Below are positions 1 to 64,000 of a DNA stretch of 64,000 nucleotides, piece after piece. Position numbers and translations under genes: made by a program. How positions within the stretch are numbered: the first letter of the stretch is position 1; the number at the start of each line of letters is the position of its first letter. The DNA is taken from positions 478,021 through 542,020 of the forward strand of contig CAZXZS010000001.1 of assembly GCA_964645655.1 (NCBI GenBank), read 5' to 3'. The notes under the pieces were generated by a model. The model was not told the DNA's origin. It worked only from the letters and a program-made list of their open reading frames with translations, and ran no database searches. This DNA is from an uncultured Gammaproteobacteria bacterium (GTDB lineage: Bacteria > Patescibacteriota > Patescibacteriia > 2-12-FULL-60-25).

Positions 1-196
1 CGCCCGCACGTTCCTGCTGACCCAGTCGGAAAAATATCTCCTGCTCGAATCGGGGGTCGGGGAGGGCATCTTCTTCGCCGGTCCCAAGCACGCGGCCATT
101 CAGATCGTCGCGTCATACCAGGAAGACCGGATCGTCACCACCAACCCGCAGCAGCTGCTCGAGCAGGAAGCCCGCAAGCGTGCCGCTGAAGCCTAG
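1..196 (+). CDS. 3' end of a gene truncated by the window edge; possibly VirB4/TraC-type secretion or competence ATPase C-terminus
   Basis: Frame 2 open from window edge to TAG 194-196 (...GVGEGIFFAGPKHAAIQIVASYQEDRIVTTNPQQLLEQEARKRAAEA). The tail resembles C-termini of VirB4-like ATPases from memory only. Too short for certainty. Confidence 0.35.
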   Translation, partial: ARTFLLTQSEKYLLLESGVGEGIFFAGPKHAAIQIVASYQEDRIVTTNPQQLLEQEARKRAAEA

Positions 197-205
197 CCTT
201 TCCTT

Positions 206-835
206 ATGAATTCCAAACGCCTCCTGTTCATCCTTCTCCTCATCGTCGCCTTGGTCGGAGCGGCCGCGACCGTCTATTTCCTGTTCTGGAAGCCCACGCG
301 CGAGGCGTTGCCGCCGGAGCCAGCCCCTGTCACCGGCTCATTGCCGACGGGGATTGATACGACCGTCGCGCCATCGCAGGCGATCCCGACGACGCCCGTT
401 GCCCCGCCTGCCGCCGACAGCCCTTCCGAACTTGAACGCAAGGCCCGCGAGGCCCTGTTCCGCCGTTCGCGTGACCTCACCTCACGCCTCGCGACCGCCT
501 CCAATGCCGACGGCTTTGCCGCCCTGACGCAGGTCTATGACGACGTGACGCCTGAGGTACGCGCCTTCCTCGAGGGCGAGCGCGCCCGTCTCAACCGCGA
601 GCACCCGGTCCCTGGTCCGACCTACGCCCAAACCGTCCGCGCCCTCGCGGCCCGCCTGACGCAAGACGCCGAGGTCCGCACCGCCAACGAGGTCGAGGTG
701 ACGGTTGACGTTCAACAATATACCGAACAGGGCGAGGCGAACGCGACGGTGTTGCGCCAAGCGCTCCTGCAACTGGTCCGAAACGGCTCCGTCTGGAAGA
801 TTTCGCGCGTGACGTGGCAGGACGTGGCCCTTTAG
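206..835 (+). CDS. hypothetical membrane-anchored protein with Pro/Ala-rich linker
   Basis: ATG 206. N-terminal hydrophobic helix LLFILLLIVALVGAAATVYFLFW. Codon third positions GC-rich as in neighbouring real genes. No recognisable domain. Confidence 0.55.
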   Translation: MNSKRLLFILLLIVALVGAAATVYFLFWKPTREALPPEPAPVTGSLPTGIDTTVAPSQAIPTTPVAPPAADSPSELERKAREALFRRSRDLTSRLATASNADGFAALTQVYDDVTPEVRAFLEGERARLNREHPVPGPTYAQTVRALAARLTQDAEVRTANEVEVTVDVQQYTEQGEANATVLRQALLQLVRNGSVWKISRVTWQDVAL

Positions 836-837
836 GC

Positions 838-1512
838 ATGGGATTCCTCGAAGAGGTCCTCTATCCGCCGGTTTGCATTGCCTGTGAACAGCCGGGGGAT
901 TGGCTTTGTTCGATATGCGCGCACGATATTCCGCATTTTCGGGCCCCGTTACCCGTGCCGCCGCTCCCATCGGGGCGTCCGTTGGCGCTTGGGCGCGTTT
1001 TTGCGGCCGCCCCATATGCGTCCGCACCCTGGTCCGCCTTGATTACGGCCATCAAATACGAGTCGTTTGCCGAAGCCGAGCCGATCATACGCGGTCGGTT
1101 GTGGGCGTACCGTGAAGCGCTCGATTCCGCGTGGCCGTTCGACGACGGGCGAGGTTGGACGATCGTTCCCGTCCCGACGAACCCTGACCATGTCGAAGAG
1201 CGCGGTGGCGATCACTTAGACGTGTGGGTACGGGCGATCCGAACGCTCCTTCCCGTGTCGGAGCTTCGCGAGGACCTCCTTTTGCGCCGTTCCGGAACGG
1301 CGGCGCATGCTTCACTCGCTTCCCCCGGCGCGCGTGAGGCCGAGATGGATCGGTCGGTGCAGGCAAGCGGTTCGGCTCCTGCCCGCATCCTCCTCCTCGA
1401 CGATGTCTATACGACGGGCGCGACCATGCAGGCCTGTGCCCAGGCCCTGAAAAACGCCGGCGCTCAGACGGTCGAGGCGTTCGTCGCGGCTGCCTCGTTC
1501 TCGCCGAGATAG
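838..1512 (+). CDS. comFC: ComF family protein (phosphoribosyltransferase-like competence protein)
   Basis: N-terminal zinc-finger-like CIACEQPGDWLCSICAHD. PRTase motif ILLLDDVYTTGATMQACAQAL. ATG 838 lies 2 nt after the upstream stop; the ORF-track start 814 is less likely. Confidence 0.8.
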   Translation: MGFLEEVLYPPVCIACEQPGDWLCSICAHDIPHFRAPLPVPPLPSGRPLALGRVFAAAPYASAPWSALITAIKYESFAEAEPIIRGRLWAYREALDSAWPFDDGRGWTIVPVPTNPDHVEERGGDHLDVWVRAIRTLLPVSELREDLLLRRSGTAAHASLASPGAREAEMDRSVQASGSAPARILLLDDVYTTGATMQACAQALKNAGAQTVEAFVAAASFSPR

Positions 1513-1727
1513 GTGAAGCGGGGTTGGAGGTGGCCATTCACTTCCACGGATTCCTGGAATGACGCGAGGGGGCGGACCCACCACGGACGGTTTCCAAATT
1601 CCGCAGAATCATAGAGCCCTTGGTAGATGACCAGGGGATCTTCCGTTTCCGAATGGTGGCCGAGGGCGGTGACGCGGTAGAGGTTGCCTTTGTAGTGGCG
1701 GTAGATGCCGAGGGGGAGGGAGGGCAT
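1464..1727 (-). CDS. DUF1653 domain protein
   Basis: GIYRHYKGNLYRVTALGHHSETEDPLVIYQGLY...RPWWVRPLASF matches the DUF1653 pattern. Convergent 49-nt overlap with comF. Confidence 0.7.
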   Translation of the reverse strand: MPSLPLGIYRHYKGNLYRVTALGHHSETEDPLVIYQGLYDSAEFGNRPWWVRPLASFQESVEVNGHLQPRFTYLGENEAAATNASTV

Positions 1728-1930
1728 AGGTACGCATGATATCAGGTGCGACGCGTCGAGAGGTGGGGCGCAAAGCGCCTCCCTAGGTTGGTGGGTCCGC
1801 CGCCACTTTTTTCCGTGTTTCTATTAGCAAAAAAAGAAGAGCCGCCAACATGGGTTGGCGGCCTGGGGTGCGTGTCCGTCGGTTATTGGGGCGGTGCAGG
1901 GCACGAAGGCGACTGCCGCCTATCATCGGA

Positions 1931-3418
1931 TCACGCGAAGTAGAGAGGAGCCTCCTTCCCCGCGGCCACGAGGATGTTGTCGTCGGGATATTCCTCCAGC
2001 ATCTCGCGGATGAGGGCGGCGAGCCCCCCTTTCGTCTTGATGGCCTCATCGATGACGGCTCCCCACATGTCCAGGGAGTTCCCCCTGAAGTCGATCGATT
2101 CCGTCTTGAGGCCGGCGTGATTGGCGACCCGTTGCGCGCTCCTTTCGGACGGATAGAGAAGCGCGCCGACCCCGCAGAGGGCCTTCTTCAGCCCATTGCC
2201 GCTGGTGAACGTCAGCTCATTGCTCGGGGCGGCCTTGGGCTCAGGGGCGGGGAACGCGTTCAGGCACGCCTGTAGTTTCGGGTTCGAGACATCGGCCCTG
2301 TAGGCTCCGCGCACCAGCACTTCGAGTGCGTTCTGGCGCTGGAAGTACTTGACGAGCGCAGTGCTGGCCTTCGCGACATCGTCCGATCGCCTGACGATGT
2401 TCTCGAGCCGGAGGCTCAGCTCGTACCATGCCATCAGCCGCAGTTTTTCCCAGGTTGGGAAGGCGTCCTGCAGCGCTTCCGCGATCGCTTGAGGGGTGAT
2501 CTTCTCCTCGGTTGCGGTCGAGGATCCCTCGCTCGCCGTCGCCCCCTCCTCCCGCCGCACGAGCTCCGCGAGGAGCTCGTCCTGCAGGTTGCGGCCCTCG
2601 CGGGCGGCGCGGCCCCGCTCGTTCTCGTACTCGTCGACCGCCTTCCTCCAGTTGGGGTCGGCCTTCGCGAGGTTGCGGTAGTCGCCGCCCGCCGCGCGCA
2701 TGGCGCTGGCCATCGCGAACGCGTCCTTGGCGGGGACGAGCTCCGGCCGCACGCGGGTGCGCACGAACCGGACGAAGGCCTGGGCGGAGGGGCCCTTGAG
2801 GGCGTCCTCCGTCCGCCAGCCGATGCCGGCCTCGTCCTCGCCCGCGCTGAGCGGCTTGCCGTCCCAGGGGGACAGCCAGCGCGCCTTGCGGGGCGCCACC
2901 AGGTCCTTTGGCTCGATCACGGCGAAGCCCTTGTACGTCTTGCCGGCGGGCCGGTCCTCGCCCTCGTCGAGGAGGGCGACCATGAGGTCCCAGGTGGCCT
3001 CGGCGTCCACCCTCTGCTCCCCGGTGTCGGGGTTGACGCTCGCGAGGAGGAACTTGAGCTTCTTCCCGGCGGCCTCGATGGCCTCCGGGCGCTTCTCGCC
3101 GCGCGCGAGCGCCCCGAGGAGCGCGCGCGGCTTCATCTTGGCGAAGCCCTCGTCCGGCTCGGCGTCGGGGGACGCCTGCGCCGCCGCGGCGCGGACGGCC
3201 TCGAAGGCCACCAGGGCCCCGGGGGGGACCTTGGCCGCGAGGAGCTGGGCCTCGCTGGCCCTGAGGAAGACCTCGAGGGTCCGGATGCCGCCGTCGTACA
3301 TCGCGCGGGCGATCGCGATGACCTCCTCCTCGTGGAACTCGGCGGCCTGGAGGGCTGCCGCGATCGGGACGAAGAGCTTCTCGTTCATGCGGAGGTCGGC
3401 GGGCCGTTCGATCTTCAT
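1931..3418 (-). CDS. hypothetical protein: duplicated N-terminal region plus two C-terminal effector-associated (EAD/death-like) adaptor domains
   Basis: Start MKIERP at 3418 preceded by AAGGAGAG. C-terminal IAEALQDAFPTWEKLRLMAWYELSLRLENI...ALVKYFQRQNALEVLVRGAYRADVSNPKL resembles EAD1. The second module is SLDMWGAVIDEAIKTKGGLAALIREMLEEYPDDNIL. Confidence 0.7.
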   Translation of the reverse strand: MKIERPADLRMNEKLFVPIAAALQAAEFHEEEVIAIARAMYDGGIRTLEVFLRASEAQLLAAKVPPGALVAFEAVRAAAAQASPDAEPDEGFAKMKPRALLGALARGEKRPEAIEAAGKKLKFLLASVNPDTGEQRVDAEATWDLMVALLDEGEDRPAGKTYKGFAVIEPKDLVAPRKARWLSPWDGKPLSAGEDEAGIGWRTEDALKGPSAQAFVRFVRTRVRPELVPAKDAFAMASAMRAAGGDYRNLAKADPNWRKAVDEYENERGRAAREGRNLQDELLAELVRREEGATASEGSSTATEEKITPQAIAEALQDAFPTWEKLRLMAWYELSLRLENIVRRSDDVAKASTALVKYFQRQNALEVLVRGAYRADVSNPKLQACLNAFPAPEPKAAPSNELTFTSGNGLKKALCGVGALLYPSERSAQRVANHAGLKTESIDFRGNSLDMWGAVIDEAIKTKGGLAALIREMLEEYPDDNILVAAGKEAPLYFA

Positions 3419-3472
3419 TGTGTCGTCTCTCCTTGGTTCCCTCGTTGTTGATCGGCCTTCCGGCCCGAGGCC
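2549..3472. repeat. 924-bp direct repeat, copy 1
   Basis: All three forward-frame and reverse-frame ORF translations are identical to copy 2 (offset 1315) except one position (3419 T versus 4734 G). Confidence 0.9.
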
Positions 3473-3659
3473 CCTGCGTCCCACGGGAGGTGGGGGGAAG
3501 GGGGCTCGGGAGGAAGATTTTTATTAAGCACCGCTTTTGACGATGCTTTCCCCTTTGGGATCCTCCGGAGAGAATCGCATAGGGGATTGGCGCCAGGTCG
3601 CCAGGGAAGACATGCGGCAAACGGCCGCTGCCTGGATGCGTGGTTGGATGGGGGTGAGG

Positions 3660-4733
3660 TCAGCCGGACAGTCCGGTCAGGTCCCGGTACCCTTGGTCCT
3701 TGAGCCATGCCATGAAGGTCACGAGTTCGATGATGCTGATGCCTGAGCTGCTGATCCGGGTGATGAGTTTGCGCTTGTGGTCGAACTCGAACGCAGCTCG
3801 GGTCCTGGCGCTGACCCCGGATTCCGCTCCCCAGGGCTCCGCCGCCCCCTGCGGCGGCACGCTCTCCCGCCGCACGAGCTCCGCGAGGAGCTCGTCCTGC
3901 AGGTTGCGGCCCTCGCGGGCGGCGCGGCCCCGCTCGTTCTCGTACTCGTCGACCGCCTTCCTCCAGTTGGGGTCGGCCTTCGCGAGGTTGCGGTAGTCGC
4001 CGCCCGCCGCGCGCATGGCGCTGGCCATCGCGAACGCGTCCTTGGCGGGGACGAGCTCCGGCCGCACGCGGGTGCGCACGAACCGGACGAAGGCCTGGGC
4101 GGAGGGGCCCTTGAGGGCGTCCTCCGTCCGCCAGCCGATGCCGGCCTCGTCCTCGCCCGCGCTGAGCGGCTTGCCGTCCCAGGGGGACAGCCAGCGCGCC
4201 TTGCGGGGCGCCACCAGGTCCTTTGGCTCGATCACGGCGAAGCCCTTGTACGTCTTGCCGGCGGGCCGGTCCTCGCCCTCGTCGAGGAGGGCGACCATGA
4301 GGTCCCAGGTGGCCTCGGCGTCCACCCTCTGCTCCCCGGTGTCGGGGTTGACGCTCGCGAGGAGGAACTTGAGCTTCTTCCCGGCGGCCTCGATGGCCTC
4401 CGGGCGCTTCTCGCCGCGCGCGAGCGCCCCGAGGAGCGCGCGCGGCTTCATCTTGGCGAAGCCCTCGTCCGGCTCGGCGTCGGGGGACGCCTGCGCCGCC
4501 GCGGCGCGGACGGCCTCGAAGGCCACCAGGGCCCCGGGGGGGACCTTGGCCGCGAGGAGCTGGGCCTCGCTGGCCCTGAGGAAGACCTCGAGGGTCCGGA
4601 TGCCGCCGTCGTACATCGCGCGGGCGATCGCGATGACCTCCTCCTCGTGGAACTCGGCGGCCTGGAGGGCTGCCGCGATCGGGACGAAGAGCTTCTCGTT
4701 CATGCGGAGGTCGGCGGGCCGTTCGATCTTCAT
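3660..4733 (-). CDS. paralog of 1931-3418 with identical first ~290 aa and an unrelated short C-terminus
   Basis: Start MKIERP at 4733 with the same RBS. Amino acids are identical to the neighbour up to ...LLAELVRRE. The tail then differs (...KRKLITRISSSGISIIELVTFMAWLKDQGYRDLTGLSG) and is encoded in a lower-GC stretch. Confidence 0.65.
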   Translation of the reverse strand: MKIERPADLRMNEKLFVPIAAALQAAEFHEEEVIAIARAMYDGGIRTLEVFLRASEAQLLAAKVPPGALVAFEAVRAAAAQASPDAEPDEGFAKMKPRALLGALARGEKRPEAIEAAGKKLKFLLASVNPDTGEQRVDAEATWDLMVALLDEGEDRPAGKTYKGFAVIEPKDLVAPRKARWLSPWDGKPLSAGEDEAGIGWRTEDALKGPSAQAFVRFVRTRVRPELVPAKDAFAMASAMRAAGGDYRNLAKADPNWRKAVDEYENERGRAAREGRNLQDELLAELVRRESVPPQGAAEPWGAESGVSARTRAAFEFDHKRKLITRISSSGISIIELVTFMAWLKDQGYRDLTGLSG

Positions 4734-4787
4734 GGTGTCGTCTCTCCTTGGTTCCCTCGTTGTTGATCGGCCTTCCGGCCCGAGGCC
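3864..4787. repeat. 924-bp direct repeat, copy 2
   Basis: See copy 1. Covers the 5' UTR, RBS and first ~290 codons of both paralogs. Confidence 0.9.
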
Positions 4788-4860
4788 GCTCCGCCCCACC
4801 GGGGTGGGGGGGAAGGGGCTCGGGGCGGGAGGGGTAGGAGAGGGTATAACCAGCTTAGAC

Positions 4861-4889
4861 ATGCTACCAGAAAAATGCCTTATTGTCAA
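4861..4889 (-). promoter_or_regulatory. sigma70-like promoter TTGACA-17-TAGCAT
   Basis: Minus strand reads TTGACAATAAGGCATTTTTCTGGTAGCAT. The -35 box lies inside the palindrome TATTGTCAATA (4881-4891). Upstream of 3660-4733. Confidence 0.5.
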
Positions 4890-5012
4890 TAGTTTAGCTT
4901 AAATTACAGTAAAATAGACATTTTGTAAGTTAAAAATAGACACGACGCAGGCATTTTAAGTGAAGCTCGACAGAGCCTTCTTTTTCGCCTAAATTTAGGT
5001 TTTTTACAAATA

Positions 5013-5045
5013 AAGAGGGTACCCACACAGGATGCCCTCTTTTTT
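5013..5045. terminator. hairpin terminator after the ABC operon (bidirectional shape)
   Basis: AAGAGGG...CCCTCTT followed by TTTTT on plus and TTTATTTGT on minus. Confidence 0.5.
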
Positions 5046-5067
5046 CCGTTCCGGCATTCTTTCCGCC

Positions 5068-6828
5068 TCAGCTCTCCCGCTTCCCCTGCATCAGCAGCTC
5101 AACTGCCTTCTTGAACGATCCCGCCTGCACGATCTCCCCCTCGTTCACGAAGAGGATCTCGTCGGCGCTTTGGATGGTGTTGAGGCGGTGGGCGATGATG
5201 ACCTTCGTGGTCGTGGCGGGCAGCTTGGCGAGGATCTCCTCGAGGAGCTGTTCCGTGACCGTGTCGATGTTGGCGGTGGCCTCGTCGAGGATGAGCAGGT
5301 CCGGTTCGCGCAAGAGCGCGCGCATGAAGGCGATGAGCTGCTTCTGGCCGAGGCTCAGGCTTTCCTGGCTGGCGCTCAGGGTCGTCGCAAGGCCTTCCGG
5401 GAAGCGTGCCAACAGGCCCTCGAGGTTCTTCCCTTTCAAGAGGGCAAGCAGTTCCTCATCCGTCGCCTTGGTGTACCGGTCGTGCCCGTACACGAGGTTG
5501 TCGCGGAGCGTGCCCGTGAAGAGGAACGGTTCCTGGAGGATGAACCCGATCTTCTTCGCGCGGGCGTCCGGCTCATACGAGCGGATATCGTGCCCATCAA
5601 GCCAGACCGTCCCTGCCGTCGCGTCATACAGGCGGGCCATCAGGGAAGCGGTCGTCGTCTTGCCGCCGCCGGTGGGGCCGACGAAGGCGTACGTCTTGCC
5701 GCGTTCGAGCGTGAACGAGACATGATGCAGCACCTCTTTCCCGTCCTCATACCGGAACGAGACGCCATCGAAGGCGAGGAGGGCTTTCGGGGCGTTCCCG
5801 GTCGGCGGTTCCTTCACCGTCTCCAGGTCCGACGAGAGGTTGAGGATGTCCGACACGCGATCCCAGCCCGCCAGCGCGACCTGCAGCGACGACCAGATCA
5901 TGGCGATCTGGCGGAACGGGCCATAGAACTGGTTGACGTAGAGGAGGAAGCTGATCACGAGGCCGAGCGTGAACTGGCCACGCGCGATCAGGGCCGCGCC
6001 ATAGCCGACGACCAGGAGCTGGGCGGCGTTGGCGGCCAGATCGTAGGCGGGGGCGAACACGCCGTTCGCGAAGCCGGCGCGCAGGGCGGTACGGAAGGTC
6101 TTGTCACCTGCCGCCTCGAAGCGCTTCTTGAGGTAGTCGCGGCGGTGGAAGACGGCCATGACCTTGAAGTTGTTGAGGTTCTCCTGGATTTCGGCGCTCA
6201 TCCCGCCGACGGCTTGGGCGCTGTCGGCATTGCGCCGCTTGACCCAGCCGGAAACGAGCTGCGTGAGGACGGTCGCGATGAAGGCCGGGGCCAAGGCCGC
6301 CGCCCCCAACCGCGGGCTGATGCTCAGGAAGAAGATGGCTGCGCCGATCATCACGAAGATGTTGCCGACGAAGCGCATGATGATTTCCGAGAAGAACTGG
6401 TTCAGCTTGTCGGTATCGTTGTTGATGCGCGAGATGAGGTCACCGGCCTTGTTCGCCTGGAAGAACCCGATCGGGAGGGCCTGCAGCTTGTTGAAGATCG
6501 CGTTGCGCAGGCGGAAGAGCGTCCGTTGCCCGACGCCGCCCATGACGATCATCTGGACGTAGTTGCTGCCGAAGCTCACGAGATAGACGCCGAGCAGGAG
6601 CGCGGAGATCCGCAGCACGCCGCCGAAATCCTTGGCTTGGACGTAGGTGTCGATCGCGTAGCCCACCAAAAGCGGGGCCACGAGGTTGAGGCCGGAGGTG
6701 AGGAGGATAGCGAGGATGGCGAAGGCGATCTTGCCCGTTTCGCCCTCCGCGAGGCGGGCAAGGGCCTTCACGCCTGCCCACGTCCCCCGGTTCGGCCGTT
6801 CGGCCGCGTTATTCAGCGCGTACTTCAT
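5068..6828 (-). CDS. ABC transporter permease/ATP-binding protein (exporter type)
   Basis: Six-TM N-terminal half. Walker A GPTGGGKTT, signature LSLGQKQ, Walker B LLILDEAT. ATG 6828 overlaps the upstream gene by 20 nt. Confidence 0.9.
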   Translation of the reverse strand: MKYALNNAAERPNRGTWAGVKALARLAEGETGKIAFAILAILLTSGLNLVAPLLVGYAIDTYVQAKDFGGVLRISALLLGVYLVSFGSNYVQMIVMGGVGQRTLFRLRNAIFNKLQALPIGFFQANKAGDLISRINNDTDKLNQFFSEIIMRFVGNIFVMIGAAIFFLSISPRLGAAALAPAFIATVLTQLVSGWVKRRNADSAQAVGGMSAEIQENLNNFKVMAVFHRRDYLKKRFEAAGDKTFRTALRAGFANGVFAPAYDLAANAAQLLVVGYGAALIARGQFTLGLVISFLLYVNQFYGPFRQIAMIWSSLQVALAGWDRVSDILNLSSDLETVKEPPTGNAPKALLAFDGVSFRYEDGKEVLHHVSFTLERGKTYAFVGPTGGGKTTTASLMARLYDATAGTVWLDGHDIRSYEPDARAKKIGFILQEPFLFTGTLRDNLVYGHDRYTKATDEELLALLKGKNLEGLLARFPEGLATTLSASQESLSLGQKQLIAFMRALLREPDLLILDEATANIDTVTEQLLEEILAKLPATTTKVIIAHRLNTIQSADEILFVNEGEIVQAGSFKKAVELLMQGKRES

Positions 6829-8569
6829 AGTGGTTGGTGCTTTGTTGGGAGGCGTGGATCTGTTGGTATTCCGGGGAAGAGGCAAGCAGTTCGCGGTGCG
6901 TGCCCGTGGCGAGGATCTCGCCTTCCATGAGAAGGATGACCTGTTCGTACCCTTCGACGGCCGCCAGCTTTTGCGTAACGGAAATGAGGGTGATGCCGGG
7001 GTAGTTCTCGAAGACGTTCTTCAGGATGCGCTGTTCCGTGGCGATGTCGACGCGGGCCGTGAAGTCGTCCAGGAGCAGGATCTTGGGGTTCAGGGCGAGG
7101 GCGCGGGCCAGCATGATGCGCTGCTTCTGTCCGCCGGAAAGGTTGAGGCCGCGTTCCGAGACCGGCGTATCGAGGCCTTCCGGCAGCGTTTCGATGAACC
7201 CTTGGAGTTCGGCGGTCTGGATGGCCTTCTGGAGGTCCGCTTCCGTGACCGTCTCGCTGAAGGCGATGTTCTCGCGCAAGCTTAGCTGGAAGAGAGCGCT
7301 GTCCTGGAACACGAAGCCGACCTGGCGCAGGAGCGAGGTCTTGTCATACGACGCGAGCGGCTGGCCATCGTAGAGGATCTCGCCGCCCGTCGGGGCGCTG
7401 AGGCCGGTGAGGAGCGTGAGAAGCTGCGTCTTGCCCGCGGCCGTGGGGCCGAGGATGGCGGTCTTGGTGCCCGGTTCGACGGTAAACGAGATGTCCTTCA
7501 AGATGGTCTTTTGGCCGATCGTGAGGGTGAGGCCCTTCACCTCCAGCCTGCCCTGCAGTTCGGAGACCCGCGTCCCTTCGGCCGGTTCCGCCGGACGCGT
7601 CAGGATCTCGCTCAGGCGTCCGTAGGAGGCGCTGGCACGTCCCATCAGGCTGCTCATGAAGCCGAGCATGAGGATCGGGAAGATGAGCATCGCGATGTAC
7701 CCGTTGAAGGCCGAGAGCGAGCCGAGCGTGATCTCGCCCGTGATGACGTAGTGCCCGCCCAGCAGGAGCACGATCAGGATGGCGACGTTCGAGAGGAAGG
7801 TCACGACCGGGATCAGGCTCGCGAACAGCCGGAGGATCTTGAAGCCGATGGTTTTCGCTTCCTCGTTGACCGCGAGGAACTTCTGCATCTCCTGGGCCGG
7901 CGCGTAGACGACGCGGATGAGGGTCGCGCCGAGGATGCTCTCGTTGATGACCTTGTTGAGGCGGTCGATGGCCTGTTGCGCGTTCTTGAACAGCTCGCCG
8001 ACGTTCGCGAAAATATAGCCGAACGCGCCCGCGATCACGGGCAGGACGGCAAGGACGGCCAACCCAAGCTTCCAATTGATATGGATGAGCAGGATGCTGG
8101 CGCCGATGATCATAAAGACCGACGAGACCATGGTCACGATCCCTTGCGCGACGAACATCTTGATCGAGTCGATGTCACCCGTGAAGCTGGTCATGAGGCG
8201 TGCGGCGCCGGTCTCTTGGACGTCGGCGTAGCTCTGGCGGGAGACGCTGCCGGCGAGGCGGTCGCGGAGATCCTTGGCGACGCGTTCCGAGAGGTAGGTC
8301 TGCGTCATGCTTTGGAGATACGCGAGGACGAAAATCAAGCCCGCGATGAGGGCGAACTCGCGCAGGTAGGCCGGCAGGATCAGCTGCCCCTGCGCGAACC
8401 GGTCGATCCCTTGGGCGACGAGCCGGGGGATGGTGAGGGTGAGCGCGTTGGCTGAGAGGGCAAAGCCGACGAGGAGGACGATGAGGCCACGATAGCCCTT
8501 CAATAAGCCAAAAACGGACGGTCCGGTCGGTTTCGGCTTGGCGGGGGAAGCGGTGCGTTTGGGAGGCAT
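6809..8569 (-). CDS. ABC transporter permease/ATP-binding protein (exporter type), heterodimer partner
   Basis: Walker A GPTAAGKTQ, signature LSGGQKQR, Walker B ILLLDDFT. ATG at 8569 (MPPKRTAS...) preferred over the longer ORF-track start. Confidence 0.9.
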   Translation of the reverse strand: MPPKRTASPAKPKPTGPSVFGLLKGYRGLIVLLVGFALSANALTLTIPRLVAQGIDRFAQGQLILPAYLREFALIAGLIFVLAYLQSMTQTYLSERVAKDLRDRLAGSVSRQSYADVQETGAARLMTSFTGDIDSIKMFVAQGIVTMVSSVFMIIGASILLIHINWKLGLAVLAVLPVIAGAFGYIFANVGELFKNAQQAIDRLNKVINESILGATLIRVVYAPAQEMQKFLAVNEEAKTIGFKILRLFASLIPVVTFLSNVAILIVLLLGGHYVITGEITLGSLSAFNGYIAMLIFPILMLGFMSSLMGRASASYGRLSEILTRPAEPAEGTRVSELQGRLEVKGLTLTIGQKTILKDISFTVEPGTKTAILGPTAAGKTQLLTLLTGLSAPTGGEILYDGQPLASYDKTSLLRQVGFVFQDSALFQLSLRENIAFSETVTEADLQKAIQTAELQGFIETLPEGLDTPVSERGLNLSGGQKQRIMLARALALNPKILLLDDFTARVDIATEQRILKNVFENYPGITLISVTQKLAAVEGYEQVILLMEGEILATGTHRELLASSPEYQQIHASQQSTNHYEVRAE

Positions 8570-8699
8570 AAAGGAATCCACGCATGATACACGGGTTAGG
8601 GGGTTTTGTCTAGTCGGACGGGTCACCCACCGAGGATGTGATGTTCGTCCAAAAAAAGTCGACCCATGAAAAAGGGCCGACATTTTTCCTGTCGACGGC

Positions 8700-9128
8700 T
8701 TAGCTGGCTTCCGCTTCCGCATGCCCCTTGAACCGGTCCAAGATCGCCTGCCAGCCCGCCCGTTGCATTTCGAGCGGGTTCTCCGTTTCCGGATCGAAGG
8801 TCTCGGTGACGAGGACGCCTTCCGGCGTCGCCTCGAAGGTCACGGTCACCTGGCGGCCGTCTGGCATCGCATAGGCGAGCTTCTGTTCGGGGACGACCTC
8901 CTGGTATGTGCCCGTGAAGTCGAAGCTCGCGCTGCCGTCGCGGGCGGCCATGGTGGCGCTGAACGTCCCGCCGGGGCGCACGTCGTTCGTCGCGGCCGGG
9001 CAGTGCCAGTCGTCGGAGGCGGCGTTCCAGGCCATGATGTGCTGCGGTTCCGTCCAGCAGGCCCAGGTGCGGGCGGGGGAGGCCTGTACGAGGGCTTCGA
9101 CGGTGATTTTGGGTTTCGGGTCGGTCAT
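8700..9128 (-). CDS. SRPBCC/AHSA1-like domain protein
   Basis: MTDPKPKITVEALVQASPARTWACWTEPQHIMAWNAASDDWHCP...FDFTGTYQEVVPEQKLAY is the typical Aha1/SRPBCC pattern. Internal ATG 9128 of ORF 8700-9770. Confidence 0.75.
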   Translation of the reverse strand: MTDPKPKITVEALVQASPARTWACWTEPQHIMAWNAASDDWHCPAATNDVRPGGTFSATMAARDGSASFDFTGTYQEVVPEQKLAYAMPDGRQVTVTFEATPEGVLVTETFDPETENPLEMQRAGWQAILDRFKGHAEAEAS

Positions 9129-9162
9129 ATGGTTTGTCGATAATCCGATTATGCAGATTATT

Positions 9163-9600
9163 CTATTTCTTCGCCGCGCAGTTGAACATCCAGTGGACCC
9201 CGAACCGGTCGGTGCAGGAACCGAAGTAGTCGTCCCAGAACATGTCCTGGAGGGCCATCTCGACCTTGCCGCCGGTGGAGAGGGCGTTGAAGAGGCGTTC
9301 CGTCTCCTCGCGCGTGTCCGGTTCGAGGTTGATGTAGACGTTGTTACCGAAGCGGACGGTGAAGCCCATCGACTCGGGGGCGTCGGTGCCCATGATCTTG
9401 TGGCCCCCGAGGATGGGGAGACAGATGTGCATGACCAGATCCTTGTCCTCGTCGGTGAGGGCAGGCGCGTCGGGTTGCGGAGGGATGTCGCGGAAGCGCC
9501 TGATGCCGCCCTCGAACTCGCCGCCGAAGACGGACTGGTAGAAGGTGAAGGCTTCCTCGGTGTTGCGGGGGAAGTTGAGGTAGGTGCTGGTGGAGGGCAT
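9163..9600 (-). CDS. VOC (glyoxalase/PhnB-like) family protein
   Basis: YLNFPRNTEEAFTFYQSVFGGEF...VMHICLPILGGHKIMGTD...FWDDYFGSCTDRFGVHWMFN is the PhnB/VOC pattern. ATG 9600. Confidence 0.75.
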   Translation of the reverse strand: MPSTSTYLNFPRNTEEAFTFYQSVFGGEFEGGIRRFRDIPPQPDAPALTDEDKDLVMHICLPILGGHKIMGTDAPESMGFTVRFGNNVYINLEPDTREETERLFNALSTGGKVEMALQDMFWDDYFGSCTDRFGVHWMFNCAAKK

Positions 9601-9766
9601 AGGGGAGGGGTGCGGATGACCGTTGCCTTTCGTTGTACTGACTCGTGAAGGGGATGGCAAGCGGAGTCACGCTCGTGTTTCCCGACGAGGGGGATGTTTA
9701 TCGCTGGGATGTTCCATAAAAAAAGCGCCCTTCCCCGGCAGCGCGGGAGGGCGTTTGAGGAAGGCG

Positions 9767-10231
9767 TCACGCGGGGAAGACGGCGATGGTCCCGTGGTCG
9801 AACACCACGACCGCGACGCCGGTAAGCTCGCGCAGCCGCTCACCGGTTTGGCGGTCGAAGGTCTCGACGACCTTCTGGATCCATTCACGGTCGGCAAGGC
9901 CCCTCGCATAGGGGACCATGCCCCAGGCGCGGATCGAGCTCCAATCGTGACCGGGCATCAGCCCTTCCGCGACATCGGCACCCAGGTGATCGTCGACGTT
10001 CACGAGGACGATGACGGCTTCAGCCGGTTGGTGGCCGCGTTCCGTCAGGCGTCGCTTGAAGTGGGCCACGCGGTCAGCGTTCTTGTCGAGGGTGTCGCGG
10101 CAGGCGAGTTGCGCCTGCCGCTTGTTGTATGCGATCACGACCTGCAGCACGGCCGCCGCATCCGGGTCTACGAGCTGCGTCTTCCCGTTCTCTTGCCGTA
10201 CGACGGCAGGCGGCTCGTCTCTGTTGCTCAT
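9767..10231 (-). CDS. hypothetical protein
   Basis: ATG 10231. Protein-like composition. No motif recognised. Confidence 0.5.
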   Translation of the reverse strand: MSNRDEPPAVVRQENGKTQLVDPDAAAVLQVVIAYNKRQAQLACRDTLDKNADRVAHFKRRLTERGHQPAEAVIVLVNVDDHLGADVAEGLMPGHDWSSIRAWGMVPYARGLADREWIQKVVETFDRQTGERLRELTGVAVVVFDHGTIAVFPA

Positions 10232-10505
10232 GGGAGAACCTCTCTTGCTTCGTTTTTGAGCATGTTCATACCGATCCCACGCCCGACGGATCCGTCACGG
10301 GGCGCAGTCTAGCATCGATCGCTCCCCTTGTCAATCCTTCCGCGACGCATCGCGCGGACTGATGGGAACGGATTGGCGCATGGGCTTGCTTGGTGGCCGT
10401 CCCGTGTCGCGCTCGCGATGCCGGAGCTTGACACGCCCCCTTTTTCCGTCTAGGTTCGAGTCGGTCCAGTTTCCCGTGCCGCGTGGCGGCAATAAGGAGG
10501 TACCC

Positions 10506-11279
10506 ATGGTCGACGATCAAGTCGGGATCGATGATCGACGCTGGCAGGAAGATGATGCCTTGGCCCTCGATCTGGGCCGGAAGCTGCTCAGGGAGTTCGC
10601 CAAGCGGGGCCTCGCGACGCGCGCGCTCGTCCGGCACGTCACCGACAGCATGGGGAAGACGGTGATGGTCGACCACGCCATGCGGGCGGCATTGCATGAG
10701 GTCAGGCATCCCCTGCGGGAAGACGAGCGGATCGCGCATTTCACCCCGGGGCTCCACCTGTATGCGCCCCGCCTGAAGGCGGAATTCTATCGTGGCGGCG
10801 TGGACGATCGTGCGTTCCACGACATGCTGGACGGCCGTCAGATCCTGCGGCGGCTCCACTGGTCGTGCGTCGGTCGCGACACGACGCCCGGGTACAAGGT
10901 GTTCCGCATCGTCCGTCCACGCGAAGAAATCCCCGTCGAACGGCTCGTCTTCGAACTGGGTCGCCAGGGCTACCGTCCTGCCTGCCTGGACGAGCTCGAC
11001 GCCCTGGCGCGCGCCCATCCCGATTTGGTCACGGTGCTGCCGTTCGAGCCAGGCATCCGGGAGATTCGCTGCCCATCGCGGCTCGTGGCGATGGGTGAGA
11101 TGGATGTGGCGTGGGACGCGTGCACCGGTCGCCCGTTTTCGTGCTCATGGTACGCCGTATCGAACACGCCAGCCGGCCCGGCGCTTCTCCTACACGGCAG
11201 CAACGACCCCTCGCCCGGCAACGACTACGTCTTCATCCGCATGCCGGGCCTCGGCCGACTGCCGTTCCCGGCGCGCTAG
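10506..11279 (+). CDS. hypothetical protein
   Basis: ATG 10506 preceded by AAGGAGG (10494-10500). No motif recognised. Confidence 0.6.
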   Translation: MVDDQVGIDDRRWQEDDALALDLGRKLLREFAKRGLATRALVRHVTDSMGKTVMVDHAMRAALHEVRHPLREDERIAHFTPGLHLYAPRLKAEFYRGGVDDRAFHDMLDGRQILRRLHWSCVGRDTTPGYKVFRIVRPREEIPVERLVFELGRQGYRPACLDELDALARAHPDLVTVLPFEPGIREIRCPSRLVAMGEMDVAWDACTGRPFSCSWYAVSNTPAGPALLLHGSNDPSPGNDYVFIRMPGLGRLPFPAR

Positions 11280-11382
11280 GGGCGCATTCCCGTGGGGCTC
11301 CGCTCGCGGGATTTTTTTGTTTGCGCGTGCAGGGCTTCGGAACGCGAGGGCGCGTTTCATGCGTGTGGCGGGGGGTGATCGC

Positions 11383-11422
11383 CATATGAAAAACCCCATC
11401 CAATGACGGGGGTTTTCATATG
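11383..11422. terminator. long hairpin abutting the tRNA-Ser(UGA) 3' end
   Basis: CATATGAAAAACCCC / GGGGGTTTTCATATG arms (one mismatch). Confidence 0.5.
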
Positions 11423-11510
11423 GCGGAGAGGGCGCGATTCGAACGCGCGGTACGGTTGCCCGTACGACGGATTTCAAGTCCGTTGCTTTAGACCGCTCAG
11501 CCACCTCTCC
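11421..11510 (-). tRNA. tRNA-Ser (anticodon UGA), CCA encoded
   Basis: Reverse complement GGAGAGGTGGCTGAGCGG...ACGGACTTGAAATCCGT...long variable arm...GCGCGTTCGAATCGCGCCCTCTCCGCCA. Acceptor stem GGAGAGG/CCTCTCC and T-loop TTCGAAT. Confidence 0.9.
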
Positions 11511-11601
11511 GGACCGGTCTTGCCGTCCCGGATGGGAAGGCGTGTCCGGATGGTAGCGAGTTCGTTCGGAGGATGCAAAAAAGCCCTCCGTTCGGGAGGG
11601 G

Positions 11602-12183
11602 TTACCAGGAGGTGTGGGGCAGGTGGGACGTCGCGTTGAGGCGGCGGACCTCCCAGATGCCCTGGCGGGGGAGCCAGCGCAGGGAGGTGACCGAGGCGTG
11701 GTCGACGTGGAAGTGGTCCGCGAGCGCGGGCGGCAGGTCGAGGAGGACCTGCAGGAGGGGGCGGATCGCCGTCGCGTGGGTGACGGCGACGATCGTCTTC
11801 TCGACGCCGGGGGTCGGTGACCGTTCGACGGTGTCGAAGAGCCAGCGTCGGACGCGCGACCCGACCTCGACCGCGTCCTTGGCGCCCAGGGGCCCGTCGC
11901 GCGGCGGCGTTCCGGCCGGACCTGCCGGAGCTGCGCGGTCCAGGCGTTCGTCCGTGGGAACCGGTGTTCCCGGCGGGATCCTCAGGCCCGGGTACAGGAG
12001 CTCCATGGTCTCGCGGGCCCAGAGGCGCGTCGAGCTCCAGGCGGCATGGATGTACATGGGGTTCCGGAGGAGGTAGGCGTTGAGGGCGGCGGCCTGGGCG
12101 CGCCCGATCTCCGACAGCGCCCCGTCCGCTTCGTCGCCCGCGCGGATCAGATGCAGGGAGACCTTCTGTTTCGTGTCGAACAT
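11602..12183 (-). CDS. histidine phosphatase (phosphoglycerate mutase-like) family protein, atypical first motif
   Basis: ATG 12183 after AAGGAG. SLHLIRAGDEADG sits where RHGE is expected. The second motif VAVTHATAIRPLL is present. Confidence 0.65.
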   Translation of the reverse strand: MFDTKQKVSLHLIRAGDEADGALSEIGRAQAAALNAYLLRNPMYIHAAWSSTRLWARETMELLYPGLRIPPGTPVPTDERLDRAAPAGPAGTPPRDGPLGAKDAVEVGSRVRRWLFDTVERSPTPGVEKTIVAVTHATAIRPLLQVLLDLPPALADHFHVDHASVTSLRWLPRQGIWEVRRLNATSHLPHTSW

Positions 12184-12255
12184 GTCCGCTCCTTTCCGTG
12201 GGCATGTGAGCAGGCCGGAGGGGGCGATGTCAAGCCCTGGCTTTTTCTCCTGGGG

Positions 12256-12284
12256 TTGACAGGACAGCCCTTTTCTGCAAGAAT
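12256..12284 (+). promoter_or_regulatory. sigma70-like promoter TTGACA-17-AAGAAT
   Basis: Upstream of 12324. The -10 box is weak. Confidence 0.35.
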
Positions 12285-12323
12285 ATGCCGTTCCCATGCC
12301 ATGGGACGAAAGGAATCCAGCCC

Positions 12324-12956
12324 ATGCAAACGAATCCCGATGACGTGACCTCCAGAACCGAGGCCCAGGCCAAGCAGGAGGCGGCGGACCGGGAAGCGGA
12401 ATACGAGCGCGAGCGGGCCGACCAGCTCAGGCACCTCGAGCGGTCCCAGTTCCGCTTCTTCGTACACCTCGGGCTCCTGATGCTCGCACTCACGCTGATG
12501 CTCTTCTCCCTCATCTTCATCGCGGGCGCGGGCGCGCAGCCCTTCCAGGATGGCTGTGGGCGCTATCTCCAGCGGGCCGCCGACACCACCGACGCCGAGG
12601 TCGCCTTCGCGAGCCTCGACCACGCCATCCGCTACGCCGAGGCCAACGGCCTCACTCGCGGCCACTCCTTCTACCCGCCCACGCCCGCGAACGACGTCGG
12701 CGCCTGGTATGCGCGGTTGCGGGGCGCCCGGGCCAAGATCGCCGCCCTCACGCCAGCGACCCCCTACCTCGAGCGCCGGGAGGCCTTCATCCGCCTGCGG
12801 GCCACGCTCCTCGATCCGGCCCCGCCCGGCCGCCTCCGCATCCCGAAGTATGCCGAGCTTCACCCGTACCAGTACCGGGTCTGGGGCGTCCAGGTGGGGT
12901 CCGCCGTCCTTGCCGTCCTGACGCTCTACCGCCTGCGCCGCCCCGGCCTGCTCTGA
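12324..12956 (+). CDS. bitopic membrane protein, tandem paralog family member 1
   Basis: ATG 12324 lies downstream of the predicted promoter. Two hydrophobic helices flank a domain with LDHAIRYAEANGLTRG. Own terminator. Confidence 0.6.
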   Translation: MQTNPDDVTSRTEAQAKQEAADREAEYERERADQLRHLERSQFRFFVHLGLLMLALTLMLFSLIFIAGAGAQPFQDGCGRYLQRAADTTDAEVAFASLDHAIRYAEANGLTRGHSFYPPTPANDVGAWYARLRGARAKIAALTPATPYLERREAFIRLRATLLDPAPPGRLRIPKYAELHPYQYRVWGVQVGSAVLAVLTLYRLRRPGLL

Positions 12957-12970
12957 GGGGCGGCTTTTTT
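12937..12970 (+). terminator. intrinsic terminator
   Basis: GCCGCCCC / GGGGCGGC stem plus T6. The loop contains the stop codon. Confidence 0.6.
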
Positions 12971-12983
12971 GTGGGCGGGGGAG

Positions 12984-13012
12984 TTGACGGGGAAGGGGGT
13001 TTGGGGTATATA
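12984..13012 (+). promoter_or_regulatory. sigma70-like promoter TTGACG-17-TATATA
   Basis: Upstream of 13056. Confidence 0.5.
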
Positions 13013-13055
13013 AAGTCCGCTTTCACGCGCGTGGGAGCGAAAGGATGGTTAGGTT

Positions 13056-13652
13056 ATGGTGTATCGTGACAACGCAAAGCCTTCGGCTCCGTCGGTCGGT
13101 TTCGTCGCGAGGGCTTGGCGCGCGTTTCTGGGCGGGTGCTCTCATGGGTCGGTGCTCGTTTCCCTGTCGCTCGCGTTCGTGCTTCTGATGGCCGGTGGCG
13201 GCGTTTCGGATGTCCGCCTGCAGCCGTTCAGCCGGCAGTACGTCCAGCCCCTCCAGACGGCCGTCATCTCCACGGATCCAGAAGCGGTCCTTCTCAGCCT
13301 CCAGCGCGCCATCCGCTACGCCGAAGCCAACGGCCTCACCCACGGCGACGCTTCCCAGCCATCGAGCGACCTCCTCACCTGGCACCGGACGCTCATCGCG
13401 GCTGCGGCCGAAGTCGCGACGCTGACGCCCACCACGCCCATCGAGGAGCGTCGGCGGGTTCTCGCTCGGGTCCGCCAGATGATCGCCGGTTCCGATTTCC
13501 AGCCGCGCGTACCCGAGGCCATGACCGACTCCCTGCCGAACCGCCGACTGATGCAGGGGCTATTGTGGGCCGCGCTCGCGTGCGTCGTGGCCGCGCTCGT
13601 CCAGACGGCCGTTTTGGAGGGGCACGCCGCCCGCTTCTTTACCCGATCCTGA
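13056..13652 (+). CDS. bitopic membrane protein, tandem paralog family member 2
   Basis: ATG 13056 after AAAGGATGG. Shares LQRAIRYAEANGLTHG and ...LTPTTPIEERR with member 1. Own promoter and terminator. Confidence 0.6.
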   Translation: MVYRDNAKPSAPSVGFVARAWRAFLGGCSHGSVLVSLSLAFVLLMAGGGVSDVRLQPFSRQYVQPLQTAVISTDPEAVLLSLQRAIRYAEANGLTHGDASQPSSDLLTWHRTLIAAAAEVATLTPTTPIEERRRVLARVRQMIAGSDFQPRVPEAMTDSLPNRRLMQGLLWAALACVVAALVQTAVLEGHAARFFTRS

Positions 13653-13665
13653 TCGGGCTTTTTTA
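13642..13665 (+). terminator. intrinsic terminator
   Basis: CCCGAT / ATCGGG stem plus a T-run. Confidence 0.5.
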
Positions 13666-13673
13666 TTGCTGGA

Positions 13674-13702
13674 TTGACAAGCCTCCTCGAATGTGCTATG
13701 CT
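13674..13702 (+). promoter_or_regulatory. sigma70-like promoter TTGACA-17-TATGCT
   Basis: Upstream of 13744. Confidence 0.55.
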
Positions 13703-13743
13703 GTGACGCTTTCCCGCATCGGGAAAACGTCCTAAGGAGAGCC

Positions 13744-14364
13744 ATGGAAACAGTCGATCTGGATGGGTTCGTCGTCGGTGCCAACGGGGTCGCCGGCGGT
13801 CGCTGGGTCTTGCCGTCCGCGCTCGAGGTCGCGCGCCCGACGCGTTGGGGCCGGCGGGCGCGTGTGCGCGTCGTGTCGGTCGCTTGCCTCGCCTCGGTCT
13901 TCCTGATGGTCTCGACGTTCCTGTGGTCCGCATATTCCTTCGAACGCGATTGCCGGCGGCCGTTCCAGGCGTTTCTCTCTGCCGGTGCGGATCCCGGCGA
14001 GGCTCGGGCGCATCTTGATCGGGCCCTGGTGTGCTTCGAGGCCCGTGGCCTGACCGCCGGCCGGCTCCCGTCGCTGCTGAATTCGGAAGGGGAGGACATC
14101 GGGGCGCTGTACCGATCCTTGCGGGTCGTGCGGCTCGCCTTTCCGTCGGATCCCCGCCAGGCCGGGGCGGCGGAAGCGTGGTTGCGTACGGTGCAGGGCG
14201 CATCCTCGTTGCCCGACCCGGACCAGGTGTCGTTGGATCGGATGCTGTGCCTGGGCGACCTGACCCCGCTCTTCCAGGTCTGGGTGGCCATGACGTTCGC
14301 CCTGGGCGCGTACCTCCTGTTCCAGCCGTCCAAGGGCTCCGTGCGTCGTGATCGGAGATCCTGA
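13744..14364 (+). CDS. bitopic membrane protein, tandem paralog family member 3 (divergent)
   Basis: ATG 13744 after AAGGAGAG. LDRALVCFEARGLTAG aligns with the family motif. Own promoter and terminator. Confidence 0.55.
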   Translation: METVDLDGFVVGANGVAGGRWVLPSALEVARPTRWGRRARVRVVSVACLASVFLMVSTFLWSAYSFERDCRRPFQAFLSAGADPGEARAHLDRALVCFEARGLTAGRLPSLLNSEGEDIGALYRSLRVVRLAFPSDPRQAGAAEAWLRTVQGASSLPDPDQVSLDRMLCLGDLTPLFQVWVAMTFALGAYLLFQPSKGSVRRDRRS

Positions 14365-14371
14365 GCCTCGT

Positions 14372-14405
14372 GGCCCGGCCGTTTCCCTCTCGGCCGGGCC
14401 TTTTT
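14372..14405 (+). terminator. intrinsic terminator
   Basis: GGCCCGGCCG / CGGCCGGGCC 10-bp stem plus T5. Confidence 0.65.
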
Positions 14406-14554
14406 CTTTTTCCCTTGATTCCTGCCGCCCGCGCTGGTACAGTCCACCGCGCGTGCGTGCCTGGGGTGGCCATCCGTGGCCCTCCGGAACCGACACGCGG
14501 AGGGGACCCGTGCCCGCGCCCCGCGGCCACGGCCCGTCCAAACCCCACCAGCCT

Positions 14555-14646
14555 GGAGAGGTACCCAAGAGGCTGAAGGGGGGAGATTGCTAATCTCCTA
14601 GGGGTGTAAAAAGCCCGCGAGGGTTCGAATCCCTCCCTCTCCGCCA
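14555..14646 (+). tRNA. tRNA-Ser (anticodon GCU), CCA encoded
   Basis: GGAGAGGTACCCAAGAGGCTGAAGGGGGGAGATTGCTAATCTCC, long variable arm, GAGGGTTCGAATCCCTCCCTCTCCGCCA. Confidence 0.9.
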
Positions 14647-14666
14647 TGATATGTCGTTATCGGAGA

Positions 14667-14684
14667 CGTCTCGCGTGCCTCAAA
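14667..14684. repeat. 18-nt direct repeat, copy 1
   Basis: CGTCTCGCGTGCCTCAAA versus CGTCTCACGTGCCTCGAAA at 15458-15476. Confidence 0.5.
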
Positions 14685-14816
14685 CATGCGAGAAATGTTC
14701 GATGGCATATGACCAGTAAAACCGTCCGAAAGGGCGGTTTTACATTAAACGAGGGATTAATCTAAAATGTAAGTAAAGCAGTTGTACGGAAAGAGCTTTC
14801 CGAATTGCGGTTGTTA

Positions 14817-14884
14817 AAACTTTCGAACCGGCTCCCCAATAGCCAGTCAACAAAACGATCCGCTATTTAGGCGGATAGTTTTGT
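14817..14884. repeat. 39-nt conserved motif plus hairpin, copy 1 (island I)
   Basis: AAACTTTCGAACCGGCTCCCCAATAGCCAGTCAACAAAA, then hairpin ATCCGC-TATTTAG-GCGGAT. 33/39 identical to copy 2. Confidence 0.6.
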
Positions 14885-14898
14885 AATAGATCAAAAAA

Positions 14899-15372
14899 TT
14901 AGCCAGCAACAAATACATTGATGTAATGCTCCCCAAAGGAAATAACTGGGACAAAGGATAAGATCACTAACCCGACCCCGATTGAGAAAAAGACGCTAGA
15001 TACCTTTGGTAAATCGCTAGAGTTAGATCGTCCCTGATACACCCAAAAAGCAAGGGGAATACAGGATGATAATGAAATAGTGAGACCTAAGAGAAAAAGA
15101 TTAAGCTCTACCTGACTATGCGGGTCAAAATCAGTAAATCGGATCGGGAGAGGCTCATCCTTACCATAGAATGCATTAGCGTAGTATCCATCTAGGTCTG
15201 AGCCGGAACCATGAACGCCGGTCGACTCAACTGTAAATGGACCCAGCGCATGACGGTTCACGTAATACTCTTCAAATCTCACATCTGAGGCACCAAAGCT
15301 TTTACCCAAAGAGGCTAAAGCATATAGAACTCCGAAGCACAGAAATATGGTTCTCGCCAAAAATTTCAACAT
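14899..15372 (-). CDS. hypothetical membrane protein
   Basis: ATG 15372. N-terminal signal or TM segment plus C-terminal hydrophobic helices. AT-rich codons. Confidence 0.55.
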   Translation of the reverse strand: MLKFLARTIFLCFGVLYALASLGKSFGASDVRFEEYYVNRHALGPFTVESTGVHGSGSDLDGYYANAFYGKDEPLPIRFTDFDPHSQVELNLFLLGLTISLSSCIPLAFWVYQGRSNSSDLPKVSSVFFSIGVGLVILSFVPVISFGEHYINVFVAG

Positions 15373-15457
15373 AAGATGCTAAAAAGATACTCCTGACATG
15401 TGGAAAGTACAATGATTTACTACCATATTCCGTGTCTCATTTGTCTCATTTTGACCC

Positions 15458-15476
15458 CGTCTCACGTGCCTCGAAA
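15458..15476. repeat. 18-nt direct repeat, copy 2
   Basis: See 14667-14684. The pair brackets gene 14899-15372. Confidence 0.5.
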
Positions 15477-15647
15477 ATACCTGGATTTTGACCCTTGAAA
15501 AAGCCCTTGGGTTACACGTTTTCCTGGTTGCATAACTCGACTGGCCCGCCATCAAGAAATTCGCTCAAATGAGCGTATTTTTTGTTTGATGGGAAAAGGA
15601 AAATCGAAACTTCCGAGCGAACTCACGGGAAGCTATACTGATAGCAC

Positions 15648-15893
15648 ATGTCTAATTTTCAAGAATCAAAGACCCGTACGGCCTTAAAAACCGTCCTCTG
15701 GAGAATCGTTGCTACTTTAATTACATGGGGAAGCCTCTACTATTTCACGGGGCAATTTTTTGAATCGAGTAAGATTACGATCGTAGCAGCGCTTATCGGT
15801 ATGGTGGCATACTACATTTATGAACGCGTATGGAACGTTGTTAAATGGGGAAAATACGACGCGGAAGATTCCCAATCTCGTCAGGGATCCTAA
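15648..15893 (+). CDS. DUF2061 family membrane protein
   Basis: KTVLWRIVATLITWG...IVAALIGMVAYYIYERVWNVVKWG matches the DUF2061 pattern. Confidence 0.75.
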   Translation: MSNFQESKTRTALKTVLWRIVATLITWGSLYYFTGQFFESSKITIVAALIGMVAYYIYERVWNVVKWGKYDAEDSQSRQGS

Positions 15894-15958
15894 AGTTTCG
15901 AACCAGCTCCCCAATGGCCCGCCAGCAAAAAAGCGTCCGTGATTACGGACGCTTTTTT
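15892..15958. repeat. 39-nt conserved motif plus hairpin, copy 2 (island I)
   Basis: AAAGTTTCGAACCAGCTCCCCAATGGCCCGCCAGCAAAA, then hairpin GCGTCCGT-GATT-ACGGACGC and a T-run. Confidence 0.6.
15933..15958 (+). terminator. intrinsic terminator
   Basis: GCGTCCGT / ACGGACGC stem plus T6, after the DUF2061 gene. Confidence 0.65.
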
Positions 15959-16036
15959 GCTGCGAGACCCGCTGGCTTGAGCGCTATCCTTGTGGTCTGC
16001 TCGCAAATGCGGAATGCTGTTCCGTGTATTTCGAAT

Positions 16037-16384
16037 ATGCCATCCCCGCAAGACATTACGTCTCAGATCCTCGCTTTTCGCGACGCTCGCAACTGGAAGC
16101 GGTTTAACAATCCAAAAGACATGGCGCTTTCCTTGGTCCTTGAAGCTACGGAACTCGTGGAGCATTTCCAATGGAAAAACGCTGAAGAAATGGATATCCA
16201 CCTGAAGGGGCGGCGCGCCGAGATCGGCGAGGAATTGGCCGATGTCCTCTACTGGGTCCTCCTCATGGGGCATGATTTTCAAATCGATGTCTTCGACGCC
16301 CTAGAAAAGAAGCTTGAGAAGAATGCCGCGAAATATCCGGTGGACAAGGCGAAGGACGTGCACACGAAATATACGGAGCTATAA
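16037..16384 (+). CDS. MazG-like nucleotide pyrophosphohydrolase
   Basis: ILAFRDARNWKRFNNPKDMALSLVLEATELVEHFQW...EELADVLYWVLLM...LEKKLEKNAAKYP is the MazG/dCTPase-like all-alpha NTP-PPase pattern. ATG 16037 preferred over ORF-track start 15845. Confidence 0.8.
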   Translation: MPSPQDITSQILAFRDARNWKRFNNPKDMALSLVLEATELVEHFQWKNAEEMDIHLKGRRAEIGEELADVLYWVLLMGHDFQIDVFDALEKKLEKNAAKYPVDKAKDVHTKYTEL

Positions 16385-16386
16385 GT

Positions 16387-18261
16387 ATGCAGATTTACGA
16401 ATCCTCCAAGGAAGCCTTCATTGACGTCGTCCGCGGCGGTAAGATCGACCAGGTCCTAATCGATTTTTATTATAAGGCAACCGGCAAAATGGTGGGCAAG
16501 GCCGAACAGGAATCATGGAAGAAATCCATGCGATATATGCGGGACGTGCTACGCGATCGGGAGATCCCTGCGGATGCGGGCGTGTCGATCGAATACCATA
16601 TCCCGCACACGTCGATGCGGGTTGACTTCATCTTGACCGGGCAAGACGTGGCCGGGATCGACCACGCCCTATTGATCGAGTTGAAGCAATGGTCTGAGGC
16701 TCAGCTTTCTCATAAGGACGGGATAGTCAGTACGAAATTTTTTGGAGAGGTGAGCCACCCATCGTATCAAGCCTGGTCCTATGCTGCCCTCTTGCAGGGA
16801 TTTAGCGAGACCGTGGAACAGCAGAGCGTTCAGTTGAAGCCATGCGCGTACCTGCATAATTACATCAGCGATGACGTCATCAAGAATCCGGTTTACGGGG
16901 AATACCTGGCCAAGGCGCCCGTCTTTCTCGAGGGGGATGAGGAAAAGGAGAAGCTGCAGGCCTTCATTAAGCGATTCGTTCATCGTGGCGACAAAACGCG
17001 TCTCATGTACCGGATCGATGGCGGAAGATTCAGGCCCTCTAAAGGACTCGCTGAAAGCCTCGCTCGCATGCTGGAAGGCAACAAGGAATTCATCCTGATC
17101 GACGAGCAGAAAGTGGTTTACGAAACGGCCCTAAGTCTGGCGAAGGAGTCTTCTGCAGAGAACAAGAACGTCCTGATTATCCGCGGGGGTCCCGGAACCG
17201 GGAAGTCGGTTGTCGCGATCAATTTGCTGGTTGCTTTGACGAAGCTTCGTCTTTGGACCCAGTACGTAACCAAGAATCTTGCGCCACGAGCTGTCTTTGA
17301 ATGCATGTTGACGGGAAAAATGACCAAGACCGAGATCGCTAGCCTCTTCGCCGGCTCCGGTTCGTTTACCGAGGCCCCAAAGAACGCTTTCGATGCGCTC
17401 GTCGTGGATGAGGCGCATCGCCTGAACGAGAAATCCGGCATCTTCAGGCATCTTGGCGAGAACCAGATCAAGGAGATCGTCGAAGCATCAAAATTCTCTG
17501 TTTTCTTTATCGATGAAGACCAGCGGGTCACCTGGCATGATATCGGAGAGGTGGGGGAGATCAAGCGGTGGGCGACGGTTTCTGGGGCGAAGGTACAGGT
17601 CATGGATCTTTCCTCCCAATTTCGCTGTAACGGGTCCGATGGGTATCTCGCATGGCTCGACGACACGCTCCAAATTCGGGAAACGGCCAATCCGGTCCTT
17701 GATGTGAAGGAATACGATTTTCAGGTCGTCGATTCACCCACCCAATTGCAAGAGCTTGTATTTAAGAAGAACAGAGAAAAGAACCGAGCGCGTATGGTCG
17801 CCGGCTATTGCTGGGAATGGGTGAGCAAGAAGAACAAGGCGCTCCTGGATATCCGCTTTCCCGAGCATGGATTTGCAATGCGCTGGAATCTGGAGAGCGA
17901 CGGCGGTCTCTGGATCTTGGGCCGTGATTCCGTAAACGAGGTTGGGTGCATCCATACGTGCCAAGGGCTTGAAATGGATTATGTTGGCGTGATCGTTGGA
18001 CCCGATCTGATCGTCCGAAACGGGAATATCCTGACCGTCCCAGAGAAGCGCGCCAAGTCAGATGCTTCGATCAAGGGCTACAAGACCTTGCTTGCAAAAG
18101 ATCCGGGTCAGGCCGCCAAGAAGGCCGATGCGATTATCAAGAACACCTATCGAACCCTCATGACGCGCGGTATGAAGGGTTGTTATGTGTATTTTACGGA
18201 TAAGGAGACAGAGGAGTATTTCAAGAATCGCGCGCGCCCGCGGGTACTTGGAGGGTGGTAG
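16387..18261 (+). CDS. DUF2075-type ATPase/helicase with N-terminal PD-(D/E)xK-like nuclease motif (Nhi/Schlafen-helicase-like)
   Basis: N-terminal RVDFILTG...LLIELKQW. Walker A GGPGTGKS, Walker B VVDEAHRL, C-terminal TYRTLMTRGMKGCYVY. The start lies 2 nt after the MazG stop. Confidence 0.85.
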   Translation: MQIYESSKEAFIDVVRGGKIDQVLIDFYYKATGKMVGKAEQESWKKSMRYMRDVLRDREIPADAGVSIEYHIPHTSMRVDFILTGQDVAGIDHALLIELKQWSEAQLSHKDGIVSTKFFGEVSHPSYQAWSYAALLQGFSETVEQQSVQLKPCAYLHNYISDDVIKNPVYGEYLAKAPVFLEGDEEKEKLQAFIKRFVHRGDKTRLMYRIDGGRFRPSKGLAESLARMLEGNKEFILIDEQKVVYETALSLAKESSAENKNVLIIRGGPGTGKSVVAINLLVALTKLRLWTQYVTKNLAPRAVFECMLTGKMTKTEIASLFAGSGSFTEAPKNAFDALVVDEAHRLNEKSGIFRHLGENQIKEIVEASKFSVFFIDEDQRVTWHDIGEVGEIKRWATVSGAKVQVMDLSSQFRCNGSDGYLAWLDDTLQIRETANPVLDVKEYDFQVVDSPTQLQELVFKKNREKNRARMVAGYCWEWVSKKNKALLDIRFPEHGFAMRWNLESDGGLWILGRDSVNEVGCIHTCQGLEMDYVGVIVGPDLIVRNGNILTVPEKRAKSDASIKGYKTLLAKDPGQAAKKADAIIKNTYRTLMTRGMKGCYVYFTDKETEEYFKNRARPRVLGGW

Positions 18262-18294
18262 GTTGACGCACTATCGACTTCTCTTAACCCCCTT

Positions 18295-18323
18295 TTGACG
18301 CCCCTCTCCCCAGGGCATACCGT
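18295..18323 (+). promoter_or_regulatory. sigma70-like promoter TTGACG-17-TACCGT
   Basis: Upstream of 18360. Confidence 0.4.
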
Positions 18324-18359
18324 TTGGGCATCAAGCGCCGCGCTTTTCTCCCACCTCCC

Positions 18360-19682
18360 ATGAATCTCCGTTCCGCCCTGCGTACCATCTCCTCTCGCAA
18401 GTACGTCGTTGTCGCCCTTCTCTTTCTCGCCGCGCTTTCTTTCCGCGCCCCCACCGCCCTCGCCGCTGGCAACGGCGCCTGTTCCGGCCACGGTGGTGTC
18501 GACTGTTCCGCGGGTGCCGACTACGACGGCTCCGTCATCTGCTTCGACGGCTGGACCAACAGTTCCGTCTCCTTCCGTTCCGTCGAGATGTGTCGCGGGC
18601 AAGCGGAATCAGTGACCTGTACGCTTCCAGAAGCCACCGGCTGCAAGACCGAGCTCGACTATCTCCGCCTCAAGGTCCAGGCGGACGCGCCTGGGGCGAC
18701 GGCAAGTGCCCTCTCCGTTTCCGAACGGCTTTCCCTTTGTCGAGCGGAGATCCGTCTCTTCCAAGCGCGTGCGCGTCTCTATAACCTCTGCCTCGAAGCA
18801 AAGAATCCGCGCTTGAGCTCGTCCGCTTCCGCAAACGCGACGGTTGGCTGCATGCTCTCCCTAGGCCTTCATGCCAAGGTCGGTTCCTCGCCCGGCACGT
18901 GCGCGTGTGACGCCGGCTATGCGTTTAATGAGGCGAAGGATACCTGCGTCTACGATCTCCATGACTGGCCTGAACATCTCCTTGAGGCATCCTCGCGCCT
19001 TGGAGGCGGCACGTTTGGGGGTCCGGTCCAACCGGATGCCGCTGGCGTCTGCCCCGAATTCTCCTCGATCCGCGACTCGTCCGGCGCCTGCCGCTGTAAT
19101 GATGGGTTCTTCGGGGTCTTGAGTACCTGCGTGGTTTCGCCCGTGTATTGCCAATTGCGCCACGGCCTCAATGGGGAGTGGGATGCCTATCGCAAGCAAT
19201 GCGCCTGCAAGGAGGGGTTCCAGCTTGATCCGCTGACAAATCGGTGCGAGTCCATCGCGGAGGCTTGTACGGCCCGCTATGGCTTGCAGGCTTCGATGCG
19301 CGGCGGCGCGTGCGCGTGCGTAGAAGGCGCGTCGATCGATCCGCTGACGGGGAAGTGCGAATCCATGCTCGTTCTTTCCCGCCGGAACCAGCCGGCTCCC
19401 GCCGTTTCCGTCGCTCCCGCTCCAGCCGTACCCCCTGCGCCGGTGAGCGTTTCTTCGCCTGTCGTTCCGGCGACCGTTCCTACCAAGCCTGCCTCGCGCT
19501 ATTTCGTCGGTGTTCCAAAAACCAAGCAGGATCTCCTGAATTGCCTCGTCGTCGGCAATGCCGCCAAAAAGCTCTACCACCTCCGCGGTAGCGCCATGAT
19601 CAAGGCGATGGCGCCCGCCGGCAAAGCCTGTTTCGCTACGGAATCTGCTGCCAAAGCGAAAGGCTTGAAAAAAGGGAAATGA
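18360..19682 (+). CDS. secreted or anchored Cys-rich protein with EGF-like CxCxxG[FY] repeats
   Basis: ATG 18360; the ORF-track TTG 18324 falls at the predicted transcription start. Signal/TM segment VVVALLFLAALSF. Repeats CACDAGYAF, CRCNDGFF, CACKEGFQLDPLTNRCE, CACVEGASIDPLTGKCE. Confidence 0.65.
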   Translation: MNLRSALRTISSRKYVVVALLFLAALSFRAPTALAAGNGACSGHGGVDCSAGADYDGSVICFDGWTNSSVSFRSVEMCRGQAESVTCTLPEATGCKTELDYLRLKVQADAPGATASALSVSERLSLCRAEIRLFQARARLYNLCLEAKNPRLSSSASANATVGCMLSLGLHAKVGSSPGTCACDAGYAFNEAKDTCVYDLHDWPEHLLEASSRLGGGTFGGPVQPDAAGVCPEFSSIRDSSGACRCNDGFFGVLSTCVVSPVYCQLRHGLNGEWDAYRKQCACKEGFQLDPLTNRCESIAEACTARYGLQASMRGGACACVEGASIDPLTGKCESMLVLSRRNQPAPAVSVAPAPAVPPAPVSVSSPVVPATVPTKPASRYFVGVPKTKQDLLNCLVVGNAAKKLYHLRGSAMIKAMAPAGKACFATESAAKAKGLKKGK

Positions 19683-19816
19683 GCTACCCATTTCGCCTTT
19701 CCTTCAAAACAGAAAAGCACCCCCGCGAGGTTCCGCAACGTTCGACGTTGGGGCCTCGCCTGGGTGCCAGGTGACGCCGTAGGGCGTCTTTGGTTTACTC
19801 CCCTCCGTCGATGAGG

Positions 19817-20647
19817 TCAGGTCTCGCTGCGGTGCTTCTCGAGCGCGGCGGCGATGTGGTCCGCGCGCCCCTCGAAGGACGGCGCGCTACGGCAGGCCGC
19901 GATGGCGATCTCGAGCTCCTTCCCGTTGCGCAGGACGGAGTCGCCCCATGCGCAGCCGACCATCCGGCAGGGGCAGTAGGCGAGGCCGAGGACGTCGCTA
20001 TCCACGCTGACATCGCCCTCGTCGTTGACGGTGAGGCACTCGACGAACGTCGTCTCCCGTCCCGTCAGCTCCTCGTCCGCGTCGATGCGCCGGTACCGGA
20101 CCATGCCGTTCTCGACGCCCGTCACGTACCCGTTGTCGGTGTCCTCGAATTCCAGCAGGACCACGTCCGGCCGGAAGGCGAAGACGTGCCGCGGGTTTCC
20201 GATGGTCTTGCGTCCGAAGCCTTCCCCCCACTGGGGGAGCCACTCCGGCACCTCCGCCTGCAGGAGGCTCACGGCCTCCGCTGGGAGGTCGGCATCGCCG
20301 TGCGCCGGTCCGTTCAGGCGGACCGTCAGGCGACCCTCCGGTTCGCGCTGGACGATGAGCACGTACCAGTTCTCGTCGATCGTCCCGGCGTACGGGGCGA
20401 GGAGCGTGCGCGCGCGCCGGTAGCTGGCCGCGCGTGCGGCCCTCTCGTGCGCCTGGTTGATCCAGATCCGGATCTGCCGGTCCGGGTACTCGGCATACTG
20501 CTCGAACAGGCGCTCGACACGTGTGGCGGTCGGCTCCTTCGGCGTCTCCGCGCCGGCCTCGGCTGCCACCAGTTCGGCGATCAGGGCGCGCCGGGCCTCG
20601 TGGCTGGTGTCCGCGGTCGTCGTGGGGTCGATGATCGTCTTGTTCAT
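19817..20647 (-). CDS. hypothetical protein
   Basis: ATG 20647 (MNKTIID...). Strong promoter upstream at 20752-20780. No motif recognised. Confidence 0.6.
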   Translation of the reverse strand: MNKTIIDPTTTADTSHEARRALIAELVAAEAGAETPKEPTATRVERLFEQYAEYPDRQIRIWINQAHERAARAASYRRARTLLAPYAGTIDENWYVLIVQREPEGRLTVRLNGPAHGDADLPAEAVSLLQAEVPEWLPQWGEGFGRKTIGNPRHVFAFRPDVVLLEFEDTDNGYVTGVENGMVRYRRIDADEELTGRETTFVECLTVNDEGDVSVDSDVLGLAYCPCRMVGCAWGDSVLRNGKELEIAIAACRSAPSFEGRADHIAAALEKHRSET

Positions 20648-20751
20648 GTTCGGTGTCCGTTTCTCTTGGGCGTCATCTCCCCGATACCCCTTTTTCTTGC
20701 CGGTATGGCGGGATGTCCGGGATCGGAACAGGGCTTTTGTGGGAACGAATG

Positions 20752-20780
20752 ATTCTAGCAAGGAAGTTGAGATTTGTCAA
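20752..20780 (-). promoter_or_regulatory. sigma70-like promoter TTGACA-17-TAGAAT
   Basis: Minus strand, upstream of 19817-20647. Confidence 0.55.
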
Positions 20781-20868
20781 GCTACACCTAAGCCCTTGAA
20801 TGTCGATCATCCGTTGACGAATGACTTATTTTTTACCTAAACAGAGTTTATTTTACCCCGCCTCATCC

Positions 20869-20950
20869 TTGACATCCCACCCGCCACCTGCTACCCTCCC
20901 ACATCCCCGGAGCCGCCCTCTAGGCGCCTTCTCCGGGGCTGGAGGATCCC
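20869..20950 (+). promoter_or_regulatory. promoter TTGACA-17-TACCCT plus conserved leader hairpin and RBS (cassette A)
   Basis: Hairpin CCCCGGAG (20905-20912) / CTCCGGGG (20931-20938). GGAGG at 20941-20945. ATG at 20951. Confidence 0.5.
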
Positions 20951-21844
20951 ATGCTCGACCAGCTCATTCGTGAGAACGACCTCGTCCGCATCCGCATCGG
21001 CCCCGACGACCGGGCCGGGGGGTACGACCCCTGTCCCGACGGGACCGAGGCGACGGTCACGGGCTTCGAGGAGACGCTCGTCCCACGCCTCCGGCACTGG
21101 GGCCAAAAGCCCGGTGTCTACCGCAACCGCGCCCAGGCCCGCCTCCGCTTCGCGGACGGCGCGGAACAGGTCATCGCGTCCCGCTGCCTCTCCCTCGCCG
21201 ATCGTGGTGAGGAGGCGCGCCGCCAGGAGACGCTCCTCGGGCCCGACGCCGAGAAGGCGACGCGGCAGCCGGACTTCCTCCGCGACCTGCCCGACACGCC
21301 CTTCTGGGAGGGGGACTACGTCCGCTTCCTGCATCCGCGCATGAGGAACGCGTTTCCCTACCTCAAGCCGCCCGGCCGTCCCTATGGCTGTGCCCAGGTT
21401 TCCCTCATCAACTACGGCTGGCACGGCGATCCGGCTTCCCCGACGGGCAAGTCCGACATGTACAGCATCTCTGCCGGGCTCCAGGGCGGGGCCTCCGTGA
21501 TCGTCGCCGAGCGCTCCCTCGGCCTCGTGGAGCGCGGTCCGGTGTGGAAGCACTTCCATGGCGAGCGCATCCGCTTCGCGGACCTTCGTGAAGAAGCGGA
21601 GTTCTACGCCCTGCTCGGTCTCGTGACGGAGGTCGCCAATCCCCGTTCCGGGATCTACGACTGGACCTTCAAGGGCCTGCTCGGCGCGATCAGGGAGGGC
21701 CTCGTGGACGGCCTGATGGGCGGCTTCCGTCTCGACCCCTCGGGTCCGGCCAAGGGCGAGCACCTCACCGCGCTCCGGTACCACGACCGCGACCTCGGCC
21801 GCCGCGTCGCCCAGGCGATGCTGCGCGCCCACGCGAAGCCGTGA
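20951..21844 (+). CDS. hypothetical protein, cassette paralog A
   Basis: ATG 20951 after GGAGG. Shares KPGVYR and FLRDLPDTPFWEGD with 22046-22987. Flanked by the conserved leader and the identical terminator module. Confidence 0.65.
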   Translation: MLDQLIRENDLVRIRIGPDDRAGGYDPCPDGTEATVTGFEETLVPRLRHWGQKPGVYRNRAQARLRFADGAEQVIASRCLSLADRGEEARRQETLLGPDAEKATRQPDFLRDLPDTPFWEGDYVRFLHPRMRNAFPYLKPPGRPYGCAQVSLINYGWHGDPASPTGKSDMYSISAGLQGGASVIVAERSLGLVERGPVWKHFHGERIRFADLREEAEFYALLGLVTEVANPRSGIYDWTFKGLLGAIREGLVDGLMGGFRLDPSGPAKGEHLTALRYHDRDLGRRVAQAMLRAHAKP

Positions 21845-21845
21845 C

Positions 21846-21901
21846 GGCCCGTCGGGCGCATTCGCCCCAGCTCCGCTGACGCTCGTCGGCGGTTTTTTGT
21901 T
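21846..21901 (+). repeat. 56-bp identical post-ORF module (includes terminator), copy 1
   Basis: GGCCCGTCGGGCGCATTCGCCCCAGCTCCGCTGACGCTCGTCGGCGGTTTTTTGTT, identical at 23001-23056. Confidence 0.85.
21873..21898 (+). terminator. intrinsic terminator (cassette A)
   Basis: CCGCTGAC / GTCGGCGG stem (one G-T pair) plus T6. Confidence 0.6.
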
Positions 21902-21963
21902 GTGCGGCGGAAAAATGGTCTCGAAATATTCGCAAATATTAGCCAAAAATCCTCACTGCCCCC

Positions 21964-22045
21964 TTGACACGCCTCTCATTTCCTGCTACCCTCCCATATC
22001 CCCCGGAACCGCCCGCAAGGCGCCTCCTCCGGGGCTGGAGGCTCC
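21964..22045 (+). promoter_or_regulatory. promoter TTGACA-17-TACCCT plus conserved leader hairpin and RBS (cassette B)
   Basis: Hairpin CCCCGGA (22001-22007) / TCCGGGG (22028-22034). GGAGG at 22037-22041. ATG at 22046. Confidence 0.5.
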
Positions 22046-22987
22046 ATGATCCCCCAATTCGTCGAACTCAACGACCGCGTGTTCCTGGCTCCGCAGGCCA
22101 ACAGCCCCTGGGAGCGCCCCGACCCCATGTGGCCCCGGGCGACCGTCGTCGGGTTCCGGGAGACCTGCTTCGGCTACTTCCGGCGTACGGGCGTCAACGG
22201 CCTCAAGCCTGGCGTCTACCGCGACCGGGGCATGCTCCTGATCCGCCTCGACGGCAGCGACACCGTCCGACCGTGCGGCGCGGAGTGCCTGGCCCACGCC
22301 GATCCCATGCGATACCGGCTGCGGCTCTGCGATTTCCGCGTGGGCCAATCCAGGGCGGAGATCCTCCGCGACGACTTCCTCCGTGACCTGCCCGACACGC
22401 CCTTTTGGGAGGGGGACATCGTCCGTTCCGTCAAAGGCCCCCTTTACGATGACGAGCTGCTTCTGGCGCGGGTCGTCGCGATCGACTACGGGAGCCTCGT
22501 CGCCTCTTCGAAGGAGACCGAGAGGGCTCCCGCCTACGTCCTCGGCGGCAATGTGAATTGTGACATGCTTGAGGGCGCGTTCCCGGCCGACGCCATGGCG
22601 CTCGTCCGCCGCGGCCCGGTCTGGAAGCGCGCCCACGGGGAGGAGGTCACGTTCCCCGACGTCCTGGCCGAGACCGAACTCGCCCTGCAGCTCGGCGCCT
22701 TCGACCGGGTCTTCCTGCCCGGCCGCCAGGAGTATTCCGATGACGAGGCGGCCAGGTACGTCGCCGAGGGGTACGCGGACGGGGTCATCTCGGGCCTGGC
22801 CGCGCGGGCGCTCGGCTACGCGGGCGACGGCAAGGCCCGGTACGCCTACGTCTATGGGCTCCCGCACAATGCGGAGGCGCGCACGAAGCTGCGGCTGCCC
22901 TGCAACGCCGGGATCTTCCGCCTCCACGACCGCGACCTCGCTCGCCGCTACGCCCGCGCCACGTTCGAGGCAGGCATGAAGGGTTAG
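22046..22987 (+). CDS. hypothetical protein, cassette paralog B
   Basis: ATG 22046 after GGAGG. Paralog of 20951-21844 (DDFLRDLPDTPFWEGDIV, RGPVWKRAHGE, HDRDLARR). Confidence 0.65.
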   Translation: MIPQFVELNDRVFLAPQANSPWERPDPMWPRATVVGFRETCFGYFRRTGVNGLKPGVYRDRGMLLIRLDGSDTVRPCGAECLAHADPMRYRLRLCDFRVGQSRAEILRDDFLRDLPDTPFWEGDIVRSVKGPLYDDELLLARVVAIDYGSLVASSKETERAPAYVLGGNVNCDMLEGAFPADAMALVRRGPVWKRAHGEEVTFPDVLAETELALQLGAFDRVFLPGRQEYSDDEAARYVAEGYADGVISGLAARALGYAGDGKARYAYVYGLPHNAEARTKLRLPCNAGIFRLHDRDLARRYARATFEAGMKG

Positions 22988-23000
22988 GCCGTCCTGGTCT

Positions 23001-23056
23001 GGCCCGTCGGGCGCATTCGCCCCAGCTCCGCTGACGCTCGTCGGCGGTTTTTTGTT
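23001..23056 (+). repeat. 56-bp identical post-ORF module, copy 2
   Basis: Identical to 21846-21901. Confidence 0.85.
23028..23053 (+). terminator. intrinsic terminator (cassette B)
   Basis: Identical to 21873-21898. Confidence 0.6.
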
Positions 23057-23095
23057 TTTCGCGGGTAAGCGGTTCTGCTGCGATGGGTCCAGCCC

Positions 23096-23124
23096 TTGAC
23101 GAAACCACCTTTTTCCGGTATCTT
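23096..23124 (+). promoter_or_regulatory. sigma70-like promoter TTGACG-17-TATCTT
   Basis: Upstream of the CPBP gene. Confidence 0.45.
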
Positions 23125-23186
23125 CTGTCATCCCTTTTGGGACCGGTCCCTTCAACCCGCCGCCTCCATCTCCCGCAGGAGCTCCC

Positions 23187-23870
23187 ATGCCGCACCTGAT
23201 GGCCGTCGCCAAGTTCGTTCTCGGCGTTTTCGCGCTTGCCAGCGTCGTGCAGACGCTGTACCGCTTCCGCACCGTGCTCCACCTGATCCCCGAAGTCTGG
23301 AAGCGGTTCACGGTCCGCGGCTTCCTCGCTTCATTCGCGGTCGTCGTCCTGACGGCGGGGGTCGGATGGCTCCTGTCGTTCGTGCCCGGCCTCGATCGTG
23401 GCTGGGCGAGCCTTGTCTTCGGAGGTGCGGGAGGCAACGTGCTCTTCGAGCCGATCTCCGACCTGTCGCGTTCGGGGTCGCTGCTCGTCCGACTTGCCGT
23501 CCCGCTCTACTTCCTGGCCATCATCGCCATCCTGCCCCTCTGGGCGATGGTCGAGGAGGTTGCCTTCCGCAAAGGGCGCAACGATTGGCGGTCGATCGCC
23601 CGGTCATCCGCATGGTTCGGCCCGCTCCACTGCCTCTGCGGCATCCCGCCGGCCTTCGGGCTCGCCCTGATCTTGGCGGGCGCGTTCTATGGCTCCGTCT
23701 ACAAGCGCGCCTACGAACGCTGCCTCGCCGAGGCCCCGGGCGGACACGTCACCGAGGAGATCCGGTCCGAGGCGGAATATGAGGCGATCTTCGCCAGCAC
23801 GGTCGCGCACACCCTCTACAACCTCATCCCCGCGACGTTGGGGCTCGTCTACGCGCTCGCTCGGGTCTAG
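23187..23870 (+). CDS. CPBP family intramembrane metalloprotease (CAAX/Abi-like)
   Basis: Motifs EEVAFR, FGPLH and HTLYN in a multi-TM protein. Confidence 0.75.
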   Translation: MPHLMAVAKFVLGVFALASVVQTLYRFRTVLHLIPEVWKRFTVRGFLASFAVVVLTAGVGWLLSFVPGLDRGWASLVFGGAGGNVLFEPISDLSRSGSLLVRLAVPLYFLAIIAILPLWAMVEEVAFRKGRNDWRSIARSSAWFGPLHCLCGIPPAFGLALILAGAFYGSVYKRAYERCLAEAPGGHVTEEIRSEAEYEAIFASTVAHTLYNLIPATLGLVYALARV

Positions 23871-24007
23871 TCGCCCCGCGTCCCGCACGGGCGGGCGACG
23901 CTCATCGGCCTAGGGCCGTTTTTTCTTACAAAAAAAGAGCCCCATCCCTTTCGCGGACGGCGCCATGCGGGCGCCGTCATGCGTGGGGGAGGAGCTTGGA
24001 GGAGGGA

Positions 24008-25144
24008 TCAGCCGGCCCGCTGGAGCGCCGGGGGCGGTACGAGCGCGCCCCTGAGCCGGGCCAGGAAGTCGGTCGCCTGCGCGTACCCGTCGGCGTGGAT
24101 GTAGTGCGGGCCCTTGGACAGGGTCACCACGTCGGCGAAGAGGTGTGCCAGGTCTCGGCCGGTCGCGGCCCACTGGATGTCGATCACGTGCGCGCGCCAG
24201 TTGATCCGGATGTCGCCGCTCGAGGTCTCGACCGCGAAGCCCGGGCCGTGCCAGCGCTCCTTGCCGGGCGCGTATGGGTTCGGGAGGCGCGTGAAGCGGA
24301 GCGACGGGCCGTCGTAGCCGGCGCGTTCGAACGCCTGGCGGAACGCGGTCTCGATCGCCTGGGCCAGGTGCCCCACGCGACAGGCGAGGTGTGCCTGGTC
24401 GTAGCGCGCCACGAGGATCTCGTCTCCCGGGCGGATGACGTAGGTGCCGGGCACAAGGCGCGCCACCGTCCATCCGTGCTCGTTCCGGGCCAGGTCCGGT
24501 GCGTTCGGGTCTGGACGGAGGTCGATGAGGTCGTCGTTGCGGATCACGCGCTCGGAGTGGATGGCGTAGCGCGCGTCTTGCCGCCGCCGGTAGGCCTTGC
24601 GCACCTGGTCGAGCGTCTGGCCGACGAAGGGCGTCCCCGGGACCACGAGCTCCGTGAAGGCCTGGTCGCAGTCGAGGAAGGTCTCCATGGTCCAGGGCTG
24701 CCGGCAGAACGTGCAGCGCTCCCAGGGCCTCGGGATGGTCGCCCCGCTCTTGTCGAGGGGCTTGGTGCGGTACCAGCCGTCCCAGCCAGGCGCGCGCACC
24801 TTCAGCCGGGCGTAGAATTCCTCCAGCGGGATCACCGTCGGGACGGGCTCGTCCGGACCGTCGGCCATCGGCGGGCCGACGATGGCGCTCGCGGTGCCGT
24901 CCGCCTCGAGGAGGAGCTTCCCGAAGACGACCCAGTCGTGCAGCCTCAGCCCGTGGGCGTGCATCTTCTCGCGGGTGATGACCAGGCGGTTCAGGTCCTT
25001 CAGGGAGCCGATGCGTTCGCGGATGCCTGCGAGCGTATCGCAGCCATCGACCAGCGCATGGGGAGGGTCGCCCCACACCGCGCCGACGCGCTTCCAGATC
25101 TCCCATTGGCGGGTGTTGTGGCGGCTTTTTTTGCTCTCGTTCAT
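24008..25144 (-). CDS. hypothetical protein, dispersed paralog family (partner at 55321-56376)
   Basis: ATG 25144 (MNESKK...). Shared blocks FGKLLLEADG, CTFCRQPWT, HLACR, NPYAPGKERWHGPGF. Confidence 0.6.
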   Translation of the reverse strand: MNESKKSRHNTRQWEIWKRVGAVWGDPPHALVDGCDTLAGIRERIGSLKDLNRLVITREKMHAHGLRLHDWVVFGKLLLEADGTASAIVGPPMADGPDEPVPTVIPLEEFYARLKVRAPGWDGWYRTKPLDKSGATIPRPWERCTFCRQPWTMETFLDCDQAFTELVVPGTPFVGQTLDQVRKAYRRRQDARYAIHSERVIRNDDLIDLRPDPNAPDLARNEHGWTVARLVPGTYVIRPGDEILVARYDQAHLACRVGHLAQAIETAFRQAFERAGYDGPSLRFTRLPNPYAPGKERWHGPGFAVETSSGDIRINWRAHVIDIQWAATGRDLAHLFADVVTLSKGPHYIHADGYAQATDFLARLRGALVPPPALQRAG

Positions 25145-25223
25145 GGGGTGCTCCCGGGGGTCTTGCGTTTGGATGGGGGAACGGCTTCGGGAAGATCCGA
25201 TCGGGCCGGTCAGAAAGCGCCTC

Positions 25224-25252
25224 ATCCTAGCAGGGGATGCGGATCTCGTCAA
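25224..25252 (-). promoter_or_regulatory. sigma70-like promoter TTGACG-17-TAGGAT
   Basis: Minus strand, upstream of 24008-25144. Confidence 0.5.
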
Positions 25253-25320
25253 GGAGTCCGGCGTCGGTGGGCGCGTTGTGCCGACGGTTGATTTTAGGAG
25301 GCCCGCGTTTTAACGATCCC

Positions 25321-25349
25321 TTGACCTGGCGGGGAAAATCCGCTAGCGT
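25321..25349 (+). promoter_or_regulatory. sigma70-like promoter TTGACC-17-TAGCGT
   Basis: Upstream of 25373. Confidence 0.45.
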
Positions 25350-25372
25350 CTACGATTGGAAGGAGCTACCCC

Positions 25373-26074
25373 ATGATTCAGCGTTTCCTGGTCCCGGTCC
25401 TGGTCTGCCTCGCGCTCGGGCTGTCCCTCACCGGCTGTGCCCCCGTCTCCGACGTCCCGGCCCGGCAGGTCGCGGAAGTCGCCGTCGGCAACCCGTTCGA
25501 GACCGATACCGAGTGCACCTCGGCCCGCTGGTCGGCTGGTGCGTGCGATCTCGTGATCGCCTACGCGGAGCACGACATCTCGGTGCAGCCCGGTGGCGTG
25601 TTCGACTGGTACGGCAGCCCCGTGACGGGCCACCTGCCACCCCTCATCTACGAGACCGGCACCCAGACCGGTTCGCCGAACGGCCGGACCATCCGCCTCT
25701 GGGCCTACGACCTGCGCCAGCTCTGGCAGGCCGTCTGCGGCTCGGCCTCGGGTACCTGTGGCGTGTTCGCGACTTACGGCGAGACCGATCCGCTCATCAA
25801 GACGCCGCTCGTCCTTGCGGTCGGGGTGGCGCGCATCGGGGACGCGAACACGCTCGTGTTCCAGAGCGCGTACCAGTTCGCCGGCACCAGCATTTCCGGC
25901 GTCTCCGATACCTACGCGGTCGCCTACGACACCGCCGCGGGCGCCTACGGCGTCACCGGCGCCGCCCGCCAGCTGAAGCTTGTCATCGCCTCGAGCCCCG
26001 TACCCAGCCACCTCACCCCCGACACCGGCGGCGGCCTCTTCTCCGCCACGTACCCCACCTGGACCGCCGACTGA
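25373..26074 (+). CDS. lipoprotein or secreted protein, paralog of 40352-40987
   Basis: GGAAGGAG RBS. Signal peptide with lipobox LSLTGC. Shared CTSARWSAGACDLV and IRLWAY blocks. Confidence 0.65.
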   Translation: MIQRFLVPVLVCLALGLSLTGCAPVSDVPARQVAEVAVGNPFETDTECTSARWSAGACDLVIAYAEHDISVQPGGVFDWYGSPVTGHLPPLIYETGTQTGSPNGRTIRLWAYDLRQLWQAVCGSASGTCGVFATYGETDPLIKTPLVLAVGVARIGDANTLVFQSAYQFAGTSISGVSDTYAVAYDTAAGAYGVTGAARQLKLVIASSPVPSHLTPDTGGGLFSATYPTWTAD

Positions 26075-26090
26075 GTTCGGCGGCTTTTTT
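26064..26090 (+). terminator. intrinsic terminator
   Basis: CCGCCGA / TCGGCGG stem plus T6. Confidence 0.6.
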
Positions 26091-26133
26091 ATTGCCCATC
26101 GCCCGGAGGGACGCCTCGTAGTACCATGGTCCC

Positions 26134-26529
26134 ATGACCGATGACATCAAGGCCTACCACCGCCGCCAGGCGCCAGAGCACGCGGCGATCTGCGACGTGC
26201 TGCGTGGCGAGATCGACCGGCGCCTGCCGGACGCCGAACGGAAGCTTTGGCATGGCAGCCCCGTCTGGTTCTTGGCGGGCAATCCCATCGTCGGGTACCA
26301 CGCGCGGAAGGATGGCGTCCGCCTGTTGTTTTGGAGCGGGCAATCGTTCAAGGAGCGCGGCTTGCGCAAGGAGGGGTCCTTCAAGGCCGCCGAACGACGC
26401 TATGCCTCCGTGAAGGAGGTCCGCAAGGGCGAGCTGGCCCGTTGGCTCAAGGACGCCCGGGCGATCCAGTGGGACTACAAGAACATCGTCAAGCGCAAAG
26501 GGGTCCTGGTCCGCCTGAAAGCCGTTTAA
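26134..26529 (+). CDS. DUF1801 (YdhG-like) domain protein
   Basis: ICDVLRGEIDRRLPDAERKLWHGSPVWFLAGNPIVGYHARKDGVRLLFWSG fits the DUF1801 pattern. Confidence 0.6.
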   Translation: MTDDIKAYHRRQAPEHAAICDVLRGEIDRRLPDAERKLWHGSPVWFLAGNPIVGYHARKDGVRLLFWSGQSFKERGLRKEGSFKAAERRYASVKEVRKGELARWLKDARAIQWDYKNIVKRKGVLVRLKAV

Positions 26530-26620
26530 TTTCCCACTGTTTTCGTGGGTCGGCCGGTGTTTTTTCGGTGCGGAGTCGCCCCGCATACAACCCCTGCCGA
26601 TTTTTTGCTATAGTGCCCGC

Positions 26621-27001
26621 ATGCGGAGGGAAGTGTGGGGGACATCGGCGCGGCTTGCCTGGCAGCGGCCGCGGTTTCGTGCGCTTGTCTTGCTGTTATT
26701 CGCCATCGTCACGGCCGTGAACGTGGTCTTCCTCATGAAGACCGTGGCACCGGTGCGGACCCAGGCGACGGCCATCATCCACTACACCATCTACCTCGGC
26801 ATCGACGACGTGCGCGACTGGCCCTGGATCTTCCTGTGGCCGGCCGTGTGGCAGGGGATGGCGTGCGCGGCCCTCATCGCCGCCCTCGGGGCGTACCAGA
26901 AGGACCATCTCCTCGCCTACGCGCTCGTCATCTGGACCTACGTCTGGTCGGTCCCGTGGGCGATCGGCCTCAGCTATTTGCTCTTGTTTAACTCCCGTTA
27001 G
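26621..27001 (+). CDS. hypothetical small membrane protein
   Basis: ATG 26621. 3-4 hydrophobic helices. Immediately upstream of mraY. Confidence 0.5.
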   Translation: MRREVWGTSARLAWQRPRFRALVLLLFAIVTAVNVVFLMKTVAPVRTQATAIIHYTIYLGIDDVRDWPWIFLWPAVWQGMACAALIAALGAYQKDHLLAYALVIWTYVWSVPWAIGLSYLLLFNSR

Positions 27002-27006
27002 ACGGT

Positions 27007-28056
27007 ATGCCCTCCGACCTCTCCGTGATCCAACCGCTGGCCCTCATGGCCGGCTCCGCCATCCTCGCGTTCCTCACGATGCCGCCGCTGGTGCGCTGGC
27101 TCGCCCAGAACAAAATGGGGAAGTCCATCCGCGATGCGGCTTCCGCTCCCGTCATGTCGGCCCTCCATCAGGCCAAGGCCGGCACGCCGACCATGGGCGG
27201 GGCCGTCGTTTGGGGCGCGGTCGCGTTTTGGGCCTTCGTGTTGGGGCTCGGCTGCCAGCTGTTCCCGGACTCGTTCGTCTGTGACCTCTCGTTCCTGTCG
27301 CGCTCCCAGACGTGGCTGCCGCTCGGTTCGCTGCTCGGGGCCGCCCTCATCGGCCTCGTCGATGACTATTGGAACATCCGCCGGTGGGGACCGAAAGGGG
27401 GAGGGTTGCGCGCGCGCCATCGCCTGTTGTCGTACCTCCTCGTCGCCGCCATCGGCGCCTGGTGGTTCTATTCGAAGCTCGGTTGGCAACATTTGCACAT
27501 TCCGTTCGTCGGGACCTACGAGATCGGATGGCTTTACATCCCGTTCTTCCTCCTAACGATCGTCGCGACCTCGCACTCGGTGAACGTGACGGATGGGCTC
27601 GATGGGTTGGCTGGTGGGCTACTGGTCGCGGCCTTTGGCGCGTATACCGTGATCGCCTGGTCGCAAGGCAAGACGGATCTTGCGACGCTCTGTGCGGCCG
27701 TGATCGGCGCCTTGGTTGGGTTCCTCTGGTTCAACATCAATCCGGCGCGCGTCTTCATGGGTGACACGGGATCGATGGCCCTGGGGACGCTGCTCGCGGT
27801 CGTCGCGCTCATGACCAACCAGCCGCTGCTCCTGCTGGTCATCGGCCTGCCCTTCGTCCTTGAGAGCGCCTCCGTGATCTTGCAGGTCACGAGCAAGAAG
27901 CTGCGCGACGGCAAGAAGATCTTCCGCAGCGCCCCCGTCCACCACCATTTCCAGGCGATCGGCTGGACGGAGCCCCAGATCGTGATGCGGGCCTGGCTCG
28001 TGGCGTTCGTCTGTGCGGGCCTCGGCGGCGTGCTGGCCCTTATCGATTCCCTCTAG
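27007..28056 (+). CDS. mraY: phospho-N-acetylmuramoyl-pentapeptide transferase
   Basis: KAGTPTMGG, NVTDGLDGLA, MGDTGSMALG, HHHF. Confidence 0.95.
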   Translation: MPSDLSVIQPLALMAGSAILAFLTMPPLVRWLAQNKMGKSIRDAASAPVMSALHQAKAGTPTMGGAVVWGAVAFWAFVLGLGCQLFPDSFVCDLSFLSRSQTWLPLGSLLGAALIGLVDDYWNIRRWGPKGGGLRARHRLLSYLLVAAIGAWWFYSKLGWQHLHIPFVGTYEIGWLYIPFFLLTIVATSHSVNVTDGLDGLAGGLLVAAFGAYTVIAWSQGKTDLATLCAAVIGALVGFLWFNINPARVFMGDTGSMALGTLLAVVALMTNQPLLLLVIGLPFVLESASVILQVTSKKLRDGKKIFRSAPVHHHFQAIGWTEPQIVMRAWLVAFVCAGLGGVLALIDSL

Positions 28057-28061
28057 CGCCC

Positions 28062-29180
28062 ATGTCCTTCTGGCAGCGCCTGCGGACCCTGGATGCGCGG
28101 GTCCTCCTGTTCGCGGGTCTCCTGCTGGTCTTTGGGTTGGTGATGCTGCTGTCGGCGACGGCGGCCGTCTCCGCCCAGCATGGCAGCGGGCCCTTCTATT
28201 ATGTCCAGCGCCAGCTCCTGCTCGGCGTGCTGCCGGGGCTCGCGCTTTTCGCCTTTTTCGCGTTCACCGACTACCGCCGCCTCAAGGAATTCGCGCTCGT
28301 CGCCCTCATCCTTTCCATCGTGGCGCTCGTGCTCGTGTACATCCCCGGCATCGGCCAGATCCGCGGCGGGTCGCGGAGCTGGGTGGGGATCGGTCCGCTC
28401 AGCTTCCAGCCCTCGGAGCTCGTGAAGCTGACGTTCCTCGTGTATGTGGCCGCGTGGCTCGCCGCGCGCAAGGGATCCGATGCGCACGACCTCGAAAAGG
28501 GCCTCATCCCGTTCCTGGCGGCCGTGGGGGCGGTCATGCTGCTGCTGGTCCTGCAGCCGGACACCGGTTCCATGGCCGTCATCGTCGGGACGGCGCTCGC
28601 GCTGTATTTTCTTTCCGGGGCGCCGGTCTCCTGGTTCCTGTTCCTGTGCGCCGCAGGCGCGGGGATCGTGGGGCTCCTTATCCGCGTGTCACCGTATCGC
28701 GCCGCCCGGTTCATGACCTTCCTCCATCCTGAGCTTGATCCGATGGGGAAGGGATACCATATCAACCAAGCCTTGCTCGCCATCGGGTCCGGCGGCTTTT
28801 GGGGGGTGGGATATGGCGCGTCGCGGCAGAAGTTCCTGTACCTGCCCGAAGTCGAGTCGGACTCGATCTCCGCCGTCATGGGCGAAGAGCTGGGGTTCCT
28901 GGGGATGGTGGCGTTCCTGGCCCTGTATGGCCTGCTCATCTGGCGGGCGATCGTGATCGCGCGCGAGGCCCGTGACCCGTTCGGCATGTATCTCGCGGCC
29001 GGCATCGCGGCCATGCTCTCGATCCAGCTCTTCCTGAACGTCGGTTCGATGGCGGGCCTGGTGCCGATCACGGGCGTCACGCTGCCGTTCTTTTCACACG
29101 GCGGCTCGGCCATGGTGATCCTGCTTGGCCTGGTGGGCTTGCTTGCCTCGATCCCGCGCGGCAACCTGCGACGCGTATGA
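28062..29180 (+). CDS. ftsW: FtsW/RodA/SpoVE family peptidoglycan polymerase
   Basis: FQPSELVKL, LQPDTGS, SDSISAVMGEELGF, PFFSHGGS. 10-TM profile. Confidence 0.9.
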   Translation: MSFWQRLRTLDARVLLFAGLLLVFGLVMLLSATAAVSAQHGSGPFYYVQRQLLLGVLPGLALFAFFAFTDYRRLKEFALVALILSIVALVLVYIPGIGQIRGGSRSWVGIGPLSFQPSELVKLTFLVYVAAWLAARKGSDAHDLEKGLIPFLAAVGAVMLLLVLQPDTGSMAVIVGTALALYFLSGAPVSWFLFLCAAGAGIVGLLIRVSPYRAARFMTFLHPELDPMGKGYHINQALLAIGSGGFWGVGYGASRQKFLYLPEVESDSISAVMGEELGFLGMVAFLALYGLLIWRAIVIAREARDPFGMYLAAGIAAMLSIQLFLNVGSMAGLVPITGVTLPFFSHGGSAMVILLGLVGLLASIPRGNLRRV

Positions 29181-30265
29181 AGATCGCCTATGCCGGTGGA
29201 GGCTCCCTCGGGCCCGTGACGCCGCTCCTTGCGGTGCATGCTCGGCTCTTGGAACAGGATCCGGGCCTCGAGGCCTTCTGGTTTGGTACGGCCGAAGGGC
29301 CGGAGCGTGCCCTCGTCGAGGCGCGGGGCATTCGCTTCGTACCTGTTCCGGTTGCGAAGATCCGCCGCTTTTGGTCGTGGGAGCAGCTGCTCCTGCCGTG
29401 GCGGTACCTTCAGGCCGTATGGCTCGTCCGGCGCGTCCTGAAGCAGGAGCGGCCCGAGGTGATCGTGTCTGCCGGTGGGTTCACGGCCGTGCCCGTGATC
29501 CGCGTGGCCGCCCGTTTGGGGATCCCGTCCCTCGCGCACCAGCTCGACTGGCTCCCGGGCCTCGCCAACCGATTTTTGGCGGACCGTTGCAGCCTGGTGA
29601 CGTCCTCTTTCGCATACCAAGACCCGCCCTTCGGCAAGGGCGTCCCGGTCCAGCCCGTCCCGACGCCGGTCCAGTTTTCGTTGGACGAGCTGCCCGCACG
29701 GAGCCAGGCCGTGCGCCAGGTCGGGCTCGCGTCTGGCCGGCCGATCCTGCTCGTGATGGGCGGCGGCACGGGCGCGACCGCCATCAATGACCTCGTCGCG
29801 CGCTCCTGGCCCGATTGGCAGCGCCGCGGCTGGCAAGTGATCCACCTGACAGGAAAAGGGAAGGCCGGCGAGCCGCTCACGGGAACGGGGATCGTCCAAA
29901 AGGAATTCTGCTTGCCGGAGGAGATGCGGACGCTCTATGGCGCCGCGGACCTCGTGGTCATGCGCGCCGGGTTGGGCGCGATCTCGGAAGCCGTCGCCCT
30001 GCGCAAGCCGATGGTCCTGGTCCCGTTGCCGGGCTCGGCGCAGGAGGCGAACGCGCGCGTCTTCGCCGAGGCGGGCGCGGCGCTCGTGATCCCGCAGGGG
30101 CAACCGGGATTCGACGACTGGGTCACGAAGGCGGTCCAGCGCGTCTTGCGCGATGCGGCCTTCGCGCGCCTTACGGTCGATCGGGCGGCCAAGGTCATGG
30201 AGACGGACCGGGGGGAGGCGCTGGCGGGGGAGGTGCTGGGACTGGTGCGGGGAGATGGGTTGTAG
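29177..30265 (+). CDS. murG: UDP-GlcNAc:undecaprenyl-PP-MurNAc-pentapeptide GlcNAc transferase
   Basis: ATGA overlap with ftsW. GGSLGPVTPLLAV, VMGGGTGA, RAGLGAISEAVALRKPMVLVPLP. Confidence 0.85.
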   Translation: MKIAYAGGGSLGPVTPLLAVHARLLEQDPGLEAFWFGTAEGPERALVEARGIRFVPVPVAKIRRFWSWEQLLLPWRYLQAVWLVRRVLKQERPEVIVSAGGFTAVPVIRVAARLGIPSLAHQLDWLPGLANRFLADRCSLVTSSFAYQDPPFGKGVPVQPVPTPVQFSLDELPARSQAVRQVGLASGRPILLVMGGGTGATAINDLVARSWPDWQRRGWQVIHLTGKGKAGEPLTGTGIVQKEFCLPEEMRTLYGAADLVVMRAGLGAISEAVALRKPMVLVPLPGSAQEANARVFAEAGAALVIPQGQPGFDDWVTKAVQRVLRDAAFARLTVDRAAKVMETDRGEALAGEVLGLVRGDGL

Positions 30266-30407
30266 CGGATGGCGGTTCTGGCTGGGGACGTGTTCGCGAT
30301 CGTGTCGATTTTCCCTGGCGGACCCCTTTTTCTTGCGGTCTTCCACTCCGTTGCCCAACCTGCCCCCGTTCTGCTAGGCTGGCGGGGATCCTGGCCATGG
30401 GCCGCGT

Positions 30408-31508
30408 ATGGACCTCTCCTCCCTCCGTATCGAATTCGAGCCGTACTTGCGGCGTTTTTTGTTGGAAAAACAGGCGGCGACGCAGGCCTATATCACGGAC
30501 CCTCACCTTCGGGCCTGGCTCACCGAGCCCGAACGCCTGCTCGTCGCCGGCGGCAAACGCGTGCGGCCGCTGCTTTGCCTGTTAGGGTTCCTCTTGTCGG
30601 GAGCGCCGCTCCATCCTGGCGCCTTCGAGGCGGCGCGTGCCCTCGAGCTCTTCCATCTCTTCGCCCTCATCCATGACGACATCATGGACCACGGCCGCGA
30701 GCGCCACGGCGTTCCCACCGCCCACCGCCGCATCGCCGACGCGCTCCAGGCCGACGGCCGGCGCGATGCCGAGCATGTCGGGATGGCGCAGGCGATCATC
30801 GTGGGGGACCTGCTGTTCTCGTGGGCCGTCGAGGCGCTGCAGCGCGCGTCGGTCCCCGAGGGCGTGCGGGCCGAGGCCTTCCGCCTGTTCTTCGCCATGT
30901 CCGACGAGGTGATGGCGGGCCAGATGCTCGACGTCGACCTCACGACCCGGACCGCCTCGTCGTGGGACGAGATCCGCCAGAAGATGCTCCTCAAGACCGC
31001 AGGCTACACCTTCATCAAGCCGCTCCAGATCGGGATCTCCCTTGCGCAGGGGACGGAGGCGCAACATGCCTTCGCGGAGGCGTTCGGTGGGGCGCTCGGC
31101 CTGGCGTTCCAGATCCAGGACGACCTCGCGGACGCGTTCGCCACGGTCGAGGAGACCGGCAAGACCCCGCTCTCCGACCTGCGTGACCACCAGCACTCCT
31201 TCCTGACGCAAGGGCTGCTTGACCGTGGCGATGCGGCGGACCGGGACGCCCTCCATGCCGTGTGGGGAAACGCCGAGGCGACCCCGGACGCCCACGAGGA
31301 CCTGCGGAAACGGCTCATCCGTACCGGCGCCTTCGAGGCGACCGTCGCCGCCTGCCGCCAGGAGGCCGAGCGTGCCAAGGCGGCCTTGAGTCGGATGGAC
31401 CTGCCCGAAGCCGTCCGGCCGCTTTTCGCCGAGCTTTTCTCGAAGGCAATCTCGCTCGAGCGCCTGGATACGCTAGAAACTGTCATGCGTGACCGGTATG
31501 GACGTTAA
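30408..31508 (+). CDS. polyprenyl (geranylgeranyl-type) diphosphate synthase
   Basis: First and second Asp-rich motifs LIHDDIMD and QIQDDLAD. Confidence 0.85.
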   Translation: MDLSSLRIEFEPYLRRFLLEKQAATQAYITDPHLRAWLTEPERLLVAGGKRVRPLLCLLGFLLSGAPLHPGAFEAARALELFHLFALIHDDIMDHGRERHGVPTAHRRIADALQADGRRDAEHVGMAQAIIVGDLLFSWAVEALQRASVPEGVRAEAFRLFFAMSDEVMAGQMLDVDLTTRTASSWDEIRQKMLLKTAGYTFIKPLQIGISLAQGTEAQHAFAEAFGGALGLAFQIQDDLADAFATVEETGKTPLSDLRDHQHSFLTQGLLDRGDAADRDALHAVWGNAEATPDAHEDLRKRLIRTGAFEATVAACRQEAERAKAALSRMDLPEAVRPLFAELFSKAISLERLDTLETVMRDRYGR

Positions 31509-32391
31509 CGCGCGTGATGTCGCCGCCTGCCGCGCCCTGCAGAAGCGGCACGGGACCAGCTATTTCTTCGCGACCCGCTTCCTGCCCGCCCGCCACCGCT
31601 GGGCCGTGCATGCCCTGTATGCGTTCTTCCGCGTCGCCGATGAGATCGTCGACGCCGAGCCGATCTCCGGCGATGCGGTCGCGGAGGCGGTCGCGACCGA
31701 GGCGGCCTGTATCCGCCTGCGTGCCTGGTGGGACCGGTGGCGCGGCGTCCGTCGCGGCGAACCGGCCGATGACCCGGTCCTCCGCCTCACGAACCAGGTG
31801 TTCGAGCGCTACGGCATCCCCGACGCGTATGCCGATGCCTTTTTCGAGAGCATGGAGATGGACACGCGGAAGCATGCCTACGAGACCTATGAGGAGGCGA
31901 AGGCGTACATGTACGGATCGGCGGCGGTGGTCGGACGGATGCTGACCCACGTCCTCGGGTTTTCCGATGCGGCGGCCTTCGAGAAGGCGGACGCCCTCGG
32001 ATACGCCATGCAATGGACCAATTTCCTGCGTGACATCGACGAGGACTGGACGCTCCGCCGCCGCGTGTACCTGCCGCAGGACCGCCTGCGGGCGCATGGC
32101 CTCAGCAACGAGGCGATCGCGACACGGACCTGGAGCGAGGCCTTCGAGTGTCTCATGCGCGAGGAGGCCGAGCGGGCCCATGCCCTCTATCGAGAGGCCG
32201 AGACGGGGATCCGCTTCCTTGCTCCGGAGGGCCGTTTGGGCGTCCTCGTCGCGGGACGGCTGTATGAGGGCATCCTGGCGCGCCTCGAGCGCCAGGGCTT
32301 CAACCCGTTCGCGGGTCGTGCCCGCACGTCGCTCGCCGAAAAGACGGCGCTGGCGTTCGGTGCCTGGCGGGCGGTGGGCGCGTTGCGCTGA
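31489..32391 (+). CDS. crtB: phytoene/squalene synthase family protein
   Basis: GTSYFFATRFLP, YAFFRVADEIVD, NFLRDIDEDW. 20-nt overlap with the upstream synthase. An ATG at 31498 is an alternative start. Confidence 0.85.
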   Translation: MTGMDVNARDVAACRALQKRHGTSYFFATRFLPARHRWAVHALYAFFRVADEIVDAEPISGDAVAEAVATEAACIRLRAWWDRWRGVRRGEPADDPVLRLTNQVFERYGIPDAYADAFFESMEMDTRKHAYETYEEAKAYMYGSAAVVGRMLTHVLGFSDAAAFEKADALGYAMQWTNFLRDIDEDWTLRRRVYLPQDRLRAHGLSNEAIATRTWSEAFECLMREEAERAHALYREAETGIRFLAPEGRLGVLVAGRLYEGILARLERQGFNPFAGRARTSLAEKTALAFGAWRAVGALR

Positions 32392-32427
32392 CCCTTTCCT
32401 TATTCCCAAAACCATCTTTTTCCAGGT

Positions 32428-33981
32428 ATGCCTTCGGAGCTTCCACGCGTAGCGGTCATCGGGGCCGGGATCGGCGGGCTTGCCGTCGCCTGCCTGCTGG
32501 CCCAGGACGGCCATCCGGTCGACGTGTACGAAAAGAACGAGCAGGCGGGCGGTCGGGCCAGCGTCCTCGAGGCCGACGGCTTCCGGTTCGACATGGGCCC
32601 GTCGTGGTACCTGATGCCCGACATCTTCGAGCATTTCTTCGCGTTGCTCGGCGAGCGGATCGAGGATCACTTGCGCCTCACCCGGCTCTCCCCGTCCTAT
32701 CGGATCTTCTTCAAGGGGGAGGCCCGCAACGTGGACCTCTATGGTGACCGCGAACGGGATCGGGCGACCTTCGCCTCGTTCGAGCCGACCGCCGACCAGG
32801 CGCTCGACCGCTACCTCCTCCAGGCCGCGACCGTCTACGACACGGCGCGCCATTGGTTCCTGTACCGCAACTACGATTCGGTGTGGGATTTCCTCGACCG
32901 GCACGTCGCCTTTTCCGGGATGGGACCGGGCCTCCTCGCGTCGATGGACCGGCACGTCAACCGCTTTTTCGCCGACGCGCACCTGCGCAAGATCATCGAA
33001 TACCCGCTTGTCTTCCTTGGCGGCTCCCCGGACAACACCCCCGCCCTCTACCAGCTCATGAGCCATCTCGACTTCACCCAGGGCGTCTTCTACCCCCAGG
33101 GCGGCATCGTGGAGGTGGTCCGGGCCTTGGAGCGGTTGGCGGTGGCGCGCGGCGTGAGGATCCATGTCAATTGCGGGGTCCACCAGATCAGGACGGAGCA
33201 GGGGCGGGCGACGGGCCTGCTCTTGGAGGATGGCCATACGGTCTCGGCGGATCTCGTGGTCTCGAATGCGGACAACGCCTTTACCGAACGCGTCCTCCTG
33301 CGGGCCGAGGACCGGAGCTTTTCCGAACGGTACTGGGCCTCGCGCGTGATGGCTCCCTCCGCGTTCATCCTATATTTGGGCGTGAAGGGGCGGATCCCCA
33401 CGCTCACGCACCACAACCTCATCTTCGCTCAGGACTGGAAGGTGCATTTCCGGGAGATCTTCGATGACCCGCGCTGGCCGTCCGACCCGTCGCTCTACGT
33501 CTGCGCGCCCAGCGTCACCGATCCGTCCGTCGCCCCGCCCGGCCACGAGAACCTGTTCGTCCTGGTCCCGATGGCCGCTGGGCTGGAATATACGGACGCG
33601 GATCTCCAGTGGTACAAGGAGAAGATGTTGCGGTTGCTGCAGGAGGTGTTCGCCGTGCCCGACCTGGCCGAGCGCATCGTCTACGAGCGCACGTTCTGCG
33701 TCCGCGAGTTCGAGGAGCGCTACCACAGCTACAAGGGATCGGCCCTGGGCTTCGCCCACACCCTGCGCCAGACGGCCGTCTTCCGTCCGAACAACGTCTC
33801 GAAGAAGGTCAAGGGCCTCTATTATGTCGGCGCCGGCACCAATCCGGGGATCGGGATGCCCGTCTGCCTCGTGAGCGCGGAGCTGGCGTACAAGCGGATC
33901 AAGGGGATCGCCGACCCGCGGCCGCTGCCGGTGCGGACCGAGCGCGAACGGTGCCCGGATGGGGAAGGGGAAGTGTCCTGA
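32428..33981 (+). CDS. crtI: phytoene desaturase family oxidoreductase
   Basis: FAD fold VIGAGIGGLAVACLLAQDGHPVDVYEKNEQAGGRA. C-terminal YYVGAGTNPGIGMP. Confidence 0.9.
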   Translation: MPSELPRVAVIGAGIGGLAVACLLAQDGHPVDVYEKNEQAGGRASVLEADGFRFDMGPSWYLMPDIFEHFFALLGERIEDHLRLTRLSPSYRIFFKGEARNVDLYGDRERDRATFASFEPTADQALDRYLLQAATVYDTARHWFLYRNYDSVWDFLDRHVAFSGMGPGLLASMDRHVNRFFADAHLRKIIEYPLVFLGGSPDNTPALYQLMSHLDFTQGVFYPQGGIVEVVRALERLAVARGVRIHVNCGVHQIRTEQGRATGLLLEDGHTVSADLVVSNADNAFTERVLLRAEDRSFSERYWASRVMAPSAFILYLGVKGRIPTLTHHNLIFAQDWKVHFREIFDDPRWPSDPSLYVCAPSVTDPSVAPPGHENLFVLVPMAAGLEYTDADLQWYKEKMLRLLQEVFAVPDLAERIVYERTFCVREFEERYHSYKGSALGFAHTLRQTAVFRPNNVSKKVKGLYYVGAGTNPGIGMPVCLVSAELAYKRIKGIADPRPLPVRTERERCPDGEGEVS

Positions 33982-34091
33982 AAAATGACGCTGCCTCACC
34001 GCCCACGTCGCCGATCGGCGAGACGTGATACCGTGGGGACGCGGCCCGCGTGACGGATGTCCCGTCCCGCTCGGTCGCAAGGGAGATCGAC

Positions 34092-34502
34092 ATGTATCCC
34101 CGTACCACCTGGTCGCCGGCCGCTTCCGATTGGCGTCCCGGCATCCTCGACCATTTTTCGCCGTACCATGAGGAGAGCCTGCCTTGGCCTGTCGGCGAGG
34201 GCCATTTCCTGCGGGATCCGGACCTCTCTTGGCGCATCCTCATGACCGTCGACCAGCTCAATCGCCATCCCGTGACGGACGAGCGGACGCTGCTCATCGT
34301 GGCCCGCGAGGCGGCTACCGACTCGCGTACCGACCCCCTTTGGGGGATGTGGGTCGCCGGGCGGATCCTGTTCGTGCCGTGCGAGGACCTGGAGCCGTCA
34401 CTGGCCCGCTTCCCTCGGTCGCTGGAGCCCGACGGTTCCGTCCGCGGCAAGGCCTTGCGCCGCGACCTGCTCTGGCGGATCGCCCGCCATGCCAGGCAGT
34501 GA
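34092..34502 (+). CDS. hypothetical protein
   Basis: ATG 34092 after AAGGGAG. The ORF-track GTG 34050 is less likely. Confidence 0.5.
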   Translation: MYPRTTWSPAASDWRPGILDHFSPYHEESLPWPVGEGHFLRDPDLSWRILMTVDQLNRHPVTDERTLLIVAREAATDSRTDPLWGMWVAGRILFVPCEDLEPSLARFPRSLEPDGSVRGKALRRDLLWRIARHARQ

Positions 34503-34643
34503 TCTTCGCCATCCGCGCTCCCCCCCCCAATGGAGGGGGGATTTTTCGTATCGGAAAGGCGAACGAAAAAATCCCCTGAGCTTACGGAAAAAGAAGACCG
34601 CCAGCAGGTCCTGGTGCGGACCGGCTGGCGGTGAGGGGCGCGC

Positions 34644-35207
34644 TCAGTTGGGGAGCGCGATGGGGGCGTCGTGGCCGCCGGGGGCGAACACGCGCTCGGT
34701 CTCCTCGGTGACCACGATGGCGGTCTCGCGCTCGATGTCGATGCGCGGGAAGCCGAGGCCGAACATCGAGTTGTACAGAGACCCGGGGAAGCTCTGGACG
34801 GCGGCAGTGTAGGCCCTGCCGCGGTCGATGAGCGCGGTCTGCGTGTTGGCGAAGGTGGTGCGCCCGCGCTCGATCGCGCCCTGCACGCGGGTGTAGGTTG
34901 CGGAGTCGATCGTGGGGTTGGCCTCGGCGATCGCGCGCATCACCTCGTTGGTCCCGCCCTGCCGTGCCTGGACGACGCGGTCGAAGGCGGCGCGCACGTC
35001 GTTGCGGTAGCGGTCGTTGACGCCCGCGGACTCGAGGATCGAGGTCCGCATGTTGCTGTACTGGTTCTGGGCCTCGCGGCGCTGGGCCTTGATGCCCGCC
35101 TCCGCCGCGATGCACTCGTTCCGGAAGCTGATGGCGCCGAGGCCGACGATGAAGCCGCCGATGGCGAGGACGGCGAGGCAGGCAAGGACGATGTTCTTGG
35201 TGTTCAT
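34644..35207 (-). CDS. lemA: LemA-like membrane-anchored protein
   Basis: N-terminal TM segment. C-terminal YTAAVQSFPGSLYNSMFGLGFP resembles the LemA signature. ATG 35207 after GGAGAAG, or 35219. Confidence 0.6.
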   Translation of the reverse strand: MNTKNIVLACLAVLAIGGFIVGLGAISFRNECIAAEAGIKAQRREAQNQYSNMRTSILESAGVNDRYRNDVRAAFDRVVQARQGGTNEVMRAIAEANPTIDSATYTRVQGAIERGRTTFANTQTALIDRGRAYTAAVQSFPGSLYNSMFGLGFPRIDIERETAIVVTEETERVFAPGGHDAPIALPN

Positions 35208-35270
35208 GGTCTTCTCCATGTCTGACGAGGCGGTTTTTACGCTAGTCGCTGTCCAAGGAAACGGTCGGTC

Positions 35271-36416
35271 TCAGAACGCGGTCGAGCGGCCGTAGCGCCT
35301 GGAGGAGAACGCCGTGCGGTTGCGGTGGCGCTTCTCGAACGGGTCGTTGACCCAGAAGTAGCTGCCGAGGACGCCCGTCACCGCGAGGGTGATGAGCCAG
35401 CCGAGGACGAGGATCCACGTCGGCGGGGTGACCGTCGCGTAGAGGTACTCGTACTCCGCCATCGGCGTACGCACGAAGTTGTTATCGACCTCGTTCTCGA
35501 TGATGTGGGCTACGGCCGCCGCGTCGAAGGCCGGGAGAGCCTCGATCCGAGTGCGGACGTTGTCCTTGACGCGTTCGTTGCGCGTCCAGGTGACGAACTC
35601 GACCCAGCCGATGCGCGGGTACTCGGGTAGGCCGATCACGACGGTGAAGTCGTTCTTCTCGGCGCCGTGGTCCGAATCGACCCAGCGCTCGCGGAGGCCC
35701 TCGGCGAAGCCACGGTCGCTCACACTCGTGAGGACGGCGGTGATGTTGACCTGGCGGGCCGCGCCGAGACGGTCGTTGGTCCGGTCAAGGGCGGCCTGGA
35801 GCGTCTGGAGATCCGTCGCGGGCACCGCCGCGCCCGCGTTGATGACCCGGTCGATGCGGTAGAAGTCTCGCACCCGGGGGTAGTCGGGGAGCTGGCCGGC
35901 GAAGCGGGCGGCGACCCCGCGGCTGCGGAGGATGGAACTCGACCCGGCGGCGCGGATGTAGTTGGTGTACGAGTGCTCCTGCGCCGTCGGCTCGCCGATG
36001 CGGATCCGCGTCCAGTCGGCCGGCTCGCTCGCGTAGGGTGGGTTGCAGGTGCTGCTGTACACGGTCTCGTCGTTGGACGAGGTGGCCGTCCACGACTGGT
36101 CGTGGGAGTGGCTACACACCCTGCGGCTACACGTCTTGGTGTGGCCGTTGCTGTCCGTGCCGCATGGGTAGGTCTCGGTGTGGCAATGGCAGCACGAAGT
36201 CCAGGTGTCGTGGTCCTTGCGGGCCACATGGCCGTTCCAGATCTCGGTGCTGGTGGTCTTGTACTTGAGGCCGATGGCGACCGTCGCGCTGCAGCACACG
36301 AGCGCAACGCCGAGGAGGGCCGCCAGCTCCTTCCAGTCGATCCGGCCCTTGCCGGCGGCGTAGAGGGTGACGATCACGATCACGGGGATGACGAGCAGGC
36401 CGAGCGTCCAGATCAT
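35271..36416 (-). CDS. hypothetical membrane protein with Cys/His-rich segment, co-transcribed with the lemA-like gene
   Basis: ATG 36416 (MIWTLGLLVIPVIVIV...). CCHCHTETYPCGTDSNGHTKTCSRRVCSHSH. C-terminal TM segment. Strong promoter at 36486-36514. Confidence 0.6.
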   Translation of the reverse strand: MIWTLGLLVIPVIVIVTLYAAGKGRIDWKELAALLGVALVCCSATVAIGLKYKTTSTEIWNGHVARKDHDTWTSCCHCHTETYPCGTDSNGHTKTCSRRVCSHSHDQSWTATSSNDETVYSSTCNPPYASEPADWTRIRIGEPTAQEHSYTNYIRAAGSSSILRSRGVAARFAGQLPDYPRVRDFYRIDRVINAGAAVPATDLQTLQAALDRTNDRLGAARQVNITAVLTSVSDRGFAEGLRERWVDSDHGAEKNDFTVVIGLPEYPRIGWVEFVTWTRNERVKDNVRTRIEALPAFDAAAVAHIIENEVDNNFVRTPMAEYEYLYATVTPPTWILVLGWLITLAVTGVLGSYFWVNDPFEKRHRNRTAFSSRRYGRSTAF

Positions 36417-36485
36417 CTTCGAATTCCTTTCCGGGTTGGTCACCGGAGGCGTGAAAGGTGTTTTCGCGTTTATACGCGACAATTG

Positions 36486-36514
36486 ATGATAGCGTATTTT
36501 TGCGTTTTTGTCAA
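36486..36514 (-). promoter_or_regulatory. sigma70-like promoter TTGACA-17-TATCAT
   Basis: Minus strand, upstream of the 36416 membrane-protein / lemA-like operon. Confidence 0.55.
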
Positions 36515-36764
36515 GCGGTATTGCATGTTTTTCTATAAATTAGCCAAAATAACGGATCCCATCCGTCATCAGTGATGATGCACGATTTATGAAATGGCCG
36601 TCCGTCTCAGGCGGCGGTTGTTCCAAAATATGCGCCCCATCCCGGTACCGTCCTTTCCGGTTCCTAGCCTGTGACGGCGATTGAAGTGGCGCTGGCGTCT
36701 ATTTTTGCTCGGGGTTCGTATGTGGAGGTACAGATGATTTCCCCTTATCCTAGCCGTTTTTCCC

Positions 36765-36793
36765 TTGACAGATCGCGAAAGATCCTTAAGCAT
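36765..36793 (+). promoter_or_regulatory. possible promoter TTGACA-16/17-TAAGCA
   Basis: Poor -10 box. If real, it excludes ATG 36792 as the start. Confidence 0.3.
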
Positions 36794-38393
36794 GGCCCTG
36801 GTCCCGTTCCTTCCCACCTCCTTCCCAAGAAAGCCCACCCGCATGTCCCATGCCCGTGTCCGTCCGTTTCCTTCGCGGCGGGTCCCCGTCCTGCCACCCA
36901 CGACCATCCGTGCGGCCAGGCGCCAGCTGCAGCACCAGCTGAGGAGCCTGATCAGCCTGCTGAAGCGCTGCGGCGCGAAAGACCTGAATTGGGAGGCGAC
37001 CGGCCTCCCGCTCACGCCCGAGGAAGATCGTGACTGGCGCGTGGCGGCCAACCAGGAGCTCCTCGACCTCGCCCGGGCGGCGGACCATCTCCAGCTCTGG
37101 ATACGTGCCCGCGCGCTCCTGCCCGGTCCCGCGCCCGATCCGAACGAGGTGAAGGCGCTGGCCCTGCTGCGCCCGTGCGCGCAGGCCCTGGATGACCTCT
37201 ACGCCAAGGGGTTCCCGTTCGCCCCCGACGTCGTCGTCGCCCTCCAGGCCGCGCAGCGGCGGCTCGGCGGGCGGCCGCCGGCCCGGCTCGATGCCGACTC
37301 GTTCCTCGACGAGCTCCTGACCTGTGGGCGTGACAGTCCCCGCGAGGAAGTGTTCGCGCTGTCATGGATCGCGCGCGGGCTCAAGGACGCGTCCTTCCTC
37401 GCCCTGCTCCTCGAGCGCTGGCAGGCGTCCTTCGGGGTGCTGGCCACGACCGGCGCCGATCGAGCTACCCGAGCGGATCTCGTCGAAGCGCTCGTCGCCT
37501 TCGGCAGGGAGGAGGAGGCCCGCGCGCTGATCGAGGGCATCGATGGGGATGATGGGAGCGTCGCCTACCTCTGGCTGGCCTTCGGCGCGGCCCGGCCCGA
37601 TGCTGCGGCGCTCATCCGGGCGCAGGAGATCGGGGTTCGGACCTTCCGGGGCAAGCCCCTGGCCACCTTCCTGCTGCAGCTCCATCGCCTCGGCCAGGGG
37701 CGCCGCTTCCTCGAGGCGGCCGGCCGGATCACGGCCGAACTCCTCGCCGCTCCGATGGGGAAACCCGGCGCGGCGGACCGCCTCCTCCTGGGCCTGCTCC
37801 GCGGCTGGCTCATGGAAGGGGCTGTCACCGAAGCCCGGAGCCTGCTCGACCGTCTGGAGCAGGGGACGCCCCTGTGGGTCGAGGGGCTCGCGCTCCTGTA
37901 TGCCCACACCGGGCGCGTGGAGGATCGCGACGCCCTCCTCGCGGGGCTCGCTGGTCTCGATCCCACGCTCCTCACGCCGTCCCTCGCGGGCCAGGCGCTT
38001 CGGGCCCTGCTCGCGCAGCGCGCGCTGGACGAGGCGGTTCGCCTCATCGAGGGCTGGTCAGGCCCGCTGTTCCGCTGCCTCGGGTTCTCGACGCTCGTCC
38101 TCGGGGGTTCCGCGCCTGCGGCGGACGGTGCCGAAGACCCGTCCCAGCGGTCCTGGCTCGACCAGGCCGAAGCGGCCTACTGGTCGGTCGACTTCCGGGT
38201 GCCGCGGCATGGGGTCACGCTCGCCGCCTTCGTCCGCGCCTGCCTGCGCGGCTGGCGGGTCGACCGGGCCCTGGCCGCGACCGGTTGTGCCGTTTCCACG
38301 CACCTTCGGCTCCGCCTCCTCGCCGCGATCTATATCCACGCCGAAGGGCATCCCGAACCGCCCTTCGTCGCCGACTGGGCGGAACGGCTGTGA
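36792..38393 (+). CDS. hypothetical Ala/Leu-rich helical-repeat protein
   Basis: Long open frame with protein-like composition and a terminator at 38400. Start uncertain: ATG 36792 or 36843. The ORF-track TTG 36765 is the TTG of a TTGACA box. Confidence 0.55.
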   Translation: MALVPFLPTSFPRKPTRMSHARVRPFPSRRVPVLPPTTIRAARRQLQHQLRSLISLLKRCGAKDLNWEATGLPLTPEEDRDWRVAANQELLDLARAADHLQLWIRARALLPGPAPDPNEVKALALLRPCAQALDDLYAKGFPFAPDVVVALQAAQRRLGGRPPARLDADSFLDELLTCGRDSPREEVFALSWIARGLKDASFLALLLERWQASFGVLATTGADRATRADLVEALVAFGREEEARALIEGIDGDDGSVAYLWLAFGAARPDAAALIRAQEIGVRTFRGKPLATFLLQLHRLGQGRRFLEAAGRITAELLAAPMGKPGAADRLLLGLLRGWLMEGAVTEARSLLDRLEQGTPLWVEGLALLYAHTGRVEDRDALLAGLAGLDPTLLTPSLAGQALRALLAQRALDEAVRLIEGWSGPLFRCLGFSTLVLGGSAPAADGAEDPSQRSWLDQAEAAYWSVDFRVPRHGVTLAAFVRACLRGWRVDRALAATGCAVSTHLRLRLLAAIYIHAEGHPEPPFVADWAERL

Positions 38394-38399
38394 ACGCCT

Positions 38400-38427
38400 C
38401 GTCCCACCTTCCTGTGGGGCGTTTTTA
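38400..38427 (+). terminator. intrinsic terminator
   Basis: 8-bp stem around CCCAC / GTGGG plus T5. Confidence 0.5.
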
Positions 38428-38568
38428 TTTCCCTGTTCGACCTTGGTTCGCGTGGCCGCCGACCGGGATTCGCCGCAAGGACGACGGTGGATGGGCGCGC
38501 GGGGAGGTGATCGGGAGGCGTCATCATGTTTGTCCGGCCGCCGCGTGGCTAGGTGCGTAAAGATACGA

Positions 38569-38597
38569 TTGACAAAATGGGTGAGGCTTGATAGGGT
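38569..38597 (+). promoter_or_regulatory. sigma70-like promoter TTGACA-17-TAGGGT
   Basis: Upstream of 38673. Confidence 0.45.
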
Positions 38598-38672
38598 CCG
38601 CCGTATCCTGCGGACCGTTCGCCCTGTTGGCGACGGGTTCGCCGGTGTCCGTTTCACGCCCGGAGGTCCCGC

Positions 38673-40178
38673 ATGCCTACGACCGTCGCCGCCGGTTTCG
38701 TCGCCTTCGCCCTCGACGCCCTCGCCCGTGCCCGCCAGGGGGAGAGCGACGCGTTCGTGGCGCTCGACTTCCTTCTCGACCGGTACCTGGTGCTGCCCAC
38801 GGAGATCGGGCTCACGTTCGAGGAATATTCCGCCCTGGAGGCGCGCCGAAACGAGGCGGAGGAAGCCCGTGAGGCCGGTCGCCTGCAAGACCTGCTTCGC
38901 AGGTTGCGGGACACCCCGAATGCCCACGGCCTGTCCGTCCTTCGGGAGCGGTCGTGGTATTCCGCCCGCTCCTTTGACACGTACCTGCAGACGAAGCACC
39001 GGTTCGATCTCCTGGCGAGGCTGGGTGTTTCCAAGGACGAGCTTGCCCAGCTTGAGCGTCAGGCTCGGTGCCGGTTCGGCGAGGACGCGTTTTTCGCCCA
39101 AGTGCACGCACGTTTCAGCGCCACGTGCCTCAGCCGGTTCGATGCCGCCCATCGGATCTCCTTCGAAGAGGTGACCGCGTTCTTTCGTGCCCACGCCGTG
39201 CGCCCGGAAGAGCTGGGGACCTCCGAAGAGGCGTTGCGCGAGGCCTGGCGCCGGTCGCGTGTCGAGCACGCCGCGCATCTCTGGGGCCGGCTGTGCAATC
39301 CACAGGGAACCGAGGGCGACACGCCCGAGCTCGTCGAGAATCTCGCTGCCGTCCTGGGCCAGGGCATCGCTCCCCACGAGTTCGGCGGGTCGCCGTCCGA
39401 GGTCGAGGTCCGCCTGCGCCAGGCCCGCCTGCGGGTCGCGGCATGGCTGCTCAAGGGGACCCAGGGCTCGGACGGGGCGAACCGCTTTCCCGCCTTCAAA
39501 TCGTTCTGCGAACGGCACGGCGTCTCCCTCGCCGAACTTTCGCCGGGGGAGACGTTCGCTTCGCTTGGCGAGCGTGCCCGGGCGAGCCAGGCCGAGGACA
39601 GGCTCGAGAATGCCGACTACCATCTGCATGAGCGTTGCGAGGAGTACGGGATCCGCTGGCCAGCGACGCTCACCGAGGGCTGCCGCAAGGCCCTGGTGCG
39701 CCAGGTGTCGCTCCTGGACGCTTGGCGCAACCTCGCGGGTGACTACGTATGTTTCGGCTGCTACGACGAGGACGGGGACGCGTACGAATGCCTGCGGCGC
39801 GTCGGCTCCGCGCTCTATGGGTACCCATTCAGCACCCTTTCCGAAGTGAACCGCGCCGGACGCCCGTTCCCGCCGGCCGAGCGCCTGGGCCACGAGGAGC
39901 TCCCGATCACTCGGGAGGCGTTCGTGGAGCGGATGCGCGACGCGCTGGTGGTCCACTTGCGCGACGAGCTTGAGCGGGCCCTTTCCCAGAGCCCGTTCGT
40001 TCCCGAACTCGAGGACTGGCACCTCCTGCCCGAGAGGGTCCTTGCGCGGATCCATGCCTGCGTCCACGCGCAGGTGGCGACGTACGAGGAGCTTGGGGCC
40101 ACCCCAATGCGGATGATCCGGCTCATGGCGGACGCCCGTGACCTGGAGCGCTCCCTCGCCACTCCCAAGGAATGCTGA
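38673..40178 (+). CDS. hypothetical protein
   Basis: ATG 38673 after CGGAGG. Promoter at 38569-38597 and terminator at 40182. Preferred over the 712-aa antisense ORF. Confidence 0.6.
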   Translation: MPTTVAAGFVAFALDALARARQGESDAFVALDFLLDRYLVLPTEIGLTFEEYSALEARRNEAEEAREAGRLQDLLRRLRDTPNAHGLSVLRERSWYSARSFDTYLQTKHRFDLLARLGVSKDELAQLERQARCRFGEDAFFAQVHARFSATCLSRFDAAHRISFEEVTAFFRAHAVRPEELGTSEEALREAWRRSRVEHAAHLWGRLCNPQGTEGDTPELVENLAAVLGQGIAPHEFGGSPSEVEVRLRQARLRVAAWLLKGTQGSDGANRFPAFKSFCERHGVSLAELSPGETFASLGERARASQAEDRLENADYHLHERCEEYGIRWPATLTEGCRKALVRQVSLLDAWRNLAGDYVCFGCYDEDGDAYECLRRVGSALYGYPFSTLSEVNRAGRPFPPAERLGHEELPITREAFVERMRDALVVHLRDELERALSQSPFVPELEDWHLLPERVLARIHACVHAQVATYEELGATPMRMIRLMADARDLERSLATPKEC

Positions 40179-40181
40179 CGG

Positions 40182-40212
40182 CGGCCGACCCGGCACGGGA
40201 AGGCCGTTTTTT
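40182..40212 (+). terminator. intrinsic terminator
   Basis: CGGCC / GGCCG outer stem with an inner CCCG/CGGG stem, plus T6. Confidence 0.5.
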
Positions 40213-40351
40213 CTTTTGACCGCTCTTGTCGGGAGGCTTTTTTGTCCGCGGGGATGGGGCAGGTCGTCCCCTCATGTGTCCCTGCGCGAAGGGTTTGTTC
40301 CTCGTGGGTAAAAAGAAAAGCCCCGACGGGGTTCGCGTCGGGGGGAGGGGG

Positions 40352-40987
40352 TCAGAGCGGCGTCGAGCGCCAACCGGGCTGTTGGGCGCTGAAGAGCGTG
40401 TTGGTGGGCGAGGGCATCAGCCAGCTCTCGCCCCAGCCGTCGATGTAGACGTTCATGCGGCGCGCCGTCGGCGTCGGGTCGTTGTAGGAGACGGCGTAGC
40501 TCGGCACGGGTCCCCAGCTGCTCGGCGTGCTGGGGTCGAAGCTGTTCACCATCACCATCGGCGGGTTGCCGGCCATCTCCCGGTAGGCCCAGATGCGGAC
40601 GAGCTGCGAGGATGAGCTGCTGGCGTAGTAGAAGGCCATGCCGCACTCCCCGTTCGTGGGGCATGTGGCGTCCATCTCTCCCTCGAAGTCGCGCGTGTCG
40701 AAGCGCATGCTCCGACCGCCGTTCTGGCTCTGCCCGCGCTCGAAGGGGAACACCTGGCCCCCGCCGCGCTGCGGGTTCTCGAGCGGGATGCCGACCCACG
40801 AGCCGACGGGCCCGAAGGTGCCGTAGGCCCCGTTGGTGACGACGACCAGGCTGCACGCGCCCCCGTCCCAGCGCTCCTGGGTGCAGGGGGTCGTGGTGAC
40901 CGTCGAGCCGCTGCCGGGCCCGGCCTCGGCGGTGCGGGTGAAGAGGAGGGCGATCGTGAGCAGCAGGCCCAATCCCATTTCGCGCAT
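40352..40987 (-). CDS. secreted protein, paralog of 25373-26074
   Basis: ATG 40987 (MREMGLGLLLTIALLFTRTAEA signal peptide). CTQERWDGGACSLV and VRIWAY blocks shared with 25373-26074. Confidence 0.6.
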   Translation of the reverse strand: MREMGLGLLLTIALLFTRTAEAGPGSGSTVTTTPCTQERWDGGACSLVVVTNGAYGTFGPVGSWVGIPLENPQRGGGQVFPFERGQSQNGGRSMRFDTRDFEGEMDATCPTNGECGMAFYYASSSSSQLVRIWAYREMAGNPPMVMVNSFDPSTPSSWGPVPSYAVSYNDPTPTARRMNVYIDGWGESWLMPSPTNTLFSAQQPGWRSTPL

Positions 40988-41360
40988 GGCTTCCGTGTCC
41001 CTTTCGTGCTCCGCAACGTGGGCCGCATGGCCCGATTCGCCGAGGAGCCGTCCGGGGGAAAGCGGGGCTTTCACGCAGGCGGCTTCCCGGGATCGGGAGG
41101 GGTCCATGAAACGGAAGGGGAGTCTGTCATATTTGGGGAAAAATGTCAATGGTCTTGGGTTGCGTTCCTCTCCTGAAATGAAAAAACCGCGGTTAAGCCG
41201 CGGGGGTGGGCAAGGCGGCGTTCGCCCTCGGTGGGTCAGGCACGAGCGGTCCCTTGGGTGGCGCTCGCCCCTTCCCCGCATCCGCTCCCAAAGGTGGTCG
41301 CCACTGCATTCTCCTGGCGCGTGTTTTTTGCGGGGGTATCCGTGGGGGCGTAGACTCAAG

Positions 41361-41825
41361 CTAGTACCAAGCATCGTCCTCGTATTCCACTTCTCCGGTC
41401 GAGGTATCAAGCCGCAAAACGGTCGTATCATCGGAATTGTGGTACCGGATCGTCACCTGTTCCGGCTGAAAGCCACGGGTGCGGAGCAGTTGTTTCACGA
41501 ACGCCCGCTTCGCCTTGTCGTCGGTGTAGTGGGGTGCGTCATACGGATTGGGGGCGCCTCCACCGATGTAGATCCTCAATGCGCCTGGGTCCGCAAAGCG
41601 CTGCCGCGCCTCATCAAGCATGCCCGACAGGTTATCCACGCGTGGGTCGGTGAAGTGGCCTGCGAGCGCCTGGTGCGAATTCGGATCGAAGACGATCACC
41701 CCGATGCAGGGCCCTAGGCCGGTCGTTTCGATGATGTCGGGTGCTTTGGCGAGTTTCCACTCGTCCCATTGCGAGACCTCGATCACCTCCGGATCCGAAT
41801 CGTATGGTTTTTCACGTTCATGCAT
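41361..41825 (-). CDS. CheD-like (deamidase fold) protein, orphan
   Basis: IIETTGLGPCIGVIVFDPNSHQALAGHF and RIYIGGGAP align by eye with the CheD motifs (TLGLGSCVAVC..., KIAGGA). Confidence 0.5.
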   Translation of the reverse strand: MHEREKPYDSDPEVIEVSQWDEWKLAKAPDIIETTGLGPCIGVIVFDPNSHQALAGHFTDPRVDNLSGMLDEARQRFADPGALRIYIGGGAPNPYDAPHYTDDKAKRAFVKQLLRTRGFQPEQVTIRYHNSDDTTVLRLDTSTGEVEYEDDAWY

Positions 41826-41965
41826 AGGTTGGGGCGGCGTATGGCGGGAGGACGTGGCCGTTCTTCCATATCATATAGGGCTTGTCGCCTTTGTAGGAGG
41901 GGGGTCGAGGGCCGTTGGCGCGCGCTCTGTTCGTTGCGCTGCGCGCGTGTCGAGGGGTGGAAATG

Positions 41966-41994
41966 GAATACCCACCTTTTTGCGGTGGGTATTC
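41966..41994 (-). terminator. hairpin immediately outside attL; probably the original tRNA-Lys terminator displaced by the island
   Basis: GAATACCCACC / GGTGGGTATTC 11-bp stem with a 7-nt loop. Confidence 0.5.
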
Positions 41995-41996
41995 TT

Positions 41997-42021
41997 CGTG
42001 GTGGGACCGGTGGGGATCGAA
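41997..42021. repeat. attL: 25-bp copy of the tRNA-Lys 3' end
   Basis: Exact match to 50604-50628. Flanking bases differ on both sides. Confidence 0.85.
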
Positions 42022-42226
42022 ACTGAATTAGGGGGATTAGGAGAGAGTAAGAAAGATTAAAAAAGGTAGGAGTTGAGCCAAGAAATCGCACAAGGTCGTT
42101 TTCTTAGATGGTTCTTAGTAATCGTTATCTAACTCATTAATGTCAACCGGGCGTCAACCGATGAGAGGAGTGACCCCTAATGTTTACGTGATTTCGAACG
42201 ATCCAAAGCTCTTCCTTTTTTCTTGG

Positions 42227-43342
42227 CTACACGATATTTAATAACCTTTTCATTCGTGTTAGAAGTTCTGCAAGATTTGACTGCAAGATTTTCTGAGTAT
42301 CGGGAAAGTAATCACCTTGTACGTTTTGTTCATTGTTGTGTGCAACGAAGTTATGTCTAGTTTTAATTAGATATTGGATGATAGCCTCATTCTTTATTGC
42401 TTTATAAACAGGGTCATTTTTAAACCATTTCTCAAGAGAAATTACATCTGTTCTGCCATCAAATAAGCCCGCAACTCGGACCGTGAGATAGTCCTGTATG
42501 ATCCGGTGTAAGTTTCCGACGTGGCTCAAATCTGTCGATTCAGTTGAGCCCAGGCTTTTTTGAAGCGCTGCATTAAGTCTTGCTAACTCTATGAGCGCTC
42601 TTTCGCAGTTTTCGACCGTATACTCAAGGAATCCTTTTTCTTCTCGTAAAGAGCGTTGATTTTTCATAGATTGGCTTTCGACAAAATAATTTAAGCCATG
42701 GGTCGCTATCTCAAAACCTTCTTTTAGGATACGTAGAGCTCCAACCCATAACGCAAATAATACAGCATATGCAAGCAAGTAACTTATTTTAGTTGGTCTT
42801 GTAAGAACGCAAATTTCGCCCTGAGAGCTTATTGATAGTGTTCCAAGTGGTGGAATCGGGGGAGGATCATGTGTGAATTCCAAGTTTGTACATCTATCGT
42901 ACCCACTTTTAATAGCATCTGGGATTTGACTTACAGGAAGATTCTTTACGATTTGATGTTTCGACTCAAAATCGAAACGTTCTTTTGCACCATTTACGTC
43001 ACAGGTAAGCGTTGCAGGGTACTTAGTGACTTTGTCTAGTGCAACGATGGTTCCAGAGGCATTAAAGACGGTCTCGTTTGAGAATGATACCCGGTTAATT
43101 AGAAAAGCATCATAATATATGATTGATGAGAGCCTATTATCTAAACGGCCAAGATTTGAACTGGCTTGTTGAAGGTAGTTTTCAAACTCTGGGGTAATAA
43201 GCTTTCCTTGATAATCTTTATTGGCGCTGCTGAGTAGGGTTGAAAAGCATCTAAAAGCACCCAAGAACAGCAACGGCATTGTTGGAATGATAAAAATAAT
43301 GATATACCAAACAGATTTTAACCAAGCAGATTTCTTCGACAT
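42227..43342 (-). CDS. two-TM protein with extracytoplasmic domain and C-terminal HEPN-like domain (Rx4-6H)
   Basis: ATG 43342. Hydrophobic helices at about aa 8-30 and 185-207. C-terminal KTRHNFVAHNN (R329...H335; nt 42338-42358), as in Abi-type HEPN RNases. Confidence 0.6.
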   Translation of the reverse strand: MSKKSAWLKSVWYIIIFIIPTMPLLFLGAFRCFSTLLSSANKDYQGKLITPEFENYLQQASSNLGRLDNRLSSIIYYDAFLINRVSFSNETVFNASGTIVALDKVTKYPATLTCDVNGAKERFDFESKHQIVKNLPVSQIPDAIKSGYDRCTNLEFTHDPPPIPPLGTLSISSQGEICVLTRPTKISYLLAYAVLFALWVGALRILKEGFEIATHGLNYFVESQSMKNQRSLREEKGFLEYTVENCERALIELARLNAALQKSLGSTESTDLSHVGNLHRIIQDYLTVRVAGLFDGRTDVISLEKWFKNDPVYKAIKNEAIIQYLIKTRHNFVAHNNEQNVQGDYFPDTQKILQSNLAELLTRMKRLLNIV

Positions 43343-43370
43343 ATCTATAAACGAAAAGGTCTAAGGACTG

Positions 43371-44804
43371 CTAAAATAGAGCCTGTTTTTCATTGGGATA
43401 GTTGGGTGCGATTTTAGATGATCCATGTAGGCGAGTTTTTTTTGTCATAAAACGATAGTCAACTGAGTCTAGTAAAAAATCTGTACTATAAAAAGAAGAA
43501 ATCATCTGAATAATTTCAGTGCCGGATATAGAGGTTGAATATTGTCCTTCATTTGTTACCCTGCTAACCCGAAATACAGCATCTTCAAAATCTTTGCGAA
43601 ACATATCCCTTTCGCTTTCTGTAGTGTGCGATGGGTTCATTGGGCACCTTGTAACGACCCATCCCTTATCTATTAGTTTTTGTTCCAGATAGTTTAAATC
43701 AAAGTATACTTTTGCTCTTACATGACCAAACATTATTCGCATACATTGTTTGGCATCTAATGGTAATAATGAATATGGTATTACATTTCTGGCGAATTGG
43801 TTATTTTCGTTAACGAATGAATAGTAACTATCATAGACTATTATGTTATCCTCGATTTTCTCCATCCACTTAGGGGCGGAATCTTTAAATCTTTTATAGC
43901 AAAGATCGATACTCTCTCTGGTGTGGCGGTTAGGCTTTTCCAGCGCATCGTATGATTGAACTTTTAAAAAGTACCCGGGTTCAAGTGGAGCGTATGCAAG
44001 GAAATCTTTATCAGCTCTTTTAATAATTTCTCTTAGCTGACGAAAATAAGTTTTTATTGGTATATCTATATCAACTATATCTGCTTCTAAGCTTTTTATG
44101 ACGGTTCCGTCCTTGAAAATTGGTATTTCAATTCTTCCTTTTATAATTGAATTTTGAGTAAGAAAATGCCTTCTTTCTTGTATAGTTATTTTTGGGCTAC
44201 CGCGCCCCGTAGCCTTATTTATTATATCTCTTGCGTCAAACAGTTTTGTTTTGGACTTGCTAGTCTTTGCTTCATAAATGATGATCTTTCCATCAGGCAG
44301 AATGTGGGTAAAATCTCCGATGCGGCAAAAACGGGTTAGATCGTTTACAATTATAACCCCATTAGATTTTAACCCCATTATTATGTCTAGCTCTTTATCT
44401 ATATATCCGGGCGAGTCATTCTCTGATAGGAGGCGCATTAAAGCTCTTTGGCAGCCTAGATTCCTCCAAGCTATTCCATCTGCGATTGTTTGAAGTACCC
44501 TGGAAAGCTGCTTGTGAGCCTCCAATCTTTTTATAAGGCTCTGGCGATTTAAAATGTTCGTTTCCTCGAATAACAGCTTTTTACCTTCTTGAATAGTAAG
44601 CTGAAATTTTGAAAGTTGATGCGCCATGACCTTTTGCAAAAACAGAAGATAGACACTATTTCTTTTCAAAATCGGTAGCCGACTAAACGTCAATGTCCTT
44701 GACATTGAGGGTATAAAATTTTGGTAATACTTAAAAAATAGAATCTTACTGATCCGCGCCTCGATATCTTTTTTTGGATTTTCGCCTTCTGGGTATTTGG
44801 GCAT
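43371..44804 (-). CDS. hypothetical protein with PD-(D/E)xK-like nuclease core motif
   Basis: ATG 44804. CRIGD(164)FTHILPDGKIIIYE(178)AK(180)TSKSK (nt 44265-44315). 28-nt gap to the downstream gene. Confidence 0.55.
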   Translation of the reverse strand: MPKYPEGENPKKDIEARISKILFFKYYQNFIPSMSRTLTFSRLPILKRNSVYLLFLQKVMAHQLSKFQLTIQEGKKLLFEETNILNRQSLIKRLEAHKQLSRVLQTIADGIAWRNLGCQRALMRLLSENDSPGYIDKELDIIMGLKSNGVIIVNDLTRFCRIGDFTHILPDGKIIIYEAKTSKSKTKLFDARDIINKATGRGSPKITIQERRHFLTQNSIIKGRIEIPIFKDGTVIKSLEADIVDIDIPIKTYFRQLREIIKRADKDFLAYAPLEPGYFLKVQSYDALEKPNRHTRESIDLCYKRFKDSAPKWMEKIEDNIIVYDSYYSFVNENNQFARNVIPYSLLPLDAKQCMRIMFGHVRAKVYFDLNYLEQKLIDKGWVVTRCPMNPSHTTESERDMFRKDFEDAVFRVSRVTNEGQYSTSISGTEIIQMISSFYSTDFLLDSVDYRFMTKKTRLHGSSKIAPNYPNEKQALF

Positions 44805-44896
44805 TTTGGTAAGTATTTAAGGTGGGCTTTTTTAAACCGATAATCTTCCGCAAATATGGGTATTTAATTTAGCTTATTGAATCAGTTTAGTGAGGC

Positions 44897-46573
44897 CTAG
44901 CATACTTCTTTAGGGTTTCCATGCGCATCAAACCAATATAGTTTGTTATCCTTTTCATCGAAATGCACATGCTCGGAAAGAAACCTAGTCGTCATTAAGA
45001 ATCCATCGGCCATCTTCTCATTGGCGGCGAATTTAGGAAGGAGCTTTTCTTTAACATAGGCAAGAAAAGCATCTCTGTTAGGATCATTAGTGGGTTGAGC
45101 ATAAATTATCAGAGCGACCTTAGTTAAAGCTGGGTAAAAGCCTCTCTCTACATTTTCTTTAACTTCAAACATCAGGTAGTCAAAAAACAAGTTATTACTA
45201 TCTCCTACAGGAGGATGTTTCCATATAAAGCGTGTTGCCGCTGTAATAGCGTAAAAACGTATAGCGTCTTTATCTTGCTTATTTTTTATATACGAAAGAC
45301 CACTCAAAAAATGAACGGTGGATAATGCAAATTGCGCTAGTACGTTTTTTGCATAATAAGTTCCATTTTCTGCCTTATATTCGACTTTTAGCTGACTATC
45401 TGGGATAGGAGGTGCATTCTCCTCACTTCGGAATATGTCAGGCCAGGTAGAGGAGAAGAAAAAGCTAAGTTTATGAAGCAGAGATTGAGCCTTACTAGCA
45501 ACAAAAGGATCTATTTCAGGTGATGAGGCGGTACATATATTTGCGATGTATCTAGAAAAATCACCTAAATCACTTGCGAAAATCACCCAGTATCTATCAA
45601 GAATGGGAGAATTTGCCTCCATTCTTACCGTTGCCCTCATGACTATTTCAATAATCTTTAACTGAACGGTTAGGTACTCTTCGCTATAGCGATTTTCTTC
45701 ATTTGGATGAAAGAGAACAGAGCTATTAATAAAGCCATGATTTACATACCACCCATCTTCGAACAAAATTTTGTAGATATTAAAACCGAGCGCTAATCCA
45801 TTCTGAGATATCTGATGATAGAGATGGGAATCATGACTTTGAACCATTTTCTCTAGTAAGCCCCTAATAAATCCCTCCCCCATGACAAAACGAGAGTTTA
45901 TTTTAGGTAATGTGGATAATATTCTACACAGGACATCAATCCTATTAGAACTTAAAAAACTTATAAGAATTGGATCGACAAGAAGAACGTTAAAAACATT
46001 CCCTATATCTTTCTTATACTCGTTATCTTGATTGTGGGGGTTGTTGTAATGCTTGAGCAATAACGGCAGATTCTCGTCTAGTACTTGAACTACATTGCCC
46101 ACGGCGGTGCCCGTGTCCTTGGCTATCGCACTATATAAAACCTCGAAAAACTTTTTTGAATTATCTTTGCTGAATAAGGTTTTATAAGTTGCTCCATATA
46201 AGAAAACAATAATACTGGTACTCACCAGAATGAAGCTTAAAAATTGAAAGAAGCCTACATTTCTTGGTAGCGGGATACTAATAGAGATCTGATCGATCAA
46301 GACACTATAAATAATTGAGATTGCCGCAAGGACAATAAGGGCAATGCTCCACCTATTTAGATTTGAGCGTATCTTTATTCTTAGGTCCCACAAACTGTTT
46401 TTTAGCTGGTATACAGCAATGAAAATTGCTACAGCTGTTAAAAACTCTCCGAGAGAGAAAATATCATTTGGTATGTTACTGATAAGACAGGACTGATTTT
46501 TGATAAAACCAAACCAACAATCAACTAATGGGTTCATTGTTAACTGATTTGTTAAAGTGGATATGGTAGTCAT
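44897..46573 (-). CDS. hypothetical protein with about three N-terminal TM helices and a large helical soluble region
   Basis: ATG 46573; the ORF-track start 46588 is TTG. First gene of the three-gene minus-strand set. No motif recognised. Confidence 0.55.
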   Translation of the reverse strand: MTTISTLTNQLTMNPLVDCWFGFIKNQSCLISNIPNDIFSLGEFLTAVAIFIAVYQLKNSLWDLRIKIRSNLNRWSIALIVLAAISIIYSVLIDQISISIPLPRNVGFFQFLSFILVSTSIIVFLYGATYKTLFSKDNSKKFFEVLYSAIAKDTGTAVGNVVQVLDENLPLLLKHYNNPHNQDNEYKKDIGNVFNVLLVDPILISFLSSNRIDVLCRILSTLPKINSRFVMGEGFIRGLLEKMVQSHDSHLYHQISQNGLALGFNIYKILFEDGWYVNHGFINSSVLFHPNEENRYSEEYLTVQLKIIEIVMRATVRMEANSPILDRYWVIFASDLGDFSRYIANICTASSPEIDPFVASKAQSLLHKLSFFFSSTWPDIFRSEENAPPIPDSQLKVEYKAENGTYYAKNVLAQFALSTVHFLSGLSYIKNKQDKDAIRFYAITAATRFIWKHPPVGDSNNLFFDYLMFEVKENVERGFYPALTKVALIIYAQPTNDPNRDAFLAYVKEKLLPKFAANEKMADGFLMTTRFLSEHVHFDEKDNKLYWFDAHGNPKEVC

Positions 46574-46716
46574 GGAATTCAGAATCAAGGCAATATCCCC
46601 ATGTCTGCTCTGCGACAGAGGGGCTTTGTTTGATTTTAAGAGTATTGTCCAGGGGCGGTTCTGTCCATTTATCTATTTGAGAAACATGATATTTGAGTTT
46701 AGACTTAATATGATTT

Positions 46717-47052
46717 ATGTCAGCTCCCAAAAATAACAAAAACGCTCTTGGCAACCGCGGAGGTGGTCGTAAGAGCGCTTTTGAAGAGATGAAGGAAGCA
46801 AAGTGGCTTAAAACCGTGTGGAATAGAGATTTTGATGTTGGCTCCCTTCAGAAAAAAGTAGAGAGTGGAACGTATAGCGTGCGCGACATCTTCCTTCTGA
46901 ACGCTTTAAGTGGCCAGCCAGCCGCTTTAAAGGTCATGGCGGATAAGATTCTGCCTGGTAGGGATGAAATGAAAGACAAGCGAGAACAAGAGGTCTGGCA
47001 ACCCCCCGTTATTGTCGATCCTAGCGGGGAGCCTTTCGCTTTGGGTAAATGA
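46717..47052 (+). CDS. hypothetical small protein (basic NNKNALGNRGGGRK N-terminus, phage/plasmid-like)
   Basis: ATG 46717, divergent from the three-gene set. The N-terminal motif recalls small phage DNA-binding or terminase-small proteins, from memory only. Confidence 0.45.
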   Translation: MSAPKNNKNALGNRGGGRKSAFEEMKEAKWLKTVWNRDFDVGSLQKKVESGTYSVRDIFLLNALSGQPAALKVMADKILPGRDEMKDKREQEVWQPPVIVDPSGEPFALGK

Positions 47053-47063
47053 GGATATTAAAA

Positions 47064-47459
47064 TTATCTGCCTAATCTTTCGCGTTCATCAAGCTTGCGT
47101 ATAACCCGATCCGCTATCTCCTCGGTTAAGCTTTCACCGAAACCCGTACTAAACTTCACTAAAAGGAAACAGGCGGAACCTATGCCTAAAACATACTTTA
47201 AAATCGGCCATGAGCGAGCAATAAGCTCTGTAAAGATACCAACCGCACCTTTTCCGCTATCCACTAGCTCCACTGCTAAATAAATTAGAAAAATAGCTGC
47301 CACTATATACAATATCGTCTTTGAAAGATACTGGGAGAGTCTTAGAAGGCTATCTCTTAATGGGGATGATTTAAGCTTTTTTAAGAGAGCGGGGGCGTGG
47401 TGTATTGCGCCACCAATGAGCAAAAGGGCTCCTAGGACTGATAGCATTGATTCGTTCAT
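47064..47459 (-). CDS. hypothetical small membrane protein
   Basis: ATG 47459 (MNESMLSVLGALLLIGG...). Three hydrophobic helices. A longer start at 47597 is possible. Confidence 0.45.
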   Translation of the reverse strand: MNESMLSVLGALLLIGGAIHHAPALLKKLKSSPLRDSLLRLSQYLSKTILYIVAAIFLIYLAVELVDSGKGAVGIFTELIARSWPILKYVLGIGSACFLLVKFSTGFGESLTEEIADRVIRKLDERERLGR

Positions 47460-47686
47460 AGTTTTAAGAAAAGTCGATAAACAAAAAGGACACCCCTGAG
47501 GTGTCCAGACCCAAACAACAAGACCCGAGAGCCCTGCCGCTTGTTTTATCAGGAGTGCCCTTTTTATCGCATCAGGGCTCCTGAAAAACAGCCGCATTTA
47601 TCGCGGTTGGGTATAGTTGTTTGAATCTGGACGATGACAATATCTCTCTTATGGTTTAAAAAGTCAAAGAAAGATTAATAGAGTAT

Positions 47687-48505
47687 ATGTCTAGATATCA
47701 GGGCGCTGACCTAAGAATGTGGCGTGCTTTTTTGCACGATCTTGTGATGTGGGATGATTATCAGTACGAGATAGTAAAAATCAGGAGAAAACATGTAATA
47801 CCTCCTGTGGGATATAGCTTGGCAGGCGGTAAGCAAGTGCCGCCTACAGCTTGGAAGGAAAATCGTTTAAAACAAATTAGAAATAGGGGTCTTGAATTTG
47901 AGTTGAATGCAGATGAGTTTTGTACGATGGATCTATATCAAGATGTCGCTGCTCTCAATGCTCGTTATGGGTTGTTTTTCCCCTTAGAATATAATCCAAC
48001 TCATTTCTTTGTTTTTTATGACCAGCTTCCAACGGAAGAGGAGATGACGTTTCAAAACCCAAAGGATGATGGTTTTTCCTTAAACGATGTTTTTTTAGAG
48101 AAGCCTTCATTTCTCGTGAATGCGTTGTTATGTGCAAGCGATGATCAGAAGAAGTTCATTGCCGAACAACAAAAAAATAAAGAATTAGTTTTCCCTATCT
48201 CGCTTCGAGTCTCTCTTTTTAGCTCTCAGAGTGATATTTGGGATTACCTAAATAGAAACTGGAAAAAGCTTATAGAGCCAGAGATCGTTAAGGCTCGCAA
48301 CAATCTTGGGCTAAATAGGCGTCCTAGAAGAAGGAGTTTGCGTGTTGCTATGGTTGAGCGTTTTATATTGAGCAATAAGGATAAAGACGCTCAGGAAATT
48401 AAAAAACAGTTACGAATATTTTTGGGATGTGGAAAAACTACTTCAGAGATTCAGTCTATTATTGCTAAGAAAAGGCTAAATTATAACAAAAAACTTAAAC
48501 CATAA
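47687..48505 (+). CDS. hypothetical protein
   Basis: ATG 47687. AT-rich codons. Basic C-terminus. No motif recognised. Confidence 0.5.
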   Translation: MSRYQGADLRMWRAFLHDLVMWDDYQYEIVKIRRKHVIPPVGYSLAGGKQVPPTAWKENRLKQIRNRGLEFELNADEFCTMDLYQDVAALNARYGLFFPLEYNPTHFFVFYDQLPTEEEMTFQNPKDDGFSLNDVFLEKPSFLVNALLCASDDQKKFIAEQQKNKELVFPISLRVSLFSSQSDIWDYLNRNWKKLIEPEIVKARNNLGLNRRPRRRSLRVAMVERFILSNKDKDAQEIKKQLRIFLGCGKTTSEIQSIIAKKRLNYNKKLKP

Positions 48506-48884
48506 TCGGGACTACTTTAAGAAGTTACGAAGTGATCAGCAAAGCATAGTCTAGTGTGTGTAGGAGCGAAAAATTGCTCTTATGCACGTTCTTTCGTTTA
48601 TAGACGTCTGACTTGTACGTAAACAAGAAGGCGCAGGAAAGTCTTGAAGCCTGGGCGTAAGCCAAAACAGTGATTGTTCCTTGCTCCGCAAAGCAACAAA
48701 TGCCTCAGCGGCTCATGTTCGGATACCAAGCCCGAAGCGTACCAAGCATCCAACTTAACTTGTGCCACCGTGTGGCTCTAGTCATGCATGTACGTGTGCT
48801 CGGGTCTAACCCTCTGAACAGGAGAGGGGCTCACATTCATTCACTCTTAACGAACTCCCTCCATCCAAGGGAGAGGGGATTTTT

Positions 48885-49157
48885 ATGTCTCAATGTGGAT
48901 TTATGAAGGTCACAACGCTCCCGCATGTGCCCTGTCCCTGGTGCAATAAGTCGGGTGTATATGTGTACGCGCGACATCGTTCCGTTCGATACGAATGCCT
49001 TTTTAGGTGCGGCTATTACGCCAACATTCCTAAGCAACTTCTTACCTATCAACAGAAACGGGCCTTTTACCCTAGGGATCGTAAGAAAAAGGGTAGGGCA
49101 AAACTTGTCGGCACAGTTCTTATCATTGTTTTACTTCTCGCCTCTATATATGCTTAA
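48885..49157 (+). CDS. hypothetical zinc-ribbon-like protein with C-terminal TM helix
   Basis: CPWCNKSG...YECLFRCGYY, then LVGTVLIIVLLLASIYA. Confidence 0.45.
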   Translation: MSQCGFMKVTTLPHVPCPWCNKSGVYVYARHRSVRYECLFRCGYYANIPKQLLTYQQKRAFYPRDRKKKGRAKLVGTVLIIVLLLASIYA

Positions 49158-49206
49158 CGTACCCTCTCAGTCGGTTGATGCACCTCGACAATCAAAGAAG
49201 CAGGTT

Positions 49207-49437
49207 ATGACAGATACGGAGCAGATAGTTCTGGATTCTGAATTAGTATTCTTGAATATTAGAGAAGTTGCGGGGGTACTTAGGATCGCGCCCGTTAGCG
49301 TTTATCGCTTGATCGCAAAGCGTGCCATTCCTGTATACCGAGCTTGCCGTAAAATTCTCTTTAAGAAGCGTGATATTCTTGATTACCTTGAACGCAATCG
49401 TAAGGAATCTTCAACCTATGGCGGTCCGGAAGGTTAA
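49207..49437 (+). CDS. xis: excisionase / helix-turn-helix DNA-binding protein
   Basis: LNIREVAGVLRIAPVSVYRLIAKRAIPVYRACRKILFKKRDILDYLE is the excisionase-family HTH pattern. Overlaps the int start. ATG 49150 is an alternative start. Confidence 0.7.
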   Translation: MTDTEQIVLDSELVFLNIREVAGVLRIAPVSVYRLIAKRAIPVYRACRKILFKKRDILDYLERNRKESSTYGGPEG

Positions 49438-50524
49438 GGGGAGTTGGTGGGTAGATTTCCAGATTCGTCTTCACCGACACCGCTACCGTAGTCCAGAGAA
49501 TACTCGCGAAGGCGCGCTTGCCTTTGAAGCTAATCTTAGGCAGAAAATTGCACGTGGAGAAGATATAGGACTTCGCCCTAACGTCGATAATAACCCAGCA
49601 TTCGCTGTATTTGCGATGGAATGGGTTGATACTCAGGTGAAGACAGAGAATAAGCCCTCTGAGGTGCGCGCGAAGATGAGCGTACTCAACAATCATCTTT
49701 TGCCCTTCTTCGGTAAGCTCACGTTGAGACAGATAGATTCACAAATAGTCGAGCAATACAAAGCTCAAAAGATTCGTTCAGGCTTGGCAGCAAAGACAGT
49801 GAATAACCACCTAGTCATCCTTCAGCGCTGTTTAAACGTGGCATTAGAGTGGGGGAAGCTGCAGCGTGTGCCAAAGATAGGGAAGCTGAAATGTATCTCA
49901 CAGCGTCTCGATTTCCTTAGTCCACTCGAAAGTCATCAGTTGGTCCAGGGATGCGATGAGTCTATGTGGCGAGATATGTTGCTCATGGCACTTCGTACAG
50001 GAATGCGGCTAGGGGAGTTGTGTGGCCTTCAGTGGCGCGATGTGGATTTAGGTCGAAAGATGTTAACGGTTCAGCATTCGCTTGTACGGGGAGTGCTGGG
50101 CTCTCCAAAAAGCCATAAGATTAGGCACATCCCTCTTACGGACGATCTTTGCCGAACTCTGTACGAACGGAGACATGAGCACGGGTTCGTTTTTCGCCGC
50201 CCTGATGGTCGTCCTATCGTGGATTGGGTAGCTGAATGCGGTATCCGTCGAGCTTGTAGGAAGGCGGGGATTCGTGAAATAGGCTGGCATACCCTTCGTC
50301 ACACCTTTGCTTCGCAGTTGGTTAGTGAAGGGGTGCCATTAAACGCGGTTCAAGAGTTGCTTGGGCATTCTACGGTCGTTATGACCATGAAATATGCCCA
50401 TCTCGCTCCGTCCGCTCTTCGTTCTGCGGTGGATGTACTCGAAAAGGCGGAAAATCGCGAAATTGAGAAAAAATGTCAGCCCGGCGTCAACCTTGAACAG
50501 ATGTTAAGCCGAGCAATGCATTAA
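49418..50524 (+). CDS. int: tyrosine-type site-specific integrase
   Basis: LRTGMRLGELCGLQWRDV, HTLRHTFASQLV, LLGHSTVVMTMKYAHL (R..HxxR..Y catalytic set). Adjacent to tRNA-Lys. Confidence 0.9.
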   Translation: MAVRKVKGSWWVDFQIRLHRHRYRSPENTREGALAFEANLRQKIARGEDIGLRPNVDNNPAFAVFAMEWVDTQVKTENKPSEVRAKMSVLNNHLLPFFGKLTLRQIDSQIVEQYKAQKIRSGLAAKTVNNHLVILQRCLNVALEWGKLQRVPKIGKLKCISQRLDFLSPLESHQLVQGCDESMWRDMLLMALRTGMRLGELCGLQWRDVDLGRKMLTVQHSLVRGVLGSPKSHKIRHIPLTDDLCRTLYERRHEHGFVFRRPDGRPIVDWVAECGIRRACRKAGIREIGWHTLRHTFASQLVSEGVPLNAVQELLGHSTVVMTMKYAHLAPSALRSAVDVLEKAENREIEKKCQPGVNLEQMLSRAMH

Positions 50525-50605
50525 GCCGACCACTCATGTGTTCGATTCACCCAGTGTTTACAACCAAAAACAAAACACCCAGCATCTTGATGCGGGTGTC
50601 TTGCG

Positions 50606-50681
<76 letters not shown>

Positions 50682-50825
50682 GCGCGTATCTAACCTGTTC
50701 CAGCTGCTTCCCGGGCCCTGGACGAGGAAGGCCGCACCTCCCGGCGGTCCCTAGGCTCGGATGCGCCAGATCTTAGCAAAAACACGCCGAAGCATCAAGT
50801 CTCACGGATTGGCCGATGAAGGAAT

Positions 50826-50852
50826 GAAAAACCCTCGTCCATCAGACGAGGG
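50826..50852 (-). terminator. intrinsic terminator after 50859-52115
   Basis: CCCTCGTC / GACGAGGG stem. T5 on the minus strand. Confidence 0.6.
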
Positions 50853-50858
50853 GAGGGG

Positions 50859-52115
50859 TCAGGTTGCCGCGGGCACTCCGTTCAGCCGCGCGATCTGTCG
50901 GCGGATCTCTTCCACGGCTTCCGGAGTGGCCCAGATCATGTTCATGAAGTTCGCGTCCGCGATGCCGTGGGACAGTTCCGTGAGCGAGTGGTAGCGGATT
51001 CGCTCGATGAGGGTCCGCGCGCCCGGCGAAAGGCGACCGATCAGCGCGGCCAGGCTGGTCGCGTCCGGACCCCAGGTCCAGAGCGGGGAGGCGGCCAGCC
51101 GTGCCCGGAAGGGTTCCTCATCTTCGTCCGCGCCCTCGATGGGCGGGTCTCGCCGTTGCTCCCGGATGGCGGCCGAAGCGGTCCGCCAGAGCCCCTCGAG
51201 CCGCTCGAGGTTGCCCAGGTCGTCGCCCAGCCCTTCCCGGATCCACGCGACGATGCGATGGGCCTGGTCGTCCTCGCCGATGAGGTCGGGCGGGACCGTC
51301 CAGGTCGGGAGCGCCCGCATGCGCGCGAAGAACGCGGAGCGATCGTTTCCCAGGGCGGAACGGCTCCGGTCGAAGATCGCGGCGAGCCTCCGTTCGTTCC
51401 ATTCCGGCGCCTCACCGAGCGTGAGCCCGCACGAGGCGAGGCGGCGCTTGATGTCCGCGAGGGTACGCGCGCCGCAGCTGGGGAGGGCGAGGAGACGCGC
51501 TTCCGTCCATTCCGCCGCGAGTTCCTCGAGCGTGCGGCAGCCAGTGGCCTCGATGGCCTTCATGGTGCGCAACGGGACGCGTTCGCATTCCATGAAGTAG
51601 ATGCGGATGTCGGTCTCGAGGACGGGCCTCTCCCGTCCCGCGACTTCATGCCAGCGCCCGTCCCTCGGTCCGACGATCCAGGCGTGGGTGCGATGGCGGT
51701 CGCCGATGAGCCGCTTCCAGAAAGGCCGGAAATGCCTGCCGAGGCGCCCGCCGCTGGCCGCGAAGACGGCGCGTGCGCGGGCCTCATGCCACTCCGGGGC
51801 CGGGCGCTGCTCGGACCCGATCCACTTGGCGATCCGGTCGGCCTGGTCATCGCAGCCGATGACCTCGACGTGGAAGTCCCACGCCGGATGCTTCTGCAGG
51901 GCGCGCTTGACGACGGCGGCCCCGGCGCCGATCCGCTTCCCCGGCCACGGCGTCATCCACTTGTCATGGATGAGGTCGTCGAGTTCGCGAACCAGATACC
52001 CATCGTGCGTATCCTTGGGCTGCTTTCCCAGCTTCGCGATGAGCGTCGCCCGGCCTTCGTCGTTGAGCGCTGCCAGCAGCGCGTGTGCCATACGGATCTC
52101 GTTCGGTTCTCCCAT
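50859..52115 (-). CDS. hypothetical protein with two RNA polymerase alpha-CTD-like helix-hairpin-helix modules and internal IG(E/C)DDQAxRI repeats
   Basis: ATG 52115 after GGAGG. VPLRTMKAIEATGCRTLEELAAEWTEARLLALPSCGARTLADIKRRLASCGLTLGE aligns with the alpha-CTD pattern. A second weaker module lies at the C-terminus. Confidence 0.6.
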   Translation of the reverse strand: MGEPNEIRMAHALLAALNDEGRATLIAKLGKQPKDTHDGYLVRELDDLIHDKWMTPWPGKRIGAGAAVVKRALQKHPAWDFHVEVIGCDDQADRIAKWIGSEQRPAPEWHEARARAVFAASGGRLGRHFRPFWKRLIGDRHRTHAWIVGPRDGRWHEVAGRERPVLETDIRIYFMECERVPLRTMKAIEATGCRTLEELAAEWTEARLLALPSCGARTLADIKRRLASCGLTLGEAPEWNERRLAAIFDRSRSALGNDRSAFFARMRALPTWTVPPDLIGEDDQAHRIVAWIREGLGDDLGNLERLEGLWRTASAAIREQRRDPPIEGADEDEEPFRARLAASPLWTWGPDATSLAALIGRLSPGARTLIERIRYHSLTELSHGIADANFMNMIWATPEAVEEIRRQIARLNGVPAAT

Positions 52116-52236
52116 GGTTCCTCCGTCGTGCCGGTGTAGCGGAGAGACGCGATTTTGTCAATCGGTTGGGCACGGCCGTTTGCGTTGGTTGGTCGGCGCC
52201 AAAAAAATCCGCCTTGTGGGCGGAGAAGATGAGCGG

Positions 52237-52857
52237 TCACTTCTCGCGGAGCGTGAACCCGAGGGCGTTGAGGTGGTTCCGGAGCAACCTCAGGGTCGTG
52301 CGCCCACAGCCGTCCAGGGCGAGAAGCTCGTGTGCCGAATAGCGTGCGACCAGTTCCTCGATCGTGGTGCATTCGGTCTGTTCGATGACCTTTGCGGTCC
52401 GCTGGTTGGTGCGGGTGCTGACGAGTTCGATGAGGCGAGAGATCGGCGTCCCCTCCGGAGAGGGCCTTTCCCCCGTACCCTTGTCGCGGAACGGCTCGAG
52501 CCGCTCGCGGAAGGCCGCATACGACCGGCCCAGGCGGCCCTTTGCGGCCTTGAAGCACTGGTGCGCGGCTGCCTCGAAGGCCGGGAGAGAGACCCTCCCG
52601 ATGCGCTCGGCGATGCGCCGCGCCTGCTCGTCTTCGCCGATGGGCTGCAGGCACGCGTCATATCTCGGGTGGCGTCGAACTCGCTGCAGGAACGCCTCAA
52701 GGTCCTCGCCCAGCCCGAGCGTCGCCCCACAGCGATGGAAGACTTCCTTGATGAACTCGATCCGTTCGGTCTCGGGGACGTCGCACGCGAGGGCGAGCAA
52801 CCGCCTGACCTGCTCGTCTTCGCCGATCCGTTCCCCGATCTTTTTCCAGTCACGCAT
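52237..52857 (-). CDS. hypothetical protein with C-terminal alpha-CTD-like helix-hairpin-helix module; paralog of 50859-52115
   Basis: ATG 52857 after AAGGAGG. TRTAKVIEQTECTTIEELVARYSAHELLALDGCGRTTLRLLRNHLNALGFTL. IGEDEQARRIAERIG repeat. Confidence 0.6.
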   Translation of the reverse strand: MRDWKKIGERIGEDEQVRRLLALACDVPETERIEFIKEVFHRCGATLGLGEDLEAFLQRVRRHPRYDACLQPIGEDEQARRIAERIGRVSLPAFEAAAHQCFKAAKGRLGRSYAAFRERLEPFRDKGTGERPSPEGTPISRLIELVSTRTNQRTAKVIEQTECTTIEELVARYSAHELLALDGCGRTTLRLLRNHLNALGFTLREK

Positions 52858-52947
52858 CTGCGCCTCCTTACGCGGGTGATCTAAGCAGGCGTTCGCCGTC
52901 CCGTCAACCCTCGACGCCTGCCGGCAAACCTCGTACCATGCCCCCAT

Positions 52948-53520
52948 ATGCTCCCCCCGTTTTCCGCCTTGCAGGCCGTACGCGAGCGCTTCGTCGCGCG
53001 CGAGCAGGTGCGCCGTACCCTCATCGGCTTGGCGCAGCAGGTCCAGACGACCGCCAAGCGCGCCATCTTCGCCGTCCACCGGGATGATCTCGAGGGGGCG
53101 ATGGCACTGCTCGAAGCCGCCCAGGGCCATGCCCATGATGCCCAGCGCCTTTGCGGCCAAGATGCCGCCCTCATGCACGAGGGGGCCTGGCGGGCCGCCC
53201 AGGAAGAATGGCTCGAGGCGGAGCTCCTCGTCGCCGCGCTCGGTGACCACGAGGTCGACCTTCCCCTCGATGAGCCCGACCGTGTCGTCGGGGCGCTCTC
53301 CGACCTGCTCGGCGAGCTCGCCCGCGTCCTCATCCGTGACGTGACGCAAGGCCGGTTCGCCCGCGTCACCTCCATCCATGGCACGGCCCAGCGCGTCCTC
53401 GAATTCCTCCTCGAGTTCGACGCCACCGGCTACGCCCGCCAGAAGGTCGACCAGGCCCGGCAACACCTCCGCAAGATCGAGGACGTCGCCTACGATCTCG
53501 CCCTCCGCAACCGCGTATGA
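52948..53520 (+). CDS. translin family protein
   Basis: C-terminal VVGALSDLLGELARVLIRDVTQGRF and LRKIEDVAYDLALRN align with the translin YLSGVLILASEL... and KVEEVVYDLSIRG blocks. Confidence 0.7.
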   Translation: MLPPFSALQAVRERFVAREQVRRTLIGLAQQVQTTAKRAIFAVHRDDLEGAMALLEAAQGHAHDAQRLCGQDAALMHEGAWRAAQEEWLEAELLVAALGDHEVDLPLDEPDRVVGALSDLLGELARVLIRDVTQGRFARVTSIHGTAQRVLEFLLEFDATGYARQKVDQARQHLRKIEDVAYDLALRNRV

Positions 53521-54254
53521 GCGAGGCGCCGGCGATCTTCGGCGTCCCGCTCGAGGGCGGGACAGGGGAGACGGTCCTCGCGGCGGCCACCCACGCGCGG
53601 CCGCCGTTTTGGATCGTGACCGCGAATCCTGAGATCCTCCTCGCCGCGCACGAGGATCCCGCCTATGCGCAGGCCCTTCGTGCCGCCTCCTGGCGCACGG
53701 TGGATGGGTTCGGGCTGCAGCTCGCCTTGCGCGCCCGGGGCAACCCGCTCGATCGCGTGACGGGCGTCGACCTCGCCGAGACGATCCTCGCCCATGCGGC
53801 CGCCAACGATTGGAAGGTCGCGCTGTTCGGGGCGACGCCCGCGACCCTCGTGAAGGCGAGCGCCGCCTGCCTGCGGCGGTTTCCCGGGCTGCCACTCAAG
53901 GGCTGGTCCGGTGGAGTGGTGGATGCAGCGGGGAATGAGGACGCGCGGACGCGTGAGGATCGTGAAGCCTTCGAGGCCTGGCATCCCGACGTCCTGCTCG
54001 TCGCGCTCGGCGGGGGCAAGAAACAGGAGTTCTGGATCGAAAAGCACGTCAACGCCTGGCCTTGGTTACGCATCGTGATGGGCGTCGGCGGGGCCTTCGA
54101 CATGTGGGCTGGCGAGTTGCCGCGGGCGCCCGCTTTTTTGCGAAGGTTGGGGCTGGAATGGGCCTGGCGCCTCTGGTTGCAGCCATCGCGTTGGCGGCGG
54201 ATTTGGCGGGCGGTCGTCGTGTTCCCCTGGCGGGCGTGGCGGGCGGACCGGTGA
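53517..54254 (+). CDS. tagA: WecB/TagA/CpsF family glycosyltransferase
   Basis: ATGA overlap with the translin-like gene. WIVTANPEILL, DGFGL, LFGATP, VLLVALGGGKKQEFWI, GVGGAFDMWAG. Confidence 0.8.
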   Translation: MSEAPAIFGVPLEGGTGETVLAAATHARPPFWIVTANPEILLAAHEDPAYAQALRAASWRTVDGFGLQLALRARGNPLDRVTGVDLAETILAHAAANDWKVALFGATPATLVKASAACLRRFPGLPLKGWSGGVVDAAGNEDARTREDREAFEAWHPDVLLVALGGGKKQEFWIEKHVNAWPWLRIVMGVGGAFDMWAGELPRAPAFLRRLGLEWAWRLWLQPSRWRRIWRAVVVFPWRAWRADR

Positions 54255-54410
54255 AGGGTAGCGGCTCATTTCCGCGAAGGGTTGTTTCTCTCGTTATCAA
54301 GCCGCACGAAGGCGGTCATCGGCTTCGTCACGGGGTTCCCTGCCCCGTCGATCCGCTGCGGATGGGGATTTTTTTCGGAGGATAGGGCGTTTTTTGATAC
54401 CCGGACGCCC

Positions 54411-54439
54411 TTGACAAAACCGGTCGCTTGTGCTAGGAT
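54411..54439 (+). promoter_or_regulatory. sigma70-like promoter TTGACA-17-TAGGAT
   Basis: Upstream of 54509. Confidence 0.5.
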
Positions 54440-54508
54440 CCGTCGTCCGTCACAGGGGTTCGCGATCGTGCGAAAACCGCTTCGTGACGCGTCCGTAAAG
54501 GATCAGGC

Positions 54509-54802
54509 ATGGATCTCATCGGTTCTCCCAGTCCTGCCGCGCAGCCGTATGTCTTCGCCTTCGCGGTCCTGTTCATCCTTGCCCTCGCCCTCAGCACCGT
54601 GTTCGGGCGGATCATGGCCGTCATCGAGGAGTGGAACAAGGCGCGCAACCAGCGCCTCCTCGAGGGGCAGCGCGAACACCATCGCGTGCAGCGCCTCAAG
54701 GCGATGCAGGAGCTCATCGTCACCGCGAACGGCGTCTTCGACGCCAAGGGCATGGAGGTGTTCCTCCACTGGCTCGAAGAGCACTTGGAGAAGCGGTCGT
54801 AG
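54509..54802 (+). CDS. small membrane protein, paralog pair member 1
   Basis: Promoter at 54411-54439. One TM helix, a coiled region and a C-terminal ...VFLHWLEEHLEKRS. Confidence 0.5.
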   Translation: MDLIGSPSPAAQPYVFAFAVLFILALALSTVFGRIMAVIEEWNKARNQRLLEGQREHHRVQRLKAMQELIVTANGVFDAKGMEVFLHWLEEHLEKRS

Positions 54803-54829
54803 GCACGCGGCCACGAAGGAGCGGACGCC

Positions 54830-55207
54830 ATGTCACCCGCTGAATTCCAAGCGGTCGATCAGTACCTGGAGATCGTCGGCCTCCTCGCCGTCAACCTGCT
54901 GGTGCCGGTGATCCTCGCGCTCATCGTCGTCTGGCTCATCGCCTTCATCGTCGCGACCGTGCTCTACTACAAGTACGTCGCGCCGAAGCTCGAAGAGGAG
55001 CTCAGGCCCAAGATGCTCGAGGTGCAGTACCAGCTGATCCTCTGGCTCTGCGACCGGGCCCGGGCCTCCCGCGTCCGCGCCGAGACGCGCCGGCTCGAGG
55101 CGCTGCTCGCGGTCATGCAGAAGGCCGAGCCGTTCCTGCCGCCGGGCGTCGACCGGGAGACGTTCCTGAGGTGGTTCGAGGAGACGCTCGCGGATCGCCG
55201 GCTGTAG
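54830..55207 (+). CDS. small membrane protein, paralog pair member 2
   Basis: TM helices, then a C-terminal ...TFLRWFEETLADRRL. Terminator at 55235. Confidence 0.5.
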   Translation: MSPAEFQAVDQYLEIVGLLAVNLLVPVILALIVVWLIAFIVATVLYYKYVAPKLEEELRPKMLEVQYQLILWLCDRARASRVRAETRRLEALLAVMQKAEPFLPPGVDRETFLRWFEETLADRRL

Positions 55208-55234
55208 GCGGCGGGCATACGGAAGGGCGCGCAT

Positions 55235-55260
55235 GCGGTACCGACCTGGTGCCGCTTTTT
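55235..55260 (+). terminator. intrinsic terminator
   Basis: GCGGTACC / GGTGCCGC stem plus T5. Confidence 0.55.
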
Positions 55261-55320
55261 CATTCCTCCGTTTCGTTCCGGCCCCGTTTCCGTAAACAAA
55301 AAAGCGCCCCAGGCGGCACT

Positions 55321-56376
55321 TCATGCCGGCGGTGGGGGCAGGGCCTTGCGTGCCTCCTCGTGCTGCGCGCGGAGGTAGTCGCTGAGCTGGTATGGGTAGG
55401 GGAAGAAGGTGGTCTCCTTCCGATGGACGGTTGTCCTGATCGGGGGATCGGCAGGGTCCGCGTGGCACGGGTACCAACGGGCACCCAGCCTATGCCCGCC
55501 GCCCATGTTGCCGAAGGCGAGCGCTCCCGTCGGTCCTTCCGCCACGAACCAGGGGCCTTGGAACCGGTCGAAGCCGTTGGGATGGGGGATCGGTCGCCAG
55601 GCCAGCTTGTCCGGGTCGAGCCCGGCGTTGCGGACCACCGTCTCAAGCAGGGCCCGGATCTCGCGTTCGAGCCGCTGCCGGCGGCAGGCGACGTGCTCGT
55701 GGGTCACGAAAATGACGTGGATCCAGTCCTCGGCCTGGACCCGGAAGGCCTGTGCCTCCTCCGGCGGCTTCAGCCAGATGCTGCGGTCGTGGCGGCGCAC
55801 CGGTGAGTACGGGTCGAGGGAGGCTTCGCCGTGGGGGCCGGGCTGCAGGTCCGCGATGACCTCGCGCAGCGTCTTGCCCGCGTAGGCGTGAAGGGTGAGG
55901 CAGCGTCCGGTGCTGGCGCTCGCGTAGTCGAACGCGTCCACGATCGTCCAGGGCCGGTTGCAGCCGGCGCACGCCACGTCGACGGGCGCGAACTCGATCG
56001 GCGCGTGCCGTTCCCAGGTGGGCGCGAACGGGTCTTCCTTCGGGTCGCACTGCAGGTCCGCGAAGGTCGCGACGGTGGGGATCCCGTCCGTCCCGAAATC
56101 CGCCGCCGTCGCCAGCCCTCCGCGGCGCCGCTCCAGGCCCAGGGCGTTCCCGTCCGTGTGGAGCATGAGGCGACCGAAGAGGAGGAAGGCGTGCTTGAGC
56201 GGCCGCTTATCCCTGACCGCGCGGGCCCGTGCCTCGACGACGCCGTGGAGCCCCTCGAGGGTCAGGACGTGCGCCTCAAGGCCGCGGAGGGTGTCGTAGT
56301 CATCGGGATCATGGAACTGGGGGATGGGCACGGGGGTCTCCTTCTGCCGACGCGCGTGGAGGCGGTTGGCTCCCAT
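55321..56376 (-). CDS. hypothetical protein, dispersed paralog of 24008-25144
   Basis: FGRLMLHTDG, CAGCNRPWT, HVACRRQ, HPNGFDRFQGPWF align with the partner. Confidence 0.6.
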   Translation of the reverse strand: MGANRLHARRQKETPVPIPQFHDPDDYDTLRGLEAHVLTLEGLHGVVEARARAVRDKRPLKHAFLLFGRLMLHTDGNALGLERRRGGLATAADFGTDGIPTVATFADLQCDPKEDPFAPTWERHAPIEFAPVDVACAGCNRPWTIVDAFDYASASTGRCLTLHAYAGKTLREVIADLQPGPHGEASLDPYSPVRRHDRSIWLKPPEEAQAFRVQAEDWIHVIFVTHEHVACRRQRLEREIRALLETVVRNAGLDPDKLAWRPIPHPNGFDRFQGPWFVAEGPTGALAFGNMGGGHRLGARWYPCHADPADPPIRTTVHRKETTFFPYPYQLSDYLRAQHEEARKALPPPPA

Positions 56377-56460
56377 ACTCTCGGCAAGCTTCCTTGGTTT
56401 GTCAATATTTCGCTATGAATGGCTTTTTTTTGATCACCCTGCTAGGCTGTCGGCATTCCT

Positions 56461-57948
56461 ATGCCCACCCCCATGACCCCTGTCCGCGTCCGCTTCGCCC
56501 CCAGCCCGACGGGGTATTTGCATATCGGGGGGTTGCGGACCGCGCTGTACAATTGGTTCCTGGCCCGCAAGACGGGCGGGACGTTTATCTTGCGCATCGA
56601 GGATACCGACCGCACGCGCCTCGTCGACGACGCGGCCGTGAAGATGGTCCAGGCCCTTACCCGTTGCGGCCTCGCGCCGGACGAGGGCGTGAAGCTCGAT
56701 GCGGCCGGCCAGCTCATCGAGGAGGGTCCTCACGCGCCCTACATCCAATCCAAGCGCCGCGAGAAGCATCTCGCCTACGCCTACGACCTCATCGAGCGCG
56801 ACGCGGCCTATTACTGTTTCTGCACGCCGGAGACCCTCGACGAGATGCGCGCCCTCCAGACCGCGGCCAAGCAGCCGCTCATGTATGACCGCCGCTGCCG
56901 CGCGCTGCCCAAGGAGGTCGCCGAGAACCGGGCCGCCGTCGGCGACGCCTGCACGATCCGCCTCAAGATCCCCCTCGAAGGGAGCTGCATCTTCCATGAC
57001 CAGATCCGCGGCCGCATCGAGGTGCCCTGGGCCCAGGTCGACGACCAGGTCCTCATCAAGTCCGACGGCTTTCCGACGTACCACCTCGCCGCCATCACCG
57101 ATGACCACGACATGGGGATCACCCACGTCATCCGCGCCGAAGAGTGGATCTCGAGCACGCCCAAGCATCTCTTCCTCGCGCAGGCCCTGGGGTGGGACGC
57201 GCCGCAGTACGCGCACGTCCCCCTGCTGCTCAACCCCGACCGGTCCAAGCTGTCCAAGCGCCAAGGCGACGTCGCGGCCGAGGACTACCTCGCCAAGGGA
57301 TATCTCCCGGAAGCCCTGCTGAATTTCGTCGCCCTCCTCGGCTGGAACCCGACCTCCGACCGCGAGATCTTCACGAAGGAGGAGCTCGCCTCGCTGTTCG
57401 AGCTGGAAAAGGTCAACAAGGCCGGCGCCGTGTTCAGCATCGAGAAGCTTGACTGGCTCAACGTCCACTACCTCCGCGCGCTTCCCGAGCCGGAATATCT
57501 CGGCCTCGCCCTGCCGATCCTCGAAGCGGCCCTTCCGGACGCCGATCCGGCCCTCCGCCGCCGTGCCGCCGTGCTGTTCCGCGATCGTGCCACGCGCGTG
57601 CAGCTCCTGCCGGAACTGGTCGCCCCTTGGCTCGCCGCTCCGGTCGCCGATCCCGCGCTCCTCCTTTGGAAGACGCAGACGGCCGCCGAAACCCGCGAAC
57701 GCCTCGGGGCCGTCCGTACTGAGATCGCCGGCTGGCCCGATGCCCGCTTCGCCGGGTTCGCGGACAGCGAAACGGCCCTCAAGGCCTGGATCGTCGGGCG
57801 CGGCTGGGGGAATGGGGAAGTGCTGTGGCCGTTGCGGACCGCGCTCTCCGGCGCCAAGCAGTCGCCCAGCCCGTTCGAGCTGCTGTACCTGTTGGGGAAA
57901 GACGAGGCATTGCGCCGTATCGACGCGGCCCTTGCGGTTCTGGCATAA
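56461..57948 (+). CDS. gltX: glutamate--tRNA ligase
   Basis: HIGH region RFAPSPTGYLHIGGLRTALYNW. KMSKS region KLSKRQG. Confidence 0.95.
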   Translation: MPTPMTPVRVRFAPSPTGYLHIGGLRTALYNWFLARKTGGTFILRIEDTDRTRLVDDAAVKMVQALTRCGLAPDEGVKLDAAGQLIEEGPHAPYIQSKRREKHLAYAYDLIERDAAYYCFCTPETLDEMRALQTAAKQPLMYDRRCRALPKEVAENRAAVGDACTIRLKIPLEGSCIFHDQIRGRIEVPWAQVDDQVLIKSDGFPTYHLAAITDDHDMGITHVIRAEEWISSTPKHLFLAQALGWDAPQYAHVPLLLNPDRSKLSKRQGDVAAEDYLAKGYLPEALLNFVALLGWNPTSDREIFTKEELASLFELEKVNKAGAVFSIEKLDWLNVHYLRALPEPEYLGLALPILEAALPDADPALRRRAAVLFRDRATRVQLLPELVAPWLAAPVADPALLLWKTQTAAETRERLGAVRTEIAGWPDARFAGFADSETALKAWIVGRGWGNGEVLWPLRTALSGAKQSPSPFELLYLLGKDEALRRIDAALAVLA

Positions 57949-57955
57949 TGGGCGC

Positions 57956-59221
57956 ATGGCGCGCCGCCCGCTCCTTCCGCTCTTGTTCGCACTCATGCTC
58001 GTCGTCACGGGGCCCGTCTTGACGGTCCCCGTTTTTGCGCAAGAAGCAACCCCCGCGGAGACGGTCGTCCCGGACCCCTCCGATCCCGAGGCAGACCAAG
58101 TGGACGCGACGCAGAAGGACATCGAGGCTAAGCAGCGCCGCGTGAAAGCGCTCGACGAGCTCATCGCCCAGTACCGCACCCGCATCCAGCAGCAGACGGC
58201 CACGGCCGAGACGCTGCAGGCCCAACTCGCGCTGCTCGATACCCGCGCCGAAGCGCAGGCCTTGCGGGTCCGCCGCGCCCGCGAGGAGCTCGACCGCCTC
58301 GCCCTCGAGATCAGCCGCGCCGAACAGCAGCAAAAGGACCTCGAAGCGACGCTGACCGTCCGCCGCGCCCTGCTCAGCGAAGTCTTGGCGGAGCTGGAAC
58401 GGGCGCCCGATTCCTCGCCGATTCTCGCATTGTTCGGGAAAAAATCGCTTTCCACCTATGTCGCCCGCCGCGCCGAGGTGCGGGCCCTCCAGCAGGCGCT
58501 CACCGCCGCTACCGTCTCCGTCCACGAGGCCAAGATGGCCGTCGAGGCCAAGCGCCTGGCCCTCCAGGTCGCCCGGACCGGCCAGCTCCAGGAGACCCAA
58601 GCCCTCGAGCTCGCCCAACACCAGCTCGAGGACGACCGCGCCGCCAAGCGCGGGCTCATCGCCGAGACGGGCAACCGCGAGGACCAGTTCCGCCGCCTCG
58701 TCGCCGACCTCCAGCGCGAGCAGCAGGGCGAGACCGAGGCCGTGAGCGCCCTCCGCGATCGCCTCCGTGATTCGATCGGCACGTCCGACGATGTCCTCGC
58801 GCGCGGTGACCTCCTGCTCACTTGGCCGATCGAGGCGAAGAAGGGGATCTCGGCGCATTTCCACGATGCGACGTACCCGTTCCGGAACCTGTTCGAGCAT
58901 CCCGGGACCGACCTCCCGACGCCTGTCGGCACGCCGGTCCGCGCCGCTGCCGGCGGCTACGTCGCCTGGAACCGCGTCGGCCGCCAATACGGCAACTACA
59001 TCATGGTGATCCATCCCAACGGCATCGCGACCGTGTATGCGCACCTCTCGGCGTTCGCCGCCAAGCCCGACACCTATGTCGAGCGCGGCGAGGTGATCGG
59101 GTATTCGGGCGGGCGTCCTGGCGACCCGGGCGCGGGGCTCTCGACGGGCCCGCACCTCCACTTCGAAGTGCGGCAGGACGGGGTGCCGGTGAACCCGGAG
59201 CTGTTCCTGCCGGAGCTGTAG
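57956..59221 (+). CDS. M23 family metallopeptidase with N-terminal coiled coil (EnvC-like)
   Basis: ATG 57956, signal peptide MARRPLLPLLFALMLVVTG. HPGTDLPTPVGTPVRAAAGGYV, GPHLHFEVRQDG. Confidence 0.85.
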   Translation: MARRPLLPLLFALMLVVTGPVLTVPVFAQEATPAETVVPDPSDPEADQVDATQKDIEAKQRRVKALDELIAQYRTRIQQQTATAETLQAQLALLDTRAEAQALRVRRAREELDRLALEISRAEQQQKDLEATLTVRRALLSEVLAELERAPDSSPILALFGKKSLSTYVARRAEVRALQQALTAATVSVHEAKMAVEAKRLALQVARTGQLQETQALELAQHQLEDDRAAKRGLIAETGNREDQFRRLVADLQREQQGETEAVSALRDRLRDSIGTSDDVLARGDLLLTWPIEAKKGISAHFHDATYPFRNLFEHPGTDLPTPVGTPVRAAAGGYVAWNRVGRQYGNYIMVIHPNGIATVYAHLSAFAAKPDTYVERGEVIGYSGGRPGDPGAGLSTGPHLHFEVRQDGVPVNPELFLPEL

Positions 59222-59245
59222 GGTCGGAGCCGTTTCGTATCCATG

Positions 59246-59272
59246 AAAAAACCAAGGCGATCTTGGTTTTTT
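59246..59272. terminator. bidirectional terminator between convergent genes
   Basis: AAAAAACCAAG / CTTGGTTTTTT. Confidence 0.65.
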
Positions 59273-59376
59273 GCAGGCCTTTTTAGGTTGCCATGTCGCA
59301 CGCGTCAGAATGGGGATCGCCATGACATTGACGGAAAAGAAAAGAGCCACCGTGTGGGTGGGCTCAGGAAGGGGCG

Positions 59377-60663
59377 TCAGCCCTTGTCGGTGGCCTGGGG
59401 GACGGGGGCCGCGTCGCGCTGCTCCACCGCGATGCCGGGATGGTTGCCGGCGGGGAGCGCCTCCGTCCCGTTCTCCTCCTCGGTCATGTTCTGCATCGTC
59501 GCGGCCATCGCGGTGAGGGCGCCGCCGAACTCGCCGATGAGCGGCACCACGTACTCGCTCGCGGCTTCGATGAAGTGATCGAACGACTTGATCTCGAGCT
59601 CCTCTGCCACCGGGCCCTGGAGCAGGCCGCGCACCTCCTTCGGGATCATGGGGATCTTGTCGAGGACGCCCGTCCGGAGGAAGGCGGAGACGACGGCGGC
59701 CGTGATGCCGGTGCCGACCTCGCTCTCGAGGCCGGTTCTGATCTTCATGAGCACGGCCGGTTCGAAGATGCCCGTCTTTTCGACGCCCTTCATGATGATG
59801 TCGCGGCCGATGGACAGGGTCTTGCGTGCGCCGAAGCGCAGGGCGCCCTTGCTGGCGTTGGTCTTGACGCGGTCGTACGTGGACAGGGGCTTGCGGTCGG
59901 GTGTCGTGGCCATGGCGGTCTCCTCTTCTTCGTCGCTGTTGCGGGCCTTCTCGTTCTGGCGCGGGTCGTCGTTGCGGACGCCGTCCGGGCGCCAGTCCGG
60001 GCGGGTGATGACCGAGGGATCGGTGCTGTTGACCAGCTGCATCCCGAAGGCGTTACAGCCTTCGAGCAGGGGGCCTTCGCCCGGTTTCGGTCCCGGGTTT
60101 TCCTTCGTACCCCACGTCCTGGCGAGGTAGGCGGTGTTGCCGCGGAGGAGCAGGTGGGGCGCTTCGGCCTGGCGCAGGACTGTGCCCTGGAGATCGACGG
60201 TCTCGAGCGTCGCCCCGGCGAGGCAGGCCTCGCTGAGGTCGGCGCCGCCGAGGTCGATGCCCGTGAGGCGGGCCCTCGAGAGGTCCGCGCCTCTGAGATC
60301 GGCGCCGGCGAAGACGGTCCGTTGGCGCACGTCGCCGGTGTCGGCGCCGGCCAGGGGCTTGTAGCTCTCGAGACGGGCGCCGACGAACGACGCCCCACGG
60401 AAGTCGCCTTGCCTGGCCTGGCACCCGAGCAGGGTCGCGCCATCGAAACAGGCTTCGGCCAGTGCGCAGTCGGTCAGGTTCGCGCACTCGAGCAGGGCGC
60501 CGTGCAGGTCGATGCCTGCCAGGCGCAGCCCAGACAGGTTCTCCCTGCGCAGCACGATGCGCAGGTTCGGGTGCCTCTCTCGCAGCCGGTTGAAGTCCCG
60601 CACGTTCTCCGCGAAGAGAAGCTGTCGGGCTCCCACCAGGAGCGGGTCATCCGGTTCGCTCAC
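59377..60663 (-). CDS. pentapeptide-repeat protein with unknown C-terminal domain
   Basis: GTG 60663 after AAGGAGGTG. Runs such as ADLRGADLSRARLTGIDLGGADLSEACLAGATL. Confidence 0.75.
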   Translation of the reverse strand: MSEPDDPLLVGARQLLFAENVRDFNRLRERHPNLRIVLRRENLSGLRLAGIDLHGALLECANLTDCALAEACFDGATLLGCQARQGDFRGASFVGARLESYKPLAGADTGDVRQRTVFAGADLRGADLSRARLTGIDLGGADLSEACLAGATLETVDLQGTVLRQAEAPHLLLRGNTAYLARTWGTKENPGPKPGEGPLLEGCNAFGMQLVNSTDPSVITRPDWRPDGVRNDDPRQNEKARNSDEEEETAMATTPDRKPLSTYDRVKTNASKGALRFGARKTLSIGRDIIMKGVEKTGIFEPAVLMKIRTGLESEVGTGITAAVVSAFLRTGVLDKIPMIPKEVRGLLQGPVAEELEIKSFDHFIEAASEYVVPLIGEFGGALTAMAATMQNMTEEENGTEALPAGNHPGIAVEQRDAAPVPQATDKG

Positions 60664-60713
60664 GGGTCACCTCCTTTTTTCGTGGTCCGTGGTGCCCCTC
60701 AGCTGTACCATGC

Positions 60714-61682
60714 TCATGGGTGGCTGTCAAGCTTCGCCTTGTTTAGCAGGGTTTCCAGCTCTAAATAGTGTGAAATTCGCACTAAATCAGGCTTGAGGGC
60801 CTTTTCGGCGGGGGTGCCCTTGAAGTACCACGGGAGGTGCTTGCGGAGCTTCACGAGGCCGCGCTCGCCGTAGTGGTCGATCTGGAGGCGGGCGTGGGCG
60901 AGGACGGTCGAGATGCGCTCGTCCCAGGTAGGTTCGGCGAGGACCGTGCCGTCCTGCAGGAACGCCTCGACCCGCTTCGCGAACCAGGGGTTGCCGAGGA
61001 GCCCGCGGCCGATGAGGACCCCGTCGGCGCCGCTCTGCCTCATCGCGAGCTCGGCGCGTTCGGGGGTGGTGATGTCGCCGTTCACGAGGAAGGGGAGGTG
61101 GGGCACGTTGCGGCGGGCCTCGCCGACGCGGACCCAGTTCGCGGTGCCGCTATATCCCTGCTCGCGCGTGCGGCCGTGCATGGAGATGAGGTCGGCGCCG
61201 GCGTCGGCCACGACCTTCACGAAATCCAGGCAGTCGGTGTCGTCCTTCCAACCCAGGCGGGTCTTCACGCTCACGGGGACCTTCACCGCGGCCTTCATCG
61301 CCTTCACGATCGCGTGCGCGCGTTCCGGATCGCGGATGAGGGAGGCGCCGTTGAAGTTCGAGACGAGGTTATACACGGGGCAGCCCATGTTGATATCGAT
61401 GGCATCGGGGGCGAAGCGTTCCTCGATGATCCGGGCGGCCTCGGCCATGACGGCGGGGTTGCTGCCGAAGATCTGCTGCACGAGCGGACGTTCGCGCGCG
61501 TCGAAGGCCGCCATCTTCAGCGTCTTGGGGTTCAGGCGCACGATCGCCTCCGCCGAGACCATCTCACGGAACATCAGCGGGACGCCCCGCTCTTTGCAGA
61601 TGAGGCAAAACGGAAGATCGCTCATGTCAGCCATGGGCGCGAGGGCCACGATCGGGCGGGGGAGGGATTTCCAATCGAGCAT
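60714..61682 (-). CDS. dus: tRNA-dihydrouridine synthase
   Basis: LAPMADMSD, IDINMGCPV, SVKTRLGW, HGRTREQGYSG. ATG 61682 preferred over 61745. Confidence 0.85.
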   Translation of the reverse strand: MLDWKSLPRPIVALAPMADMSDLPFCLICKERGVPLMFREMVSAEAIVRLNPKTLKMAAFDARERPLVQQIFGSNPAVMAEAARIIEERFAPDAIDINMGCPVYNLVSNFNGASLIRDPERAHAIVKAMKAAVKVPVSVKTRLGWKDDTDCLDFVKVVADAGADLISMHGRTREQGYSGTANWVRVGEARRNVPHLPFLVNGDITTPERAELAMRQSGADGVLIGRGLLGNPWFAKRVEAFLQDGTVLAEPTWDERISTVLAHARLQIDHYGERGLVKLRKHLPWYFKGTPAEKALKPDLVRISHYLELETLLNKAKLDSHP

Positions 61683-61916
61683 GCTGGGGAGGGTAGCGCC
61701 GGCCGGAATTTTTGTCGAGGGTAAAGGCAAATACAGGAATAACATACCTGTATTTTTTGTTGTATTTACAAATGAGGCTCGGACCAGGCGGGTCTGGCGA
61801 GGCCGCCATGCCAGCGCCTTGCGGATCCTGGCAAGGAGGGGGGGCGACCAATGAAGCCGTTGCGTTGCGACCCATGAGCATGCCGCGCATCGGGGCGTGT
61901 GACGGGCGCTTCGGGA

Positions 61917-61938
61917 TCAAAAAACCGCCCGGGGGCGG
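61917..61938 (-). terminator. intrinsic terminator after 61954-62778
   Basis: CCGCC / GGCGG stem. T6 on minus. Confidence 0.45.
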
Positions 61939-61953
61939 AAGGGAGGGGTGCGT

Positions 61954-62778
61954 TCAGTTCGGCGCACCCGGCGGCTTGTTGGCGTCCGAAGCCTGGATGT
62001 GCCAGCCCCCGAGGTTGAGGGCCTCACGGGCCTGGGCGGCGTCGAGCGCGTCGGCGTGGGCCGCGAGCCAGCGGACGATCTTGTCTTCGGCGGCGGACTC
62101 TTCCGCGTCCAAGGGGGGTAGGGAACCCTTGGTCGCGTTTCCTGATGGCTTGTGCCGCACCACGCGGAGCGCGATCCCCATCGAGAAAGAGGCGGGCAGG
62201 ACGACGTAGGCGCTCGTTCCGTCCATCCACCAGACGTGGGTTCCTTGCCGGAGGAGCAGCCGCCGCGCCTCCAAGGGCATGCGCACCCGGATGGGCCGCG
62301 CGTTGCGGATCTCGAGCTCCTTGAAGGCCCATGCGCACTGCCCCTTCCGGTCTTGCAGCGTCTGGCGCAGGACGATCCAGAAGGTCCCGGTCCGGTAGAA
62401 GACCTGCCGCAGGCGCTGCGCATGGTCGACGGTCACGTGGACGGTGCCCAGGGGGAACGCGGCCTCCAGGCTCGCCAGGTCTTCCTCATCCTGGCATTCC
62501 AGATCCGCGTAAGGGGGTGCCGGCTCGGTGCGGATGAGCCGTGGGGTCTCCGCGCCGATCCGGATCGCGATCCGTTGAAGGCTGATCGCCATGAGGTGCC
62601 GGTCGAGGTCCTCTTCCGTGATCTGGGTGACGGGATCCTCGGTGACGGCTGAAGGCGCCGCCTGGGGCGGGTCGGGGGATGCTTGCCCCTTGGGGCGTTG
62701 CGCACGGAAATGCCTGTGGCCCAGGATGAGCCCGAAGACGATGAGGAGGGTGCCGGCGATGCCGATGAGCGGGTGCAT
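61954..62778 (-). CDS. N-terminally anchored hypothetical protein, tandem family member
   Basis: ATG 62778 (MHPLIGIAGTLLIVFGLILG...). RTGTFWIVLRQT and KIVRWLAAH align with the neighbours. Confidence 0.55.
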   Translation of the reverse strand: MHPLIGIAGTLLIVFGLILGHRHFRAQRPKGQASPDPPQAAPSAVTEDPVTQITEEDLDRHLMAISLQRIAIRIGAETPRLIRTEPAPPYADLECQDEEDLASLEAAFPLGTVHVTVDHAQRLRQVFYRTGTFWIVLRQTLQDRKGQCAWAFKELEIRNARPIRVRMPLEARRLLLRQGTHVWWMDGTSAYVVLPASFSMGIALRVVRHKPSGNATKGSLPPLDAEESAAEDKIVRWLAAHADALDAAQAREALNLGGWHIQASDANKPPGAPN

Positions 62779-62972
62779 GCGCGTCCTTTCTGCTCGGAAG
62801 CCGGATCGAGGGTAGCGCGGTTCGCGTCGCATGTCAATCCGGTCCGGGAGAAGCCGTGCGAATTTTTTCTTCGGCGATGGACGGATTCCGTACGTGTGTC
62901 CGCTGTATTAAATACAATGTATTTGCGTGTATTTAGGTACGAGTTGCCGCCGCGTGTGCGCCATCCGCGCAT

Positions 62973-62998
62973 GAAAAAGACCCGCGTCAGGTCGGGTC
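62973..62998 (-). terminator. intrinsic terminator after 62997-63671
   Basis: GACCCG / CGGGTC stem. T-run on minus. Confidence 0.5.
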
Positions 62999-63671
62999 AG
63001 GTGGGAGACGGCTCCGTCGCGCACTCGTGCAGCCAGACGGCGAGGGCACGGGCATCGTGGACCTCACGCCAGCTGCCGGCGAGGGGCCAGCGCGTGAGGA
63101 GGCCGCCGTCGAGCCGCCAGTTGGAGCAGATCCCGAAGGTCTGGGCGGGCGTGGCCATCGTCCGGCTCGTGAAGCGGGCCGTGAGGGCGCCGACCGCTTC
63201 GATGTGTGGCACGACGGCCGGACGGCTGTCGCGGAGCTGGAGCAGGTATGGTCGCCAGCGGCCGGAGGGATCGGCCTCCTCGACGAGCAGGGCCCAGAGG
63301 GTCCCCGACCGCAGGGCGATCCGGCGCCGGAGGCCGTCGGCGTCGGTAGCGATCGCGACCGTCCTCTCGGGAAGCGCGTCCCGGATGGAGGCGTACCAGC
63401 CGTCCTCCACGTCCGTGAGCCATTCCTGAAAGGGAAGCGCGTCGAGGTGGCGGCGCTCCTTGACCGTCACTTCGCGGAACGAGGCGAGGAAGGCCGTTGG
63501 CGAGCGTGTCCGCTTGGCCGCGCGCATCACCTCTTCCGGAAAGAGGATGAAGGCCCGGGCGGCCGGCGAGAGGTCGAGGCGGAAGCGCCGCTCCTTGCGG
63601 ATGAAGTGCGCGCCGAGGCCCGTCAGGACCAGGCCGAGGGGGAGAAGGGTCGTGAGGGCGTCTTGGGACAT
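62997..63671 (-). CDS. N-terminally anchored hypothetical protein, tandem family member
   Basis: ATG 63671 (TM helix LTTLLPLGLVLTGLGAHF). RSGTLWALLVEE. C-terminal ARALAVWLHECATEPSPT. Confidence 0.55.
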   Translation of the reverse strand: MSQDALTTLLPLGLVLTGLGAHFIRKERRFRLDLSPAARAFILFPEEVMRAAKRTRSPTAFLASFREVTVKERRHLDALPFQEWLTDVEDGWYASIRDALPERTVAIATDADGLRRRIALRSGTLWALLVEEADPSGRWRPYLLQLRDSRPAVVPHIEAVGALTARFTSRTMATPAQTFGICSNWRLDGGLLTRWPLAGSWREVHDARALAVWLHECATEPSPT

Positions 63672-63934
63672 GGGGCCTCCTTCGTGGCCATCGGACGGGT
63701 ACCACGGAACGGGATCCTCGTCAAGGTTGGTTGGAAGAAAAAACGCTTGTTCGCGAGGCGGGTCCGGAGGCGTGCGGATTGCGGAGCGGGTGAAGCGCGA
63801 CGCGACGTCATGGGCCTGTCTCCGATGGGTGCCGCCCCCGTGATCCCGCGCGCCGAGCCGTCCGCCGATCTTCGCGACCGTCTCGCGGTCGCCGGCATCG
63901 GACGGGAGGCATGAAAAAACCCGCTGGTCGCGGA

Positions 63935-64000
63935 TCAGGCCGTCGTCCCCGTCGCACGCTCCCGAAGCCAGCGGACGATCCCGAGGACCGCGTCACGCTC
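63935..64000 (-). CDS. 3' end of a third family member, truncated by the window edge
   Basis: The minus frame from 64000 reads ERDAVLGIVRWLRERATGTTA then a stop. It has the same C-terminal VRWL-type motif and the same downstream CATGAAAAAA-hairpin context as 62997-63671. Confidence 0.35.
   Translation of the reverse strand, partial: ERDAVLGIVRWLRERATGTTA

Follow-up and report, generated by a model that had tools for sequence, protein, structure and literature searches.

Two genes of a bacterial operon share a rapidly diverging head and carry two conserved tails, one of them a tandem EAD1

In the window analysed here (the whole stretch of DNA, 64,000 nt long) we describe a two-gene operon with the order promoter, leader, gene B, leader, gene A and terminator, which is real and ancient. 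The two proteins begin with an identical part of 290 residues, referred to below as the head, and end in different tails. The explanation that we favour, and consider probable though well short of certain, is that this is an ancient B-A operon whose fast-evolving head is homogenised by gene conversion and is joined to two alternative adaptor outputs.

Organisation of the repeat and of the two genes

The window contains a direct repeat of 924 nt on the minus strand, with copies at 2549-3472 and 3864-4787 (offset 1315). A repeat search and a base-by-base comparison gave a single mismatch: 2549-3418 equals 3864-4733 and 3420-3472 equals 4735-4787, and the only differing base (3419 T versus 4734 G) stands directly 5′ of the ATG on the minus strand. 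The base-by-base comparison thus bears out the original prediction of a near-perfect tandem duplication with one base different. The predicted common N-terminal part of about 290 codons, with its 5′-UTR and ribosome binding site (RBS), was found as well, since each copy comprises 53 identical nt of leader upstream of the ATG, AAGGAG Shine-Dalgarno included (54 nt when the mismatched base is counted), and exactly 290 codons, which belong to gene A in copy 1 and to gene B in copy 2. Gene A (1931-3418, minus strand; P0001) starts at the ATG at 3418-3416 and encodes 495 aa, consisting of the head (aa 1-290), a Ser/Thr/Glu-rich linker and two tandem EAD1 domains. Gene B (3660-4733, minus strand; P0003) starts at the ATG at 4733-4731 and encodes 357 aa, the head (aa 1-290) being followed by tail B. 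The two proteins are identical up to LLAELVRRE, at residue 290, and divergent afterwards. The ORF starts given in an earlier listing (GTG at 3484 and TTG at 4889) are mechanical, and the shared ATG with its RBS is likely to be the true start. It may be noted that the exact identity of copies in a metagenome-assembled genome (MAG) can be slightly overstated by collapse of the assembly consensus.

A sigma-70-like promoter (TTGACA, 17 nt, TAGCAT, with an extended -10 TG; 10/12 matches) is located upstream of gene B at 4861-4889 on the minus strand, in a promoter region (4788-5067) of 46% GC. Three promoter-like sites were found versus 0.3 expected in shuffles, and a TTGACA...T(A/T)TCAT block aligns upstream of the B genes in the related loci L001, L002 and L006. 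Leader 1, the 5′-UTR of gene B (4734-4826, minus strand), is a conserved element of ~90 nt, recognised in alignments, that contains two hairpins, the first imperfect, GC-rich and 16 bp long and the second small, as well as the AAGGAG RBS. According to RNAalifold and pair counts its first helix is 100% paired, with 14/16 pairs invariant and one compensatory CG-to-UA pair; no Rfam family matched the element. A second copy of this conserved leader, also recognised in alignments, lies upstream of gene A (leader 2; 3419-3510, minus strand), and just its 3′ 54 nt fall within the 924-nt repeat. No ORF separates the gene B stop from the gene A leader, and gene A leads directly to an intrinsic-terminator-like hairpin (1840-1863, minus strand; 10 pairs, 7 of them GC, then CTTCTTTTTT) placed 68 nt past its stop.

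What is the head? Its layout is a helical N-terminal domain, an acidic linker and an alpha/beta core. The N-terminal domain (aa 1-82; 3173-3418 in gene A and 4488-4733 in gene B, minus strand) is predicted to form six helices (AF2, pLDDT 64-88) and is possibly HhH/SAM-like. This is a weak lead: matches to HHH_5 reached E = 0.025-0.17 and 12.9-15.5 bits, below the cut-off of 27, and Foldseek superposed the model on the EphA1 SAM domain with a TM (target) of 0.52-0.62 and an rmsd of 2.5-2.8 over ~58 residues, but with E ~8-10. The core (aa 95-290; 2549-3136 in gene A and 3864-4451 in gene B, minus strand) is defined by invariant alignment columns and shows the conserved motifs SPW(D/N)G, G.D....W and AF(V/T)(R/V)F.RTR together with a junction helix, LLAELV(K/R)R. 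Searches of Pfam, NCBIfam, PADLOC, PHROGs and PDB sequences and a whole-chain Foldseek search (structure models of pLDDT 61-76) returned nothing significant for the core. No fold match was obtained for the head, nor do its invariant residues include a His, Cys or Ser of catalytic appearance. An exhaustive HMMER search gave 4 matches among 1.84e9 representatives; five of the six clusters looked up were singletons and the sixth had five members. To judge by these searches, the head is a novel and extremely rare family without known fold or function.

The two tails are unlike each other. Protein A matches EAD1 (Pfam PF19955; profile length 90, gathering cut-off 24.2 bits) with E = 1.4e-14 and 54.7 bits over the whole protein, and its orthologues do so with 78.5 and 85.4 bits. 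Each module passes the cut-off alone, domain a (aa 310-385; 2264-2491, minus strand) with 36.0 bits over profile positions 9-85 and domain b (aa 412-487; 1958-2185, minus strand) with 32.6 bits over positions 9-86, so that the prediction of EAD1-like modules in this tail was correct. The modules measure ~76-85 aa, are placed at the protein terminus and are only ~19% identical to each other. The further label 'death-like' was not supported for them: the top PDB sequence match of the EAD1-module profile, the BCL10 CARD, was not significant (E = 0.32, 14.5 bits), and the Death-like assignment in the source papers concerns EAD3 (bDLD1), not EAD1 (PMC7159879). Tail B, for its part, had been taken for a short unrelated tail encoded by lower-GC DNA. 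Both statements have to be abandoned, given that tail B is 96% identical in a close relative and 49% in a distant one, and that its GC content is 65.7%, compared with 64.1% for tail A and 62% for the window. The alignments identify it as a conserved domain, an alpha/beta mini-domain of ~55 aa (aa 300-357; 3663-3836, minus strand) with the pattern WG.ESGVS..TR.AF.FDH.RK...F..WL..QGY...TGL.G, which AF2 models as helix-strand-strand-helix (pLDDT 71-83 over aa 301-350 and 59 for the last block). Searches of Pfam, PADLOC and PHROGs gave no match to it, and none of the PDB sequence matches was significant.

Concerted evolution within genomes and divergence between them

The locus sits at a fixed site, between an ABC-exporter pair and DUF1653/comF. 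L001 is collinear with positions 5219-1658 of the window, B preceding A; in L006 the order is ABC1, ABC2, B, A, two small genes, comF and the 'MNSKR' gene; and L002 has a B-type gene behind the same ABC transporter. The orthologues of gene B are P0004 (L001), P0005 (L002) and L006 8395-9507, and those of gene A are P0002 (L001), P0007 (L004) and L006 9761-11320. Among the relatives, the closest bears the label 'uncultured Candidatus Saccharibacteria' and two others are entered as 'uncultured Gammaproteobacteria', labels that conflict given the 92-93% identity of flanking proteins. The host appears to be a Saccharibacteria-like organism with a reduced genome, belonging to a small clade of MAGs.

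The paralogous heads are identical at 923/924 nt in the window and at 1024/1024 nt in L006, where the pair lies on a 172.8-kb contig. The L001 pair is a mosaic with 92.9% identity, in which codons 1-100 and 200-293 hold one synonymous and two non-synonymous differences in total and the middle block shows a dS of 0.16-0.48 between the paralogues. Orthologous heads are 77% identical between the window and L001, 29-46% in other lineage pairs and 97% between L002 and L006. These comparisons show that gene conversion maintains identity or near-identity of the heads inside each genome, synonymous sites and the 53 nt of leader included. They also place the duplication before the split of at least four lineages, because the same B-then-A operon occurs at the same site in relatives, each with its own homogenised heads. 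Between the two possibilities raised originally, a very recent duplication or ongoing gene conversion, the second is thus supported and the first is excluded, since orthologous tails flank heads that are homogenised in a lineage-specific manner and share only 29-40% identity across genomes.

Between genomes, the alignments show that the head changes much more quickly than either the tails or the neighbouring genes. When the window is compared with L001, the head is 77% identical versus 96-97% for the tails, with a dN of 0.144-0.161 and a dS of 0.20-0.22 in the head, a dN of 0.015 and a dS of 0.02 in tail A, and a dN of 0.015-0.02 in the tails; the flanks are 96-100% identical at the nucleotide level. 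More distant pairs behave likewise: tail C is 80% and the head 30% identical between L003 and L004, tail A 59% and the head 29% between L006 and L004, and the identity of the window to L006 is 92-93% in the flanking proteins ABC2 and MNSKR and 39% in the heads. In one and the same gene, the head accumulates amino-acid changes at eight to ten times the rate of the tail. The picture of a constant head with exchangeable tails therefore applies within a genome but not between genomes, where the head is the fastest part and the tails are conserved orthologous parts. The head dN/dS is ~0.7 overall and exceeds 1 only in sub-blocks, and dS is distorted by GC3 constraint; these values therefore do not establish positive selection, and the tenfold excess in the head could also come from recombinational import of diverged alleles.

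The head is also an outlier in base composition (73.7% GC). In four lineages GC3 is 0.985-0.997 in the heads and 0.79-0.93 in tails and flanks, with a step from ~0.99 to ~0.83 at codon 290. For comparison, 43 window genes have a mean GC3 of 0.865 (sd 0.047, maximum 0.969), and a few other window genes also reach 0.98-0.99 over 100 codons. Third-position differences are C<->G exchanges in 50/54 cases. Raised GC3 has been reported for recombining bacterial genes (Lassalle et al. 2015, PMC4450053), and we infer that a GC3 of ~0.99 limited to the converted tract may be the footprint of long-term GC-biased gene conversion. Codon selection may also contribute to the high GC3 of the head.

Possible roles of the gene pair

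EADs are small, non-enzymatic, all-alpha domains at the N- or C-terminus of proteins (PMC7159879 section 30). They have been proposed to be homotypic coupling adaptors that join effector or signalling domains to core components, and the domains linked to them are taken as effectors (PMC7159879 section 30; PMC8195603). In the explanation that we favour, the head would be a specificity or effector module under diversifying pressure, and the tails would be alternative coupling adaptors that link one head to two different sets of partners. EAD1 would act through homotypic EAD1-EAD1 contacts with a partner encoded elsewhere, and conversion would put every new head variant on both outputs. Within the 64-kb window, a custom HMM run on all six-frame ORFs did not find a second EAD1 protein, and a Pfam scan of 20 large ORFs found no STAND or other NTPase, vWA-MoxR, GAP1 or caspase core, in agreement with the original remark that no STAND/NTPase partner is visible there. 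Likewise, no VMAP, iSTAND, Ubl or TRADD-N core was found in the window ORFs examined, and the locus had no PADLOC match. In relatives, a paralogous gene upstream in L004 carries an EAD1 at 24.4 bits, and genes of 181 and 205 aa downstream in L006 match EAD1 over the full length, though with scores below threshold (14.5 and 18.6 bits); hhalign comparison of the EAD1-module profile with the 205-aa and a 260-aa protein was not significant.

Could the pair have nothing to do with conflict? We regard this as unlikely, though it deserves serious consideration. B and A would then be a lineage-specific scaffold or regulatory pair, binding DNA or protein, for example, through an HhH/SAM-like N-terminal domain, EAD1 would be a generic helical oligomerisation module, the identity of the heads would come from neutral conversion, and their fast divergence from relaxed constraint together with conversion-associated mutation or GC-biased gene conversion. 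The negative searches for a conflict-system core in the window ORFs examined and in PADLOC agree with such a role, as do the syntenic position between housekeeping genes, outside any island, a head dN/dS not clearly above 1 and the common conserved leader, which suggests ordinary co-regulation. On the other hand, EAD1 has been described so far only from conflict and apoptosis-like systems (PMC7159879, PMC8195603), the excess divergence of the head over the tails is large, and extreme rarity together with lineage restriction fits accessory or conflict genes better than core regulators.

A more elaborate and rather improbable reading makes the conversion adaptive. The head would be a rapidly co-evolving recognition surface, which either binds a molecule of an invader or host as a receptor or is itself the target under guard, and it would be kept identical on two or three adaptors and spread by recombination. 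The output adaptors would be the tandem EAD1, a single EAD1 and tail B, and the conserved leader and the junction block would serve as homology arms through which new head alleles pass to all paralogues and between strains of a naturally competent episymbiont. In a 'guard/decoy' version, B would be the working protein and A its EAD1-tagged sensor copy, conversion keeping both in step. If true, this would place an immune module of death-adaptor type in an ultra-small CPR bacterium.

The common N-terminal region with different C-termini in one genome also recalls, as originally suggested, a polymorphic-toxin-like or contingency locus, in which a constant delivery or trafficking head bears interchangeable toxic tips. 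We consider this very improbable: across genomes the pattern is reversed, the tails are non-enzymatic EAD1 adaptors and a 55-aa mini-domain, not toxins, neither is followed by an immunity-like ORF, and no secretion, PT-trafficking or pre-toxin domain and no signal peptide was detected.

There is scarcely any room for an assembly artefact, whether one gene was duplicated or chimerically joined or two diverged copies collapsed to one consensus; a near-perfect repeat of ~1 kb in an apparent MAG and the very short contigs (1.5-3.6 kb) that often carry the locus in relatives, as when assemblers break at a repeat, would suit it, but both copies have unique sequence on each side and form complete ORFs with different conserved tails, B precedes A in three independent assemblies, which include the 172.8-kb contig with its own 1024-nt repeat and a mosaic pair, and the conservation of tail B in distant lineages rules out a chimeric junction. 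Hardly more credible than that is a tandem duplication of very recent date in which the copies were fused to new 3′ ends and gene conversion had no part; the near-identity of the copies in the window is what it would predict, but lineages with a head identity of only 29-40% have orthologous tails, gene order and leaders are conserved, the same two tails would have to be re-created in each independent duplication, the blocks of identity and divergence in L001 are typical of conversion tracts, and the low head identity rules out recent horizontal transfer of the whole pair from one source to L001, L002, L004 and L006.

Comparison with known systems

Polymorphic toxins keep their N-terminal region constant between strains and vary their C-terminal toxin tips, each followed by an immunity gene. 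The present locus resembles polymorphic toxin, CDI and Rhs loci within a genome, by its common N-terminal region and alternative C-termini, and differs from them in that variability between strains is reversed and that toxin, immunity and secretion-associated domains or genes are missing. Even on an ordinary reading of the pair, the interpretation as a constant head with variable tips is thereby corrected. Plant NLR pairs are paired immune receptors with integrated decoys, and offer an analogy only: one domain exists free and is also fused to an immune-type adaptor, but there is no homology and no NLR here. Diversity-generating retroelements consist of two short repeats that differ mainly at adenines and a nearby reverse transcriptase. 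Such an element was considered and rejected, the repeats being 924 nt long and identical save one mismatch and the differences between genomes not being adenine-specific (50/54 third positions C<->G); no reverse transcriptase was found among the window ORFs scanned.

A close parallel is offered by EAD-coupled, NTP-dependent conflict systems, in which EAD1 is borne by effector and signalling proteins (Kaur, Burroughs, Iyer & Aravind 2020, PMC7159879; Kaur et al. 2021, PMC8195603). Here too a terminal EAD1, that of gene A, is fused to a non-EAD module, the head, that diversifies quickly between close relatives, and neighbouring genes of the relatives L004 and L006 carry EAD1 or EAD1-like modules. 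In those systems the same EAD is found on a core component, which the window ORFs examined do not contain; here, both EAD1 copies are in tandem in one polypeptide. The EAD-linked module differs as well, being novel, devoid of an enzymatic signature, duplicated onto a non-EAD tail and homogenised by conversion, and the apparent host is a Saccharibacteria-like organism with a reduced genome, not a multicellular bacterium. If our explanation is true, it would add a previously undescribed EAD1-linked domain family, with ~ten sequences among ~15 billion proteins, and would extend EAD-type adaptor logic to a Saccharibacteria-like lineage with a reduced genome, beyond the multicellular bacteria that served to define such systems.

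Intragenomic gene conversion is known from the concerted evolution of bacterial paralogues such as tuf or the rRNA operons, and in these classic cases it homogenises slowly evolving housekeeping genes. The B-A pair shares with them sharply bounded paralogous tracts whose identity extends to synonymous and non-coding sites, and the mosaic in L001. In contrast to the classic cases, no part of the locus evolves faster than the homogenised tract, and conversion is limited to leader and head, the C-terminal domains staying distinct. The rise of GC3 exactly over the converted tract also agrees with the hypothesis of GC-biased gene conversion (Lassalle et al. 2015, PMC4450053). If true, the locus would be a clean natural case of concerted evolution acting on part of a gene, the segment kept homogeneous being also the one that diverges most rapidly, and, with its boundary step replicated in four lineages, an unusually sharp bacterial test case for GC-biased gene conversion.

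Two genes with a common head and different tails

The segments at 2549-3472 and 3864-4787 are copies of one 924-nt repeat. Base-by-base comparison at an offset of 1315 finds a single mismatch (3419 T versus 4734 G), just as the original prediction of a near-perfect duplication had claimed. Both copies lie inside minus-strand genes and include the common ATG (3418-3416 and 4733-4731); the mismatch is the base directly 5′ of this ATG, and 53 nt more of untranslated leader also belong to the repeat. An AAGGAG ribosome binding site is found 8–10 nt upstream of the ATG in both cases. The products of gene A (1931-3418) and gene B (3660-4733) are 495 and 357 aa long; exactly their first 290 residues, the head, are common to both, and beyond these they diverge into a tail of 205 aa in A and 67 aa in B. 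Since a sigma-70-like promoter with an extended -10 (TTGACA-17-TAGCAT, 4889-4861) lies upstream of B and a strong terminator-like hairpin (1863-1840) downstream of A, the pair looks like one operon. GC content by codon position in the head (0.75, 0.48 and 0.99) identifies the minus-strand frame as the coding one, and the long antisense ORFs of this region are by-products of its 74% GC.

Protein A matches the Pfam EAD1 family (PF19955) with E = 1.4e-14 and 54.7 bits. Its tail contains two tandem modules, at residues 310-385 and 412-487, that reach 36.0 and 32.6 bits when scanned alone, each above the gathering score of 24.2 bits; this confirms the by-eye assignment to EAD1, which holds for both modules. 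The tail of B has no match in Pfam, PADLOC or PHROGs and nothing significant among PDB sequences. Even so, its sequence marks it as a conserved domain, with the motif WG.ESGVS..TR.AF.FDH.RK...F..WL..QGY...TGL.G recurring in the close relative (96% identity) and in distant homologues (49%). In the AF2 model this tail forms a small helix-strand-strand-helix unit (pLDDT 71–83 over residues 301-350). The DNA encoding it had been described as lower in GC, which is not the case: tail B (65.7%) is similar to tail A (64.1%) and to the window mean (62%), and the compositional outlier is the head.

A rare family at a fixed chromosomal site

How widespread is the head? A word-indexed search of 5.8e9 clusters found four family proteins only, the window pair, on a 759,211-bp NCBI contig, and P0002 and P0004, which sit together on a 3.6-kb contig. 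A HMMER search with the head profile, exhaustive over 1.84e9 representatives, added just three further proteins (P0005, P0006 and P0007). Of six clusters looked up, five were singletons and one had five members. Despite this extreme rarity, the family is found again and again at one and the same locus. L001, a locus in a MAG labelled ‘uncultured Candidatus Saccharibacteria’, is collinear with window positions 5219-1658 and carries B, then A. On the 172.8-kb contig CAYYTQ010000001.1 of L006, whose neighbourhood is the same as that of the window, an ABC exporter pair is followed by B, A, two small genes, comF, the ‘MNSKR’ membrane protein gene and a VirB4-like ATPase gene. L002 has a B-type gene immediately after the same ABC transporter, and L003 has a complete gene of type C, whose tail is a single EAD1. 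At L004, a truncated upstream paralogue with such a single-EAD1 tail (24.4 bits) precedes an A-type gene with two EAD1 (78.5 bits). A small clade thus has this locus at a fixed chromosomal site, with two to four head paralogues that bear B, C or A tails. The taxon labels conflict, because L001, the closest relative, bears the Saccharibacteria label and L006 and L004 are ‘uncultured Gammaproteobacteria’. Since ABC2 and MNSKR of L006 are 92–93% identical to those of the window, at least one of these labels is wrong.

An old duplication and a converted, variable head

Why are the two heads of the window so alike? The original prediction had offered recent duplication or ongoing conversion. Across genomes, tails cluster by type and heads cluster by genome, which excludes a recent duplication. 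Within a genome, heads are identical at 923 of 924 nt in the window, at 1024 of 1024 nt in L006 and at 92.9% in L001. Orthologous heads share 77% amino acid identity between window and L001 and 29–46% in other lineage pairs, with the exception of L002 and L006 (97%). The L001 pair is mosaic in structure, with one synonymous and two non-synonymous differences in codons 1-100 and 200-293 together and a dS of 0.16–0.48 in codons 100-200. Such alternation of identical and diverged blocks is the signature of conversion tracts, and it is this half of the prediction that stands. Purifying selection at the protein level is ruled out as the cause, because identity extends to synonymous sites and to the untranslated leader. 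We consider it very probable that the duplication is old and that gene conversion is ongoing. An assembly artefact is excluded, given that the same architecture with unique flanks is found in three independent assemblies; a few true differences between the window copies might have been collapsed in assembly.

Between genomes, the head is the part that changes. When window and L001 are compared at the nucleotide level, flanks and both tails are 96–100% identical. Identity falls abruptly at the tract ends and is 67–91% across the head tracts, one 100-nt block excepted. Nei-Gojobori estimates for this comparison are dN 0.144–0.161 and dS 0.20–0.22 for the head, 0.015 and 0.02 for tail A, and 0.02 and 0.09 for tail B. 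The dN/dS of the head is about 0.73 overall and exceeds 1 in three 50-codon blocks; as dS itself is distorted by the GC3 constraint, we do not claim positive selection on the head as proven. At larger distances, L003 and L004 share 30% identity in their heads and 80% in tail C, L006 and L004 share 29% in heads and 59% in tail A, and window and L006 share 39% in heads, 49% in tail B, 93% in ABC2, 92% in MNSKR and 73% in ComF. The predicted organisation of a constant head with exchangeable tails consequently applies inside one genome only, whereas across genomes a hypervariable head is joined to conserved adaptor tails.

The head is also marked by its GC3: the window value is 0.990 (A or T in the third position of only 3 of 290 codons), and it is 0.997 in L001, 0.990 in L006 and 0.985 in L004, compared with 0.79–0.93 in tails and flanking genes. 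In 29-codon bins, it drops at exactly codon 290 from 1.00 to 0.83–0.86 in A and B of the window, with similar steps in the other lineages. Across the window's 43 plausible genes, GC3 averages 0.865 (sd 0.047, maximum 0.969); a few 100-codon stretches elsewhere in the window do reach 0.98–0.99. Window and L001 heads differ at 54 third positions, 50 of these differences being C<->G, so third positions change often yet remain G or C; DGR-type hypermutation of the head was rejected on this pattern. Selection on codon usage may have produced the GC3 of the head, but its simplest reading is GC-biased gene conversion on a repeatedly converted tract, which fits the link between recombination and GC3 reported in bacteria (PMC4450053).

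The variable tract is bracketed by two conserved nucleotide blocks, a leader of ~90 nt and a head/tail junction block. The latter (2551-2588 and 3866-3903; CTCCTCGCGGAGCTCGTGAAGCGGGAC..GTGCCGCCG) encodes LLAELVKRDSVP (LLAELV(K/R)R(D/E)SVP) and is near-identical in the window, L001, L003 and L004. It holds an 8-bp palindrome, the inverted repeat CGAGCTCC-TCGC-GGAGCTCG, which may simply be GAG/CTC codon complementarity, and the conversion tract ends just past the block. The leader (3419-3510 and 4734-4826, minus strand; 8303-8394, 9669-9760 and 11696-11783 in L006) lies upstream of all head-bearing genes and also of a 181-aa gene of L006. Its conservation is 84–100% between lineages that have head identities of only 30–40%, and it exists in ‘A-position’ and ‘B-position’ variants, each orthologous across genomes. 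Its fold comprises a 16-bp imperfect GC-rich hairpin (CCCGAG.CC..CCCCAC/GUGGGG..GG.CUCGGG) and a small GGCC hairpin, with a z-score of -0.42 against shuffles; covariation is weak (one compensatory pair, CG-to-UA). The leader has no Rfam match and no copy elsewhere in the window; a metagenome scan for further loci retrieved only two unrelated high-GC coding matches (L008 and L009) and a viral scan none. Leader and junction blocks could provide the homology arms through which paralogues convert each other and strains exchange sequence.

Possible role of the head and its adaptors

The head consists of a helical N-domain (residues 1-82), its most variable part (23–47% identity between lineages), an acidic, low-complexity linker, and an alpha/beta core (residues 95-290) with the motifs SPW(D/N)G, G.D....W and AF(V/T)(R/V)F.RTR and a terminal LLAELV(K/R)R helix. 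No signal peptide or transmembrane segment is visible in its sequence. For its function, Pfam, NCBIfam, PADLOC and PHROGs gave nothing significant with both proteins and distant homologues; the head profile retrieved only designed helical repeats among PDB sequences (E > 0.3) and showed no relation to the EAD1 profile. AF2 modelled the head with a pLDDT of 61 (three sequences) and the product of gene B with a pLDDT of 76 and a pTM of 0.36 (six sequences), and whole-chain Foldseek searches of the models against PDB and BFVD found no match at E < 0.1. For the N-domain, a below-threshold HHH_5 match and Foldseek alignments to EphA1 SAM domains (TM 0.52–0.62, but E about 8–10) make a SAM/HhH-like fold a lead, not a result.

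Kaur et al. define EADs by their pairing: a core component carries one copy, an effector or signalling protein carries the other, and homotypic contacts bridge the two (PMC7159879, section 30). None of the six-frame ORFs of the window holds a second EAD1, head or tail-B domain, and Pfam scans of 20 large ORFs found no STAND, vWA-MoxR, GAP1 or caspase component, in agreement with the predicted lack of a STAND/NTPase partner. A partner could be encoded on the rest of the 759-kb contig; alternatively, the two EAD1 domains in tandem may pair mutually or between subunits. In L006, two extra genes follow A (within 11811-12980), the first preceded by the third leader copy: the 181-aa gene has a helical N-part and an EAD1-like C-part (14.5 bits), and the 205-aa gene is EAD1-like (18.6 bits), both matches being full-length and sub-threshold. 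The 260-aa gene of L004 (2328-3110) encodes an unrelated protein, and hhalign found nothing significant for an EAD1 relation of the 205-aa and 260-aa neighbours. As these small genes are missing from the window and L001, the locus gains and loses adaptor-only genes.

Elsewhere in the window, a low-GC island (~14,550-18,300; 52%) adjoins a tRNA (14555-14643). Its products include a MazG-like protein (15845-16384; PF12643, E = 4e-17) and a Schlafen group 3/DUF2075-type helicase (16387-18261; PF09848, E = 1e-100) that also matches PADLOC PDC-S41 (3e-13), AbiO and Nhi; the two look like a candidate defence gene pair. A second low-GC island (~42,000-50,700; 37–44%), with a tyrosine integrase (49322-50524; PF00589, E = 2e-31) and a minus-strand tRNA (50609-50681) as its bounds, probably represents an integrated mobile element. 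For the large ORFs on its minus strand (371, 477 and 563 aa), Pfam and PADLOC gave no match except a weak HEPN_AbiU2 (E = 0.0035). A plus-strand ORF with a C-terminal M23 peptidase domain (57449-59221; E = 2e-26) and a minus-strand pentapeptide-repeat gene (59377-60663; PF00805, E = 1e-20) are also present, and many other large ORFs are devoid of any Pfam match (e.g., 24008-25252, 35271-36482, 36765-38393 and 38673-40178).

The locus is an operon of paralogues whose common head is homogenised by conversion and diverges fast, and whose conserved C-terminal modules differ, one being a tandem EAD1. We propose that the head would be a specificity or effector module and the tails alternative adaptors linking it to different partners or outputs, with EAD1 recruiting A to an EAD1-bearing partner. 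Gene conversion, aided by the leader and junction blocks, would hold one head allele on all outputs, GC3 saturation being a side-effect. This conflict-adaptor part is tentative, its chances falling slightly short of even; taken together with the evolutionary part, the reading is somewhat probable. The main rival, a scaffold or regulatory pair outside conflict whose pattern arose neutrally through conversion and relaxed constraint, seems unlikely.

EAD1 and concerted evolution are already known. What is new is the combination of i) a new and extremely rare EAD1-linked domain, ii) a conversion tract that covers only part of the gene and coincides with the hypervariable segment, iii) alternative adaptor tails, including an undescribed mini-domain, iv) a common structured leader and v) a Saccharibacteria-labelled host lineage. 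The organisation is opposite to that of polymorphic toxins, as here heads vary and tails stay conserved across genomes.

Follow-up and report, generated by a model that had tools for sequence, protein, structure and literature searches.

The window, by which we mean the whole 64,000-nucleotide stretch of DNA analysed, contains a small integrative island of ~8.6 kb (8552 bases) inserted at a tRNA-Lys gene, whose cargo includes three minus-strand genes that we call A (44897..46573, 558 aa from its ATG), B (43371..44804, 477 aa) and C (42227..43342, 371 aa). The island carries att repeats at both ends, consisting of a 55-nt direct repeat whose left copy (attL, 41967..42021) is 80% identical to the right copy (attR, 50574..50628) and which has an exact 25-nt core at its 3' side (41997-42021 in the left copy). 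attR overlaps the 3' end of tRNA-Lys(ttt) (50606..50681, minus strand; ARAGORN, Rfam tRNA 72.8 bits), the integration target. The island encodes a tyrosine integrase (49322..50524, plus strand; PF00589, E 1.8e-31, together with SAM-like N-terminal domains), which probably starts downstream of 49322 because the public call is 368 aa long, as well as an excisionase-like DNA-binding protein (48925..49437, plus strand) that matches the PHROGs profiles phrog_25262 (E 4e-8) and phrog_66, 'excisionase and transcriptional regulator' (E 1e-4), and carries PF12728 HTH_17 in the public gene call. GC content changes from 0.61 to 0.39 at attL, and the host genes flanking the island have a GC of 0.59-0.69 and a GC3 of 0.71-0.86, in a host of ~67% GC. 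The att repeat, the integrase and the low GC of the cargo bear out the proposal of the initial annotation, made from the sequence, that the genes are foreign and integrase-borne.

Three further open reading frames lie on the island, encoding a 111-aa product divergent from A and annotated as a gene in public assemblies (46717..47052, plus strand), a 177-aa product with 3-4 hydrophobic helices by hydropathy (47064..47597, minus strand) and a 272-aa product (47687..48505, plus strand); profile searches returned no family match for the 111-aa and 272-aa products, and no significant one for the 177-aa product. No methyltransferase domain was present in any scanned island ORF, no ABC-ATPase domain was present in the island, and no island ORF had a Pfam or PADLOC match suggesting a cas gene.

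The extents and shared strand of A, B and C were confirmed as first described, as were the gaps of 92 nt between A and B and 28 nt between B and C, and the genes fill 4347 of the 8552 island bases (51%), in line with the earlier estimate of about half. Public gene calls give A as 546 or 558 aa, an alternative start being possible at 46537. GC is 0.369, 0.365 and 0.389 in A, B and C, respectively, with GC3 at 0.335-0.352, and scanning of both intergenic gaps revealed no terminator-like sites. At 37% GC, ORFs of 371-558 aa are far longer than expected by chance, and A and B are additionally backed by real homologues. The A-B-C block was found unchanged in three metagenome samples; these are recoveries of a single island from a single host and are therefore not independent evidence. 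Tight same-strand packing, near-identical GC and GC3 and recovery from three samples are compatible with a single operon at this site, and in that respect run counter to a mosaic.

Gene B belongs to a conserved, unannotated family with 17 homologues at 29-56% identity. Invariant in the family alignment are D109, G110-R114, N154-T157, D164, T166, E178 and K180, along with Q209, Q217, E275 and G277; the motif CRIGD164-x13-E178-A-K180 thus contains three invariant residues, and the D..ExK signature is retained in distant Chloroflexota members and a Streptomyces plasmid member, down to 22-24% identity. An AF2 model (pLDDT 84.4, pTM 0.87) shows a helix at 135-144, strands at 150-153, 165-168 and 174-182, helices, and a strand at 224-231, which is the canonical alpha-beta-beta-beta-alpha-beta order, with the aspartate just ahead of strand 2 and ExK on strand 3. 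Outside this core, B has a long helical N-terminal region with an invariant IADGIAWR and a large C-terminal alpha/beta region. Profile searches found no match for B in Pfam, PADLOC, NCBIfam or PHROGs, and Foldseek returned no structural neighbour in the PDB or the viral library BFVD despite the good model; the putative nuclease assignment is therefore based on motif and strand order. Accordingly, the restriction-endonuclease-like core that had been read from the sequence was supported by residue invariance and element order and not by structural neighbours. The D-x13-ExK placed on a beta-hairpin, the order of elements, the lack of a dedicated methyltransferase and the location on mobile elements near restriction-modification (R-M) or defence genes all liken B to solitary PD-(D/E)xK nucleases (type IV or Mrr-like, and REase-fold proteins of defence islands), from which it differs in its N- and C-terminal regions and in lacking detectable sequence or structure similarity to known members in the databases searched.

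In gene C, hydropathy places membrane helices at 7-34 and 185-207, flanking a loop of ~150 aa, a two-membrane-helix architecture that is unique to C. Residues 313-369 match Pfam HEPN_AbiU2 (E 0.0035) at 17.3 bits, under the cut-off of 26.8, and C carries R329-x5-H335. Its sole relative, P0019, has residues 267-356 in common with C at 64% identity, conserves the RHNFVAH motif with both the arginine and the histidine, and shows a weak AbiU2 match to the same part of the profile. In P0019, the C-like domain is fused to an N-terminal fragment of RhuM, which Anantharaman et al. 2013 (PMC3710099) propose as a toxin domain. No match to C was found in PADLOC, NCBIfam, PHROGs, the PDB, plasmids or phages. 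On the basis of these sub-threshold Pfam matches and the short motif, we assign the C-terminal domain putatively to AbiU2-type HEPN proteins; of the HEPN claim in the initial annotation, the two membrane helices and the conserved Rx5H stood, while the family matches remained weak. Csx28, an accessory protein of type VI-B CRISPR-Cas13b (bioRxiv 10.1101/2021.11.02.466367), combines a membrane anchor with a divergent HEPN-type domain and serves antiviral defence, as C would. C resembles it at the level of architecture only, having no sequence relationship to it and no cas-suggesting matches on its island; moreover, Csx28 is a pore-forming protein that Cas13b activates. C also resembles Lactococcus AbiU2, as HEPN_AbiU2 provides the only family matches of C, and since AbiU2 and Ymh HEPN families are reported in R-M operons (PMC3710099), the position of C after the restriction-like gene B adds to this resemblance. 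In contrast to AbiU2 as tabulated in that source, C has two membrane helices and an outside loop, and its score lies below the gathering threshold.

Gene A has hydrophobic helices at 36-57, 72-100 and 105-130, matching the three or so N-terminal helices first noticed, with a weaker one at 190-208; hydropathy and an AF2 model (pLDDT 86.1, pTM 0.81) describe a protein that opens with three membrane helices and continues as an all-alpha solenoid. Foldseek detected generic HEAT/ARM-type similarity only (best E 0.014, TM<=0.22). No motif had been recognised in A, which still holds, yet A has a family of ~100 clusters (100 representatives at E<=1e-3, 63 at E<=1e-10), most of them full-length matches at 20-30% identity, all unannotated and with G42, R211, S249, F271 and P513 invariant. 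Credible Pfam or PADLOC matches were absent from 40 scanned members and from 10 further ones, and no PDB sequence matched the profile of the family.

We compared gene neighbourhoods across a small sample of 20 distinct B loci (the window and 19 others) and seven A loci; C is practically without relatives, and the counts cover A and B loci. Around B, R-M, toxin-antitoxin and candidate defence genes prevail over transfer or replication genes: an EcoRI-type methylase and DUF262-HNH REase_II (E 2e-128) in L001 and L008, the latter also with HicAB nearby, a PD-T7-1/5-like protein (E 5e-18) in L003, DUF4238-Pers and Fic in L004, a Mod/Res-like pair in L006 and SocA_Panacea in L010. A large serine recombinase occurs in eight distinct B loci, and in L016 and L009 B is almost the sole cargo of small serine-recombinase elements. 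Several B loci (L009, L010, L014 and L016) have no methyltransferase, and distant Dehalococcoidia members sit among housekeeping-type genes, for example a beta-lactamase-family protein and an aminotransferase. In three of the 20 loci the B-family gene lies beside a HEPN-type protein, each of a different HEPN family: C in the window, a PDC-M34B / HEPN_Swt1-like protein in L014 (same strand, 14-nt gap), and, on pSV2, a protein annotated as 'TIGR02391 family protein' with an RNVAAH motif. In view of this motif, TIGR02391 may correspond to the Ymh HEPN family. Members of the A family occur directly behind the HsdS gene of a type I system (E 3e-74), ahead of a PtuA-like ATPase (E 1e-25) or flanked by two serine recombinases, with no partner gene common to the seven loci. 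Neither family was found in the viral contigs or phage genomes searched. The defence or mobile-element context first proposed was thus recovered for relatives of both A and B, and the trio also remained outside named systems, as A, B and C had no PADLOC match. In this, A and B resemble the 'phage defence candidate' singletons of PADLOC, unannotated genes whose sole functional clue is recurrent but variable placement near defence genes or on mobile elements; they differ in that PADLOC v2.0 has no model with a credible match to either family, and therefore does not list them among its candidates.

The co-occurrence of the three genes in other genomes, a check named in the initial annotation itself, was not observed: no A-like or C-like gene was near the 19 other B loci, no B-like or C-like gene was near the seven A loci, and a different gene is conserved upstream of B in its two nearest relatives (52-55% identity). 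This tells against the original idea that the trio forms a single new defence or abortive-infection system of three components (a sensor or scaffold in the membrane, a nuclease acting on DNA and a membrane-bound HEPN RNase), which we now regard as very improbable, even though the compact arrangement and matching composition described above, the terminator-free gaps, the membrane location predicted for two of the three products and the conserved block would suit it; A and B each have many different neighbours. A genuine two-gene system of B and C beside an unrelated A, in which a restriction-like DNA nuclease, B, would be joined by a HEPN RNase, C, serving as its guard or as an abortive second line, with the HEPN partner interchangeable between lineages, is a less remote but still unlikely reading. 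The 28-nt spacing, the HEPN neighbours at three very divergent loci and the R-M operons containing AbiU2 or Ymh speak for it, and the DNA-nuclease gene beside a HEPN gene recalls R-M and HEPN pairs such as EcoprrI-PrrC; however, most B loci lack a recognised HEPN neighbour, the pSV2 genes are convergent and therefore not an operon, the Ymh equivalence is our own assumption, and chance adjacency is plausible, given how often HEPN genes occur in defence islands. Moreover, unlike in such pairs, B is not recognised as part of an R-M system, and the island lacks the methyltransferase and ABC-ATPase domains.

Also improbable, in our judgement, is a non-defence role, in which the genes would serve the mobile element itself (B in transfer, recombination or addiction, A and C in exclusion or host interaction) or be inert passengers. 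The small elements on which B is near-sole cargo beside serine recombinases, the unmatched PADLOC models, the housekeeping-type surroundings in Dehalococcoidia and the absence of both families from the viral sequences searched are in keeping with it; against it stand the defence-type genes dominating around B, the position of B in the window, at the end of the cargo and distant from the integrase, and the A-family gene directly after hsdS, a typical position for defence genes.

On balance, we favour, with modest confidence, a mosaic mini defence island, in which the 4.3-kb low-GC block would be accessory cargo of the tRNA-Lys integrative island and A, B and C, which do not travel together in the other genomes examined, are therefore probably evolutionarily independent modules. 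The structure of the genes and of the island, the families and their conserved residues, the neighbourhoods and the absence of co-occurrence are direct observations, from which we infer the biochemical activities proposed here; the anti-phage role is suggested by neighbourhood alone. In this mosaic, B would represent a new family of metal-dependent PD-(D/E)xK-type DNA endonucleases and, since no dedicated methyltransferase accompanies it, would work as a solitary nuclease, either restriction-like (type IV-like) or of the abortive-infection kind. A, a membrane-anchored alpha-solenoid with no catalytic signature, would act on its own, apart from B and C, probably as a sensor or scaffold, or else as a membrane perturber. 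C would be a membrane-tethered HEPN RNase of the AbiU2 kind, with its catalytic domain in the cytoplasm and its ~150-aa loop outside the membrane, where it could sense envelope events. A loose coupling of B to C, like the pairing of restriction systems with HEPN 'second-line' RNases, is possible in view of the HEPN-type neighbours, of three different families, that B has at three divergent loci.

The three cargo genes lie on the minus strand as ORFs encoding 558 (A, 44897–46573), 477 (B, 43371–44804) and 371 (C, 42227–43342) amino acids, and ORF calling confirmed this same-strand arrangement, reported in the initial annotation, together with its intergenic gaps of 92 nt (A/B) and 28 nt (B/C). 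The trio fills 51% of an 8552-bp island, in line with the earlier estimate of about half. A 55-nt direct repeat (att; 41967–42021 and 50574–50628) with an exact 25-nt core marks the two ends of the island, the right copy reaching into the 3′ end of tRNA-Lys(ttt) (50606–50681). This tRNA gene is adjoined by genes for a tyrosine integrase (PF00589, E 2e-31) and for an HTH protein resembling excisionases. The low-GC block is sharply delimited, with a GC content of 0.36–0.41 compared to 0.61–0.73 in the flanks, and the island as a whole has a GC content of 0.41 versus ~0.67 for the host; the GC3 of A, B and C is 0.335–0.352, compared to 0.71–0.86 in flanking host genes. With an integrase by the tRNA, a repeat of the tRNA end and a deviant composition, this is a tRNA-targeting integrative island. 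The same island was found in three metagenome samples, with an identical host context each time, and hence represents a single observation seen thrice.

The sequence immediately past the tRNA 3′ end was apparently duplicated together with the tRNA end; in the outer, non-identical part of the repeat (41967–41996 and 50574–50603), the two copies have similar hairpin-like sequences (left copy: AATACCCACC...GGTGGGTATT). Within 46000–50524, the integrase/excisionase module has a GC content of 0.45–0.49 versus 0.37–0.39 for the A-B-C cargo, which suggests that the cargo was acquired separately, and the matching composition of A, B and C probably reflects low-GC donors. Rfam searches for hidden RNA components returned tRNA alone, tandem repeat searches gave nothing meaningful, and promoter and terminator scans found promoter-like sites to be as frequent in shuffled sequence, or more so. 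Elsewhere in the window, a second low-GC stretch (14000–18000; 0.52 versus ~0.67), starting at tRNA-Ser(gct) (14555–14646), may be a further integrated element.

Searches of a 5.8-billion-protein collection retrieved 17 homologues of B at 29–56% identity, nearly all full length. In an alignment of 17 sequences, D164, E178 and K180 are invariant, as are D109, G110–R114 (the tail of a conserved IADGIAWR motif in B), N154-D155-L-T157, Q209, Q217, E275 and G277, and the D..ExK triad is also kept in Dehalococcoidia and Anaerolineae MAG members (Chloroflexota) at 22–29% identity and in a 24%-identical protein from the Streptomyces violaceoruber plasmid pSV2. An AlphaFold2 model of B, built from the family alignment (pLDDT 84.4, pTM 0.87), places a helix at 135–144, strands at 150–153, 165–168 and 174–182, helices at 191–222 and a further strand at 224–231, with D164 just ahead of strand 165–168 and E178/K180 on strand 174–182. 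This predicted succession matches the alpha-beta-beta-beta-alpha-beta order canonical for PD-(D/E)xK nucleases, the comparison being one of the order of elements and not of three-dimensional coordinates. B has no match in Pfam, NCBIfam, PADLOC or PHROGs, neither its sequence nor a profile found anything in the PDB, and the best Foldseek hits of the model had E-values of 1.1 (PDB) and 0.32 (BFVD), in whole-chain comparisons that may overlook small divergent cores. The restriction-endonuclease-like core proposed for B at the outset thus stands as regards its invariant residues and the order of its elements, but not as regards similarity to any established member; because B is tied to no known family, its plausible assignment as a putative PD-(D/E)xK nuclease rests on the motif. 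One B-family member, P0015 (637 aa, L012:3841–5754), carries an extra N-terminal ~150 aa with faint nucleotidyltransferase-like matches (DUF7277 and Aminoglyc_resit, E 0.006–0.07), and its gene is divergent from a ParB-methylase gene.

In protein A, hydropathy places hydrophobic helices at residues 36–57, 72–100 and 105–130, bearing out the roughly three N-terminal helices described previously. A word-index search retrieved A alone, as if it were an orphan, but an exhaustive HMMER search of 1.84 billion representatives gave 100 relatives at E ≤ 1e-3 (63 at E ≤ 1e-10), mostly 530–600 aa long and aligning end to end at 20–30% identity. No credible Pfam or PADLOC match was found in 40 members, nor in 10 that align over the N-terminal part alone, and isolated PADLOC matches in two of the 40 (E ~0.007–0.009, to unrelated models) were treated as noise; the family profile matches no sequence in the PDB. 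In the AlphaFold2 model of A (pLDDT 86.1, pTM 0.81), the hydrophobic segments correspond to three long helices at the N-terminus, and an all-alpha solenoid comes after them; Foldseek returned a generic HEAT/ARM-type likeness only (best E 0.014, TM ≤ 0.22).

Seven A-family loci, found with a sub-alignment since the full 40-sequence alignment lacked a sufficiently conserved stretch, were compared. The A-family gene is flanked by two large serine recombinases in one of them (L026), lies directly ahead of a PtuA-like AAA ATPase (E 1e-25) in another (L029) and directly 3′ of a type I HsdS gene (E 3e-74) in a third (L027), where it is split into two overlapping ORFs of 133 and 458 aa (L027:1095–2835), indicating a frameshift, pseudogene or assembly error. 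At L025, the opposite strand encodes a HATPase_c_3 (GHKL-type ATPase) protein ~3 kb upstream. There is no partner gene common to the seven loci, which argues that the family stands on its own; it is widely distributed and is found preferentially in mobile-element and defence settings.

The two hydrophobic helices previously noted in C are likewise supported by hydropathy (7–34 and 185–207), and its lysine-rich N-terminus, together with basic residues past the second helix, suggests under the positive-inside rule a cytoplasmic location for the HEPN-like domain and a position outside the membrane for loop 35–184. No full-length relative of C was found; residues 267–356 share 64% identity with the C-terminal end of P0019 (286 aa, L013:930–1790), its sole relative, which begins with a RhuM-family fragment (E 1.5e-43). 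In P0019, the RhuM N-terminal half is thereby fused to the putative HEPN domain of C, replacing the usual RhuM C-terminal half. The motifs quoted earlier for C and B are both present in sequence, and that of C (R329-HNFVA-H335), identical in P0019, conforms to Rx4-6H, a short pattern that arises by chance in many proteins. HEPN_AbiU2 matches C at 17.3 bits (E 0.0035) and P0019 at 16.6 bits (E 0.0056), neither reaching the gathering score of 26.8; the two matches cover the same profile segment, spanning the conserved RHNFVAH, and are not independent because the proteins are homologous. On these grounds the C-terminal domain of C is probably a HEPN domain. In the passages of Anantharaman et al. 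(2013, PMC3710099) on these domains, AbiU2 is described as a HEPN family with a conserved motif, found in R-M operons, and RhuM as a proposed toxin domain distinct from HEPN; a reading of RhuM as a HEPN family, with P0019 as a domain swap, was dropped on this account. Csx28-like membrane HEPN accessory proteins differ in their association with Cas13b/CRISPR effectors, as no cas-related Pfam or PADLOC match was found among the island ORFs.

Twenty distinct B loci, the window included, were compared. The close B family occurs mainly in Patescibacteria-type low-GC MAGs, and a large serine recombinase is present in eight of the loci, which makes B a recurrent cargo of small integrative elements. 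Its neighbours vary by locus, and include an EcoRI-type methylase with a DUF262-HNH enzyme (PADLOC REase_II, E 2e-128; L001 and L008), a PD-T7-1/PD-T7-5-like protein (E 5e-18; L003), DUF4238-Pers (L004), a small HTH overlapping the B start along with a Mod/Res-like pair (L006), a LexA-S24-methylase fusion plus a second R-M system (L007) and a ParB-methylase (L012), with HicAB, Fic and SocA_Panacea as further modules near B genes. B usually follows, after a very short gap, another gene on the same strand whose identity varies between loci. In its two closest relatives (52–55% identity; L011 and L034) this is a conserved gene, which we call U (L011:17–781, L034:1–375; 66% identity over 124 aa), that ends 9–12 nt ahead of B; U is unrelated to A, absent from the window and without Pfam annotation on record. 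PDB searches with U, a 388-aa L034 protein and the TIGR02391 protein of pSV2 gave no match. Three neighbours considered as partners were set aside by eye: a 168-aa protein with the sequence RNYYEH (L020) has an HFHGIVH motif and the look of a REP-associated (HUH-type) transposase and not of a HEPN protein, and the proteins 3′ of B in L008 and L022 appear GIY-YIG-like and DUF559-like, respectively. A classical type II restriction enzyme was also considered for B. No methyltransferase domain was found among the scanned island ORFs, four other B loci (L009, L010, L014 and L016) also lack a methylase, and the methylase of L001 and L008 is already paired with the DUF262-HNH REase_II; this assignment was therefore rejected.

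The initial annotation had proposed A, B and C as a candidate undescribed three-gene defence or abortive-infection system, and had itself named a lack of conserved co-occurrence as grounds against this. Co-occurrence was assessed using phmmer with each island protein, together with the A and B family profiles, against six-frame ORFs of every fetched locus. Relatives of A or C were absent from the 19 other distinct B loci and relatives of B or C from the seven A loci; C has its relative at P0019 alone, and no compared locus joins two of the three families. Across these loci, the trio is therefore not a conserved multi-gene system recurring in the same order in unrelated genomes, and that all three genes nonetheless work as one system is very improbable. 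Consistent with the earlier remark that the trio could be placed in no named system, a PADLOC-DB v2.0 search with A, B, C and the island's three remaining unknown ORFs gave no match, even at a threshold of E ≤ 1. Pattern scans of IMG/VR and a search of 50,697 phage genomes turned up no relatives of A, B or C, and a phage origin was rejected. Most simply, the island can be read as having gathered three modules that move independently of one another.

Partial forms of cooperation can be weighed against this reading. B-family genes directly adjoin HEPN-type proteins in three highly divergent loci, with a different HEPN family each time: the AbiU2-like C in the window (same strand, 28-nt gap from B at 43371–44804), a HEPN_Swt1/PDC-M34B-like protein with the motif RNALAH directly 3′ of B at L014:1969–4532 (same strand, 14-nt gap), and a convergent, overlapping 'TIGR02391 family protein' with the motif RNVAAH, presumably of the Ymh HEPN family, on pSV2 (L035, NC_004934.1:5692–7766). 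This adjacency is in keeping with the way restriction systems are known to be paired with second-line RNases of the HEPN type, and hints at a recurrent nuclease-HEPN pairing; yet HEPN genes are common in defence islands, so that three of 20 B loci are suggestive and not significant, and a functional module of B and C is a doubtful, if conceivable, proposition. Somewhat less likely still is a broader scheme, a modular defence in two parts, in which B would be the invariable part and its partners would be swapped among lineages: the changing gene upstream of B, a HEPN RNase from whichever family, or both; here these would be A, a membrane alpha-solenoid, and C, a 2TM-HEPN protein, giving an undescribed membrane-coupled DNA-plus-RNA nuclease abortive-infection system. 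We consider equally unlikely a non-defence role serving the mobile element itself.

Should the individual proteins act in defence, B may cut invading DNA through D164/E178/K180, and the lack of a cognate methylase would imply either a modification-dependent (type IV-like) specificity or a regulated abortive activity. C could serve as a membrane-tethered RNase whose extracytoplasmic loop might gate its activity, and A, which carries no catalytic signature, as a membrane sensor or scaffold.

An integrase-borne island with nuclease- and HEPN-type cargo is familiar in kind; new are the A and B families and the 2TM-HEPN architecture, which are uncatalogued in Pfam, NCBIfam, PADLOC v2 and the PDB. 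As a lesson of method, close packing of genes on an island is no evidence for a system. That cargo of 37% GC sits in a host of ~67% GC documents gene flow between very distant lineages. A represents a widespread and wholly unannotated family of membrane solenoids whose members turn up repeatedly in defence contexts, and a 2TM-HEPN protein with an extracytoplasmic loop would offer a simple model of how membrane signals gate an RNase. Little is known of the immune systems of Patescibacteria and Chloroflexota, the groups in which the B family is centred, and B, if an active nuclease, would be a structurally unplaced addition to the restriction and abortive-infection repertoire, with a confident model and no PDB neighbour.
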